The translations under genes were made by a program, and so were the position numbers. Shown here in pieces: positions 1 to 64,000 of a DNA stretch of 64,000 nucleotides. Within the stretch, counting starts at the first letter, position 1, and every line of letters begins with the position of its first letter. The notes beneath the pieces were generated by a model. That model saw only the letters and a list, made by a program, of their open reading frames with translations, was not told the origin of the DNA and searched no databases. The stretch comes from Hydrolagus colliei (taxonomy: Eukaryota), in NCBI GenBank assembly GCA_035084275.1, contig CM068769.1:434001-498000 (forward strand). Reading direction: 5' to 3'.

Positions 1-216
1 AATCTGGAATGCATTGCCTGAAAAGGTGGTGGAGGCTGATTCGATAACAACTTTTAAAAGGGAATTAGATCTTTATTTAGGGAGAACGGGTCTATTAGGC
101 TATGGGGAGCGGGCAGGGCAGTGGGATTGAATCGCTCTTTTCAAAGAGCCGGCACAGACTAGATGGGCCGAATGGCCTACTTTTGTGCCGTAAAATTCTA
201 TGATTCTATGATTCTA
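1..216 (+). mobile_element. CR1-type LINE 3' end
   Basis: RT C-terminal remnant (IWNALPEKVVEADSITTFKRELD), then GGCCGAATGGCCT and a (TTCTATGA)n tail typical of CR1 3' ends. Confidence 0.8.
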
Positions 217-732
217 AATGTTCTGAGACTTCTGAGCCTTCCACCTGTGCACGGGAATCCATCATCTTAGCATGAAGCAGTTATGGTTTATCAGGGTACG
301 TTTCCCGTTTACCTAATTCTCGACAGTATTTGGACCAGAACCACAATGGCCAAGGCAGAGTGACCAGAGAGTTTGAGCTGTGAGGAACTGCTGCGTTTGA
401 AACAGATAATCGAAAAAGTACCGCCTGGTGGATCTATGTTTCAAACGACGTTCACCTTGTGTTGCTGCCACATTTCCTAGGTTAAAGTGGAGATTATATT
501 TGTAGCTTTGGTTTTGCAGGAGAACCTGGTGCAGCTTTCATGCACAGGTTCAAATCTGTCAGCAAAAAACATCTAATGAAGGTCTTCGTGTCATCTCTAT
601 GATGTAATAGCACGTTATGTGAAATGTATGGAATCAAATGAAATCGAAGAGCAAGTAGAATTAGGGAAAACTCTACAAAGTAATCACGTGCAGACAAGAG
701 ATTATCTAAATCATTTCTACGCTGGTTTGTTG

Positions 733-815
733 GTAGCCGTGGCCGAATGGTTAAGGTGATGGATTAGAAATCCATTGGGAAACTTCTCGCGCAGTTTCGA
801 ATCCTACTGACAACG
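733..815 (+). tRNA. tRNA-Ser(AGA), degenerate, probable pseudogene
   Basis: GTAGCCGTGGCCGAATGGTTAAGGTGATGGATTAGAAATCCATTGGG...GTTTCGAATCCTACTGACAACG follows vertebrate tRNA-Ser(AGA) with a long variable arm. There are two acceptor-stem mismatches and an altered B box (GTTTCGA). Confidence 0.85.
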
Positions 816-1486
816 TATACTGCACTCTGTAATCATGATTGTGTCACTCGATGTCGTAATGTTTGCACATTGGCACTAATCAGGGATTGTGAAAATATTT
901 TATTGCCACAAAGGATTTCGTAAAAGTGACGAGACATTCTAATTTTCAATTGTGAATTGTACCTGACTGAAAGATTGCCTTAATAATACTGTAATTAATA
1001 GTTATTTTGTGAAAATTTTCCTAACTTCCGCCGCCCCCCCCCCCCACCCACCCCACCCCACCTGTGCCCACATCCAATCTCTCGCCATCTACTTCACCAG
1101 CTCTCTGTCGATCCATACCTTTCTTTCCCACCCTCTCTCACTCCCACCCACTCACTCTCCCCAGCATGTCTGCTTGACGCTGAGACGTTTGCTCAACATT
1201 CAAGCGAAACCTGTCCTGAGCCATTTTCACTCTATGCTTCTCATAAGAGAAAACACTAAATCAAAATATAAAAATAACAGGATTATGGAATCTAAACGGC
1301 TGGCTCTGAATCAAGTTGAGCTCCTTTTTCTGCTTTCAAAAATAAATGATCGTCCTTATATTTACACTGTTGCAATTCAAATTGTTTATACACAGTCGTG
1401 TTATGATGCTATGCTTCATTGCTAAAATCTTAGAGCAAACAGATCAGACTGGACTTGATAGATATCGTGAATGTACACCAACGCAT

Positions 1487-1558
1487 TGACCTCAATGTGA
1501 TTTGAGCACGTAGCCTTCTGATCTGGAGTGAGCAGCGCTACAGTTGCGCCACAAAATC
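1487..1558 (-). tRNA. tRNA-Trp(CCA), degenerate pseudogene
   Basis: The reverse complement reads GATTTTGTGGCGCAACTGTAGCGCTGCTCACTCCAGATCAGAAGGCTACGTGCTCAAATCACATTGAGGTCA. It is 72 nt and colinear with vertebrate tRNA-Trp, but has several stem-breaking substitutions. Confidence 0.8.
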
Positions 1559-3485
1559 AATAGCTTATCTTGCATAACAGGCTCTGTTGTAGAGGAGTGA
1601 ATTAAAGCAGAAAACTAGATGGATTTAAAACAAAATTTGTTGAGTAATTTTCCCATCAAAATGGAATGTTTACTTTGGAGATGCAGTAATCTAACCATGG
1701 TCTCACACTTTCTGGTAGCCACAGAAGTACATTGTGATCATCACTATAGATGCTGATGGTGTTGCATTATAATAATAATGCTTGTATATTGTCCAGTGGC
1801 TTACCATTTTGATGAGACGCCTCAAAGCGCTTGACAGAAAATACTGCAACGTGATTTGTCGGTACATTTTGTGGTTGAGATGCAGCAGTGAATTGCCCAC
1901 CACAGTGTACAACAAACTGATTTCGTCAATACTGGAGGCAAACAATTCAAGAAAGTCTCTCATTCCACTACAAACAATCCTTATTATTTCCCTCAATCTA
2001 CGACTGTTTGTTGAAATCTTCTTTTAACAATTAGCTGTCGCGTTTGCCTCGATCAATACAAAGTTAACTTGGTTCACTGAATATTCTATGAAACTCCTTT
2101 AGAAATTCCCAAAACGTGATACGCTCTTATATTCAAATATCAATTAATAATTACATTTATATAGAGCCTTTCACGTCGGGAGTAAGTCCCAAGGAGCTGA
2201 ACAGTCAAGTTGGAACTAGAGCAGGGGGGGCGGGGTCAAAATAAAATAAAGCAAAGTAGGAAAATTAACTGTATATTTGTAGGCGAAACGCCCACAGCCA
2301 AATTTTTCAAATACTAATAAACAATTATTACACTATAATTTATCTGTGAATACAGGTATCGTTTTAGATTGGCATGATTTAATTGCAATTAATTTTGTGC
2401 TAAATACTAAATGCTATCCAAGACATTTATGGATCCTACTTGAGTAGATTATTTGCTGAGTGTCTGTTAAAACGTGATAACGATATAATATTGCACAGAA
2501 CTCCTCTCGAAATGAGCTCTAATGGTGGGTCGGTAGCTACGAGGGTTGAAAAGGAGGCCGATGCAAGTCGAGCAGAGGCGCCAGGTACTGGATTGGTGAG
2601 CGAGCAGTTCGGAGAGTTTCATTGCGCTGATAGTCAACGTTTGCTGGCTTAGGATCATACAACACCAATGAGAAGCGCTCAGGGTATCACAGCGTGTCAA
2701 TGGCAAATGCATCAGTTGATAAATAAATGCAAGTAGTTTCTCGTGAATAATATTTATTATTTGGCAATCATAAAGAACAGTTATAGGTACAGATCAGACA
2801 AGAACAAATCAAATATTATCAGGTATACCAAACAAATTCTGCATTATTGCATTAATGTTGTTGTGGTAATATGAAGTGACTACAACGTGAAAAGTAAAGT
2901 TCTAAGCGAATGACATACCAAATATTGTGTTATAGGCAAAAAACTAAAATCACATAGCACCGTGATTAACATTGCACCTATTTAACAACTTTATTTAAAT
3001 GATGTTTATGAAGGAACAGAGAGTTTGATATCAAATCCGTCTGATGGCACAGAATTTGGAGGCGCAGTGTATTGATTAGATGGGAGCAGGAATATTAATC
3101 CGGACGTAGATAAGTGAAGTGAAGGAAAGAAACCGTGATGGATGGAATTCAATGCCTAAAGTCATTCACTAGAGCAAAAGAAATGGAAGATTAAAATACT
3201 TTCTAACGTGGAGAAAAAAAGGATGATGGAGGACAAAATAAGATGTTGTTGTTCAGGTGAAACAATCACTGAAGACAGATCACAGTAGCGAACCGTTATC
3301 AGCAACCTGAATGAAATGTTAACTTTTGTGGTAAGGAGTGTGGCAAATGAATTCGAGAAAATTTTCCTTCGACTAAACAACTCGATTAACAGACCATATC
3401 CGGACTACTATGTTCAGTTTTGGATACTCCGGGACTAAGGAGGGTTAAATCAAGTAATTCATCATTAGAAGAGAGTGATTTTCGT

Positions 3486-5061
3486 TCACCAAACTAACTT
3501 AACAATATTACGAAACGGGTACCTCACCATATTCTTCAACTGTTGTCTGAATTTAGATTGAGTCAAAGCGTAAACACACGTATTTGTGGAACAACTGAAA
3601 AGTCGAAGTATATCTCCCACAGGTAAAAGTTCGCCAAAGTAGTTTCCTAAACCTAAAAAATACGTAATTACATAATTAAGATTTGTGGCTACATAAGTCA
3701 CCCACATTAGCACAAAACTCCCAGATACAACAAATAGTAAAACAATGAATTTTCTCCGACTCTCCATCTCTGGATCAATGTGATTCTCCCCAGGTCTGTG
3801 AGCTCTGAGTCTTCTGCGGGATTTACTGCTGACCAAAATGTGTCTGACTGTCACAGCATTGAGCAGCAAAACGATGACAAATGGGAGGTTTGGGGTTAAT
3901 ACATATAGAAATATCTTAAATGCTGTCCATATAGAGGATTTATAGTAAGTTAATTTAACGACACAAAACCAAGGTTTGTTGTTAAAGATGAAGAGCGGTT
4001 CAAACTCCAGGCACAGAGGACTGTATAGCGCACAGCTCAGCACAGAGATGGTTCCCAGAACCACAGCCGCCGATCTCTGGGTGCAATGTGTTGACTTCAA
4101 TTTCTGATGACAAATGGCCACATGTCGGTCAAAGGTGAAAGCCACTGTGAACCAGACAGAACACGCTGAGTTCACATACAGCAGCGCCTCGTGGAGAAGG
4201 CAGATCGGGGTGAAAAGCAAAACATTAAACTTTGGGAGATACAGATCACCTACACGGTTCAGTATCACATCAAATATCACCACCGTCAGATCTGCCCCCG
4301 CCATGGCCACCAGGTAGCGAGTGATGCACGTGGAGAGACCGCACTTTCCTCGCCAGAGGATCACAATCGTCACCAGGTTAACTGCAAACAAAACACACGA
4401 AATATTCGAGAAACTGACGGTAAACGTCAACAACAGAATCGTCAACATCAACACCTGCAGTTGTACAGCCTCCCTGACCCAGGGTATCGCGCTGTAGAAT
4501 TTGTCGGTGGCAGAAAACCACATCCAGGTGCCAGGTGATGACGGATCGAGGGAGTTTGGGAGAATTCGGAAACTAATGCTATTGACAACAGGGATTCTGG
4601 AGAGCTTGTTTAGAACTGATGTAGTGAAGCGAACATATAGTGCTCTGGAATGCTCTGCATGAGGTGGGCTCTATAACTGCAAGCTGTTCTGCATAAACTC
4701 CCTGAAAAGCCCTGTATGTTCTAATACTGGTTTTCCCGTGATACGAAGGAATAAATTAATTGACAATTTGTATGTTTTTGCTTGGTTGTCATATCAAATA
4801 ATGAAATGTTTTGATTAAGCGCACTCTGTTGCGTGTAGCCAACTATGACAATTTCTATTTAACCAATACATGCTAAATAAGATGGCACAAATACCATGAG
4901 AGTGGAAACATAAGATACATATCAAAATCAAATATGTATTGAAACGTTGACTTACGTGAAGTAACAAGTTATGAGGACTTACCAGGAACACCGATAACTG
5001 CAATAATTGGATAGTATATCAGTTCTATCTGATTCACTATTAAAATAAAAGCGTATGACAT
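3486..5061 (-). CDS. GPR139-like class A GPCR, 2 exons, 324 aa
   Basis: Exon 1 is 5061-4983 (MSYAFILIVNQIELIYYPIIAVIGVP+G, donor gtaagt). A 601-nt intron ends ttttgtttgcag. Exon 2 is 4381-3486. The total is 975 nt, in frame. It has seven hydrophobic segments, AMAGADL in TM2, a DRY-equivalent FDRHVAIC and TNTCVY in TM7. The first 47 aa of the tracked ORF are intronic. Confidence 0.9.
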
Positions 5062-7369
5062 TTCCTTTGTGCTGGTGACACTCACTAACTTTTCAACTGT
5101 GACGTGACAATAAGAAAATCAACCCTCTTTACAGTGGAGAAATGCCTGCTGCAAAACCAGCAACGGGTGGGATCATTGAAATTAGTTACACTGATATGAA
5201 CAAACAATTTAAGAATGTTTCCTGGGAATACAATAATGATTTGTACGTGATAGTAATTATGTACAGGGAAAATGAAGGATACTTAGCAAATATGACTGAA
5301 AAAGCAGCTTCTCAACTGAATTCTTCTCCCAGATCTGGAAGATTATTTTGCTAACATCGTTTCCAGATTTAACAAAATATGACACATTATAATCCAAAAA
5401 AGTTAGAATTTGATCTCCACATGGGATTTGTAAACGTTACCACAGAAAAGAAATTGAATAGTAATGGATTGATCAAAATGCCTAGAATTTAGACCACCCT
5501 GAGAAGAACATATTTTGATTTGATAGAAGAGCAGGTAATTGAAGATGAACAAAAATGTTTTGAAGATACATTGTTAATAATCAACAGCAATTACAGAAAT
5601 ATCGACAAAGATTAAGCAAGCTGCAAATTAGCAGCTTGAATAGAAATATATATATTTAGAAGGAATTTCATACAATGAAAAGCAGCAAAGGAGACATGTA
5701 TACGTCTTAAAATAATGAAAGACTACCGTTGATTGTATCATATATTAGATTACAAAACTTCAATGCAGATTAGTCAATCGTCATTAATTTATTTTAAAAA
5801 TATATCAGGAGACATGTGCTATATCAGAAACAAATGGAAATAAGAATTGCAGAAGATTAGACTTGATGAATTTGTCCAAGAGCATAACAGCATTCGTGCC
5901 GAGCATATCGCTGGATTGCAAATAACTATAGAAAACTGTTGGTCATTTTATAATCCAAATTCTACGTTGCGCTTCAACAATGGAGGCATCGACATACGTA
6001 TTTGGGATTCTCGTAATATTAGACCCCATTCTTAAGTATTAAGCTTAAGTTCTGCATTCCTGACACCCTTGAATCTAGTTCACACAATGTCTAAGGCTGT
6101 GGCATCCTCCCTACGGCGTGGGAATCAGAACTAAAGACAATTATCTAGTTGCGGCATCACTGTCGTTTTATGAGGTTCATCATAACATAGACATAATAAT
6201 AACAAATGCTCATTGTTGTATTTGGCATTGCACTTTTCACGACTAAGAGACTTCTCAATACTCTCTACAGAATATACTACCAATCGAAATGTGAATGTAT
6301 TTGTGGGCGAAACGTGGTAGCCAGTAGCGCACAATAGTCTACCACAAACAGCCGTGGATTTAAATGATGTTCGTTTTTGTTATCTTGATGGATTATTATC
6401 AGTCTTGTGGACTGAGGAAACATATCAAAGGTTTCGCCCCTCGATTGAAATGAACACTTACCGCTCGCTTTTAATGTGACCGTTCTGACCGCTGAGCTAC
6501 AGAAATCCACAAAATGTTTAAAGTGTTCAATGCGTTTAGATAATTCAAGTCTCTATAAATGCTGAGTGTTTTAGCAAATACTCAGTTTCAGATCAATGTA
6601 GCCTTCCTACTGACATCGACATTTCGTCACTACCATTATTACTTATAGAAGTAATACTATTACTTCTATCAATAATAATAACATTATCACATCAATAATA
6701 TATGCCACGAATTCTAAGTTAGAGCATGCTGTCTGATTTATTTTTAGCATCCTGTACAGCCGTTTACAAATATTTGCTGAACTTGCACCCCCGATTGTAT
6801 CATCGATCTAGTACTGACTCTCATCATTTTTCATCCCACAGTATATGCATCTCTCAACAACACAGTTAATCTACAATCTATATTTCCTATCAATGGATCA
6901 TCTTAAACTAGTAACTTATTCTCTCTAAATCTAGGTCATCCCTATATCCACCCCCCCAACCACATCCTCTCACACTCTCTGGCCTCCTTCATTTCTCGCC
7001 TCATTCGTACATATTAAGAATTGCGGATATCGAAGCACCTACACATTTGGCAACACTGGACATATCCATTCATTCAGAATTACAACAGTCAACCCCGGCT
7101 CTCCATTTGCTGTTTCCCAGATAGTGTTGTATCCATTACTGCCACTGTTGTTTTGAGAACATGCGATTAAATTTTCCAAACACGGCTATTATGCAGCACT
7201 TCACCGAGAAGCGTTGTGTAATCGATACATCCTGCAACAAATGCACTACGCCCATTATCCTCCACCTTTACCTAATCACAATGTGGATGAAAGGCAGAGT
7301 TAATCCAGTCCAGAGTGAATGCAAAACAGATTACTGAGTGACATAAGGGTGAAAATAACAAAATTGTTG

Positions 7370-7725
7370 ATCAAAATGTGCCAATCGTCATTGACACCAG
7401 GACGGTGACAGAGGATTGGACCATTGCAAATGTTACTCACCTGTATAGAAAAGGGCAGAGGGATAAACCCGTGAACTCAAATCGATCAGCCTAATGTCAT
7501 TGGTTAGAATTTTCTTTTACAATCTACAGTCTGAGAAGAAAATTTTGTTTCACTCAGAAAACAAGTAGTTTATCAAGGACAGCAAACTGAGATTTATTCA
7601 AGCAACCTCGTTTATGGCACACTTGCTAGAGACTCTATGATGAAGTTACACAGAAGTTGGATCAAGGTGGTGAAGTTATGTAACTGATATGGTTTTCCAA
7701 AATATGTTTCATAAAGTTCTGCATA
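7370..7725 (+). mobile_element. CR1 LINE RT fragment (decayed)
   Basis: EDWTIANVT.LY.KGQRDKP motif and a later DVTDMVFQ...KVLHKRL remnant. Confidence 0.7.
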
Positions 7726-8216
7726 AGAGACTTGTAGACAGCACACCGTTAAAAAGGGCCGGTTTGTTCTATGAATCCAGCCTTGCGCCGGATTTTGAGC
7801 CTCTGGCAACACAATCTGAAACTCTATCCCACAGTCCCTTCCCCTCTCTTACCCCTTGCTTCCTGCAAGGCCGGTCACAAAAACTTACTTTTCGTGCCTA
7901 CTGCCGTACTTTCACCTCTCCCACTCATTTCCCCCCATCCCTGCACCTCCACCATTATCGATTCCCGACTTCTCACTCTTTAGCGCATTGCGAGATCCTC
8001 CCGTCGTGAAAAATGCTCTGTAATCTTTTTCTTCTAGTGGACAGCGAACGGCTGTCCACTAGAGACAGTTAGCAGACAGTGGTAGATAAGGCTGGAGACA
8101 GTTAGCAGACAGTGGTAGATAAATGTTGTTTTTCATGATTGGAGGGTTTTGTTCAGCGGTGGAAAGAAAGAAAAAAGCCGAATGGTACTGCGAGGAACTA
8201 CAGAAATGTCATGTTA

Positions 8217-10360
8217 CAGGCCCGTACGTAGGGGGGGTGCGACGGGTGCGTACGCACCCCCCCAAATTATAAAAGGTCCACATTTTCCGGGGTAGAGAAT
8301 TGTATTTTTTATCAAATTTAAATACCAAGTAAAGTAAATTTATTGAGCATTTGTGTAACAATCAGTGCTTCAAAACTATGTATAAATTATACACACACAT
8401 CTTTGAATGTTTTAGTATTAAAATAAAATTATCGAGTCGCACACCAGAATCGGCATCTACCCAAAACATACCGCGTCGATAGACGAGTCCACCACTTCTG
8501 GAAGTTAAAATCATCTTTTCATCTGATCACCGTAAGTAAAAATTACTCAAGTTTTGAGAGGTGTGACTGCAATGCTAGCAAACAATGACAACATATTTAC
8601 AAGCTTCTGAGAAATTAAAGCTTTTGAGAACCCAACAAAAAAGTTACGTGTGTCTGGACGGGAATGCCTATCTTTAAAAGAAATACTCATGGACGTAGAC
8701 CTATGCTTTAGCGCCTATGTCTACGTGGTGTGTCAATTGGAAATCATCCCGTATACAGTCACTACATAAAAAGGTAGCACCACTTTGTGGAAGCTGAAAT
8801 CGTATTTTAATCTGATAAATGTAAGTAAAAATGACTTAAGTTTTGATAGGCGTGTTTCTGAAATATCATGTTTCTTGTTTTGTCTTGATTATCACATTTG
8901 ATTTATATTATTAAAAATGTATTCCTGTAATTAAAAATTGCTTTTAGAGACGTCCACTGGCATGCAAAAAAAATATGACCGCAAAGATAAACACCTACAT
9001 CTACTTTATTTCACATTCAGTTTTGTACCCAGAGTGAAAAAACATCAATGTCGCACGAATTTGGCATAAAAATAGTTTCACCGTCATCTAATCGAGCGAA
9101 CTTGGGCACTGACAACCACACTTCTCCACTGATCCCTTCTCTCCATGCAGCCTGACAACTCCCACCTGCCAATACCCGAATCGCGCTCCAGAGAATCGAT
9201 GTAGGTTAGGGCCGGTCTACCTTGTGTTCTGTGACCGTGCAATGGTTCCCATAGGATAGAAGGACTATGGACAGTTTCCTCCCGGCTTCTCCAGCTATGT
9301 CCACTAAACTTAAGACGCCTCTGCAGTAATGTCTGTGATACCAGTGTGGTAGTGTACCATATAGCTCACTATTTGTCAGATGCTGTCGCCAGTAAACATT
9401 CAGGGCGGCTCTTAGAAGCCTGGTATAAACCTCATGAGTCATCTAATCTCCTGGTCAAGGTTTGCGTAAGTGTCCAGCATTCTGCTGCATATAGGAGCAA
9501 CTTTCAGCACTCACGTTAATGCACATTCATTATAATATGGAAATCGATATTGGTAGAGTGGTTGACGTATTCGCTTCAAAGCAACCAAGGCGTCTCGAAT
9601 ATGGAACGCTATTAAATAATTAATTTCCCCTCCCTTATTTTTTAAAGTATTTTTTCGTCAGATCAGTATTGCTTGATGGGTCACTTCCTTTAATTTTGAT
9701 TCTAAATAAATAAATAAAAACTAACCACACTATTGCTCAAAGTTCAACGATATTTTCAGGACAATGCTGATAACAGGCTTGTAACACGTGTGAATTAACT
9801 GTTTTACACTGATTTTCAGTTTCTGTATATTGTCTTGTGTTTTATAAAATTTGCTTTGCTGGAATATCTGAGCACATAATTCATACGTTACTCTTACATT
9901 ATTGTTCATCACAGTCAGAAAGAAATTGAGTCTTAGGATAACAAAGCAGAACAACTTATTAATTACTGTCAATCTGTAGTTTATGATCATTTTCTCTTAT
10001 ACGCATACATTTATCAAGCATTCGTCATTGTACGGTTTTAATTGCATTGTAATTTACTTGATCGTTCACATTGCGTACATCATCGAGTCAACAATCCTGT
10101 TTGCTTTTATCGGCGAACACATTCGACCTTCCTAAAAAATTTAGACACGGACTACTGGGGAAAATAAAAACACTGAATAAATAATGATGCTCTTAAACAC
10201 CAAGGACATGAAACATTTAGCATTCATATTGGATCTTCTAAACCGATTAAATAAGACCTCAAACTGTGTAAAACGTCGCAGCCCGCAAGCCCCCGGCCAT
10301 TGTTGGTCCGATCACTAGTAATGCGCACCCCCCCCATTAAAAATCCTGCGTACGGCCCTG
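8217..10360. mobile_element. Non-autonomous DNA transposon with CAGG termini (hAT-like), 5-bp TSD
   Basis: The left TIR CAGGCCCGTACGTAGG matches the reverse complement of the right TIR, CAGGGCCGTACGCAGG, at 14/16. TGTTA flanks both ends (8212-8216, 10361-10365). Confidence 0.7.
9200..9445 (-). mobile_element. RTE-like LINE RT C-terminal fragment nested in the DNA transposon
   Basis: YTRLLRAALNVYWRQHLTNSELYG, followed in another frame by RRLKFSGHSWR, an R..GH motif typical of RTE-like elements. Confidence 0.6.
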
Positions 10361-10989
10361 TGTTAACATTACTAGTCAAACATTTAGATGGCATAATCCC
10401 GGACTAAATATGTTGGGGGGGTTCATTTGTGGTCAATGCAGGACAGCTAAAATTGATTTCTTGAAGGAACCTCATGTTTAACAAAACTGATGGGTATTTC
10501 TGATGAATTCTTAGATGGCGGATGAAGGTAGTGTTATTACTGTAAATGTGCATGTATTTTCTAATGGTGTTTGATAAAATTCCACATGTGGGACTTCTAA
10601 GCCAAACAGAACATCTGAGTATTAATGGGACAGTGGCAGCATGGATACATAATCAACTGAGAGACAGGACGCAGAGAGAGGTGCAGAACCTTTCTTTCTG
10701 ATTGCAGTGAAGCGTGCAGTGGTGACCCCTTAGTGCCTTTACGGTGACCATTGCTGCTTCTGGTCTATCAAGTTGACCTGGAATTGTGTACAGGGTGCAA
10801 ATGTGTGGCATTCACATGATATGAAGCTAGAAATAGTAGCGAACAGTGAGAGGTAAAGTAGCCGACTGCATTAGGACACAGACCTTGTCTTGTGGCAAGA
10901 CACCTAAAAGATGAACTGTAATTTGAATAAATGGAAGTGACGCGTTTTGTAAGAACGCAGAGAGGCAAACATACAGTGGGTGAATTAAA

Positions 10990-11450
10990 ATCGAAGCAAA
11001 CAAAACGGGATACTATTCTTTTTAATTAGTGGCATCAAATATAAATGTCATGATGTAATGATCAAACTTTTTAAAACACTGGTTAGGCGTCAGATGGAAC
11101 ACTGGCTTGAGTTTCGGGCAAAAAACTTTAGTAAGAACGTCAAGGCATTGGAGAGGATGCAGAACAGATTTACCAGGATGGTACTATGAATCAGGGACTT
11201 TGGTTATCAAGAGAGACGAAGAAAGCTAGGATTATACTTCCTGAAGTAGGGAAGGATAAGTGGAGACTCCAATAGGCTGAACAAAGAGACATAATTTCCA
11301 CCGGAGAGTGGTCCGATTAACCCATTACAATCATATCAAATAGATGTTAACTGAATAGGGGAATATTTTTTCACACTTCGAGTTGTATTGGTCTGGACTG
11401 CATTTCTGCAAAGTGTGGAAGAAGCCGATTCGGTAAAAAAAAACAAATTG
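10990..11450 (+). mobile_element. CR1 LINE RT 3' fragment (decayed)
   Basis: Remnants of LFKTLVR..LE.C..FW, ALERMQNRFTRM and RFT.RVV..W. Confidence 0.6.
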
Positions 11451-14400
11451 AGAAAGAAATGATAAGAATACTAACTCTTCCATTTGATACAGCGCTTTCA
11501 CGTCTCCTAGAAGTCAAAATAGACTCCTTAGAATATACTGTAAAGTGAAGTAACTATATATTTTGCGGGTGACTTGCGGAGCTAATTGCGCACAGCAGTC
11601 ACCCGAAAAACAGTCGTGGATTGAAATTACCAATTTTGTTTTTTTCATGGGATTATTATCAAGCGTGTGGCGGAAGGAAAGTTGGCCAAGGTGTCACTGT
11701 GTCTGGAATCAAACACAGGTCTCTTGCTTACAAACCAACTGAGCTACAATAACAGGATAGTTATTCGGGTAGGACAGATTTTGGAATGCTACAGTTATGG
11801 AGCGGGTTGTGTGATTGATTTGGCCACATGTTTTCAAAGAGCTGGCGAAGACACGATGGGCAGAATAAGTACCTTCTGTGCTGTATACTTCTGGGAACTA
11901 AAAATACCAGGTTTGCTAGATATGAATTGAGTGATGGAATACGTGTTGAACTTCGTTCTACAAATGCATAATTTTCTATTTAAAAAGTTACATTGTCCCG
12001 GCTTATCATCATTGAAGTGTTTCTACTGTATATGTTAGGCTGACAGGCCAATCGATAACGACTTATCAATCTACTACTATTAGTATTAACAGAAACACAT
12101 GAAACCGTTCAGTATTCTGGCAATATTCCCGTATCTAAAGAAGATTGAAAGATTGTGGCCACAGCTTCCACTATTTTGACCCGTACTTCCATCAGTAACA
12201 CAGCACGCATTCAGTATGGAAAGGGTGAATTATCTAATTTGAGCATCATCAATCATGTCAGTACTTTCTTCCTGCTTAATTTTTTATCATATCCAATGGT
12301 TCTATATTCTCCTCGTATACCTTGATATTCGCTGCGTCCTTTTTCCATGTTCATTCAATGCTGCATCCATGCTATGTCTCTGCAACAAGATTTCCAATTT
12401 GAGGAAACTATTATCACTGAGAAATGTATGCTAGATTCTATAAAATAATTTTCATGTACCCACTACATTTTGTGAATAAAATCTGCTTACTGCACTTCGT
12501 GAAACTTGTTCCACTTTCCTGCTTAAATTGTCATACTTATATTTGATCTTTGCTTGGATAGAAATGCAGTGTGTGTTACTAAGAATGCGAGAGCATGAAA
12601 GATTGGGATAGACTACTTTTTTTTATGGGATAATAATGCGCACTTCAATCGAATCAGAAAATCAATAATTCACAGACTAGACTATGTTTTCTATCTCCAA
12701 TCTAATTGTCTATCTTTGCCTTTCGTTACAGCCTCTTTAATTTTACTAACACGTCAATTCATCAAATATCTTTAGAATATCCATATATACTACATCAACT
12801 GCAATTCCTGCCAAACCCTAGTCAGGCAGCTAAAGCCCCTGCTTGTCCAACGCCCACACAACTCCCACCTGAGCAGCTATGCTTTCAGCCATTTACGACC
12901 AAATGCTCTCTTGCTCTCTCCGTCAATCACCCTCGACTTGTCCCCTTCCTCCACACATTCCAATACCGTCTAAACACTTCCCAATTTGATCTATACAGTA
13001 ACAACTGCGAGATATGTCGCGATCGCCACCCCGGAAGTCGCCTCAAAAGCGTTTCACAACAACGCATTCTGTTACAGTCGTCTCCCCCACTCTCTCTCCC
13101 CCAGGGTCGGGGAGAGGGAGGCTCCGTCAGTGTGAAGAGCTCCGGGACGCTATACCACGTGAACAGCCCAGTGCAAATCCATGTCCTTCCTGTAACAACG
13201 CTGAGGGTGATAGGCACTCAACCTTTGTGACGCAGAGCACACGTGTAACCAACTCCACAATAACCCAAAACAGGTGCAGACAAATGATGAGGAGACTGAC
13301 GAGAAAGGTATTAGCTTAGATATTCCTGGCCTAGTCAAACCTAAACAAGCTGTAGACCAACTAGACCTTGGTTGTTCATGTACTCAGCCTCACCAAGCTC
13401 CAGTCCTCTCGGGAGCTTCTCATTCAACTCCTCTGGCATATTGTCCTATAGAGGTCAAAATCCTGGCCTTCAGCTCCAAGTCCCTCCATGGTCTCATGCA
13501 AGTCTATGACTTCTAATTCGCTCAGTATCTCTGCTCAGCAGGCCGCAGCATTCTTCAAACCCTGATAAATTGTCCGCCTCGACCTACCAACCGCAACCAC
13601 AACACCCATTAGCCTCAATCGGATTCACATCAGATCCTCCAGGTGCGAAAGTAAAATTTACTTTGTCAAAGTAATTTTGTTGTTGTTTTTGCTTTCTGCT
13701 CCCCGCACGTCTTCTTCAATTTCATTCAGAATTTCCTCACTGTTGCCCTTTCCCTCACCTTACCAAATGATTACCTTGACACCTACCCCTCTGTCCTCCA
13801 ATCCACAATTTCTTCGGCCTCCAGCCCTGTCTCATTCCAAGAACTCGCGGCTTTAAAATTATTGGGCCAATGCCATTTCTCAGTGATGTGAATGGCTCTA
13901 TCAACGTTCTCAGTGCTTTCAATGGACGAAGAATATCGCTTATTGCTGTGATTGACTGTGAGCGATGTGAAATTATTTCTACAACGTGGGATCTTTTGCA
14001 CTACATTTGGGAAGATATTTTTAGTTTGCTAACTTGAACTGAACGATAGCAATTGTTACGTATAATATAGCACCTCTCCCATAGATAAAACGGAACGAAT
14101 GCTTCACAGGTTTCTCTGTAAATTGTATTGACTGTATTTTTTGTGATATAATGCCAATATATACCGTGCCGAATGGTGTTAAGAGTCAAAAATCCATTTT
14201 CGGTTTCAAGAGGCGCAGACAGAATATGAAAGTTTGAGGTTGAATGATTTACAATACTAGAGTTGGGCGTGAGATTGATGGGATCGCTAGCTTCGAGAGG
14301 TTGTGCACACTCAATAGCCAGCATTACTGCTTACGGTTGATACCAAATTATTATTTTTTTAAAAAAGATGTTTCGCCGTATTTTACACACGATGGTTTGC

Positions 14401-16559
14401 CACATACTGAAATCGAGTGACTGATTAATTCTATCTGGAAAATTGCAGGCCATCATCATACATGCAACTTGGAATCTCAGTGGTTTTCCCACTTGTTTCC
14501 TGTGTGAAGCTTGAATAGCAAATACAGGCTGAATCCAGATAGATATCAGGAAATGCATAAGTCAACATGTGCTTAAAAAATAGAATTTCTGGTTATAATT
14601 TCCAGTATCTTATTTCACTCTTTCCTCACCAGGTGCTGATTTTGCCCTTGAGGCATCAGTTATTTACGGGGTGGAAAAACATTTACGGGACAGTTTCAGC
14701 TGTGCCAGCAACTTGATAAGCAAAAACAATAATCATTGCATTTGGTATAGCGCTTCTCATAGGTTATCGACCTCTCAAAGCGATTTCCCAATATATACTG
14801 CAAAGTGAACTGACTGTATAGTTCCGCGCAAAATGCGGCAGCTAATTGCGCAAAGCAGTGTCCCCATCAACAGTCGTGGATTGAGATGACAACATTATTA
14901 TTGTGCTTTTTTTGTGAAAAAGTACTAAAGTCCCAGATCTACGTAATGCGAAAACATGCAGTAAATACTCAATACACATCATCACTTACGAAACGTGGGT
15001 CTCTTATGTTTGATGTATTTCATGATAGGTGGATGAGGGTAGTGTAGTTGATGTAATTTATATGGACTTTCAAAAGGCATTTGACAATGTGCCATATGAA
15101 ACGCTTACAAAGAAAATAGAGTACCACGCAGTTAAAGGAACAGTAGCATGAAGCTTAATGTAGAAAAATATTAGGTCTCCTCATAACCTTCTCTACTACA
15201 ATGAGAATAAATTTAGCCTTTCTAGCGTTTCTTCATAACTGACGTCCCCGATTCTGGTAAACAGTACCATTCTGGTAAACGGCCTCTGCACATTTTCCAA
15301 TGCCACAACATGCTTCGCAAAGGGTGGTGACCAGAAACTACACAGAACGCTAGCTGAGGTCTCACCAAAGGTTGATAGAGGTTAGCCAGAACTTCTGAAT
15401 TTTGTACTATATGCCCCTAGTTATAAAGCCTATTAACCCGTATGATAGCTTTGCTTAACTTTCGGCCAACTTCAATGAATCACTCACACAAACCCCGATG
15501 TCTCTCTGTTTCTACATACCCCTTAAAATTGTGTTACCTTGCCTGTAATGCCTCTCCTCATTTCTCCTCCCAAAATAAACACAGGGAAACAGAGAATGTT
15601 GAGAAAACAGGATTTATTCAGTGTCAGCGCCCATTGGCTGAAAGCATGGCCACTGTTGGTGGTATAATTAGGACATCAGTGAAGGCAGGTGTTATTTCAT
15701 TGGGAAATTAGAAATATTTGAGAATGATAAATCAACAACAAAATGCAGGCATAGCACATTTAGAATTTTGTTTGGATAAGGAGTTCGCCCACAAATATAC
15801 AGTCAATTCTCCTACAGTCCTGCGTCCTGTCCCGACCCCTCCCCCACTGCTCTTGTCCCGACCTGACTATACACCGCATTGATACGTCCTCTTGACGAGA
15901 ATGTAAGTTTTGATTGCTTGTTTGCTTGCATGGTAGCTTGATTGGCTGACTGACTGACTGACTAAGAAATATTATTAATATTACAATGAATAATTCGATC
16001 ATTTGGCAGTGAATAGGATGTGTTGATTTGGCCATATCATGAGGCAGAATCGCAGGCAAGAGATTAGTTTCTCTTAATTGAGACATAATTTAGAGTTTCT
16101 AAACAAATCCGAAAGTGTTTGAAAATGTTTCCTCTTCCCAACCAATGCTACCAATGGAACAGCCAGTCGGTCCTCTCATCAACATTGCCATGTAATAGTG
16201 TGGACTCAGGAAGCAGAATCACCACGGTGTGTTGTTTTCTGACTAACATTCTGACAAAGGTGTCAAACCAGAACAATTTCAGCTGTAAAGAGATATCACT
16301 GATCAGCTCTACCCCATAAAATGAATCACTATCTGGCCATTTGAGATTCGACGTCTGTGGGATTAAGCCACGACTGGGTAAACGGCAGACAATAGGCACT
16401 TACTGCGTGATTCCATGAGGGTAGATTCACTTGAAATTTTAATTCATGGCAATCTCTATGCCGAATGAATTCAGAGCAGAATTGTGGAGGTACAGCCATG
16501 CGATCGTTTAATAAAAGCAAACTCCATAATAACTGTAAGTCCTCGTCCTCAAATTCAAG

Positions 16560-16955
16560 GCTATTCACGGACGAGCCCCCGCCTAACTCTATGACCTATC
16601 AGCCTGCCCGCACCCTCTGTTCAGCAGACACAAGCCTTCTCCGCGTCCACCGCCCTAAGCACCCAACCATCGGCGGCCGGGCTTTCAGCCTCTCTGCTCT
16701 CACACTGTGGAACTCCATCCCTCCGCCCCTCCGCTCCGCTGCCTCCCTTCAAGGCCGGTCTCAAGCCCTTCTTATTCTACTGCGCTTTCGGCTGCCCCAC
16801 TATCTCGTCCCCCTCTCCCTTTTTCTACTTTTTCCCCTACTTCGACCCTCACACACCTCACCCCCCCTCTCCACTCGGGTCCCGACCAGACTGTTCAGCG
16901 CTTTGGACGACCTCTCCCGATGTGAACGGCGCTATTTAAGAGCAATGATGCTGTT
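16560..16955 (+). mobile_element. L2 LINE 3' fragment
   Basis: [20 protein letters not shown] motif, and the family 3' end GGACGACCTCTCCCGATGTGAACGGCGCTAT. Confidence 0.75.
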
Positions 16956-16967
16956 GTTGTTTATAAT

Positions 16968-17322
16968 AATAGTTATAATAATCCTTGCATTTGATATAGC
17001 GCTTTCCACATCTTATCGATGTCCCAAAGCGCTTCGCAGAATATACGTAAAGTGAATTGACTGTATATTTGTGGGTGAATCGCGGCAGCCAGTTGCGCAC
17101 AGCAGTGTCCCACAAACGTGTCGTGGATTGTTGTGGATTGAAATGACCAATTTTATTATTGTGGTTTTTTGGAGACATTATTACTAGGCGTGTGAAACCT
17201 TGCGGAAGGTTTCACCCTGACCTGCCTGGATTCGAGCATAGGTCTCCCCAGTTTGCAAGACAAGTGCTCCAACAACTGAGCCACAGGAGCTCCTGAGCTC
17301 CTAACCACTGAGCCACAGGAGC
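16968..17322 (-). mobile_element. tRNA-derived SINE, full length, with a locally duplicated head
   Basis: A/B-box head (GCTCCTGTGGCTCAGTGG/T...GTTCGAATCC), the shared body, and a GCAAGGATTATTAT tail. Confidence 0.8.
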
Positions 17323-17659
17323 TGTTTGTTGTCAATGTGCGAAACACTTCTCATTGTAATCCTACGAACTAAAGCGATTCCCGTGATTATAACTTCGAAA
17401 CGTTGACTATAAGGTCACAAATGTACATTCACCAGGAAATAGTTAGATATTAGGAACAGAAGAGGAAATCCAAAATTCCGTAGAAGAGGCAGGTCAAACT
17501 TAAGGAATGGGTAGTCTTAGTGTATAGTTTGGGACACCACATGTGTAGCGTCTGCCAGAATTGTGGCTGGCGAACTAATGTACCCTCAGTGCTGTCCACG
17601 TGTCTGAGCCACGTGGACAGTACTGAGGGTACATTAGTGTTTATATACACACACAATCA

Positions 17660-19097
17660 ATCAATCAATCAATCAGTGAGTACACAGAACACATACCAAT
17701 AAGTATACACACGCAATCAGTGAGTAAACACACGCACACATACAATGGGTATATACACACACAATCAGTGAGTACACAAACACACATACCAGTGAGTATA
17801 TACACACACAATCAGTGAGCACACAAACACACATACCAGTGAGTATATACACAATCAGTGAGTACCCACACACACCAGTGAGTATACACACACAATCAGT
17901 GACTACCCACACACACCAGTGAGTAAACACACACAATCACTGAGTATATACCGTAAATACCCGCGTATAAGGCACACTCGTATATAAGGCGCACCCCCCA
18001 CTTTTGACCTTTTATTGGTGAAAAAAAACGGAAGCATTTTCAATGATATTGCCGGCAGAAGGGAGGGAGGGAGGGAGGAGAGACAGGTAGGTAGGGAGCG
18101 AGGGAGCAGGAGAGACAGGGAGGGAGGGAGGAAGGCAGGAGGGACAGGGAAGGAGGGAGTTAGGCAGGAGAGACAGGGAGGGAGGGAGGCAGGAGAGACA
18201 GGTAGGGAGGGAGGGAGGGAGGGAGGGAGGGAGGGAGGCAGGCAGGCAGGGAGGGAGAGAGGGAGGCAGGCACGGAGGGAGAGAGGGAGNNNNNNNNNNN
18301 NNNNNNNNNNNNNNNNNNNNNNNNNNNNNNNNNNNNNNNNNNNNNNNNNNNNNNNNNNNNNNNNNNNNNNNNNNNNNNNNNNNNNNNNNNNNNNNNNNNN
18401 NNNNNNNNNNNNNNNNNNNNNNNNNNNNNNNNNNNNNNNNNNNNNNNNNNNNNNNNNNNNNNNNNNNNNNNNNNNNNNNNNNNNNNGAGGGAGGCAGGCA
18501 AGCAGGGAGGGAGAGAGGCAGGCAGGGAGGGAGGGAGGCTGGCAGGCAAGGAGAGAGGGAGGGAGGTAGGCAGGGAGGGAGAGAGGCAGGCAGGGAGGGA
18601 GAGAGGCAGGCAGGGAGAGAGGCAGGCAGGGAGAGAGGCAGGCAGGGAGAGAGGGAGGCAGCCAGGGAGGGAGGGAGGCAGACTGGGTTAGGCAGAAGGC
18701 AGGCAGCAGGCACGGTATTGAAGTCCACTGCTGCTGCCACTGCCCGGGCGGCCGAGGCCGAAGCCCCACCACCCACTCCCCCCAACCCCCGCCAGACACA
18801 GTGTCCAAACCCCGGATGACAGTGCGCTGGCCGCCCCTCCTCATTTCCGAGGCTCAAAATTTCTTGTACCTGCGTATAGGGTGCACCACCAACTTTCGAG
18901 ATCTTCCAACGTGCAAAAAAGTGTGCCTTATAACACGGGTATTTACGGTACACACACAATCAGTGAGTACACAAACACACAAACCAATGAGTATACACAC
19001 ACAATCAGTGAGTGCACACACAAATACATACCAGTGAGTGTATATATACACACATAATCAGTGAGTACACACAACACATACAGTTGAGTACTCACAC
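17660..19097. repeat. CACACAATCAGTGAGTA-type minisatellite, interrupted by a transposon
   Basis: Repeated ATCAGTGAGTA/ACCAGTGAGTA units at 17660-17950 and 18950-19097, resuming at 19722-19770. Confidence 0.8.
17951..18948. mobile_element. Tc1/mariner superfamily (Tc2/pogo-like) non-autonomous element, TA TSD
   Basis: The left end CCGTAAATACCCGCGTATAAGGCACAC matches the reverse complement of the right end, CCGTAAATACCCGTGTTATAAGGCACAC. TA flanks both ends. The interior is GGGA/GGCA low-complexity sequence plus an N gap. Confidence 0.8.
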
Positions 19098-19721
19098 TAG
19101 GGTCTGTCGATATGGAAATTTTCCGATTTAGATATATCGACGGGCTCATATCGAGATATACCAATATATCTATATTTTTGGGGTTTTCGTACTGCGCATG
19201 CACGCGCATTCTCCTCAGGAGGTAAATAACCTTCTCTCTCTGTGTCTCCCACACTCACTCTCTTCATCTCTGTGTTTTTCTCTCTGTGTACCTCCTCTCT
19301 CACATCCCCCGCATCTCTATCTATCTGTATATTATCACATCCCCCCCCCACCCCCCCTCCGGTCTCTCTCTCTTCTCCCGCCCCCCCCACACCCCCAGTC
19401 TCTCTATCCCCCCCCCCCCCCACCCCCCCCCACCCAGTCTCTCCCTCTCCCCTCAACCCCCTATCTCTCTCCCCTCACCCCTTGCATACCTGTATATTGT
19501 ATTCGAGGACTACGAATACAATATGGCGGCTTGCATCTCGGTCTGTGTATTGTGTATAGAGATGAGCATTCTGGGTCTTGTAGTTCAGTGCGTGCGCATT
19601 CCGATTTTCTTCGATATATCGGTTTTTCGGTATATCGATGTTTTTGGAATGTCTATATCGGAATATCGATATCAAAATTATATTGGATATAACCGATATA
19701 TTGATATATCGCCGGACCCTA
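19098..19721. mobile_element. hAT MITE (TAGGG termini), 8-bp TSD ACTCACAC
   Basis: Runs TAGGGTCTGTCGAT...ATCGCCGGACCCTA. ACTCACAC is at 19090-19097 and 19722-19729. The subterminal regions are ATCGAT-rich. Confidence 0.9.
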
Positions 19722-19771
19722 ACTCACACACACGAGTGAGCACACACACAAACACACCAGTGAGTCCACCC

Positions 19772-20545
19772 TAGGGTCCGTCGATATGGAAATTTTCCGA
19801 TATCAATATATCGGTTTGCCCATATCGACATGCACCGATATATCGATATAAACACAGATATGTTAATTTATATATCGATATAGCTATTATTTTTTTGTCT
19901 TGCGCAGTGCGCGCATATCGTTCCTGGCAATATATCAATATTGTTGGTATTATCAGTGTAATGCGATCTTTTCCAGCTTACCTTGTCGCCGGCATTGCAA
20001 CCTCCTAGACCTAGAGCATGGAATGCGCGTACATTCGGTGCGCGCGCACAATTAACGGGTGCGCACTTCCGATGCGCACGCACACTTTACTGTGTATACT
20101 CGACGTGAGTCGTGGCGTCTTAACAAAGTCGCATCGCTGAAAATTGTAGTTTGAAAATTTACCTTTCTCATCATGGGGAAAAGAAGCCCCGTATGGGACT
20201 ACTTTGAAAACAATGCAGTCAGTAATGGTGTGTATAGGTGTGCAGTTTGCAAGGTCTTGGTTAAGACATCTGATTCGAGTACGAGCAACCTGCGACAACA
20301 CATTAAGCAGCACCACCCCGCCCAGCACGCTGCCCTCAGAGCGAAATTATTGTCGACAACAGCAGGAAGTCGAACCAGCGCTTCGGAGAAAGCGACAGGT
20401 AGTGGGGCCAGTGCAGCTCAAACAATTCCTGCTTTATTTAAGAGGAGAATATTGTACCAGAGAGGGGACAAAAAGTGGCAAAGTATCACGAACGCTGTCA
20501 CTTTTTGCATAGCAAAGGAGAGCTTGCCAATGGCGAAGGACATTA
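19772..20545 (+). mobile_element. hAT transposon left end with a truncated BED-finger transposase
   Basis: Has the same TAGGGTCCGTCGAT TIR as the MITEs. The ORF from 20173 reads MGKRSPVWDYF...YRCAVCKVLVK...STSNLRQHIKQHH (zf-BED). It breaks off near AVTFCIAKESLPM, and no right TIR was found. Confidence 0.85.
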
Positions 20546-21589
20546 ATTCAGACTTCAGACTACATAAAAATAAGTGGCATTTTGTGGCTGAAAGTGTTAT
20601 TTTTGTGTGTGAGAGAGTTAGAAGCCAGATTATCACTGTTTCTATGTGTGTGTCTGACTAGACACACACATAGAAGCAGTGATAATCTGGCTTCTAACTC
20701 TAACAGTCAGACTGTCTGTCTCTCTCTTTTCTATTGTAATAGATCTCATTTACACGTGGACATTACATGCTAGTTTCAAGCAAGAAATGGAGGAGAATAA
20801 ATCTCTAGATTTTGTTTTTGGTGTGTGTGTGTTCTATTTTGTGTTTAGAGATGGAGGGAGAGAAGGAGAGGGGGAAAGTTGGGAGAGAAGGAGAGAGGAA
20901 GAGAGGAGAGGGAGGGAGAGAATGAGAGGGGGAAAGGAGGAAGAGAAGGAGCGAGGGGAAAGGAGGGAGAGAAGGAGAGAGGAAGAGAGGAGAGGGAGGG
21001 AGGGAGAGAAGGAGAGGGGGAAAGGAGGGAGAGAAGGAGCGAGGGGAAAGGAGGGAGAGAAGGAGAGAGGGGAGGGAGGCAGAGGGGGAAAGTTGGGAGA
21101 GAAGGAGAGAGGAAGAGAGGAGAGGGAGGGAGAGAAGGAGAGGGGGAAAGGAGGGAGAGAAGGAGCGAGGGGAAAGGAGGNNNNNNNNNNNNNNNNNNNN
21201 NNNNNNNNNNNNNNNNNNNNNNNNNNNNNNNNNNNNNNNNNNNNNNNNNNNNNNNNNNNNNNNNNNNNNNNNNNNNNNNNNNNNNNNNNNNNNNNNNNNN
21301 NNNNNNNNNNNNNNNNNNNNNNNNNNNNNNNNNNNNGGGAGAGTGGAGGGGGAGGGAGAGAAGGAGAGGGGAAGCCCTGGATATACTGTGGACCTGCCTG
21401 GCTCCGGAAGCGGGGACTAGAGACTGTTAACACGACACTGGGGTCTGTACTCACTGTCTCTGTGTGTGAGGTGGGGGCCACTCCACTGGTAAATATTCCC
21501 CGTCCCCCGAACTCATCCTTCAGCAGCTCCAACAGCTTGGACGCTGCCCCACAGAAGCCGTCCTGCAGGTCACACAGCAGGTGGAAGCC

Positions 21590-21974
21590 CTGCCAGACAC
21601 ACAGTCACATTATAATACTCTGTGGGCTGGATCTCCTGCCAGAGAGACGCACACATACACACACACACACACACAGTCACATTATAATACTCTGTGGGCT
21701 GGATCTCCTGCCAGAGAGAGAGAGACACACACACACAGTCACCTTATAATACTGTGTGGGCTGGATCTCCTGCTAGAGAGAGAGAGAGAGAGACACACAC
21801 ACACACAGCCACACACACACACACAGTCACATTATAATACTGTGTGGGCTGGATCTCCTGCCAGAGAGAGAGAGACACACACACACATTCACACACATAC
21901 ACAGTCACATTATAATACTCTGTGGGCTGGATCTCCTGCCAGAGAGAGACAGACACACACACACACACACACAG

Positions 21975-22007
<33 letters not shown>

Positions 22008-22110
22008 CACATTATAATACTCTGTGGGCTGCATCTCCTGCCAGAGAGAGAGACACACACACACACAGTCACATACACACATAGTCACAGGTATAATAAT
22101 CAGTGGGCTG
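21590..22110. repeat. Intronic minisatellite, about 7 units
   Basis: Core unit CAGTCACATTATAATACTCTGTGGGCTGGATCTCCTGCCAGAGAG, separated by variable (GA)n(CA)n. Confidence 0.9.
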
Positions 22111-22128
22111 GGAGCTACACACAGGAAA

Positions 22129-22495
22129 GTCCCTTTAGCTCAATGGTTAGAGGACTCGCTAGCTTTATAAGCGTGAGACCTGTGTTTCGAATCCAGGCAG
22201 GTCAGGGCGCAAACTTGGGCAGGTTTCCTTACTCCACACACACACACAGACAGACACAGCTAATAATCCCTCAAAAAAACACAATAATAAATTGGTAATT
22301 TCAAGACTGTTTTTGTGTGTGGTGGGGGGGACGACGACGACGGGGGACGCTGCTGTGCGCTGCCGTGTTTCGCCCACAAATATATACGGTCAATTCACTT
22401 TACAGTATATTCTGTGAGCGCTTTGAGACACAGTCTAGAAGACGTGACAAGCCGTGATATCAGATTCCAGGATTATTATTATATTATTATTATTA
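22129..22495 (+). mobile_element. tRNA-derived SINE
   Basis: Head TAGCTCAATGGTTAGAG...TTCGAATCCAGGCAGGTCAGGGCG, family body, and ATT-repeat tail. Confidence 0.75.
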
Positions 22496-24361
22496 AAGTG
22501 GGCCCCAGCGAAGGTTTGTCTACCTGCAGGTAATCACATTCCTCCACGTAGAAGTGAAGCCGATCTTCAGTCATCCAGAAAAGCAGGATCTTGGATCAGC
22601 CTCTCCCCCTGGCCAAAGGCTTCGAAGCGTTCAGTCTCTGCCAAAAAAACACAGGCTTTTCACCACAATAATATATAATATCACACCTTATCATGATATA
22701 CACCTTAGCATGTGGCTGAGATGCCTCAAAGTGGTGCAAGGTATACAGTTTGTGCAGCGATGTCCCCACAGAGAGCCGTGATGTGGGCAGGCGAGCGGGA
22801 GAGAGAGAAACTCCCTGCTCTTTTCCAAAAGAGCCGTGAGTGAGAATCTTTCTGGGAGATCTGTCTGTCAGTTTGACATTTTACCCGAGGGCAGTGACTC
22901 TGACTATACAGGGCTCCCCCCAGCACTGCACTAGACAAGCAGCACAGAGTGTGTGTGTGTGTGTAGTGTGGGAGGGAGGGAGGAATTGGTCTGAAGGAAG
23001 GAGGGTTGTGACACACTGAGCTGTGTACAGTGCTAACTCACCCCTCATGGTTGTACTGATGGACAACACTAACAGTCTTTGGGTGTAAGTGAACTCGCAG
23101 GTAGTCAGACCACACGATGACACTGTCCTCTAACTGATAGCTTCTCTGTGACAAGTCCACTCTCTGAGGCCCGGCTCCTGGGGAGACAAAGCAAGGTTAC
23201 TCCAGACCCTCACACACTGTGTAACCTCAAGATGGGCTGCTCCACATACCCGCCCATCCCAGCTCCACCATGAGCCCCTCTACCCTGATCGTTTGGAACA
23301 CCATCCCGATCACTCAACCTCGCCCTTTCCCTTGCCTCCTTCAAGGCGTGTCTCAAGATCCTGCTATTCGACCGTGCCTTTGGTCACCCTCCTAACCCCA
23401 CCTTCCACTCCTCCTAACCCAGCCCCCAGCTCGGGTTCAAATCTCTGTTTGTCCAGCGCCTCAGGACGTCCTGATGTGAAAAGCGCAGTGCAAAATGTAA
23501 CTTGTTGTTGTCACTCACTTTGCTCTGTCCGAAATGGTCTGCTGTTCAGGTTCTTGTATGTGTGTGGTTGGCTCTGTCGGACACACAGACACAATGAGGC
23601 AGGTAACGAGTGCACAAATGTCAAAATAAACTCTTGCGCCACCGAGCGCCCACAAATTATAGAGTGTCCCTGAAGCCCTTTGAGATACGCTAGATTATTA
23701 TTATCACTGTGGGTATTATTATATGATTATTATATTATCACTGGGATTAAGGGATATGGGGATGAGGCGGGTGGGCAGCTGGAGTTAGATTAGAAGATCA
23801 GCCATGATCTTGTTGAATGGTGGGGTGGGCTGGAGGGGCTGAATGGCCTACGCCTGCTCCTTATTTCTATGTTGTGTGGTTATTATTGTTGTTTTATTAC
23901 TGTGGTTATGATGATAATAATAATCCTTGCATTTGATATATAGTAAGTAATCCTTAAGTTTATACAGCGCTTTCCACGACTTATCGACGTCCCAAAGCGC
24001 TTCACAGAATTTGGTTGGGGAAGGAAAGTAGGAAAATTAACTGTATATTTGTGGGCGAAAGGCGGCAGCCAAATTGCGCACAGCATCGTCCCACAAACAG
24101 TCGTGAAAATAGGGCCAGGGGAGAAAGGAGGAAAAGGGGAGAGGAAGACGAAGGTGGGGAACAATAGATAGGAAAAGGGAGGGGGGTAAGGGAGAGAGGG
24201 GGGCAAGAGGGAAGAGAGAGAGAAAGGGAAAAGTGGGGAGAGAAAGTAGCGAAAGGGAGTAAGGGAAGAAGAGGCGGGGGGGGGGGGAAATCAAACAACA
24301 ACAATAAACAAAATCAACAATAAACAACAAAAGCAACAATGTTAACAAAACAACAACAATC

Positions 24362-24678
24362 AAAAATAAGGCGACTTTTTACATCTTATCGATGTCCCAA
24401 AGCGCTTCACAGAATATACTGTAAAGTGAATTGACTTATATTTGTGGGCGAATCGCGGCAGCCAATTGCGCACAGCAGTGTCCCACACACAGTCGTGGAT
24501 TGAAATGACCGATTTTATTATTGTGTTTTTTTTGAGGGATTATTATTAGGCGTGTGTGCGGAGCAAGGAAACTTGCTCAAGGTTTCGCCCTGACCTGTCT
24601 GGATTCGAACACAGGTCTCCCCATCTTGGTCTCCCCACCTTGCAAGATAAGTGCTCTAACCACTGAGCCATAGGAGCT
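24362..24678 (-). mobile_element. tRNA-derived SINE
   Basis: Close match to the copy at 16968-17322. Confidence 0.8.
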
Positions 24679-26379
24679 TCATTATGTATTATTGTGATTA
24701 TTATATAATAAAATAATCCTTGCAGATTGTCCAGACTGAAAGCGCTCTGAGACGCCGTCTGGCGTGGAGGACACTATATATATCGAAGTTGTTGTAGACT
24801 GTGTCCCAAAGCGCTTCACGGAATATACTGTCAGGTGAGTTGACGGTATATTTGTGGATGGCAAAAACATATTGTTGTTATTCATTGTTCATTATTATTG
24901 TTGTGGTATCATTATTAGAAACCAGAGACTGCGGTACACTCCCGGCAGCTCAGGGCAACACCTTCAGCACGCTTCCTTACCACACACACACACACGTACA
25001 GACTTACTCACACACACTCAATCACACACATACAGACGCACACACACATACACACTCACTCACACACACATACGTTCATACACACACACACACTCACACA
25101 CAGACACACACACTCACATTCACACACACACAGACACACACGTCTGATAATAATCCCTCAAAATAAAACACCAACAACCTCAGGAAAGCAGACAGTGTCG
25201 TGGCCGAGAATGCCACAGATACAATTGTGTGTTGAGAGCCGTGGCTGTCTGCAGGACGTTGCTGTACAGATCAGCTGTCGTGTCAAACACAAACACAAAG
25301 ACCACGGCAGTAAATGGGCTACTCACATCACGTCTGTCCAGATCACGCAGGAATTGGTTCTTCTGGACTGGCTCTTCCTCGTGCACTGAAACGCCCCCCT
25401 CCCTGGCAGGACAAAGAGATACACCGTGTGTGTGAGAGCGAGAGAGAGAGAGAGAGGGAGAGAGAGAGAGAGACCGCCCTTACGTTCACAAACCTACAGC
25501 TGCATCATCTCACCCACCTGCCCGCTCCCCACCTCCGCTCAGTGGGCTCTGGCTGCTCCACCAGGCCCAGTCCGTCCCACCATCAACGCTCGGGCTTTCC
25601 TCCTCTCTGCCCCCACCCTCTGGAACTCCATCCAGCAGTCCCCTCTCCCCCCCTCCCTCCTTCCCTCCCTCATCTCCTTCAAAGCTCGACTCCAGACCCT
25701 CGACGTGGCAGGTGATTTACCAGTGTATGTTGTTGTTGTTGTTGTTTCTTTGCATTAGCTTTCTATTCCTGTCACTGATCCCCACCCACCCACCCACCCA
25801 CACACACACACACAGAGAAGTGTGAGATGTGCCCACAGGGCTTACCATGTCACCGTGGGCTCTGTCTGCCTCCCCTCGTATAACACTCCCTCCTGCTTCA
25901 GACTGTTCAGACTTCCTGAAACACATACACCAGTTACCACAGGTCAGGGTTACACACACAGTAAAGCCCCCTCTACACTGTGTGTCTGTCCGTCCACACT
26001 CCCAGCTCAGGGTTAGAGACACAGAAAAGCTCCCTCTACACTGTGTGTCCACACTCCCAGGTCAGGGTTAGAGGTGAGAGGGCTCCAGGCTGAGCTGTAC
26101 CTCTGAGGTCCAGGAGAATGAGGCGAGGTGTGTACGTGTTGTGGCCAAGCCGGGGTCTGTCCCTCTCGGAATAGAACATGGCGACTGATCTCACACTGAG
26201 GGTCTTCAGCTGCTCCTCACAGCCCAGGTCAGAGTCCTGCACACGAGACACACACACAGTGTTCACTGCTCTGTCCATGTCACCAACACCTCCCCCCCTC
26301 ACTGCCCAACTCCCGGCCAGCTCCCCTCCCCACCCACAACACTGCATAACACACACCCCTCCCCGCAACACCTTCCTCC

Positions 26380-27050
26380 CCCTCCCCGCCCATCACCATC
26401 TTCCTCCCCCTCCCCGCCCATCACCATCTTCCTCCCCCTCCCCGCCCATCACCATCTTCCTCCCCTCCCCGCCCATCACCATCTTCCTCCCCCTCCCCGC
26501 CCTTCACCATCTTCCTCCCCCTCCCATCATCACCTTCCTCCCTCTCCCCCCCCTCATCACCTCCCTCCCCCTCCCCCCTCATCACCTTCCTCCCCCTCCC
26601 CCCTCATCACCTTCCTCCCCCTCCCCCCTCATCACCTTCCTCCCCCTCCCCCCCCCTCATCACCTTCCTCCCCCTCCCCCCTCATCACCTTCCTCCCCCT
26701 CCCCCCCTCCCCCCTCATCACCTTCCTCCCCCACCCCGCTTCATCACCTTCCTCCCCCCCACCCATCACCACCTTCCTCCCCCTCCCCCCTCATCACCTT
26801 CCCTCCCCTCCCCCGCTCATCACCTTCCTCCCCCTCCCCCTCTCACCACCTTCCTCCCCCTCCCCCCTCATCACCTTCCTCTTCAGCTTCCTCCCCCCCC
26901 CCCCGCTTCACCTTCCTCCCCAACATCACCTTCCTCCCCCTCCCCACCCATCACCACCTTCCTCCCCCTCCCACCTGATCACCTTCCTCCCCCTCCCTCA
27001 TCACCACCTTCCTCCCCCTCATCACTTTCCTCCCCCTCCCCACCTTCCCC
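26380..27050. repeat. C-rich minisatellite (CATCACCTTCCTCCCCCTCCCC) in MSTO1 intron 1
   Basis: Tandem units of about 22-26 bp. They produce the spurious Pro-rich ORFs in the track. Confidence 0.9.
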
Positions 27051-27168
27051 TTCATTTTCCTCCCGCTCCCCCACAGCCTCTGACCTGAATGTTCCACCAA
27101 TGGGAGCCCACGAAGTTGCTGCAATGGCCGAGCTGCAGAGTCAGCAGCTCCCGCCACACACTGACCAT

Positions 27169-27520
27169 GGCGGCCACACCTCCCCCTCCCCCCCCCCCTC
27201 CCCCGCTCTCTCCCTCAGCCCCTCCCCTCCCTCTCTCTCTCTCTCTTCCAACCGCCGCTTCCAACCGTCACCCCGCTGCGCGCGCTCCAGCCTCACTGAC
27301 TCCCGCCTCCCACCCCCCCTTTGACTCTGATTGGTTGAAAATCCCACGGCGGAGATCCCTTCACTTCCCACATCCTGATTGGTGGTCATCGCCGTGTGTC
27401 ACTCACCTCCCTCACCCCCTCCCCCTTATCCCCGCCCACTCAAGTCCGTCACTGTGTGGCGAGCGCAGCCCGGCGTTGCCCCCGCCCACTCAGCTAACGT
27501 GAGAGTGGGCGGGGTCAGGT
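27169..27520 (-). promoter_or_regulatory. CpG-rich MSTO1 promoter
   Basis: CCAAT boxes (plus-strand ATTGG at 27330 and 27378), GC boxes at about 27431, 27481 and 27507, and a Kozak context GCCGCCATGG at the MSTO1 start. Confidence 0.7.
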
Positions 27521-27529
27521 TCCCCAGCT

Positions 27530-28336
27530 GCACCAGAGAGAGAGACTGAGACACAGAGAGAGAAAGAGAGAGAGAAACAGAGAGAGACTGAGACAGAGAG
27601 ATAGACACAGAGAGAGAGAGAGACTGAGACACAGAGAGAGAGAGACTGAGACACAGAAGAGAGGAGAAGAGAGAGACTGAGACACAGAGAGAGAGAGACT
27701 GAGACACAGAGAGAGAGAGACTGAGACACAGAGAGAGAGACTAAGACACAGAGAGAGAGAGAAGGGAGAGACTGAGACAGAGAGAGAGACTGAGACACAG
27801 AGAGAGAGACTGAGACACAGAGAGAGAGAGAGACTGAGACACAGAGAGAGACCGAGATACAGAGAGAGACTGAGACACAGAGAGAGTGACTGAGACACAG
27901 AGAGAGAGAGACTGAGACACAGAGAGAGAGAGGGAGAGAGACTGAGACACAGAGAGAGACTGAGATACAGAGACTGGGAGATACAGAGAGAGACTGAGAC
28001 ACAGAGAGAGAGACTGAGATAGAGAGAGAGAGAGACTGAGACACAGAGAGAGAGACTGAGACACAGAGAGAGACTGAGACACAGAGAGAGAGTGACTGAG
28101 ACATAGAGAGAGAGAGAGACTGAGACACAGAGAGAGACTGAGATACAGAGAGAGACTGGGAGATACAGAGAGAGACTGAGACACAGAGAGAGAGACTGAT
28201 ATACAGAGAGAGAGAGACTGAGACACAGAGAGACTGAGACACAGAGAGAGACTGAGACACAGAGAGAGAGACTGAGACACAGAGAGAGACTGAGACACAG
28301 AGAGAGAGTGACTGAGACACAGAGAGAGAGACTGAG

Positions 28337-28367
<31 letters not shown>

Positions 28368-28370
28368 CTG
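27530..28370. repeat. GAGACTGAGACACA(GA)n minisatellite
   Basis: Dozens of tandem units directly upstream of the MSTO1 promoter. Confidence 0.9.
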
Positions 28371-29179
28371 GATATTGAGAGTGAGCCCAGGGCTACTGTG
28401 TTTACCTTAGGATAGAGTGAGTTAAATCAATATTCTGTGACTTGCGGGTTCGTAAGATACAGACAATGTCTGNNNNNNNNNNNNNNNNNNNNNNNNNNNN
28501 NNNNNNNNNNNNNNNNNNNNNNNNNNNNNNNNNNNNNNNNNNNNNNNNNNNNNNNNNNNNNNNNNNNNNNNNNNNNNNNNNNNNNNNNNNNNNNNNNNNN
28601 NNNNNNNNNNNTGTCTTGAGTGTGAGAGTGTGAGTCTGAGTATGTGTGAGTGTGTGCGTGAGTGTGAGAGAGACTAACCTGAGGGGAAGAGATGGAATGA
28701 GCAGTGTCAGTCGCTCTCTCCGAACTCAAAAGCGCTTACTAAAATGGCGGATGTTTCGCTCCAGTGTGTACTACACCGAATCGTATGTGTTTGTGTCAGA
28801 GTGAGCGATCTTGGTCGTCTACCATCTTTGGTGTGCAGACACTCCACCCTCAGTCAGGCTCCGTTTAACGTTGGTTGGCCTCTGGGTCCCGCCACCAGTG
28901 TTCAATCAGCCACACCCTGCCCCAGGTGTGACCTCCTCAGGTGGTCTCTCTCTCTCTCCTGGATTCCGAGCCAGTCAGGACCTCCTCCCCACATGACATG
29001 AAAAGCGCTAGACAAATGTCATTATGTTGTTGTATATCCAGGGCACATCTCTCTCTCTCTCTCTCTCTGTCTCTCGCTGCTGATAACAGCACAGCCCCAG
29101 CCCTGGCTCATCACCAGGAGACCTGGGAGTGCAGCCCAGTGACTGGGGGGCAGGGGATCCTGTTAACATTACGCGAAAC

Positions 29180-29650
29180 AACAACAACAACAAAATTGCA
29201 CTTATAGAGCGCCATTCATGTAGGGAGGACGTCCCAAAGCCCTGAACAGTCTGGTCGGGACCTGAGCCGGGGTTGGGGGGGTGGGGTGGGGGAGGGTTGA
29301 GGTAGGGGAAAGGGGAAGGAGAGTGGGAGAGGGGGAAGAGTTAGTGGGGAAGCCAAAGGCGCGATCGAAGACGAAGGTCTTGAGACCGGCCTGGAAGGAG
29401 GAAAGGGAGGAAGCGAGGGGGAGGGGCTGCGGGATGGAGTTCCACAGTGTGGGAGCAAAGAGGCTGAAAACCCGGCCGCCGATGGATGGGCGGTTAGGCC
29501 GGTGTACGCAGAGCAGGCCTGAGTCCGCTGAGGGGGAGTGGGCTGGCGGCTGACAGGGGAGACAGTCGGTCAGAGAGACAGGCAGGGCAAGGCCGTGAAT
29601 GGCCTTGAAATTGAGGACAAGGATCTAGAATTCGATCCTGTGAGTGATGG
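29180..29650 (-). mobile_element. L2 LINE 3' fragment
   Basis: The reverse complement has HRIEF.ILV and GGRVFSL..PTLWNSIP motifs and a (GTT)n tail near 29180. Confidence 0.75.
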
Positions 29651-30882
29651 GAGCCAGTGGAGACGAGCGAGGGTGGGAGTGAGGTAGGGAGTGAGAGCAC
29701 CAATGGATAATAATAATAATTGCATTTAGTGCAATTTCACATCCGGCGAGTGTTCCAAAGCACTTCACAGGATACAGTGTCAGGTGTGTTGGTAAACGAT
29801 TGTAGGATGAGTGGGAGCCATAACTATATCTGATGCTTTGTAGTTTCAAAGTGTAGTCTCAATATGTTGTCTCATAAGTGTAGACATAAGACGTCCCCCC
29901 GACGTGATAGACAGTCTAGGAATGTCTTGTTGGAGTTAGTGCTCACTGCCCAGGTAACTACAACAGTGGCAATGTGTGAACAGCATTTCCACAGCAGCGT
30001 TCACATCTGGAGGGCCTCCCAAAGGCCTGGGCAGTCAAGGTTTGAGTCTCAGTTGGAGGTTGGATTCAGAAGTGGTGTGGAGGGTGGGGGGGGTCAGACA
30101 TGAAAAAGTCATGAGACAGATCTCTGAAACAGGCCTCTTTCGTCACTTGAGAGTTTTTGCCATTTTTTAATACGCAACGGTAAGTGGCCAGTGCCAGGAC
30201 ACGCGAAGGGGAGGAAGGACTCGCTTTCTGTCCCTTCTCTCTTTCTTTTGTCACATCTTTAACACTCACTGCTGCCTTATCAACATTCACAACATTTTCG
30301 TATTCACTCTGACACATACATATTTTTCATTTACCTTTCTTGCTCATTCGGAAAATGAGGGTTGGTATGGTTTCCATTGAAACAAACTGCAGCCTTGACA
30401 CCCGCTCACATCCTCCTGACATGAGAGGCACGATACAAATATAATTTGCTGTTGTTGAGAAGAGAACCACTTGCACTTGTATAGAGTCCTCCACGCAGCG
30501 TCTCAGAGGGCTTGAAACATGACCAGTGTGAAAGAGACGCTGAGATATCAGGCACTGCGTTTACTGCAGACCAGTAGTTACCCGGTTGCTGATGTTGAGA
30601 TCCATTAAAGAGTGAACATAGCGTTCATTGCAGTCTGTAAGGTAGAGACGGCTCTCCCAGCCCAGGCCAGACTTCACAAGGTTACATTACATCTCATGTC
30701 AGGCTGGTAGTGAGTGACTGCTGATTGGGTGAGCCAGGCAGTGATCAGCGTTGGCCTCTGTGGCTGGTGGAGCAGAATGCCGACTGATGGCCGGGCAAAC
30801 GTGGCCAAATCCTGGGCCCATTGCTCAAGTTGACAAGAGAGAAACAGAGAATGCAGCAAACGGACAGGTTCTGCTCCAGGGC

Positions 30883-33800
30883 TCAGAGGAAGCTGCAGAC
30901 TCGATCCATCATTCCTGGATTGTAGTTACACAAGAAAAGCAGCTCCTGTTTCCCCTCCTCTGTGTGAGCTGTGGGCGCGAGGAAAGGCAGTCAGAGAATT
31001 AGTCTGTGAGGAGGCGGAATGAATCCCAACAATCCCAGCTATCTGCACTGTACAATAGTATTACACAAGGCTTCTCTGATTGTGGTTTTCAAAGTTCGGA
31101 GAGACTTTGGATCAAGTAAATGGGGGGGAAAGTACTGACTGGTGTCAAAAGGACTAGAGACAAGGAGTAAATAACTTTGTCCCCCAACCCCACACTAATC
31201 CCTCCCTCCGTACCTTTCTCATGCTGGATCCACTTGCGTTCCACATAGTACTGATAGCAGCTTTCAAACTCCTTCTCACTGTAATTCCCAACTTCAATTG
31301 GAACAAAAGGGTCCAAAGTATCAAAGCCTTCCTGCAGAGGTTACAGTGTGTTGCGGGGAGAGAAAGGAGAGAGATACAGGGGAACAGTGTCAATCATGAG
31401 CAGAAGATGCAACAGAAACAAAATACATGTGCAGTGTGTTTCATGTCCGGAGGACATCTCAAGACGCTGAAGTTAGTGTATGGTCCCAAACCGGATGGCA
31501 GGGAGGGTGACCAAAGTCAGAGTCAAAGAGGAGGGTCTTGAGACGTATCTTGAGGGAGGCGAGGCAGAGGAACTGTGGGATGGAGGGAGGCGAGGCAGAG
31601 CAACTGGGGGATGGAGGGAGTGAGGCAGAGGGATTGTGGGATGGAGGGAATGAGGCAGAGGAACTATGGTATGTAGGTGATGAGGCAGAGGGCCTCCAGG
31701 ATGGAGTTCCAAAGTGTAGGGCGCAGGGATGGAACTGTGCCAAGCGATGAAGAACAGGGACCTGATGAGATGTAGCGCAGTGATGAGATGTAACAACATT
31801 GCCAGGCTCCGCAACTATCTTACCCCCCGCGCTGCCGAAACACTCGTGCACGCATACATCACCTCACGGCTGGACTACGGAAACTCTCCTCGTCGGCCTC
31901 CCCAGTTCCTCCATTCATAGGCTGCAGGTCATCCAAAACTCTGCAGCCCGTGTACTATCCTGCACTCGTCTCCGCGTCCACATAACCCCCACCCTCGCCC
32001 GTCTCCACTGGCTCCCCATCCTCCAGAGGATCGAGTTCAAGATCCTCGTCCTCACCTACAAGGCCTTACACGGCCTTGCCCCCCCTATTTAACCGATGTA
32101 CTTTCCACCTACACGCCCACCCGGACCCTCCGTTCAACAGGACTTGGCCTGCTCCAAGCCCCCCGCCCGAACCGCCCCACCATCGGAGGCCGGGCCTTCA
32201 GTTTCTCCGCTCCCACCCTATGGAATGCCATCCCTCAATCCCTCCGTTTCGTTTCTTCCCTTTCCTCTTTCAAGGCCGGTTTGAAGACTTTCCTCTTCGA
32301 TCGTGCCTTTTGTTCCACCCCGAACTCTTTTACCTCCCCTTCGTGTTTCACCCCTTCCCAAACACTCCCCTCCCAGCTCGGGTCACACGCTTCATGTGCA
32401 GCGCCTTGGGATGTCCTCCCGACGTGAAAGGCGCTCTATAAATGTAATTTGTTGTTGTTGTGTTGTGACTGGCTCCATGGCAGTACTGATTCCCGATGTG
32501 TGAAAGCGGCTGGATTTGCAACAACGACCCTTAGGCCTCCCTCTGCGAGTGAGTAGCTGGGCTCTCAGGGAGGTTTGGGAGGAGCTTCAGTCAATCCGGG
32601 CACAGAATGCTCACCTTTCTAAGCAGATGGTGGGGTAGATGAGACAAGTGGGAGGAACCCAATGCCCCAGTCTTGGTCAGTGTCATCACCACAGCTCCAG
32701 CACACTGCAGCAGGTAACACACGGGTTAGAATAGAATAATAAGCCTTACATTTGACGCACCACATTATCACTTTCAAACGTCTCAATGCGCTTCACAGTA
32801 AAGTGATTTGACTGTATGTTTTATGTGCAGACACTAGGGTCCGTCGATTTGGAAATTTTCCGATTAAATATATCGATGGGCTCATATCGAGATATACCGA
32901 AATATCGATATTTTCGGGTTTTTCGTACTGCGCATTCCGGGTGCGCACGCATTTGCGGCCGATCTCCTCAGGACGTAAATATCTTTCTCTCTCTGTGTGT
33001 CTCACTCTCTTCATCTCTGTGTTTTTCTGTCTTTGTGTCTCTCTCCCTCTCTCCTCTCTCACATTCCCCCCCATCTCTATCTATCTGTATATTATCACAT
33101 CCACCCCGTCTCTACCCCGCCCCCGCCGTCCCTCTCTCGCACCCCCCACCCCCGTCGTCTCTCTCCCCCACCATCCCCCAGCCGTCTCTTTCTCCCTCCC
33201 CCCCACACCGTCTCTCTCCCTCCCCCCCCCAGCCGACTCTCTCCCCCACCAGCCGTCTCTCTCCCCTGAGCCGTCTCTCTCCCCCTTCCCCGAGCCGTCT
33301 CTCTCCCCCTTCCCCCAGCCGTCTCTCTCCCCCACTCCCCAGCCATCTCTCTCCCCCTCCCCCCAGCCGTCTCTCTCCCCCTCCCACCAGTCGTCTATCT
33401 CCCCCTCTCCCCCTCCTCCAGCCGTCTCTCTCCCCCTCAACCGCCACCCCCAGCTGTCTCTCCCCCCGCCCCTCCCCACCGCTTGCATACCTGTATATTG
33501 TATTCGAGGACTATGAATACAATTTGGCGGCTTTGCACCTCGTCTGTGCATTGTGTATAGAGATGAGCATTCTGGGTCTTGTAGTTCAGTGTGCTCGCAT
33601 CCGGATTGTTTACCTCGATATATCGATGTTGCGATATATCGATATTTTAAAAATGTTTACATCGGCATATCGATTTGAAAATTATATCGGGTTTTAGCGA
33701 TATATCGATACATCGCCGGACCCTAGCAGACACACAATGCGCCAAAATGATGTGGACACATGCATACCTACATGCGTACATACACACCACACACACATAT

Positions 33801-36800
33801 TCACGTACACACACAGAGCATTGGTGCAGGGAGTGTGTGGTGCTGTAGGGAGAGGCTACTCTCTCAGACTCTCACCCAGTCATTGTTCACCAGCTTCTTC
33901 AAATTGTGCATCAGAGTCAGCTCGTGTGGAAATATCTGTGAAAAGAGAGCATCCTGAAACTGGGGAAGGGGGGGAAGGCCATCAGAGAGCATTCAGAGGT
34001 TCAGGATGGAGTGGCTGCCACTGATGGTGGAATTTAGAGCACGAGGGACAAGTCAGATGAGTGGACGTAGTGGGTTGGGTGAGTAAGCAGGTCGAAGAGG
34101 TGGAGAGATGCTAGGGCATGAAAAGATTTCAAAATGAGGGAGATGATCTTGAAATAGATCCGTTTGATGATAGAGTTTAGTGTGTAATAGGGACGCAGGG
34201 GAGCCTGGCGAGGGCTGGGGTGATGGAGAGGGAGAGAGTTTAGGAGCCGGGGGAGCCAGGCGAAGGCTGGAACAAGAATGGGAATCAGGAATGTGAGGCA
34301 ATACCTGGCTCCTATCCTCCTTCCTCATGGTGGTGGGTCCCCAGAGGGCATTGGCCCCGTCGATGGCCACCAGCAGGCGGTAGGTGTCTGGCGAACTCTG
34401 TCCCTTCAGCTCCTTGAACAGGACTCCGACTGCATCACTCGCACTCTTTACCCTCGTCAGTCCCTGCAGGGAGAAGTCAGCTCAACCACAACACACGCAG
34501 ACACACAAACAATAACTCAATCATCTCACCCTCCTGGCACCAGTGAAGGCATCTACGAATGCACTTTATCTGACACTAAGAACATCAAAACATCTCAAAC
34601 TGCGTTCAAGGGAATTGCTGTCATCAGGGGGACTTTTCTTTTGAAATAAGCGAATGCAGCAACCCGCTGTGAGTTGAATGAGCAATTTATTTAGGGGATT
34701 TTCAGTCAGGATACACAGAGAGAGAGAGAGAGAGAGAAACACCCTTCTATTTACTGACAGCACCTTGCGAGATCATTTAACGTCTGACAGGGAGCGAGGT
34801 GTAACATCTCATCTAAAGGACCAAGCCTCCCCCAATAAGGCTCTCTCTCCCACCAGCGTCAGCCTAGACTCCCCATGCGGTTCGGATGATTCAGTGTGAA
34901 ACCCCTCATCCAGTTACCTGTTCCACCACTTCACCGAGCGGCCTCCCCTCCTCCGTTGCCTCCCGCTTGCTCCAGATGTACCTTTGCCGGGTTTTTATCT
35001 GTTCAGATAAAACTTGAATTAGATGTTGCTTCAGTTGCTTCAACGAGATGTTCAATCGTGGAGAAGTTATTAATTCCCTGTTAATTTAGAAGCTGTTGTA
35101 AAATGATAAGAATGGATACGAAGGACGTCCCACCAATCCGGAGTCCTGAAACAGGCCTAAAAGGAGTCAGGAGACTGTGGGCTGGAGGTGTGACACGTAG
35201 GGTCATGGCTACTGGACAAAAACTATTTTGTTATTACCTCCTTTAAGAAGCGCTCATTTGTAATCTTGAAATTCTTGAGCCAGACGGAGGCCTCAATGGG
35301 CTGGTCAAATCGAGCTGGATTGTAGGCCGACTGGAGCAGCTCTTTACGGCTTTTCACCCATATGTAAGCTGTCACATGGGGAAAAATACAAGACAATTAC
35401 TGATACTGAGCCTCACCCTTGTTTTCAAATCCTTCCACTCCTCTGCAACCCCCTACCTCTCTAACCTCCTCTCTCCTCAAAGCAGCTCCCATTGACTTCT
35501 CTCCACTGGGTCTGGCCTCCTCCATGTCCCCGAATTGTCCACTCTACCCTCGGTGGCCGTGCCTTAAGCCACTATGCCCCAAAGCTCTGGAATTCCCTTC
35601 GTCAGTACCGTCGCCTCGTCCCCTCTTTTCTCAGTTTCAGGTCCCAGCTGAAGACCTTTCTCTTCGACCGCGCCTTTGGTCACCTTTCTACCCCTACTCC
35701 TGGCTCGGTCCTGGGATCCACTATTGTGAAGCGCTCTTAGACGCCGTCCAGCATAGAGGGCACTGTATAAATCAAAGTTGTTGTGGCTGTTGCTCAGCTA
35801 CACAAACAGTAGCAATCTCATGAGTCCCCCATCAATCCATATCGATGGTTTTAGCTGGTGTAGAGTTATAGAGCTTAGACATACAGCCAGCAAATCTCAT
35901 CAACTTGGAAAAAAGATGGAGCCAAGGACAACTTCCTTGTCTGACATTGTTGTTCGTGCTACCAGAGACACACACAGCTTTATAGCACCAGTGGGTGGCC
36001 GTGTACAGCAACATACGCCCATTCTCAATCATGTCCTGAAACACCAAGAGTAATGACTGCCCTCGCGCCCACCAGCCCAAACCCTCTCCCCATTGCTGCC
36101 ATCCTCTGGACAACGACACAAATCCAATCCAATAACATTGGCTGTAACTCACCATCTGGGACATGGAGAATAAGCCAGTCCTGCTTGGAACAGTAATGAA
36201 CAGTGTTGCAGAGTGTGAGTGTTTTCCCACAGCCTCTCTCACCATCTGAAAGCCGAGAGGTCAAGGAAAGGACCTGGGACATTGAGCTACATTGATGGAT
36301 TCCACCTTACACAGCGTTCCGTGTGGAGTAAGGAAATGCTTTGCCGGGAATCGCACACAGTTTGGAAGTGAAAAGGATACAGATGAGGTAGCGGATGGCA
36401 GGGTACGAAAAATTGGTCGCTTTCAAATAACTGACGAGCTCCAGTGCTGGCTGCCTGACCATCAAACATGCCTCTCCAAACGTCTTCACCTGCAACACAA
36501 CAGAGAGAATCACATACCTCCTTCACGCCTGTCTGAAGCAGAGAGAAGCAAGCACACACTGAGACATAGAAGGCACGTTATATCAGATACACCAGCAGTG
36601 TGAAATAGGGAGACGCACACACACACACAGGAGTGAGACAGAGAAAGGTGTGTATGGTAAAACAGAGAAGCGTTTACAGCGAGAGACAAGAGAGGATAGT
36701 CACAGAGAGACAGATAGGATACACACAGCATCAGATACCTGCCTCAGTAACAGTCTAAAACAGAGACACACACACACCAACAACAACAACAATAAATTAC

Positions 36801-37539
36801 ACTTCTGGAGCGCCTTTCACGTCGGGAGGACGTCCCAAGGCGCTGCACAAGAGGCGTGTGACCCGAGCTGGGAGGGGAGTGTTTGGTGAAACCAGAGATA
36901 GAGACACACATCACACACACACGATAGCGAGAGAGGCAATGCACTGGACATTGTGGCTGTACCTGTAGCTGGAAGCGACGTGGCAGGCCGTGAGGGAAGG
37001 TAGATTTGAGGTCACTGGGTGGGATGGTGTAGTGCAGCCCCTCGTGGAGTGGCTGGTGATTTGCCTGCGAATAAACCCCGCGTTACACTATCATTTAACA
37101 CTGTCACTGCACAGCGGAGCTTTCCAACCCAGAGATACACACGGTGCAGGGCGTGTCACGTGTTTTGTACGTGTGCTTGTTGGCATTGTGTGTGGTGTGT
37201 ATGTGTGTTGTGCGCGCGTGACTTACAGGATCTGTTTGGCTGGTCCTGAACACAGCTCTGGGAGTTTCTGTGGCTGTGTCCCTCTGCACCGCGGCATGCG
37301 CCTCCCACAAGCGGGGGCTGCAGTGAAGAAGACGGGCACGGCAGGCCTGGGGGCAAACAGCAAACAAGAACATTGCCTTTGCAAACAGCCGCAGGATCTT
37401 TAACAGGCGCTTGAGCAGGTAAGGAACACACGTCCTCCCAACGTGAATACGCAGTGTCAATGTTACATTGGATAATTCGCACAGGACTCACCGTTGTAGC
37501 AAACTTGGCCATTTTCCTCAGACTGTCCAGCGGCATCAT
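30883..37539 (-). CDS. DAP3: Death-associated protein 3 / mitochondrial ribosomal protein mS29, 398 aa, intact
   Basis: Coding exons: 37539-37492, 37346-37227, 37064-36963, 36489-36381, 36245-36153, 35368-35238, 34998-34918, 34463-34305, 33935-33876, 32704-32615, 31331-31214, 30968-30883. These sum to 1197 nt, all GT-AG and in phase. Motifs include [17 protein letters not shown], Walker [49 protein letters not shown] and [11 protein letters not shown]. Confidence 0.96.
31790..32465 (+). mobile_element. L2 LINE 3' fragment in a DAP3 intron
   Basis: [45 protein letters not shown], the family 3' end and a (TTG)n tail. Confidence 0.85.
32835..33725. mobile_element. hAT MITE (same family as 19098-19721), 8-bp TSD GCAGACAC
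   Basis: Runs TAGGGTCCGTCGAT...ATCGCCGGACCCTA. GCAGACAC is at 32827-32834 and 33726-33733. The internal C-rich minisatellite is expanded relative to the other copy. Confidence 0.9.
35400..35790 (+). mobile_element. L2 LINE 3' fragment
   Basis: [19 protein letters not shown] and [15 protein letters not shown] motifs. Confidence 0.75.
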
Positions 37540-37609
37540 TCCTGCAACACACACAGAGGCCACTTCATTCCAGCTGCTGTGTAACTGCATTATTTACCTC
37601 CAAGACAAC

Positions 37610-38152
37610 ATGAGTCTCCCCCCTGGCACAGTGTCACAAAATCCAGCTTATCCAAATCTCTGCCGCCCGCATACTCACCCGCTCTTAGCTTCGCTCCCCC
37701 GTTACCCCAGTTCTTGCCAGACTGCACTGTCTCCCTATTCCAGAGAGGATCGATTTCAAGATCCTCATCCTTGTTTTCAAATCCCTCCACTCCTCTGCAC
37801 CCCCCTATCTCTCTGATCTCCTCTCCCCACAACTCAGCACCCGCTGCCTTCTCTCCTCAGGGTCTGGCCTCCTCCATGTCTCCCCGAGTCCTCCGCTCCA
37901 CCCTCGGTGGCCGTGCCTTTAGCCACTATGCCCCGAGGCTCTGGAACTCCCTTCCTCACTCGCTTCGCCTCACCCCCTGTCTTCCCAGTTTCAGGTCACA
38001 GCTGAAGACCTTTCTCTTCGACCGAGCGTTTGGTCACCTTCCTGCCCCTGTCCCTGGCTCAGTCCCGGGATCCGCTACTGTGAAGCGCTCTGAGACGCCG
38101 TCCAGCGTGCAGGCCGCTATATAAATTGAAGTTGTTGTTGTTGTTGTTGTTG
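37610..38152 (+). mobile_element. L2 LINE 3' fragment
   Basis: STLGGRAFSHYAPRLWNSLP and [15 protein letters not shown] motifs, with a (GTT)n tail. Confidence 0.8.
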
Positions 38153-38499
38153 TAATAAAATAAAAATATTAATTTGGTAACTCAATCCACATCGCTTTGT
38201 TAGACACAGAGGACTGTGAGACACGAAGGACTGTGTGTGTCACTCACTGTCTGTGAGTATATCTCATGCTCTAAAGAGGACTTTTGTCTCTCTCTCTATG
38301 TAGGTGACCCTCAGTAATGTAAAACATATGAAGAGCCAGACAGACAGAGAGGCCTGTATGAGACAGAGACAGAGAGAGACCTCTCTACAGATATAGTCTC
38401 ACGCATACACTCTCACAGAGACACATACACACAGGCCTCGCACAAACACACCGAGAAACACACACACAAAGCCATCTGTCTCTCATTCTCTGTCGCTCT

Positions 38500-41400
38500 C
38501 TCTCTCTCTGACACACAGGGCGAGGGAGACACACACACATACACATACAGGCCTCTGTCACACACAACTAGACATTTACACACTCACAACAACATTTCAA
38601 TTCCCCCCCCAACCCTCTAACAAACACATAGGGAAACACACACAGGCAGACACACACACACAGGGAGACACACACACACCACACAGAGACATACACAAAC
38701 ACACAGGGAGACGCATACACACACACAGGGAGACACACACACACACACATAGGGAGACATACACACACACACACATAGGGAGACATACACACACACAGGG
38801 AGACACACACACACATAAACACACACAGGGAGACACACACACACACAAAGGGGACACACACACACATAAGGACACACACACAGGGACACACACACACAGG
38901 GAGACACACACACATAGGGAGACATACACACACAGGGAGACACACACACACACATAGACACACACAGGGAGACACACACACACACACAGGGAGACACACA
39001 CACACATAAGGACACAAACACACACAGGGAGACACACACACACAAAAACACACACAGGGAGACACACACACACACAAAGGGGACACACACACACATAAGG
39101 ACACACACACAGGGACACACACACACAGGGAGACACACACACATAGGGAGACATACACACACAGGGAGACACACACACACACAGACACACACAGGGAGAC
39201 ACACACACACACACAGGGAGACACACACACACATAAGGACACAAACACACAGGGAGACACACACACACAGGGAGACACACACACAGGGAGACATACACAC
39301 ACAGGGAGACACACACACACACACACACACACACAGGGAGACACACACATAAACACACACAGGGAGACACACACAGGGAGACACACGCACACATAAGGAC
39401 ACAAACACACACAGGGAGACAAACACACACACAGGGAGACACACACACACACAGGGAGACACACACACACACAGGGAGACACACACCCACATAAGGACAC
39501 ACACACACACAGGGAGACACACACACACACACAGGGAGACACACAAAAACACACAGGGAGACACACACACACAGGGAGACCCCCACACACACACACAGGG
39601 AGACACACACACACATAAGGACACAAACACACACAGGGAGACACACACACACACAGGGAGACACACACACACACACAGGGAGACACACACCCACATAAGG
39701 ACACACACACACAGAGAGACACACACACAGGGAGACACACACACACAGGGAGACACACACACACACACATAAACACACACAGGGAGACACACACACACAG
39801 GGAGACAAACACACACACAGGGAGACACACACACACACAGGGAGACACACATACACACAGGGAGACACACACACAGGGAGACACACACACACACACACAT
39901 AAACACACACACAGGGAGACACACACACACACAGGGAGACACACACCCACATAAGGACACACACACACAGGGAGACACACACACACAGGGAGACACACAC
40001 NNNNNNNNNNNNNNNNNNNNNNNNNNNNNNNNNNNNNNNNNNNNNNNNNNNNNNNNNNNNNNNNNNNNNNNNNNNNNNNNNNNNNNNNNNNNNNNNNNNN
40101 NNNNNNNNNNNNNNNNNNNNNNNNNNNNNNNNNNNNNNNNNNNNNNNNNNNNNNNNNNNNNNNNNNNNNNNNNNNGAGACACACACACACAAGGAGACGC
40201 ACACACACACAGGGAGACAAACACACACACACACACACAGGGAGACACACACCCACATAAGGACACACACACACAGGGAGACACACATACACACAGGGAG
40301 ACACACACACAGGGAGACACACACACACACATAAACACACACACAGGGAGACACACACACACACAGGGAGACACACACACACAGGGAGACACACACACAC
40401 ACATAAACACACACAGGGAGACACACACACAGGGAGACACACACCCACATAAGGACACACACACACACAGGGAGACACACATATACACAGGGAGACACAC
40501 ACACACACAGGGAGACACACACACACAGGGAGAGACACACACGCACACACAGGGAGACACACACACACACACAGGGAGACACACACACACAGGGAGACAC
40601 ACACACAGGGAGACACACACACACACACAGGGAGACACACACACACACACACAGGGAGACACACACATACAGGGAGACACACACACACACACAGGGAGAC
40701 ACACACCCACATAAGGACACACACACACACAGGGAGACACAGGGAGACACNNNNNNNNNNNNNNNNNNNNNNNNNNNNNNNNNNNNNNNNNNNNNNNNNN
40801 NNNNNNNNNNNNNNNNNNNNNNNNNNNNNNNNNNNNNNNNNNNNNNNNNNNNNNNNNNNNNNNNNNNNNNNNNNNNNNNNNNNNNNNNNNNNNNNNNNNN
40901 NNNNNNNNNNNNNNNNNNNNNNNNNNNNNNNNNNACACAGGGAGACACCCACACCCACATAAGGACACACACACACACAGGGAGACNNNNNNNNNNNNNN
41001 NNNNNNNNNNNNNNNNNNNNNNNNNNNNNNNNNNNNNNNNNNNNNNNNNNNNNNNNNNNNNNNNNNNNNNNNNNNNNNNNNNNNNNNNNNNNNNNNNNNN
41101 NNNNNNNNNNNNNNNNNNNNNNNNNNNCACACAGGGAGACACACACACAGGGACACACACACACACAGGGAGACACACACACACACATAAACACACACAG
41201 GGAGACACACACACACACAGGGAGACACACGCACACATAAGTACACAAACACACACAGGGAGACAAACACACACACAGGGAGACACACACATACAGGGAG
41301 ACACACACACACACATAAACACACACAGGGAGACACACATACACACAGGGAGACACGCACACACACGGAGACACACACACACACAGGGAGACACACGCAC

Positions 41401-42200
41401 ACATAAGTACACAAACACACACAGGGAGACAAACACACACACAGGGAGACACACACACACACACATAAACACACACAGGGAGACACCCACCCACACAGGG
41501 AGACACACATACACACAGGGAGACACGCACACACACGGAGACACACACACACACAGGGAGACACACACACACAGGGAGACACACACACACAGGGAGAGAC
41601 ACACACACAGGGAGACACACACACACAGGGAGACACACACACACACACACACACACACAGGGAGACACCCACCCACATAAGGACACACACACACACAGGG
41701 AGACACACACACACACACACAGGGAGACACACACACACACAGGGGGAGACACACACACACAGGGAGACACACACACACAGGGAGACACACACACACAGGG
41801 AGACACACACACACACACACACACAGGGAGACACACACCCACACACACACACAGGGAGACACACACCCACATAAGGACACACATACACACACATAAACAC
41901 ACACAGGGAGACACACACACACAGGGAGACAAACACACACACACACACACACAGGGAGAGACACACACATAAACACACACAGGGAGACACACACACAGGG
42001 AGACACACACATAAACACACACACAGGGAGACACACACACAGGGAGACACACACCCACATAAGGACACACACACAGGGAGACACTCACACACACAGGGAG
42101 ACACACATATAGGAAGACAAATACACACAGGGAGACACACAGGTCTCTGTCTCTCACACACACACAGGTCTCTGTCTCTCACACACACACAGACAAACCT
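38500..42200. repeat. About 3.7 kb (CA)n-AGGGAGA compound minisatellite in DAP3 intron 1
   Basis: CACACAGGGAGACACAC units with recurring ATAAGGAC/ATAAAC variants and three N gaps. It is the source of the spurious 1100-1200 aa Val/Cys ORFs. Confidence 0.95.
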
Positions 42201-42245
42201 CACGCAGTTTCCCGCCCACACAGACTGTGTGTATCCATCTCTCAC

Positions 42246-42600
42246 CTTCTCTCTCTTTGTCTCCGCCATCATGGACGCATTGTCTGCAACGTCACCACGT
42301 CAACCCTCTAGTACATCCCGCCCTCCCGTGACGTCAGCACGTCAACACTCGACTGGCTCCCGCCACGCGATGACGTCAGCTAGTCTCCTCTGTCTTCCTC
42401 TGAGAAGGACAGAAGCGCCTCCATGGCAACCAGTGATTGACAGGAGAGGAAGAGAGACACGCCCATCTTCTCCCTGGTCACACATGATTGACAGGAGAGG
42501 GAGAGAGACACGCCTACCTTCTCCATGGTTACAAATGATTTACAGGAGAGAGAGAGACATGCCCACCTTCTCATTAGTACCAAATGATTGACAGGAGAGA
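42246..42600 (-). promoter_or_regulatory. Probable DAP3 first (5' UTR) exon and CpG promoter
   Basis: Donor AAG|gtgaga at 42246/42245, a YY1-like CCGCCATC at 42263-42270, a GC box at about 42317, two CRE palindromes TGACGTCA (42329-42336, 42371-42378), and four TGATT(G/T)ACAG decamers. Confidence 0.65.
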
Positions 42601-42620
42601 GAGACAGAGAACAATATAAG

Positions 42621-42840
42621 AATAATAATAATAATAATAATCCTTGCATTTGATATAGAGCTTTTCACATCTTATCGACATCCCAAAGCGCTTCACAGAA
42701 TATATTGTAAAGATAATTATTATTAGGCGTGTGCGTGGAGTAAGGAAGCTGGCCCAAAGTTTCCCCCTGACCAGCCTTGATTCAAACACAGGTCTCCCCA
42801 GCTTGGAAGACAAGTGCTCTAACCACGGAGCCACAGGAGC
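42621..42840 (-). mobile_element. tRNA-derived SINE with an internal deletion
   Basis: The head (GCTCCTGTGGCTCCGTGGTTAGAGC) is joined directly to the family 3' tail. Confidence 0.75.
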
Positions 42841-44295
42841 TCCTCTGACAGTGTCCCTTTGGATGTCGCTATAGAGGTGCAAATTGCTGTTTTACGTTGT
42901 TATTTTTATGATTAATTTTATTTTTGTTACTGTTATTATATGATGATTATATAACTACAGTATTACACTAGTGCACTATTTTATGGTGTTATATAGAGGT
43001 ATTATATGTTACTATTTCTAGTATATTTCTATAATAATAATCCTTGCAATTCATATAGTGCTTTTCACATATTCTAGGCATCTCAAAGCGCTTCCCAGAA
43101 TATTCTGTAAGGTGAATTGACAGACACACAAACAGACAGACAGGTAGGCATGTAGCCAGGCAAACAAGCAATTTTTGTTTGCTATTGTTTTTTTTTGCTA
43201 TTTTGTTTGCTATTGTGCAGAGAGTGAAACATTTTCAGATGTTCTGATGACCTGATGAGGTAAATGTGAAAATATCTATATCTATGGACATCTGTTTTCA
43301 CAGCTCACACCCTTGATGTCACCAATACCTCCTCTTGCAGCTTCTTACAGAATGTCTCTTTATAGATATTCTCTTTTCGTTAATTTCCTTCAAAGAAACT
43401 AAAATCTTAAATGATGGGATTACAAGTGAGGATTGAACTTTGGGTCAGTGTGAGGATTTAGGTCAGATTTAGGATTAGGGTCAAGGATCGGGTCAGGAAT
43501 AGCATTGAGGTGTTAGAGTTAGCGGCCAGGTTGACCTTGGGGTCAGTAGTAGGATTACATGTCAGGGCTAGGGCCAGGATTAGGGTTATGGACACCTGGA
43601 CATCCCGGTTAGGATCTGTATGATGTCTAGCGTCAGGTGTATGCTCAGGATTAGAGTCAGGGTTACCGTAATGATTAGAGATTCGAATAGGGCTAGGGTC
43701 AGGTTTGGCGTCAGGTTTATGATACGGTTTAGGACAACGGTTAGGCCTAGGGTCGGTACAGTATTGTGCTCTGGTTGAGGATGAGGTTTAGGATTATGGT
43801 GAGGTTAGGCCTTAAGGGCTTGAGCGGCTCTCGCAGGGCAATGAGAGATTAGAATCCATGATGCTCTGTGGGCCTGGTTTTAACAATTAATTATATTTAT
43901 TTTGTTGATGTATATTTTGTTGTTCTTGTATACAAATCATATGATATTACCTTTTTGCCCACAACTACACATTCGATTCAATTTACAATTTATTCTGTGA
44001 AGCGTTTTAAGACACCAGGAAAGCGCTATATTATTATTATTATTATTGTATTCAGCTTGCAGCTAATTATCACAAATATCTGCTCCCACTGTGGCCATCA
44101 AAAGAACTGACAAGACTAAGACTGAGTAGTAGTTCCATGGTGTGTGTTTAAAACAGAAAAATGTGGGATGTGCTGCAGGGAATATAACAAGGGGAGAAGG
44201 TGTACGTGCAGTTGTGCGCAGACTAGGGAGAGGGGCTTCACAAGCATTAGGATAATTATACATTTTTGACAAGTTTAGCTCAATCTCCCACTTTA

Positions 44296-44610
44296 AGTGG
44301 AGTCCTGTATCTCAGAGGTTAGATCACCTACATTGCAAGTGAGAGAGCTGGGTTCAATTCCCGGCAGATTAGGGCGAAACCTTGGGCAAGTTTCCTTACT
44401 CCACACGCCTGATAATAACCCCTCAAAAAATTTAATAATAATTGGTTTATTTCTATCCATATCTGCTTGCGGGCACAGCTGTGTGCAAGTAGCTGCTGCA
44501 TTTTGCCCACAAATGTACAGTTAATTCACTTTACGATATATTCTGTGAACTATTTTGAGACTACTAGCATACATGCTAAGGCGCTATATCTAATGCAATA
44601 ATAATTATTA
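44296..44610 (+). mobile_element. tRNA-derived SINE (older copy)
   Basis: Head with GGTTCAATTCC, plus the family body and tail. Confidence 0.65.
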
Positions 44611-45789
44611 TTAAAATTGGGTGACATATGCGTTGCTTCCTTAATCAATGAGAAAAATCCACTTTGATTCTGAATAATATATTGTCTGATATATTGAATA
44701 CTCCTCAGAAAGATCTTCAAGATGGGATGAAGCACTTTATCAAATGCAATTGCTGATAATATTATTAGCAAAAAGTAGATTGGGGATTCGAGGCATATTT
44801 AGCGTTCAGCTAAAAATAATTTTTGAATGTAAATATTTGAGCCCCTTTGGAAGAGGTTGGTGCTTCATTTCTGGTGATGTTGCTCAGCTAAAACCACAAC
44901 AGTGGTTCAGCTACATATCAGCCTTTTGCTCTGATGCACTTTGTTCAACATTAACCTTTTCATACAACTTGAAATGAGCTGATATGGATTCTAACATGTA
45001 CAGAATCTCCCTTCTGTTTTAAACAACATTGTTACTGACTCTATAACATCTGTCATCCACATGGCAAAAACTGGACCTCAATTTTATCATCTCACATGAG
45101 AGGCTCAGAGAAACAGAGTGACTGGGTGGCAGATAGACGTGGAAACTGTCTGTATTGGAGACTCTATGCTTGACAAAGAGAGAGAGAGAGAAAGAGATAT
45201 AAAATGAATCAATGTTGTAGATTGAATGCCACAGTGTGAATAAGAGAGTGACTAAGATTGTGAGATGCTCAGGGGGAGAGAGAAAGTCTGAGGGTTTGAG
45301 AGAAACAGTGTGTGAGAGAAAGATTGCGAGTTAGATAGATACAGAGAATGGAAGTGCAAAAGACACTGAGTATGTTTGTGTGAGAGATAGATGGAGAGAT
45401 TGGAAGAGGGGTAGAGAAATAGAGTCAGAAAGACAGACAGAAGCGGTTTTGTTTGCTATTGTGCAGACTGTGGAGCGTTTTGGCAAGCTCTGATAAATGA
45501 TTAGGTAAATGTGAAAATATCTCGATAGAGTGGAATCACAGAGATGTGTTTTCACAGCCCACACCATCCTTTGTATCACCCTTTCTTACTCTGTTTAATG
45601 TTCAGTTTGTAGGTCAGGTTTAGTTTTGAAGTGAGGTGAGTTTAGGGGTTGATATCCAGTTGAGGCTCAAGGAAAGGCATGTTTAGAATCCTGGATGCCT
45701 TGCATGCTCGATGGTAAAATTAATAATAATATATGCCTGTTAATGACTTTGATGCAACTTGTATAATCCAATACTGTATTGTGGCAATT

Positions 45790-46175
45790 CACGGCCTTGC
45801 CTCCACCTATCTCTCCAACCTGCTGTCTCTCTATCAGCCTGCCCATCCCCTCCGCTCAGCAGGATCTGGCCTGCTCCACGTCCATCGCCCTAACCACCCC
45901 ACCATTGGTGGCCGGGCTTTCAGCCTCTCTGCTCCTGCACTGAGCTCCATCCCACAATCCCTTCGACTCTCTTCTTCTGTTTCCTCCTTGAAGGCTGATC
46001 TCAATAACTTCCATTTCAACCCTGCCTTCTGCTCCCCTGCTAACGCTTCCACCTCTCTGACTCTCCTTCCCGTTCCCCCAACCCTTCCCCGCTGCTCGGG
46101 TCCCGACCTGACTGTTCAGCCCCTTGGGACGTCCTCCCGACGTGAAAAGCGCTCTAAATATAACTTTGTTGTTGT
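45790..46175 (+). mobile_element. L2 LINE 3' fragment
   Basis: [14 protein letters not shown] motif and GGGACGTCCTCCCGACGTGAAAAGCGCT 3' end. Confidence 0.75.
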
Positions 46176-46423
46176 GTTAACCTTGCAGTTTGAAAGGCAG
46201 AAATATCTGCTTCCCCTGTGGCCACCCGTGGTTAATGCAGTATGGAGACTGTCTGATTGAAATGATCTGAAAAGCTGACAAGAGAGCAGGATTGGGGAAC
46301 TCTCAAGTTAACTCTTTATTACTCACAGGAACACAGAGGCCTGCACAGGTACAGCGCAATAGTGGACACATGTTGCCTTATTTGTCATGATTTTGCAAAT
46401 ATATATTTACTTCAATATTGTTG

Positions 46424-46765
46424 TGGTGTCCTGCAGCTCAGTGGTTAGAGCATTCACCTTACACGCCTGAAACCTGTGTTCGAATCCAGGAAGGGCCACA
46501 CCTTGAGTGGGGGAAAACCTTGGGCGAATGTCTTTACTCCACACACAGACACACACACCTAATAATAGTTTTTCAAACAAACAGTAATAAATTGGTCATT
46601 TCAATCCACAACTATTTGCGGGACACTGCTGTGTATAATTGGCTGCTACATTTAGCCCATCTTTATTCAGAAATGTCATATTACAGTGTATTCTGTGAAC
46701 CTCTTTAAGATGTCTAGAATATGTGAATAGTGCTGTATCAAATGCAAGGATTATTATAATATTAT
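46424..46765 (+). mobile_element. tRNA-derived SINE
   Basis: Head GCAGCTCAGTGGTTAGAGC...GTTCGAATCC followed by the SINE body, so it is not a free tRNA. Confidence 0.7.
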
Positions 46766-49069
46766 ATTTACAGGTGTGATATCACAGCATTTCACGGATA
46801 TTATAATTAGTATGAGTAGTCCGAGTAATGAATGATGGAGTTCATATATTCCCTTTGAAAATAAATTTACTGATTAAAGATGGCATGTCCATCTTTCAAT
46901 AAAAGTAAAATAATACTTGTTCCATTTCCTGTTAAGCTGTTAATTATTTGCCAAGTTACTGTTTCTAAAAAACGCTCACCTATTCTCTCCCTTTCCATAA
47001 CTGAGCTGCAGTATTTTTCTAATCCAAACGTTACCAAAACTGGGAGCTTCGGAGTACTGATATAAATGAATTGTCTGTATTGTGGAAGAGGGTAGGTAGG
47101 AGCGAGTAGGGATTTGCAATAGTCCATTGGGCAGACAACGAAGAAATGTGCAGCTGCTGAAAGATCGCAGGGTTAATATCAACTGTGCAGATTCACAGTG
47201 GGCGGGGGTGTAGATGACAGGTGTGCTATTCCAGTAACACACATCATGAGCTCGGCTGCTTTCCTGTGGTCAGTGCAGAGAGACTGTGTATGTCTTATAG
47301 GAAAGTTAGTGTGTGAGGATCATAGAGCTCGTTGATCACCACAAGAGCTCCTGCTGACAACTCAACTGTGTGGTTTATCTCTTATTCTGTGGAAACCAGC
47401 TCCTACTGAAACTTCTCCTCTCTCACCCCCCCCCCCCAAGACCCAGACGCCAGCTTCCACGTACTGCTCCTCTTCAGCTCCCACTGATCCTCAAGATGTT
47501 GCTCCTGATCTGTGAGTATTGTTACTAAACCAATCGCAGAAGCTTCACTTAGTCTCCTGCTCGACTCTCAATTGTCATTCACCCTCTACCACATCTCCGC
47601 CATGGTCCGCTGTGACTTTCTCCAACTTGGCATTGCCCGTCCCACCATTGGGGGTTTAGCCTTCAGCCTCTCTGCCGCCACCAACAGGAACTGAACCCAC
47701 GGTCACTCCGACTCGCTCCCTCCCGTCCCTAGTTCTGGGTACATCTCAAGACTCTCATCTTCAAACATGCAATAGCCCTACACTCACCGCTCTCCACTCC
47801 TCCCTCCTGAACTCAAAAACCAGCTCTAGCTCGGGTGAAAATCTCTTACTGTCAACTTTGGGATGTTGTGTTGTTGTAAAAGGCACAATGCAAATGTAAA
47901 TTTTTTGTTGGCTGAGAAAGAAAAAAGTGGGAGATGAGAGGCAAAGAGAGAATGGAGACAGATCAGACAGGGGAGGATATATAGCAGAGAGGAGAAAATG
48001 TACTGGGAGAAAGGGGTGGAAATGGATAGAGGAGAGTAGGAAGGATAGGGGAGAGAGTGCGAGAATAGATAGCGGAGAGGAGAGAGAAGAGATGGAAACA
48101 AGGGAGAAGAGACAGGAAGAGAGAGGAGAGTGGGGAATAGAGAGAGGAGATAGGGAGGCAGCAGAGCGGAAAATAAATAAAGGAAAAAAATCAGAAGGAA
48201 GAAGAGAAGAGAGAGGACTTTCTGATTCTGGGTTTTCACCAAATATATCATCCCCGAGACGATGTGAGAGACCGAGCAGTTCATTTCCCTGATTGTGTGA
48301 ATGATTGTATTAATAATTCTAGCTTTTATATTTTATATTTTTATTTTTACGTATATCTACATGTTTATTTTTTTCCTTATGCAGTGTTAGTTTTGGAGGG
48401 AATGATGGTGCTATCTGCAGGTCAGTGATCCAATATCACAGCCAGAAGATGCTTATGGAACATCAGCTGCTGAAAACGCATTTTGACCTCTTTTCACCAC
48501 AATATGGGGAGTGACAAGACAAACAATAACAACAAAACTACATATATAAAGCGCTTTGCACATCGGGAGGACATCAAAAGGCGCTGAACAATCAGGTCAG
48601 GATCTGAGCAGGGGGGTGGGAGGGTTGGTTAAGGGGAAGGAGGGTAGGAGGCCAAATGTTGAAGAGGAAGTTCTTGAGACAGGCCTTGAAGGAGGGAAAG
48701 ATGGAGGCGAGGCGAAGGGATTGCGGGATGGAGTTCCAGAGTGTGGGGGCAGAGAGGCTGAAAGCCCATCACGTAATGCACAGCCCACGCGTGTAGACTT
48801 TAATTGCTTAAACCTTATGCTAATTTTTTCCACGATTGTTGGATGCATTTTCTGCCACTTCGTTTCAACACTCTGGAATACTCTTTCTCTATCCCTCCGC
48901 CTTGCGATTTACTTTCACACCTTCGGGTGCCTGAAGCGTGGTCGATCCAAATGCAAGGTGTTCCTGTAGCTGTGTCTGTTGTGTGTCTGGGTTTAGAGTA
49001 GTTGCGTGATAAGGTTCACTTGGGAGCTCAGGAGGGAATTTAGGGGATGGGGGTGGGTGAATGCCTGGG

Positions 49070-49600
49070 AAGAGGCTGTGCCCGAGGGCTGGGCTGTGTC
49101 TGGTGTGAGGTGCTTTGCCTGGGGGAGGGGCTGTGCCTGAGGGAGGGACTTTGCCTGAGGGAGGGGCTTTGCCTGGGAGGAGTGGCTTTGCCTGGGGGGG
49201 AGGGGCTTTGTCTGGGGGAGGGGCTGTGACTGAGGGAGGGGCTTTGCCTGGGGGTGGGGCTGTGTCTGGGGGAAGGGAATTTGCTTGGAGTAGGGGCTGT
49301 GCCTGGGGCAGGGGCTTTGCCGGATCGGGAGAGGCTGTGTCTGCGATAGGGGTTGTGTCTGCGGAAGGTGTTGTGTCTGGTGGGAGGAGCGTTGCCTGGG
49401 GGAAGAGTCTTTGCCTGTGGGGAAGCGGCTGTGTCTGGGGGGAGGTGCTGTGCCTGGGGGCAGTGTTTGTGTTTCGGGGGTGGGGCTGTACCTGGGAGAG
49501 GGTCTGAGTCTGGTGGGATGGGCTGCACATTCAGGGAAGTGCTGTGCCTAGGGGAGGGGCTTTGCCTCCTGTGGTGGTGGGTTGGGAAGGGGGAGAGTTT
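49070..49600. repeat. G-rich minisatellite (CCTGGGGGAGGGGCTTTG-like)
   Basis: Tandem units of about 18 bp that decay into a G-rich region extending to about 50400. Confidence 0.75.
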
Positions 49601-51194
49601 GCCCTGTTTTGCAAAGGTGGTGTGGCTGAGCTCTGGGCATGTTATTCCTTGGGGGGGAGTGACTGCCTGAGGGGAAAGTGTACTGTGGGAGCCTTGCCGC
49701 TTCCCCGAGGGCGTGAGTTGGGCAATGGTGGGAGGCGCTATACGATGGGGGTTTGAAGCGGTGCCTTGAGAGGCTGTGCCCTGGGCTGGAGGGGGAAGCT
49801 GGGCCCTTGTGAGAGTGGTGCGTGGTTGATGGGTCAGTGGGTTGGGGTAGGGGGAGACTGAGGAACTTGCCTTGGTGTGCAACTATGTTGAGGAGCTGTG
49901 CCCCTGGGGTTGTATGGTGGGTGGGAGTGGGAGCTAGGGTATGCTCTAGGGGAGCGACCTGTGCCTATATGGGTATCTGTTTCCGGCAAGGAGGGAGGTG
50001 GGGGTGGGGTTGGGGGTGGGGTCTCTGTATCCTTGGAGAAGTGGGTGGGATCTTGTGGGTGTGGTTATGGCTGGGGATTGTGATGAGGCAGATCCCTGGA
50101 GGATGTGGCTGTGCTTGGGAGGTGTTGTTTCCTGTGGGAAGGGTCTGTGTCCCGTGGGTAGGGGAGAGGTGATGGGAGGGGTTTGCTGTGTCTGCTTAGA
50201 GGGGAGTGAGCCTGGTGTGAGTAGGAGAGAGTGGGGGTTTCTATGTCTTGTGGGAGGGGGGCTGTGCCCGGTGGAGGGAGGTGTGTGCTTTGTCTGTTTG
50301 GAGGGTAGCTTTGCCTTGTGGGATGGGGGCTATGTCCTGGTGGGAGGGGAGTTGTGTCTGATGCGATGGGGGCTATGTCTGTGAGGAGGGGTGTTGTATT
50401 GTGTGTGCAGTTGACTGGATTTGCCACCACAAGAGAAGTTAGCCCTCAGGTCCCTGAGTTGTGAAGCTGTGGCAAGTATTGACTAGCCCTGTTTACTGTC
50501 TAACTCTCTTGTGTTTGTGTATAAATTGTCTAAATCTGAGCAAAGTTTATCTAGATTAACAAAACGACAATGTGTGTTTTTGTATATTTGTGAATAACAA
50601 AATGAAGCTTGACGTAGAAATATCATTTATAACTCAGTGGAAAGGTGATTGATATGGACACATTTCACCTGAAAATATGCAGTCAATTCACTTTACAGTA
50701 TATTCTGTTAATCACATTGTGACACGGTCAAGAAGATATGAAAATCGCTATATCAAATGCAAGGATTATTATGATGATACGATTTGGGAGAATATCGAAT
50801 GGTTAATCAGCTTCCGTTCTGGCCTGCTCCACGTCCATCCCCCTCACCACTCCCCCCCCCCCCTACCCCCACCCACCACCAATTTCAGCTGGCGAGTCTT
50901 CAGCCACTCTGTCCCCAACCTCTGGAACTCCATCCCACAATTAGTCCACCTCGCCCCCTCCCTGGCCGCCTTCTAATCTGACTTCAAGACTCTCTTCGAT
51001 GAACTCATCGGTAAACCATTACCCCCATTCTCTCTCCCCCATCCAACCCCATCTCGGATATGAAGAGGTAACTGTTGAACGCCTTGGGGCATCCTCCTGA
51101 TGTGAAACATTCTGTAAAAGTGTAATTTTGTTGTTGTTTATTTCATTAAAAAAAATTAAATTACATTGCGAAATATATGGTGTACATGATATTC

Positions 51195-51475
51195 TACATA
51201 ACATAAGAATTAGGAACAGGAATAGGCCATTCGGCCCCTCGAGTCTGCCCCGCCATTTGATAGAATCATGGCTGATCTTCTGACCTAACTCGAATTACCT
51301 GCCCTATCACCATATCCCCTAATCCCTCTATTTTTAAAAACCCTATCAGTCTTAGCCATGAAAATGTTGAAGGACTGAGCATCTACAGTTTTCTAGGGTA
51401 GTGAATTAATGGAATGCGTGAAGAAATGTTTCCTAAACTCTGTTCTAAAAGGCTGACCCTTAATTTTAAGATTAT
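51195..51475 (-). mobile_element. CR1 LINE 3' end
   Basis: Contains the reverse complement of the CR1 tail (AGGCCATTCGGCC...ATCATGGCTGATCTTCT). Confidence 0.8.
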
Positions 51476-52480
51476 TCTGCAATGAAGCAACAGCAAAAAT
51501 TACAAACCGTTGCAGAGAGAAACAAAAGGCGAGATTCATAAATTTTATAATAATGTAAAATAATGTAGATCCCGGCATATATTCCGGGATCTCGTATTGC
51601 TATTTAAAGCATAATAACCTAATATAAAATATCATAATCATAACCTAAAAATAGTCTTATAAAATTAATAATCGTCTAGTGTACAGTAAAATAATTTACA
51701 ATCATAATATATCTTATTCATTATAGTTGATATAGCACCTTGTGTGTCTTCTAAACATCTCAAACAGTAATTGCCTGTATGTTTTTTGGGTGTAATGTGC
51801 AACAAAATGCACACAGCAGTGTTCCACAAATAGGCCTGGATGGAAGGAATTGTAATACTATTTTGTCATTATTGTGCTTTTTGGTGGGGGATTATTATTT
51901 GGACTATGGGGTAATACAGTATCAACTAATATTATAAATTATAATAGTCTAGCACAAAATATATTACTCTAATATCAGGTATGATAAAGATATGATGAAA
52001 TAATCTAATGCAAAAATATGTCAGTATAATATCAAATATATTGATCAGTTCTAAAGCACAGTAATCAGATATAATGATAAAGTACAACGTAAATTAACAT
52101 AATATTGAAATATTGGAATAGTCAAATCTTTATAGCTTATTGTATCCCATGGTTGCAAACATAGTAGTTTTGGCTACCGCTCCTAAAGGAATAAACAGTT
52201 CCTGTTATCGAGACGGGAATGTGGACTATATGTCAACCCTAGTCATGGAACCATTCTAGTCATTTTTATTATTGTTGTTGTATTGTTTACCCCCTGCCCC
52301 CCCAAAGACACACCCTCCCAATGTGACAGGAGCTCTGGCCATGTACATTGTACTGGGAGACTGCATGTGTATGCAGTCTATAGAAGGGATGCGTATAGAG
52401 TTAGGTGGTTAATCACAATCCTGGGAGACTGGCAATCAAACAGGAAACAGCCTGTTAATAGTTCATATGGTATTTTACAG

Positions 52481-52813
52481 GGATGGAGAGTGTGAGGCTG
52501 GTGAATGGAGGCAGCCCGTGTGCTGGGACAGTGGAGGTTTACGATGCTGGACAATGGGGCACAGTGTATGGATATGGCTACCATGGCTATCGTGTCTTGG
52601 GTGTGGAGGAGGCGGCTGTGGTGTGTAAGGAGCTGGGCTGTGGGGCGGCGCTATCAGTACCAGGGACAGGTCACTATGGGAGAGGGTCAGGTCCCATTGT
52701 GACGTGAAGTGTTTAGTGCAGAGGCAGTGAGGCTGCTCTGAGGTATTGTCACTCACAGCCCTGGGGTCGCTACCCCTGGTCACACTCCCAGGATGCCGTT
52801 GTCACCTGCTCAA
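52481..52813 (+). pseudogene. SRCR (CD163/WC1/DMBT1-like) domain exon with two in-frame stops
   Basis: A 333-nt phase 1-1 exon bounded by tattttacag| and |gtaaat. It reads VRLVNGGSPCAGTVEVY...WGTV...AAVVCKELGCG...YGRGSGPIVT*SV*CRGSEAAL..C...W...SHSQDAVVTCS, with stops at 52705-52707 and 52714-52716. Confidence 0.85.
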
Positions 52814-52869
52814 GTAAATAACTCTGTCAATGGGCATCATCTCGCTCTCGGGGTGTGTGTGGTAGGGGT

Positions 52870-53400
52870 GGGGGGGGGGAGGGGCTGAGCACAGAGGAAG
52901 GGGTTGAGTACAGGGGCAGGGGCTGAGTACAGGGGGAGGGGCTGAGTATAGTGGGTGGGGCTAGGTACAGAGGCAGGGGCTGAGTACAGAGGGAGGGGCT
53001 GAGTATAGTGGGAGAGGCTGAGTATAGTGGGAGGGGCAGAGTACAGAGAGAGAGGCTGAGTACATGGGGAGGGGCTGAGCAAAGGATGAGGGGCTGAGCA
53101 CAGAGGAAGGGGTTGAGTACAGGGGGAGGGGCTGAGTACAAGGGGAGGGGCTGAGTACAGGGGGAGGGGCTGAGTACAGTGGGCGGGGCTGAGCACAGAG
53201 GAAGGGGCTGAGTACAAGGGGAGGGGCTGAGTACAGGGGGAGGGGCTGAGTATAGTGGGAGGGGCTGAGTACATAGGGAGGGCTTGAGGACAGAGGGAGG
53301 GGCTGAGTATAGTGGGAGGGGCTGAGGATAGTGGGAGGAGCAGAGTACAGAGGGAGAGGCTGAGTACAGGGGGAGGGGCTGAGCAAAGGGTGAGGGCCTG
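52870..53400. repeat. 19-bp minisatellite (GGGGCTGAGTACAG...)
   Basis: Tandem units that produce the TQPLPLYSAPP ORFs. Confidence 0.9.
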
Positions 53401-53942
53401 AGCCAGGTGAAGTGGAAGGTGCTGCATTTTGTACACCATAATTTCAAGTGACTTCTGATTATTGAAATTCAAAAAATCAGGTGACCCGGTTACTTAATCC
53501 AACACAAAAAGCGGCCAGAACATGTCGAGTCTGGAGGGGGTCACAAGGGGCTGGGTGTGATGTACACCCGCCCCTTATTATCCCTGCCAGAAAGAGACAT
53601 TAAAATCAGTGACAACTAATATCAATAATAATAATTTGAGAATCGCATCATCCCACATAAAGTGAATTATTCGTTTAATTTGGGGGATTGTCGGCCAGGT
53701 CACAGGACAAATTCCACACAAGCTTCCAATATTGCCACGAGATCAGAACAATCTGCTTGAATAGGCAGCTGCTGATTGGTGACTCACCTGAAGTTAAGCA
53801 ACACTGAAATGGTAAATACACAACCCTGACCCCAGCTCACACTGACCCACAGCTTACACTGACCCCCAGCTCACTCTGACCCCCAGCTCACTCTGACCCC
53901 CAGCTCACACTGATGCTGCGTTAATATTCATTCATATTTTTG

Positions 53943-56900
53943 TTTCAACAACAACAACAACTTAAACTTATAAAGCGCCTTTCACGTCGGGAGGACGTCC
54001 CAAGGCGCTGCACAGGAGGCGTGTGAACCGAGCTGGGAGAGGGGTGTTCGGGAAGAGGTGAGACACGTAGGGGAGGTCGAAAAATTCGGGGGGGCACAAA
54101 AGGCACGGTCGAAGAGGAAAGTCGTCAAACCGGCCTTGAAAGAGGAAAGGGAAGAAACGAAACGGAGGGATTGAGGGATGGAATTCCATAAGGTGGAAGA
54201 GGAAAAACTGAATGCCCGGCCTCCGATGCTGGGGCGGTTCGGGCGGGGGGGTTGGAGCAGGCCAAGTCCTGCTGAACGGAGGGTCCGGGTGGGCTTGTAG
54301 GGGGAGAGTAGATTGGTTCAGTAGGGCCGGGCAAGGCCATGTACGACCTTGAAGGTGAGGACGAGGATCTTGAATTCGATCCTCTGGACGATGGGGAGCC
54401 AGTGGAGACGGGCGAGGGTGGTTGTTATATGGTCGCCGAGGCGGGTGCGGGATAATACACGGGCTACAGAGTTTTGGATGACGTGCAGCCTATGAATGGA
54501 GGAGCTGGGGAGGCCGACGAGGAGAGATTTTCCGTAGTTCAGCCTTGAGGTGATGTACGCGTGCACGAGTGATTCGGCAGCGTGGGGCGTAAGATAATTG
54601 CGGAGCCTGCCAATATTGCGCAGGTGGAAATAAGCGACTGAGGCAGACAGGTACAACTGGGTGTCGTCCGCATACATGTGGAAATTTACCCCATGTTTGC
54701 GGATGACATCGCTCAGAGGGAGCGTATAAATGGTGAAAAGGAGGGGGCCGAGGACAGAGCCCTGAGGGACGCCGTGAGAAACTGTGCGGGGGTTTGAGGA
54801 AAAATCATTGGAAGAAACAAAGTGTAAACGGTGGGTCAAATAAGAATGCAACCAGTGCCTTGAAGGTTGAGGTGGGAGGAAAGACGTTGGAGGAGGATGG
54901 TGTGATCGACTGTGTCGAACGCAGCACACAGGTCAAGGAGGACGAGGATGCAAAGGGAGCCCTGTTCACAGGCGGTTAGGATATCATTTGTAACGTTAAC
55001 TAGGGCAGTTTCTGTGTTGTGAATAGGGCGGAAGCCTGATTGGAGGGGTTCAAGGATTGAGTGAGTTGAAAGGAAAGAGCGGAGCTGGGAGGCAACCACT
55101 CTTTCAAGGACCTTGCATAAAAAGGCGAGGTTGGAGATGGGTCGATAGCTTGATGGTTGCGACGCATCAAGGGAGGGTTTCTTCAGGATAGGGGTGATGG
55201 TGGCTGTTTTAAGGGAGGTAGTGACGGAGACTGCGGAGAGGGAAAGTTTGATGGTGTCAGAAATGAGCGGGGCCAAAAGGTGGAGCTGGGTGTGGAGGAG
55301 GGGGGTGGGAATGGGTTCCAATGAGCACGTGGTGGGTTTCATGTAGGTGATTATTTTTGTGATTGAAGACGGGGTAGTGTGGTTGAAAGTATGAAATGGG
55401 GGGTGGGAGGGTGTTGAGGTAACGGATGGAGGGGCGGAGGTGGAGGAGAGGTGGGGGGAGGAAACCGCGGAGCAGATTTTCTCTATTTTGGACACGAGGA
55501 AGTCCAACATCTCCTCACAACATCTCCTCACCCCATGCTCCGGGTTTGAGGAGAGGATCTGCGAAGCGAAACGGGGGGGCGGAGGAGCTGGTTGGTGGTG
55601 GTGAAGAGGAGGCGGTGGTTGTCCTTCGCTTCCAGGCTTATCCTGGAATAGAAGGCTGATTTGGCGGTGGCTAGGGCGGAGCTGTAAAATCTGATGCAGT
55701 CCAGCCAGATTTGCCGGTGGACCTTGATGCCAGATTTGAGCCAGGTGCGTTCAGCTGCTCTCACTTGGCTTTTGAGGGAGCGGAGATGAGTTGTGTACCA
55801 CGGTGATGATCGGGAGTGGGAGACGGTTCTGGAGGTGATGCGGGCTAGGGTGTCGAGGATAGTGGAGAGGGAGTTGTGGAGGGCGGTGGAGGCGGAGGAT
55901 GGGTCGGTGCAAAAAGAGTGCCACTGTGGGAGGAGGTCGTAGGTTTCGAGCGCAGAGGTGAAATGAAAGTGGGGGAGGGTTTGGGGGGGGCGATGAACTA
56001 ATAGGATTTTGAAGGAGTTGTGGGAGGAGTGAGAGAGGTGAACTTTTCTAAAGAGGGGAAAAAACCGGAGGAGTAGAGGGATAGGGCGAGGGATGATTTT
56101 GAAATGAGGGCCACACCACCGCCTCGACGGTTGGGTCGAGGGGCATGGTGGAATTTGTAATTCGGTGGTGTTGCTTCTACGAGTGGGAAAGTGTCGCCTA
56201 GAGTAATCCCGGTCTCCGTCAGGGCCATGATGTCAACGTTCTCATCGAGGATGAGATCGTTGATGGCCTGGGTCTTGTTGCAGACAGAACGGACATTTTG
56301 GAGGCTGATATTAAAAAAGCATTTAGCCGAGGGGTGAGAGGGGGGGCTGGGATGGTCGGCGGGGCGGGTGGGGATCTGGATAAGGGAGGCGAGTTTGACC
56401 CCCCGGGTTTATGTCCTTTGGGGCTGGCGGTGATGGTGGGGGACAGGGCACTTGGGGTGGCTGCTGTTGGACAGCCAGCGCCGAGTGCCACGGTGAGCCC
56501 GACGGAGGATTCCGAAACTGGAACAAAGGGAAGCGGTGGGAAGGTCGAGCAGGGACAGTAGTCGAGGAGGGCGAAGAGAAAGAAGGGTAGAGAAGGAATA
56601 ACGGATTGGGGGGAAAGAATTGAGGAGGGGAGGGAAGCTCGGGTCATGGCGGCAGCTATATTGCGCACGCGGGAGACCACGAGCGAGGGATCATTGCGGC
56701 GGCATCATCCAAAGCGATGTGAGGCCGTGACAGGGGGATGCAGAGGCGCTGCAGTCTGGAGCATGGCCGGGACTGAGGACGAAGCTGGGGCTGTGGGTTT
56801 CAGGGCCGGTTGCCGGGGCTGCGTGGGCCCGGGCCATGGGTCGACGGATCAAGGCTGGAGCCGGGACCGGGGTAGAGAATCTCGGGGCTGTGTGTCTTGA

Positions 56901-57100
56901 AGCCGGTCTTGGAACCGGGGATGCGGTTCACGGAGCTGTTGGTCGCGGGGCTGGAGCCGATGGATGTGGGTCCTGGGGCTGTGAGTCTCGGGGCTGGAGC
57001 CGGGGCTGCGGGTCCTGGGGCGGTGGCTAGAGTCGGTGTTGTGGGTCCTGGGGCTGGGGCCGGGGCTGTGGGTCTCGGGGCTGGTGCCAGGTCGAGCAAT
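53943..57100 (-). mobile_element. Long L2-clade LINE (APE + RT), frameshifted
   Basis: APE motif LQNVRSVCNKTQAINDLILDENVDIMALTET (~56300-56215). RT motifs [54 protein letters not shown] and YADDTQLY. It has a (GTT)n tail at about 53945 and a Pro/Ala-repeat 5' region. Confidence 0.92.
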
Positions 57101-57225
57101 CTCTGTTATGTGAACTTCTTAATCTCATGCTGCACAGAGACAGCTGTGAGTCTCGGGGGGACAGAAGGGACACATAGAGGACAGCCTAGACATGTCCTCT
57201 ATGTGTCCCTCTCGCTGCCATTTTT

Positions 57226-57870
57226 AAAAGCTGCAGCATCAAGCCAGTTTGCCAAATAATGTACCAAGGATCACTGCAGCCTGAGAAATTTATTGACTTT
57301 CTCCGGTACAAGAAAAATAAATCATATGTCATCCATAATACTGCGATATTTTCCTGCTATCGCAAACAGTAAAATAATGGCTTTCCTTTGGTTCTTCATC
57401 CCTGGATCACTGTCTCCCTCACCTCTATTCCTGTCCCCATCACTGTGTCCCCGCAATCTCCTGCGGGCTCGACTGGCCACCAGGATGTGCCTGACAGTCA
57501 AGGGGTTGAGCAGCAAAATCCCAACGAATGGGAGAATTGGGGTTAAAACAAGGTCGAGGTGGTCATACACATTCCATGGGATAAACGAGTAAACGCTTGC
57601 TTTGGTCACGCAAATCCACGATGTGCTGTTAAATATGAACTCTGGTTCATAGTCAAAGTACCAGGGAATATTTACCCCAATGAAGAACACACTGAGCCCC
57701 GCTATCACTGCAGCAGCTGTTTTTTCAGTGCAATATTTAGTTTTCAGTTGTTGGCTGCAAGCCTTAATGCATATTAAGGCTTGCAGCCAACAACACTTGC
57801 CGGGAAAACCAAATGCAGCGAGAATCGGGTGGTAAATGTCTTCTATTCTGTGAATAATCGGAGTTGTCAT
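57226..57870 (-). pseudogene. GPR139-like GPCR pseudogene with internal deletion, frameshifts and 3' truncation
   Basis: The exon-1 peptide MTTPIIHRIEDIYHPILAAFGFP (57870-57801) is fused through a hairpin to TM4-TM6 (CSQQLKTKYCTEKTAA...LTPILPF.GILLLNPLTVRHILVASRARRRLR). Frameshifted LWMTY and LYRRKSINFSGCSDPWYIIWQTGLMLQLL follow, and homology stops in TM7. Confidence 0.88.
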
Positions 57871-58123
57871 CTTCAAATCGGAAAATATTATGTCTTCTCT
57901 CGGCAGAGGAAGCAGCTGACGGCTGAAAGATGATGCTAGAAAGTCTCAAACGGATTCTTATATAAACCAACAGTGATCGCTTTGTTGAGCCATGTTACCA
58001 CGGGGTCGTCGATGAATTTGAGCCGCATGCAAAACAGTTACTCAACCTGTGTAATGTCATTTCCCTCAAGGATTTAATTTTTGGGGGGCAGCCCATTGTT
58101 TCAACATTGCTGAATCATTGTGA

Positions 58124-58448
58124 AATCCCTTTAGCTCAGAGGTTAGAGCACTCGCCTTACATGCGTGAAACATGTGTTCGAATCCAGGCAAGTCGAGGTG
58201 AAACCTTGAGTAAATGTCCTTGCTCCACAAGGCTGAAAATAATCCTCCCAATAAAAACACAACAATAAAAATTGGTCTTGTCAACCCATGACTGTTTGTG
58301 GGGGGGGGACGCTGTTGTGCGCAATTAGCTGCCGCGTTTTGCCTATAAATATACAGTCACTTCACTTTACAGTATATATTGCGAAGCATTTTGATACGTT
58401 GATAAGGTGGGAAACGCGGTACAGCAAATGCAAGGTTTATTATTATTA
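58124..58448 (+). mobile_element. tRNA-derived SINE
   Basis: Head TAGCTCAGAGGTTAGAGC...GTTCGAATCC with the family body and tail. Confidence 0.75.
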
Positions 58449-61400
58449 TCATCTCCAGTTACGCACTTAATTCACCAGAGTGTAAATTAAAGCAACTTCG
58501 CTCCATAGCGACAAGCTCCCATCTTCATTTATCACAGAGAGTGTGGAGAAGTGCATGGGAGGAACCAAGGTTTTGTGATCACAGTGTGTGTCCTGAGGTT
58601 CCTGTTGAAATGTAAGCAACTAAACCTGAAATGCTTCTCACCGAAAATAATAATCCCTACATTTCCAACAAGACATACATACGTTCCACACATCTGGACA
58701 TGAATTGCGGTATCAGCCACAAAGCTGTTGACCACACTGAGTGATAGCACTCTCACCGCTTAGTTAGAAGGTTATGGGTTCAACAAGGACAACAGCAACA
58801 ACTTCGGTTTTCTATTTTGCCATCCACGGCTGTACAGAGTCTCAGAGCGTTTCACAATAACGGAAGAAGGGGGTGGAGGGGGGGGCAAGCCAAGGGCAGG
58901 GGGGAAAGGTGACCAAAGGCGCGTTGGAAGATAAAGGTGTTTAGCTGAGACTGGAAACTGGGAAGAGAGGGGAAGAGTCGAGGGGAGTGAGGAAGGGAGT
59001 TACAGATCCTCGTGGTGTACTGGGTGATGGTGCAGCGCAGCATTCGGGGGTAGAGGAGGAGACACACATCCCTTCTTTTTGCTCCATGATTTGATATACA
59101 GAGCTTGAGCAGCAATCTGTGTCTCTTAGCAGCAAATCAACCCTAGCTTATGCTTTGCTATACAAACATATGTTCACAAACACCATTCCATGTTACACTC
59201 TGCAGCCGGTAACCAATGAATATCTGTCCTCATCGTGCTGGGAGGACATTTGCTGCACCACCTGTGATTTGCCAGGGTTCCAGTTCAATGCCGCAGATCG
59301 GGAGATCATGTTCGTATTGGTTTACGCCACGTTTCTTTTACAAATTATATAGTTAATTATGTTGACGCATGATGTGCATTATATCGCATCGAAGAAGTGA
59401 TGAGTCAATACATCAAACAAAGGGACTATTATTAATACCATTATTGTCTTTCCCTTCCTAAGAACTCAACAGTCAACCGCAGTTCTGGAAATTAATCATT
59501 TTCAGAAGAGAAATAATCTATTTAGAATCTATTTTAATAACCGTGTGTATTGTATTGTCACAGCCTCACCTGACATAAAGCTCAAGAAGACAAACAAAGT
59601 GATAAACAGTCGCATTGTTGCTCCTCGGTAAAATATCTTTGCACCAGAGTATCATTATACAAATTGCTTGTCGACGTAGAGATGTTTCAACATCACTTCC
59701 GTGACAGAACAGCAGTGCTTCATGTCACGCCCTCCTGTGGCCTTGTTGGCTAGACTAAGCAAATTCCCTGCTGGTCGACCTTCGTAATTCCCCCCTCTGT
59801 AGGCTGCAGATAATCCAGAACTCTACAGCCCGTGTCCTCCACGGTTCCCAACTCCGTGACCCCGTTTCCCCTATTCTTGACCGACATCAATGGCTCCCCA
59901 TCATTCAGAGGATCCAGTTCAAGATCCTGGTCCTCACATTTCACGCAATCCACAACCTTGCCCCACCCTTTATCCGTGACCTCCTATCCCATCACCAAAC
60001 TGCCCGTCTCCTCCGCTCAGCTGTCTCTGGCCTGTTCCACGTCCTCCGACCCTCCCGCCCAACGATTGGCAGGTGAGCCTTTAGTCACTCTGCTCCCAAC
60101 CTCTGGAACACCATTGTGATGTCCCTCCTCCTCGCCACCTCCCTGGCCACCTTCACGTATCTAACCATGGCTCTCCTCTTCGTACCCACAAAGGTTGCAA
60201 TGCGCAACTGGCTGTTGAGTTTCATCAACAAACATATAGTTAGTTAATTTATGTTTATTATTCTGTTATTATTGTTGTATCATTACTGAGTGACGACGTT
60301 ATTATAAATGGACCAAAAACAAGGATTTCGATAACAACGCCATTTGAGAAAAAATAGACATGAATCAATACTGACTAAAACTGAATCCCTTTGTACAACA
60401 ACACAATCTCTCTAGAAAATAATCTTTTTTTTTAGTTTAATGAACATATAATTTCATTGGTTGAAATGGCTAATTTTATTAGCGTGTTTTTCTTGGCGAG
60501 ATTATTATCAGGTGTGTGTGTATATGTATGTGTATATGTCTCTGTGTGTGTTTGCGTTCGTGGAATAGGAAAGCTTGTCCAAGGTTCCACCCTGAACTGC
60601 CTGGATTCGAACACAGTTCTCACGCTTGTCAGGTGAGTGCTCTAACCACTGAGATACAGGAGCTCCACAGTTTGTGGGACAGATCCATATGAAGTGCTTT
60701 TGTGACTCTCGAGTATGTGTTATATCAATGGTAAAGGTCATTATTATTATTTCTATGACTTTCCCTCTTTCCATACATGAATGTATCCACCACTTTGGTT
60801 TGCAGTTGAGATATTGTCACATATTTCCACTGCGAGTGACAGCAGCAAAGTCAGTAATTGTCAAATATGTAAATAGTCAGTACTCATATTTGTGCAGCCA
60901 TTAAAGCATTTGTCTGCACGTGGGTGTTTTAATATCAGTGGTATAATCTGACGGTAACACAGTGTGTGTAAGAATAATAATAAAAAATCTTATTTATCAA
61001 AAGTATAAAATGTAAGATTTATTAGTTTTAGTTTCACTCTTTCCTTACATGAACCACTCTATCACCACTTCTGCTTGTGGTTGGAAATCAGTCACGAGTT
61101 TCCTCTGAGACACAGCAGCAGAGTCAACAAATTGTCAAATAGGTCAACAGTCATTCCAGGCCTCTGAGCTGAGATTAAACTATTTCTCTCCTATTAGCAG
61201 GTTATTGTAAAGTGGGGCAGGCTGACAGCAGTCTGATTCTGACATGGCTTGTTAGAATCATGGTTACAGTGGCTATGTTAGATGCAGCCACAGTGACAGT
61301 CAATCACTTCAATGGACTTCCCGACGTGAGAGGCGCTCTGCACACGTCATTGTGTTATTCTTGATGTTGGGTTCGATACCAGGACAGTGCAACACATTGG

Positions 61401-61734
61401 GCAGATATCCATACTCCACAGGCCTCAGTTTAAAATACATCAATTGGGAAAACTGTTCTATTAAAAGAGCGGTGTACTATTCCTTGGGTATTTTTACAAA
61501 AACGAAATATTACGTTACAGCATTCGCATTATTTACGAAGTCTTCATAAGAGTGGATTCCAAATACAGTGAGAACTGTGTTTGGAATACACACAGGGCGA
61601 ATCCTTCGGCAAATTTCTTAATCCACACGCCCAATAATAATCCGTCCCATACCAAAAAACCTATTACCAATAATAAATTGGTCATTTACATCCACTAATG
61701 TGTTTGGGGACGTTGCTGCGCGCAATTGGCTGCC

Positions 61735-62555
61735 GGACATCGGTCCCTGCCAGCCTCAATATCCAAGGCTGTACTCTCCACCACACAAAGCCAGTCAGGA
61801 ACCTCGGCATCACGTTCAACGAAAAACTCTCCTTCCTCCCCCACATCCGTGCCTTGACCGGAACCGCTTATTTCCTCCTGCGCAATATTGCCAGGCTCCG
61901 CAATTATCTTACCCCCATGCTGCCGAAACACTCGTGCACGCATACATCACCTCAAGACTGGACTACGGAAACTCTCTCCTCGTCGGCCTCCCCAGCTCCT
62001 CCATTCACAGGCTGCAGGTCACCCAAAACTCCGCAGCCCGTGTATTATCCCGCACCCGCCTCCGCGAACATATAACCCCCACTCTCGCCCATCTCCACTG
62101 GCTCCGCATCCTCCAGAGGATCGAGTTCAAGATTCTCGTCTTCACCTTCAAGGCCTTACACGACCTTGCCCCGCACTATTTCACCGAATTACTCTCCCCC
62201 TACAAGCCCACCCGGACCCTCCGTTCAGCAGGACTTAGCTTGCTCGAAGTCCCCCTGCCGAACCTCCCCACCATCGGAGGCCGGGCCTTCAGTTTTTCTT
62301 CTCCGTCCCTATGGAAGTACATCCCCCAATCTCTCCTTCTCGTTTCTTCCCTTTCCTCTTTCAAGGACGGTTTGAAGACTTTCCTCTTCGACCGTGCCTT
62401 TTGTTCCACCCCGAATTCTTCGACCTCCCCTACTTGTTTCACCCCTTCCCGTACACTCCCATCTCAGCTCGGGTCACACGCCTCCTGTCAAGCACCTTGG
62501 GACGTCCTCCCGACGTGAATGGCGCTTTATAAGTGTAATTTGTTGTTGTTGTTGA
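61735..62555 (+). mobile_element. L2 LINE 3' portion
   Basis: [29 protein letters not shown] and [14 protein letters not shown] motifs, with the 3' tail. Confidence 0.88.
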
Positions 62556-62899
62556 TGTTTCTCTCTCCCATAAATACACAGTAAAATTACTTGACAATGT
62601 ATTCTGTGAAGCGCTTTGAATCGCTTAGAGTAGACGTGAAAAGCGATATAGCGAATGCAAGTATTATTATCATTACTGCTGTTATTATCCACATGTCTTA
62701 ATTCTAACAAACATGTATCACAATCTTCTATCGGTTGATTAATAAAAACATATAATACAGAGATAGTGATGCATTTCTTTTTCTTTAATTGTCTTGATAT
62801 GAAGTAAATAAAGTGTAAGCTGTGGGGACAGTTAGCTTATGGTTTGTTACATGGTGTCTCACTGCTCTTTACTGATTCCCAGCGTTTGGTTGTGATGAG

Positions 62900-62938
62900 G
62901 GTTATTGTACGAGGCTTCCTATGATGTGTATCACTGTG
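62900..62938 (-). other. V(D)J recombination signal sequence, 23-bp spacer
   Basis: CACAGTG (62938-62932), then the 23-nt spacer ATACACATCATAGGAAGCCTCGT, then ACAATAACC (62908-62900), which is one mismatch from ACAAAAACC. Confidence 0.93.
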
Positions 62939-63234
62939 GTGCAGACTGACTACACAGTGATACATAGCGGAGTCTGGTAGCTGCAGGCTGGCGATGGTGA
63001 AATGGCTGATTTTTTTGGCAGTGTCAAGAGAAGCAGAAATATGATCTCCAGTGGGGTTTCCTCCCTCTCCCAAAGGGCTTCTGTGGAGAAGGTATATCGG
63101 TGCCTCACCAGGGAACTGACAGTACCAGGAGACAATTAAATCCTGTCCACAGAATCCTGAGTATTGGCATTGTAAATCCACTCTCCCTCCAGCAATAGCC
63201 TTTATTTCAGGCGGTGACTGAGTAATTATCGATC
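62939..63234 (-). CDS. Germline TCR alpha/delta-type V gene segment, resembling the NAR-TCR supporting V-delta
   Basis: Acceptor cacgtag|GA, then an open Ig V domain: SIITQSPPEIKAIAGGRVDLQCQYSGFCGQDLIVSWYCQFPGEAPIYLLHR...ISASLDTAKKISHFTIASLQLPDSAMYHCVVSL. It has the canonical C-W-C, an extra CDR1 Cys, and is followed directly by an RSS. Confidence 0.85.
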
Positions 63235-64000
63235 CTACGTGGAGGATATCACAGCATAGTGAGCATTGCAATGTCGTAGCATTGTACAGCAATGAAGGAG
63301 AACATTAGGAGAATTGTTTATATGCCAGCTCTTTGGGGCAACTGTCCAACTTTTCCCACTCCCATTGTTGCCCCATATTCTTGACACATTTTGCTTCTGC
63401 ATTACTCCACCTGTCCATTTCCACTTTAAAATGGATTGTTTAACATGCTTATGCAAGAATATCAGGGAGCGCGTTGCCGATTATCATAACTTTGAAATTT
63501 ATAACAAATTCTCTTGTTCTCCCGTTTGTTTCTTTTTTAAAAAAAACTTTAAAACACATGTCCTTTGATTACTGGCCAATGGAAACAGTTTCTATGCTCC
63601 ACTTTTATCAGATACTATTTTAACATTCATTGCGCTCAAGATAAATTGATCTCTTTGTATATGTCAATTGCTTCTTTGCTGTAACCATTCTATTAAATCG
63701 TCTTTCAATAATGTCCAAGACTTTAATATCCTTCTTACCCTGTCAATAAAAGACACTTTAGATCCACTTTTCATCTAAACCATACAGTTACTCTAATAAT
63801 AATACTTGCATTTGTTATAGCGCTTTTCATGTCCTCCAGCCGCCTCAAAAACCTTCAAAGAATATACTGTAAAGTGAATTGACTATACGTGAGTGGACGA
63901 AGCGCGGCACCCGAACAATAATAATACTATTATTACTGTTTTAATATAGGCGCTTTTCGCAACTTATCGACGTCACAAAGCGCTTCACAGAATACACTGT

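Follow-up and report, generated by a model that had tools for sequence, protein, structure and literature searches.

Cancelling indels in exon 2 of MSTO1 and the probable recent inactivation of the gene copy next to DAP3

The 64,000-nt stretch of DNA analyzed here (the window) carries the 5' exons of MSTO1 beside DAP3, whose last ten exons are intact. Exon 2 of this copy has lost one base and gained another, and its reading frame stays open. The pair is present in the assembled sequence and is derived. An earlier reading of the same DNA (the initial annotation) had offered a choice between a compensatory frameshift allele and two offsetting consensus errors, but a third reading is better supported, that of a copy without constraint, with at least four disabling indels. 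The copy is probably a recently inactivated, non-processed pseudogene at the orthologous DAP3-MSTO1 locus. The two indels of exon 2 would then be two of at least four slippage-type frameshifting indels in a copy freed of constraint, and their cancelling would most simply be a coincidence. There is a point of method in this: before a pair of frameshifts that preserves an ORF is called compensatory, the whole gene and a neighboring control gene should be weighed alongside it.

The MSTO1 copy and its neighbors

Exons 1 through 8 of MSTO1 are recognizable in the window (slashes mark exon boundaries):

27168..27085, minus strand: exon 1, ATG at 27168, 28 residues, intact, donor CAG/gtcaga, 90.5% nucleotide identity to Callorhinchus milii
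26236..26101, minus strand: exon 2, 136 nt, acceptor gtgcag/GAC, donor AGAG/gtacag
25915..25846, minus strand: exon 3, intact
25402..25327, minus strand: exon 4, intact
23573..23519, minus strand: exon 5, of the length found in C. milii, poorly conserved (72.7% nucleotide identity)
23177..23042, minus strand: exon 6, with an in-frame 3-nt deletion relative to C. milii
22637..22524, minus strand: exon 7, 114 nt as against 118 nt in C. milii and Hemiscyllium
21589..21455, minus strand: exon 8, well conserved (90.4% nucleotide identity to C. milii), out of frame from the ATG

In these exons the ATG is intact, as are all 15 splice sites, and introns 1 through 7 are present and homologous to the introns of C. 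milii. Nucleotide identity to C. milii is 90-93% in exons 1, 3, 4, 6, 7, and 8, as against 78.5% in exon 2 and 72.7% in exon 5. The gene is indeed MSTO1, as the initial annotation had proposed, and the human N-terminal sequence given there agrees with a human database fragment (P0006). When exons 1-3 were compared with 1.84 billion representative proteins, 399 matches were obtained, among which MSTO1/misato spans fungi to mammals; the best was a misato fragment from C. milii (P0001; E 1.4e-33, 69% identity). Spliced exons 1-4 score 102.8 bits (E 1.8e-29) against PF10644, the Misato segment II tubulin-like domain.

Two other open genes serve for comparison with MSTO1:

37064..30883, minus strand: DAP3, last 10 exons, 342 codons plus stop, the upstream neighbor of MSTO1
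3486-4523, minus strand: rhodopsin-family GPCR ORF, intronless, 345 aa, 1038 nt, intact, matching PF00001 at 72 bits

The 1029 coding nucleotides of DAP3 form an open reading frame with no indel, the exon lengths equal those of C. milii, and the AG/GT sites are conserved. An exact database look-up of the GPCR ORF gave no match. The window is collinear with the C. milii contig (L001) from DAP3 through MSTO1 exon 8. Genes are ordered DAP3, MSTO1, endosulfine in C. milii and DAP3, MSTO1, GON4L-like in Hemiscyllium (L002), and by this order the MSTO1 copy, which follows DAP3 on the same strand, is in the orthologous position. Synteny shows the DAP3-MSTO1 locus to be the orthologous one, in a holocephalan other than C. 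milii. Of the relatives found, C. milii is by far the closest, and a dS of about 0.3-0.4 between the two exceeds what a congener would show. The MSTO1 of C. milii (XP_042202100.1, P0162) is accordingly the ortholog, with exons 1-8 and the flanking DAP3 in common, but it is intact (581 aa in 14 exons, over 11.7 kb), whereas the copy in the window has four frameshifts and a stop and is without exons 9-12 and 14.

One further match to the C. milii contig, between positions 5-212 of the window and the flank of endosulfine, was considered and set aside. It is probably associated with a repeat rather than a sign of synteny, because the adjoining segment of the contig (L001 ~25946-26083) matches many places in the window.

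Repeats are found within the introns of MSTO1 as well. A satellite of about 54 nt in intron 2 (25940-26073) is common to C. milii, which has long arrays of it in introns 2 and 9 (L001 13355-14182 and 18525-18963). In a tandem array at 21597-22081, with a period of 62-102, the 3' end of intron 7 is repeated along with its acceptor-like CTGGCAG; the corresponding unit is present as a single copy in C. milii (L001 17584-17619).

A pair of cancelling indels in exon 2

The initial annotation had described exon 2 as 136 nt long and in frame at both ends, and so it is, by its splice sites and by the phases of its neighbors: exon 1 ends in phase 0, and exon 3 continues in frame 0. Frame 0 of the exon is fully open over 45 residues, the length also of its C. 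milii equivalent. The exons 2 of C. milii and Hemiscyllium ocellatum are 136 nt each and align with one another without a gap. Relative to both of them, the window sequence, and it only, has one base missing and one C extra:

26204/26203, minus strand: 1-nt deletion, AAGAC here and AAGGAC in C. milii (pairwise alignment)
26155-26152, minus strand: CCCC run with a 1-nt insertion, CCC in C. milii and C-C in Hemiscyllium
26203-26153, minus strand: 17 out-of-frame codons, novel in frame 0, the ancestral peptide in the -1 frame

The nucleotide alignment with chondrichthyan MSTO1 that had been recommended thus places both indels, and close to where they had been expected. A base had been thought lost within exon nt 18-33 and is missing near exon nt 33; another had been thought gained near the CCCC run at about 26153, where the extra C lies; and the estimate of about 17-20 rewritten residues comes to 17 codons. 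The position of the deletion depends somewhat on method, as MAFFT sets it 13 nt further upstream, at 26217/26216. The placement at 26204/26203 is preferred, because frame 0 then matches C. milii up to that point. The shifted frame is closed upstream, as had also been claimed: the alternative frame from 26234, with its 30-residue peptide, has TGA codons at 26231-26229 and 26219-26217.

Which of the two frames is ancestral? Read in the -1 frame, the 17 codons give a peptide with 13-14 of 17 residues identical to C. milii. The same block is kept in C. milii, eight elasmobranchs, and bony vertebrates, and it is found in all the full-length MSTO1 proteins compared (from C. milii, six sharks and rays, lungfish, bichir, and coelacanth). 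This excludes the possibility, allowed for in the initial annotation, that the frame-0 peptide is the ancestral state. Also, in a profile HMM built from MSTO1 of 12 gnathostome species, the -1-frame piece of exon 2 matches positions 38-57, whereas the frame-0 ORF matches only positions 54-75. The score of exon 2 against PF10644 is 14.2 bits in the frame 0 of the window, compared with 39.9 bits in C. milii; the -1-frame piece by itself fell short of the Pfam filters.

What frame 0 removes is a conserved motif, VLFREG. Of 225 near-full-length Misato proteins, 158 contain a motif of this type by pattern search, and it stands exactly 13 residues ahead of T[FY]xPR in 142 of 144 proteins. In the window the two motifs lie in different frames, separated by 13 codons plus 1 nt. 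The stretch still follows its old frame, since its differences from C. milii, taken in the -1 frame, amount to 4 synonymous and 6 non-synonymous changes.

The open frame between the two indels might be thought to speak for selection. However, 17 shifted codons would be free of stops with a chance of about 0.44, so an open stretch readily arises by chance and is no evidence of selection. Two small indels, for their part, would cancel at random in roughly one case out of three. Taken together, these figures mean that the compensation needs no selective explanation.

Further lesions in exon 7

The initial annotation held that the reading frame of the gene is preserved. That is correct inside exon 2 but not beyond it, where exon 7 carries two 2-nt deletions and a TGA and the 3' exons are undetectable. 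The deletions of exon 7, absent from the initial annotation, lie at ~22634/22633 (CTCT to CT) and ~22569 (TTT to T), both leave the string GACTGAA, and their net effect of -4 is uncompensated. The first of the two deletions creates an early stop:

22633-22631, minus strand: premature TGA, second codon of exon 7 and codon 189, in the spliced frame GG/A GAC TGA (exon 6 ends GG)

Exon 8 is out of frame because of the net -4 in exon 7. No acceptors or donors that would rescue the frame of exon 7 were found, and the ORF of the MSTO1 copy is thus interrupted. Its transcript would encode about 188 residues, with the conserved segment beginning CEIS replaced, and translation would stop at codon 2 of exon 7. 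A database search with the spliced 187-residue product returned fragments from C. milii and Pristiophorus only.

All four frameshifting indels occur in short repetitive contexts (GG to G, CCC to CCCC, CTCT to CT, and TTT to T). If indels arose at a uniform rate, the chance that all four would fall in MSTO1 (806 nt) is 0.037, or 0.006 when the GPCR ORF is counted as well.

The missing 3' half

The remainder of the gene was sought in several ways. A tblastn search of the window with C. milii MSTO1 matched residues 1-271 only. The 12-species MSTO1 HMM, run against all six frames of the whole window, found nothing past profile position 276 on either strand. With a human MSTO1 sequence as a locator, exons 1-8 were located in the window and the C-terminal half was not. 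Exons 9-12 and 14 were undetectable in the window by tblastn, blastn, HMM, and per-exon Smith-Waterman alignment judged against shuffled controls. By the last of these methods, exon 13 alone beats the null, with a score of 27 as against a maximum of 14, and maps to 17637-17586. What is left there is a stub:

17715..17574, minus strand: exon 13 stub with the intron 12/exon 13 junction, matching L001 20818-20943 at 69% identity
17574-17638: 65-nt palindrome with 32-nt arms (17574-17605 and 17607-17638) that are 94% complementary

About 20 nt of exon 13 remain, and then an inverted copy of the same sequence follows. The palindrome so formed could be the scar of a rearrangement or a fold-back artefact. 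The C-terminal Tubulin_3 domain (PF14881, exons 9-14) was not found in the window, and this half of the protein would not be encodable at the locus.

At the other end of the break, homology to intron 8 of C. milii stops about 12 nt past exon 8 and gives way to a GA-rich array of 25-nt tandem repeats that holds an N run (21181-21336). Further arrays surround the N run at 18290-18486; indeed, all N runs of the window lie within tandem or low-complexity repeats. The DNA that stands in place of intron 8 and the 3' exons also contains, at 20173-20661 on the plus strand, an ORF for a BED zinc finger (PF02892), which is probably a remnant of a hAT/ZBED transposon.

Constraint and its loss

When exons 1-8, read in the ancestral frame, are compared with C. 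milii by the Nei-Gojobori method, dN is 0.081, dS 0.375, and dN/dS 0.217; the values for DAP3 are 0.028, 0.294, and 0.095. Replacements unique to one lineage were counted wherever one of the two holocephalans shares its residue with 6 or more of 8 elasmobranch outgroups, and by this count MSTO1 has undergone 12 in the window and 1 in C. milii (p = 0.0034). The excess is weaker, 15 versus 6, with Hemiscyllium as the sole outgroup. With the same outgroup, the DAP3 control (166 sites) gives 2 replacements in the window and 3 in C. milii. Constraint on MSTO1 has thus been relaxed on this lineage.

The relaxation need not be old. Of the 100 differences between the two MSTO1 sequences, 56 are at third positions. 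This excess, together with the intact ATG and splice sites, argues that most of the divergence accumulated under purifying selection and that, measured against the split from Callorhinchus, constraint was lost recently. By a rough estimate, if ~15-25% of the branch were neutral, one would expect ~26-38 neutral substitutions and 3-4 indels in 806 nt. Five indel events are seen in the exons of MSTO1 (the four frameshifts and the in-frame deletion in exon 6), near the number of indels expected.

Discussion

Disabling mutations (four frameshifting indels and a premature stop) in a gene that keeps its intron-exon structure, combined with relaxed constraint, are what one would look for in a non-processed pseudogene, and the copy of MSTO1 next to DAP3 probably is one. 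We infer that its lesions are present in the germline and did not arise in assembly, and that a functional copy of MSTO1 exists elsewhere in the genome. The fly gene misato is one whose loss is lethal. MSTO1 has been reported as a human disease gene (PMC6851037, PMC10405053). The loss of the syntenic copy therefore calls for a second copy.

Some observations count against a pseudogene: the break in homology past exon 8 adjoins the N run at 21181-21336, and each of the four indels lies in a short homopolymer or dinucleotide repeat, a context prone to consensus errors too. They would fit with a local artefact of assembly or consensus, in which the gene is intact in the animal, the indels are errors, and the 3' exons were lost in a gap or a misjoin. 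A scaffold misjoin at that N run could be the source of the missing exons, the 65-nt palindrome at the exon 13 stub could be a fold-back product of assembly, and MSTO1 is a gene one would expect to be indispensable. However, errors in the consensus would have to have spared DAP3, only 3-10 kb away, as well as the 1038-nt GPCR ORF. Indel errors cannot explain the excess of amino-acid replacements either, an excess that DAP3 does not share. Also, about 3 kb of contiguous sequence free of N on each side of the gaps is without exons 9-12 or 14. An artefact is on balance unlikely, yet it retains some weight, given that every one of the four indels falls in a short repeat and that homology breaks off right beside a gap.

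Less probable still is that the sole MSTO1 copy of the lineage is decaying, with no functional copy elsewhere. The copy does lie at the ancestral position next to DAP3, the HMM detected no other MSTO1-like sequence in the 64-kb window, and no MSTO1 protein from a holocephalan other than Callorhinchus was found in the protein databases searched. However, 64 kb is a small part of a genome to survey, and absence from the databases may reflect missing data for the species. Moreover, the gene persists from fungi to mammals (in the 399 representative matches), and its loss causes human disease (PMC6851037). Were such a loss true, it would mean that a vertebrate manages mitochondrial distribution and fusion without misato.

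Compensated frameshifts are known in functional genes, and the pair in exon 2 resembles them in that a short peptide is rewritten between a closely spaced insertion and deletion, which together restore the frame. Those that have been accepted, however, lie in tolerant regions with the rest of the ORF intact, whereas here one of the best conserved motifs of the domain is hit and further, uncompensated lesions follow. That MSTO1 is a functional gene in which 17 residues of Misato segment II were rewritten by a genuine compensated frameshift, fixed or segregating and tolerated, is very improbable: the unchanged length of exon 2 (-1 + 1, with 17 open codons between), the intact splice sites, and the ATG are what it would predict, but it has to contend with the removal of a motif of nearly invariant spacing, the fall in the PF10644 score from 39.9 to 14.2 bits, differences that still follow the old frame, an open stretch readily obtained by chance, a state absent from C. 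milii and elasmobranchs, and a coding sequence otherwise broken by the -4 shift and stop of exon 7 and the lack of a Tubulin_3 half.

If the copy is a pseudogene, it has a counterpart in humans. The human pseudogene MSTO2P presumably lies directly downstream of DAP3. MSTO2P is non-coding, contains introns, keeps the 5' exons of MSTO1, and is located 133 kb from it (PMC10405053). Its 5' region is 99.8% identical to that of an intact MSTO1, with which it coexists, and the size of its interval, ~2.8 kb, suggests a 5'-partial copy as in the window (PMC10405053). It is the closest analogue of the copy described here, likewise non-processed, with introns kept and 5' exons retained in the neighborhood of MSTO1. 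The two differ in that MSTO2P is a young duplicate beside an intact gene, whereas the copy in the window occupies the orthologous site adjacent to DAP3 and no intact MSTO1 is seen within the 64 kb. A search of the literature on pseudogenes of and frameshifts in MSTO1 returned human clinical papers only.

There is nothing unusual in the kind of locus this is (a pseudogene, or perhaps an artefact), but it matters how it is annotated. Modelling it as an MSTO1 that is intact but divergent at the N-terminus should be avoided, and a gene predictor that accepts the open frame of exon 2 would emit a chimeric or truncated protein. If the lesions are true, the misato gene that a chimaera has at the conserved DAP3-MSTO1 position was inactivated recently. 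This would imply either that the functional copy has been relocated (compare the human pair MSTO1 and MSTO2P) or that a mitochondrial disease gene has, surprisingly, been lost.

Other features of the window

A second GPCR ORF is related to the one described above:

57322-57876, minus strand: related truncated GPCR ORF

The C. milii and Hemiscyllium loci compared here have neither of the two at the equivalent place. The upstream part of the DAP3 gene region contains a TG/CA-rich microsatellite of about 3.7 kb (38568-42272) with three N runs and spurious ORFs of more than 1100 aa. Fragments of a LINE reverse transcriptase lie at 54318-55531 on the minus strand, and an ORF with an immunoglobulin V-set domain lies on the same strand at 62837-63292.
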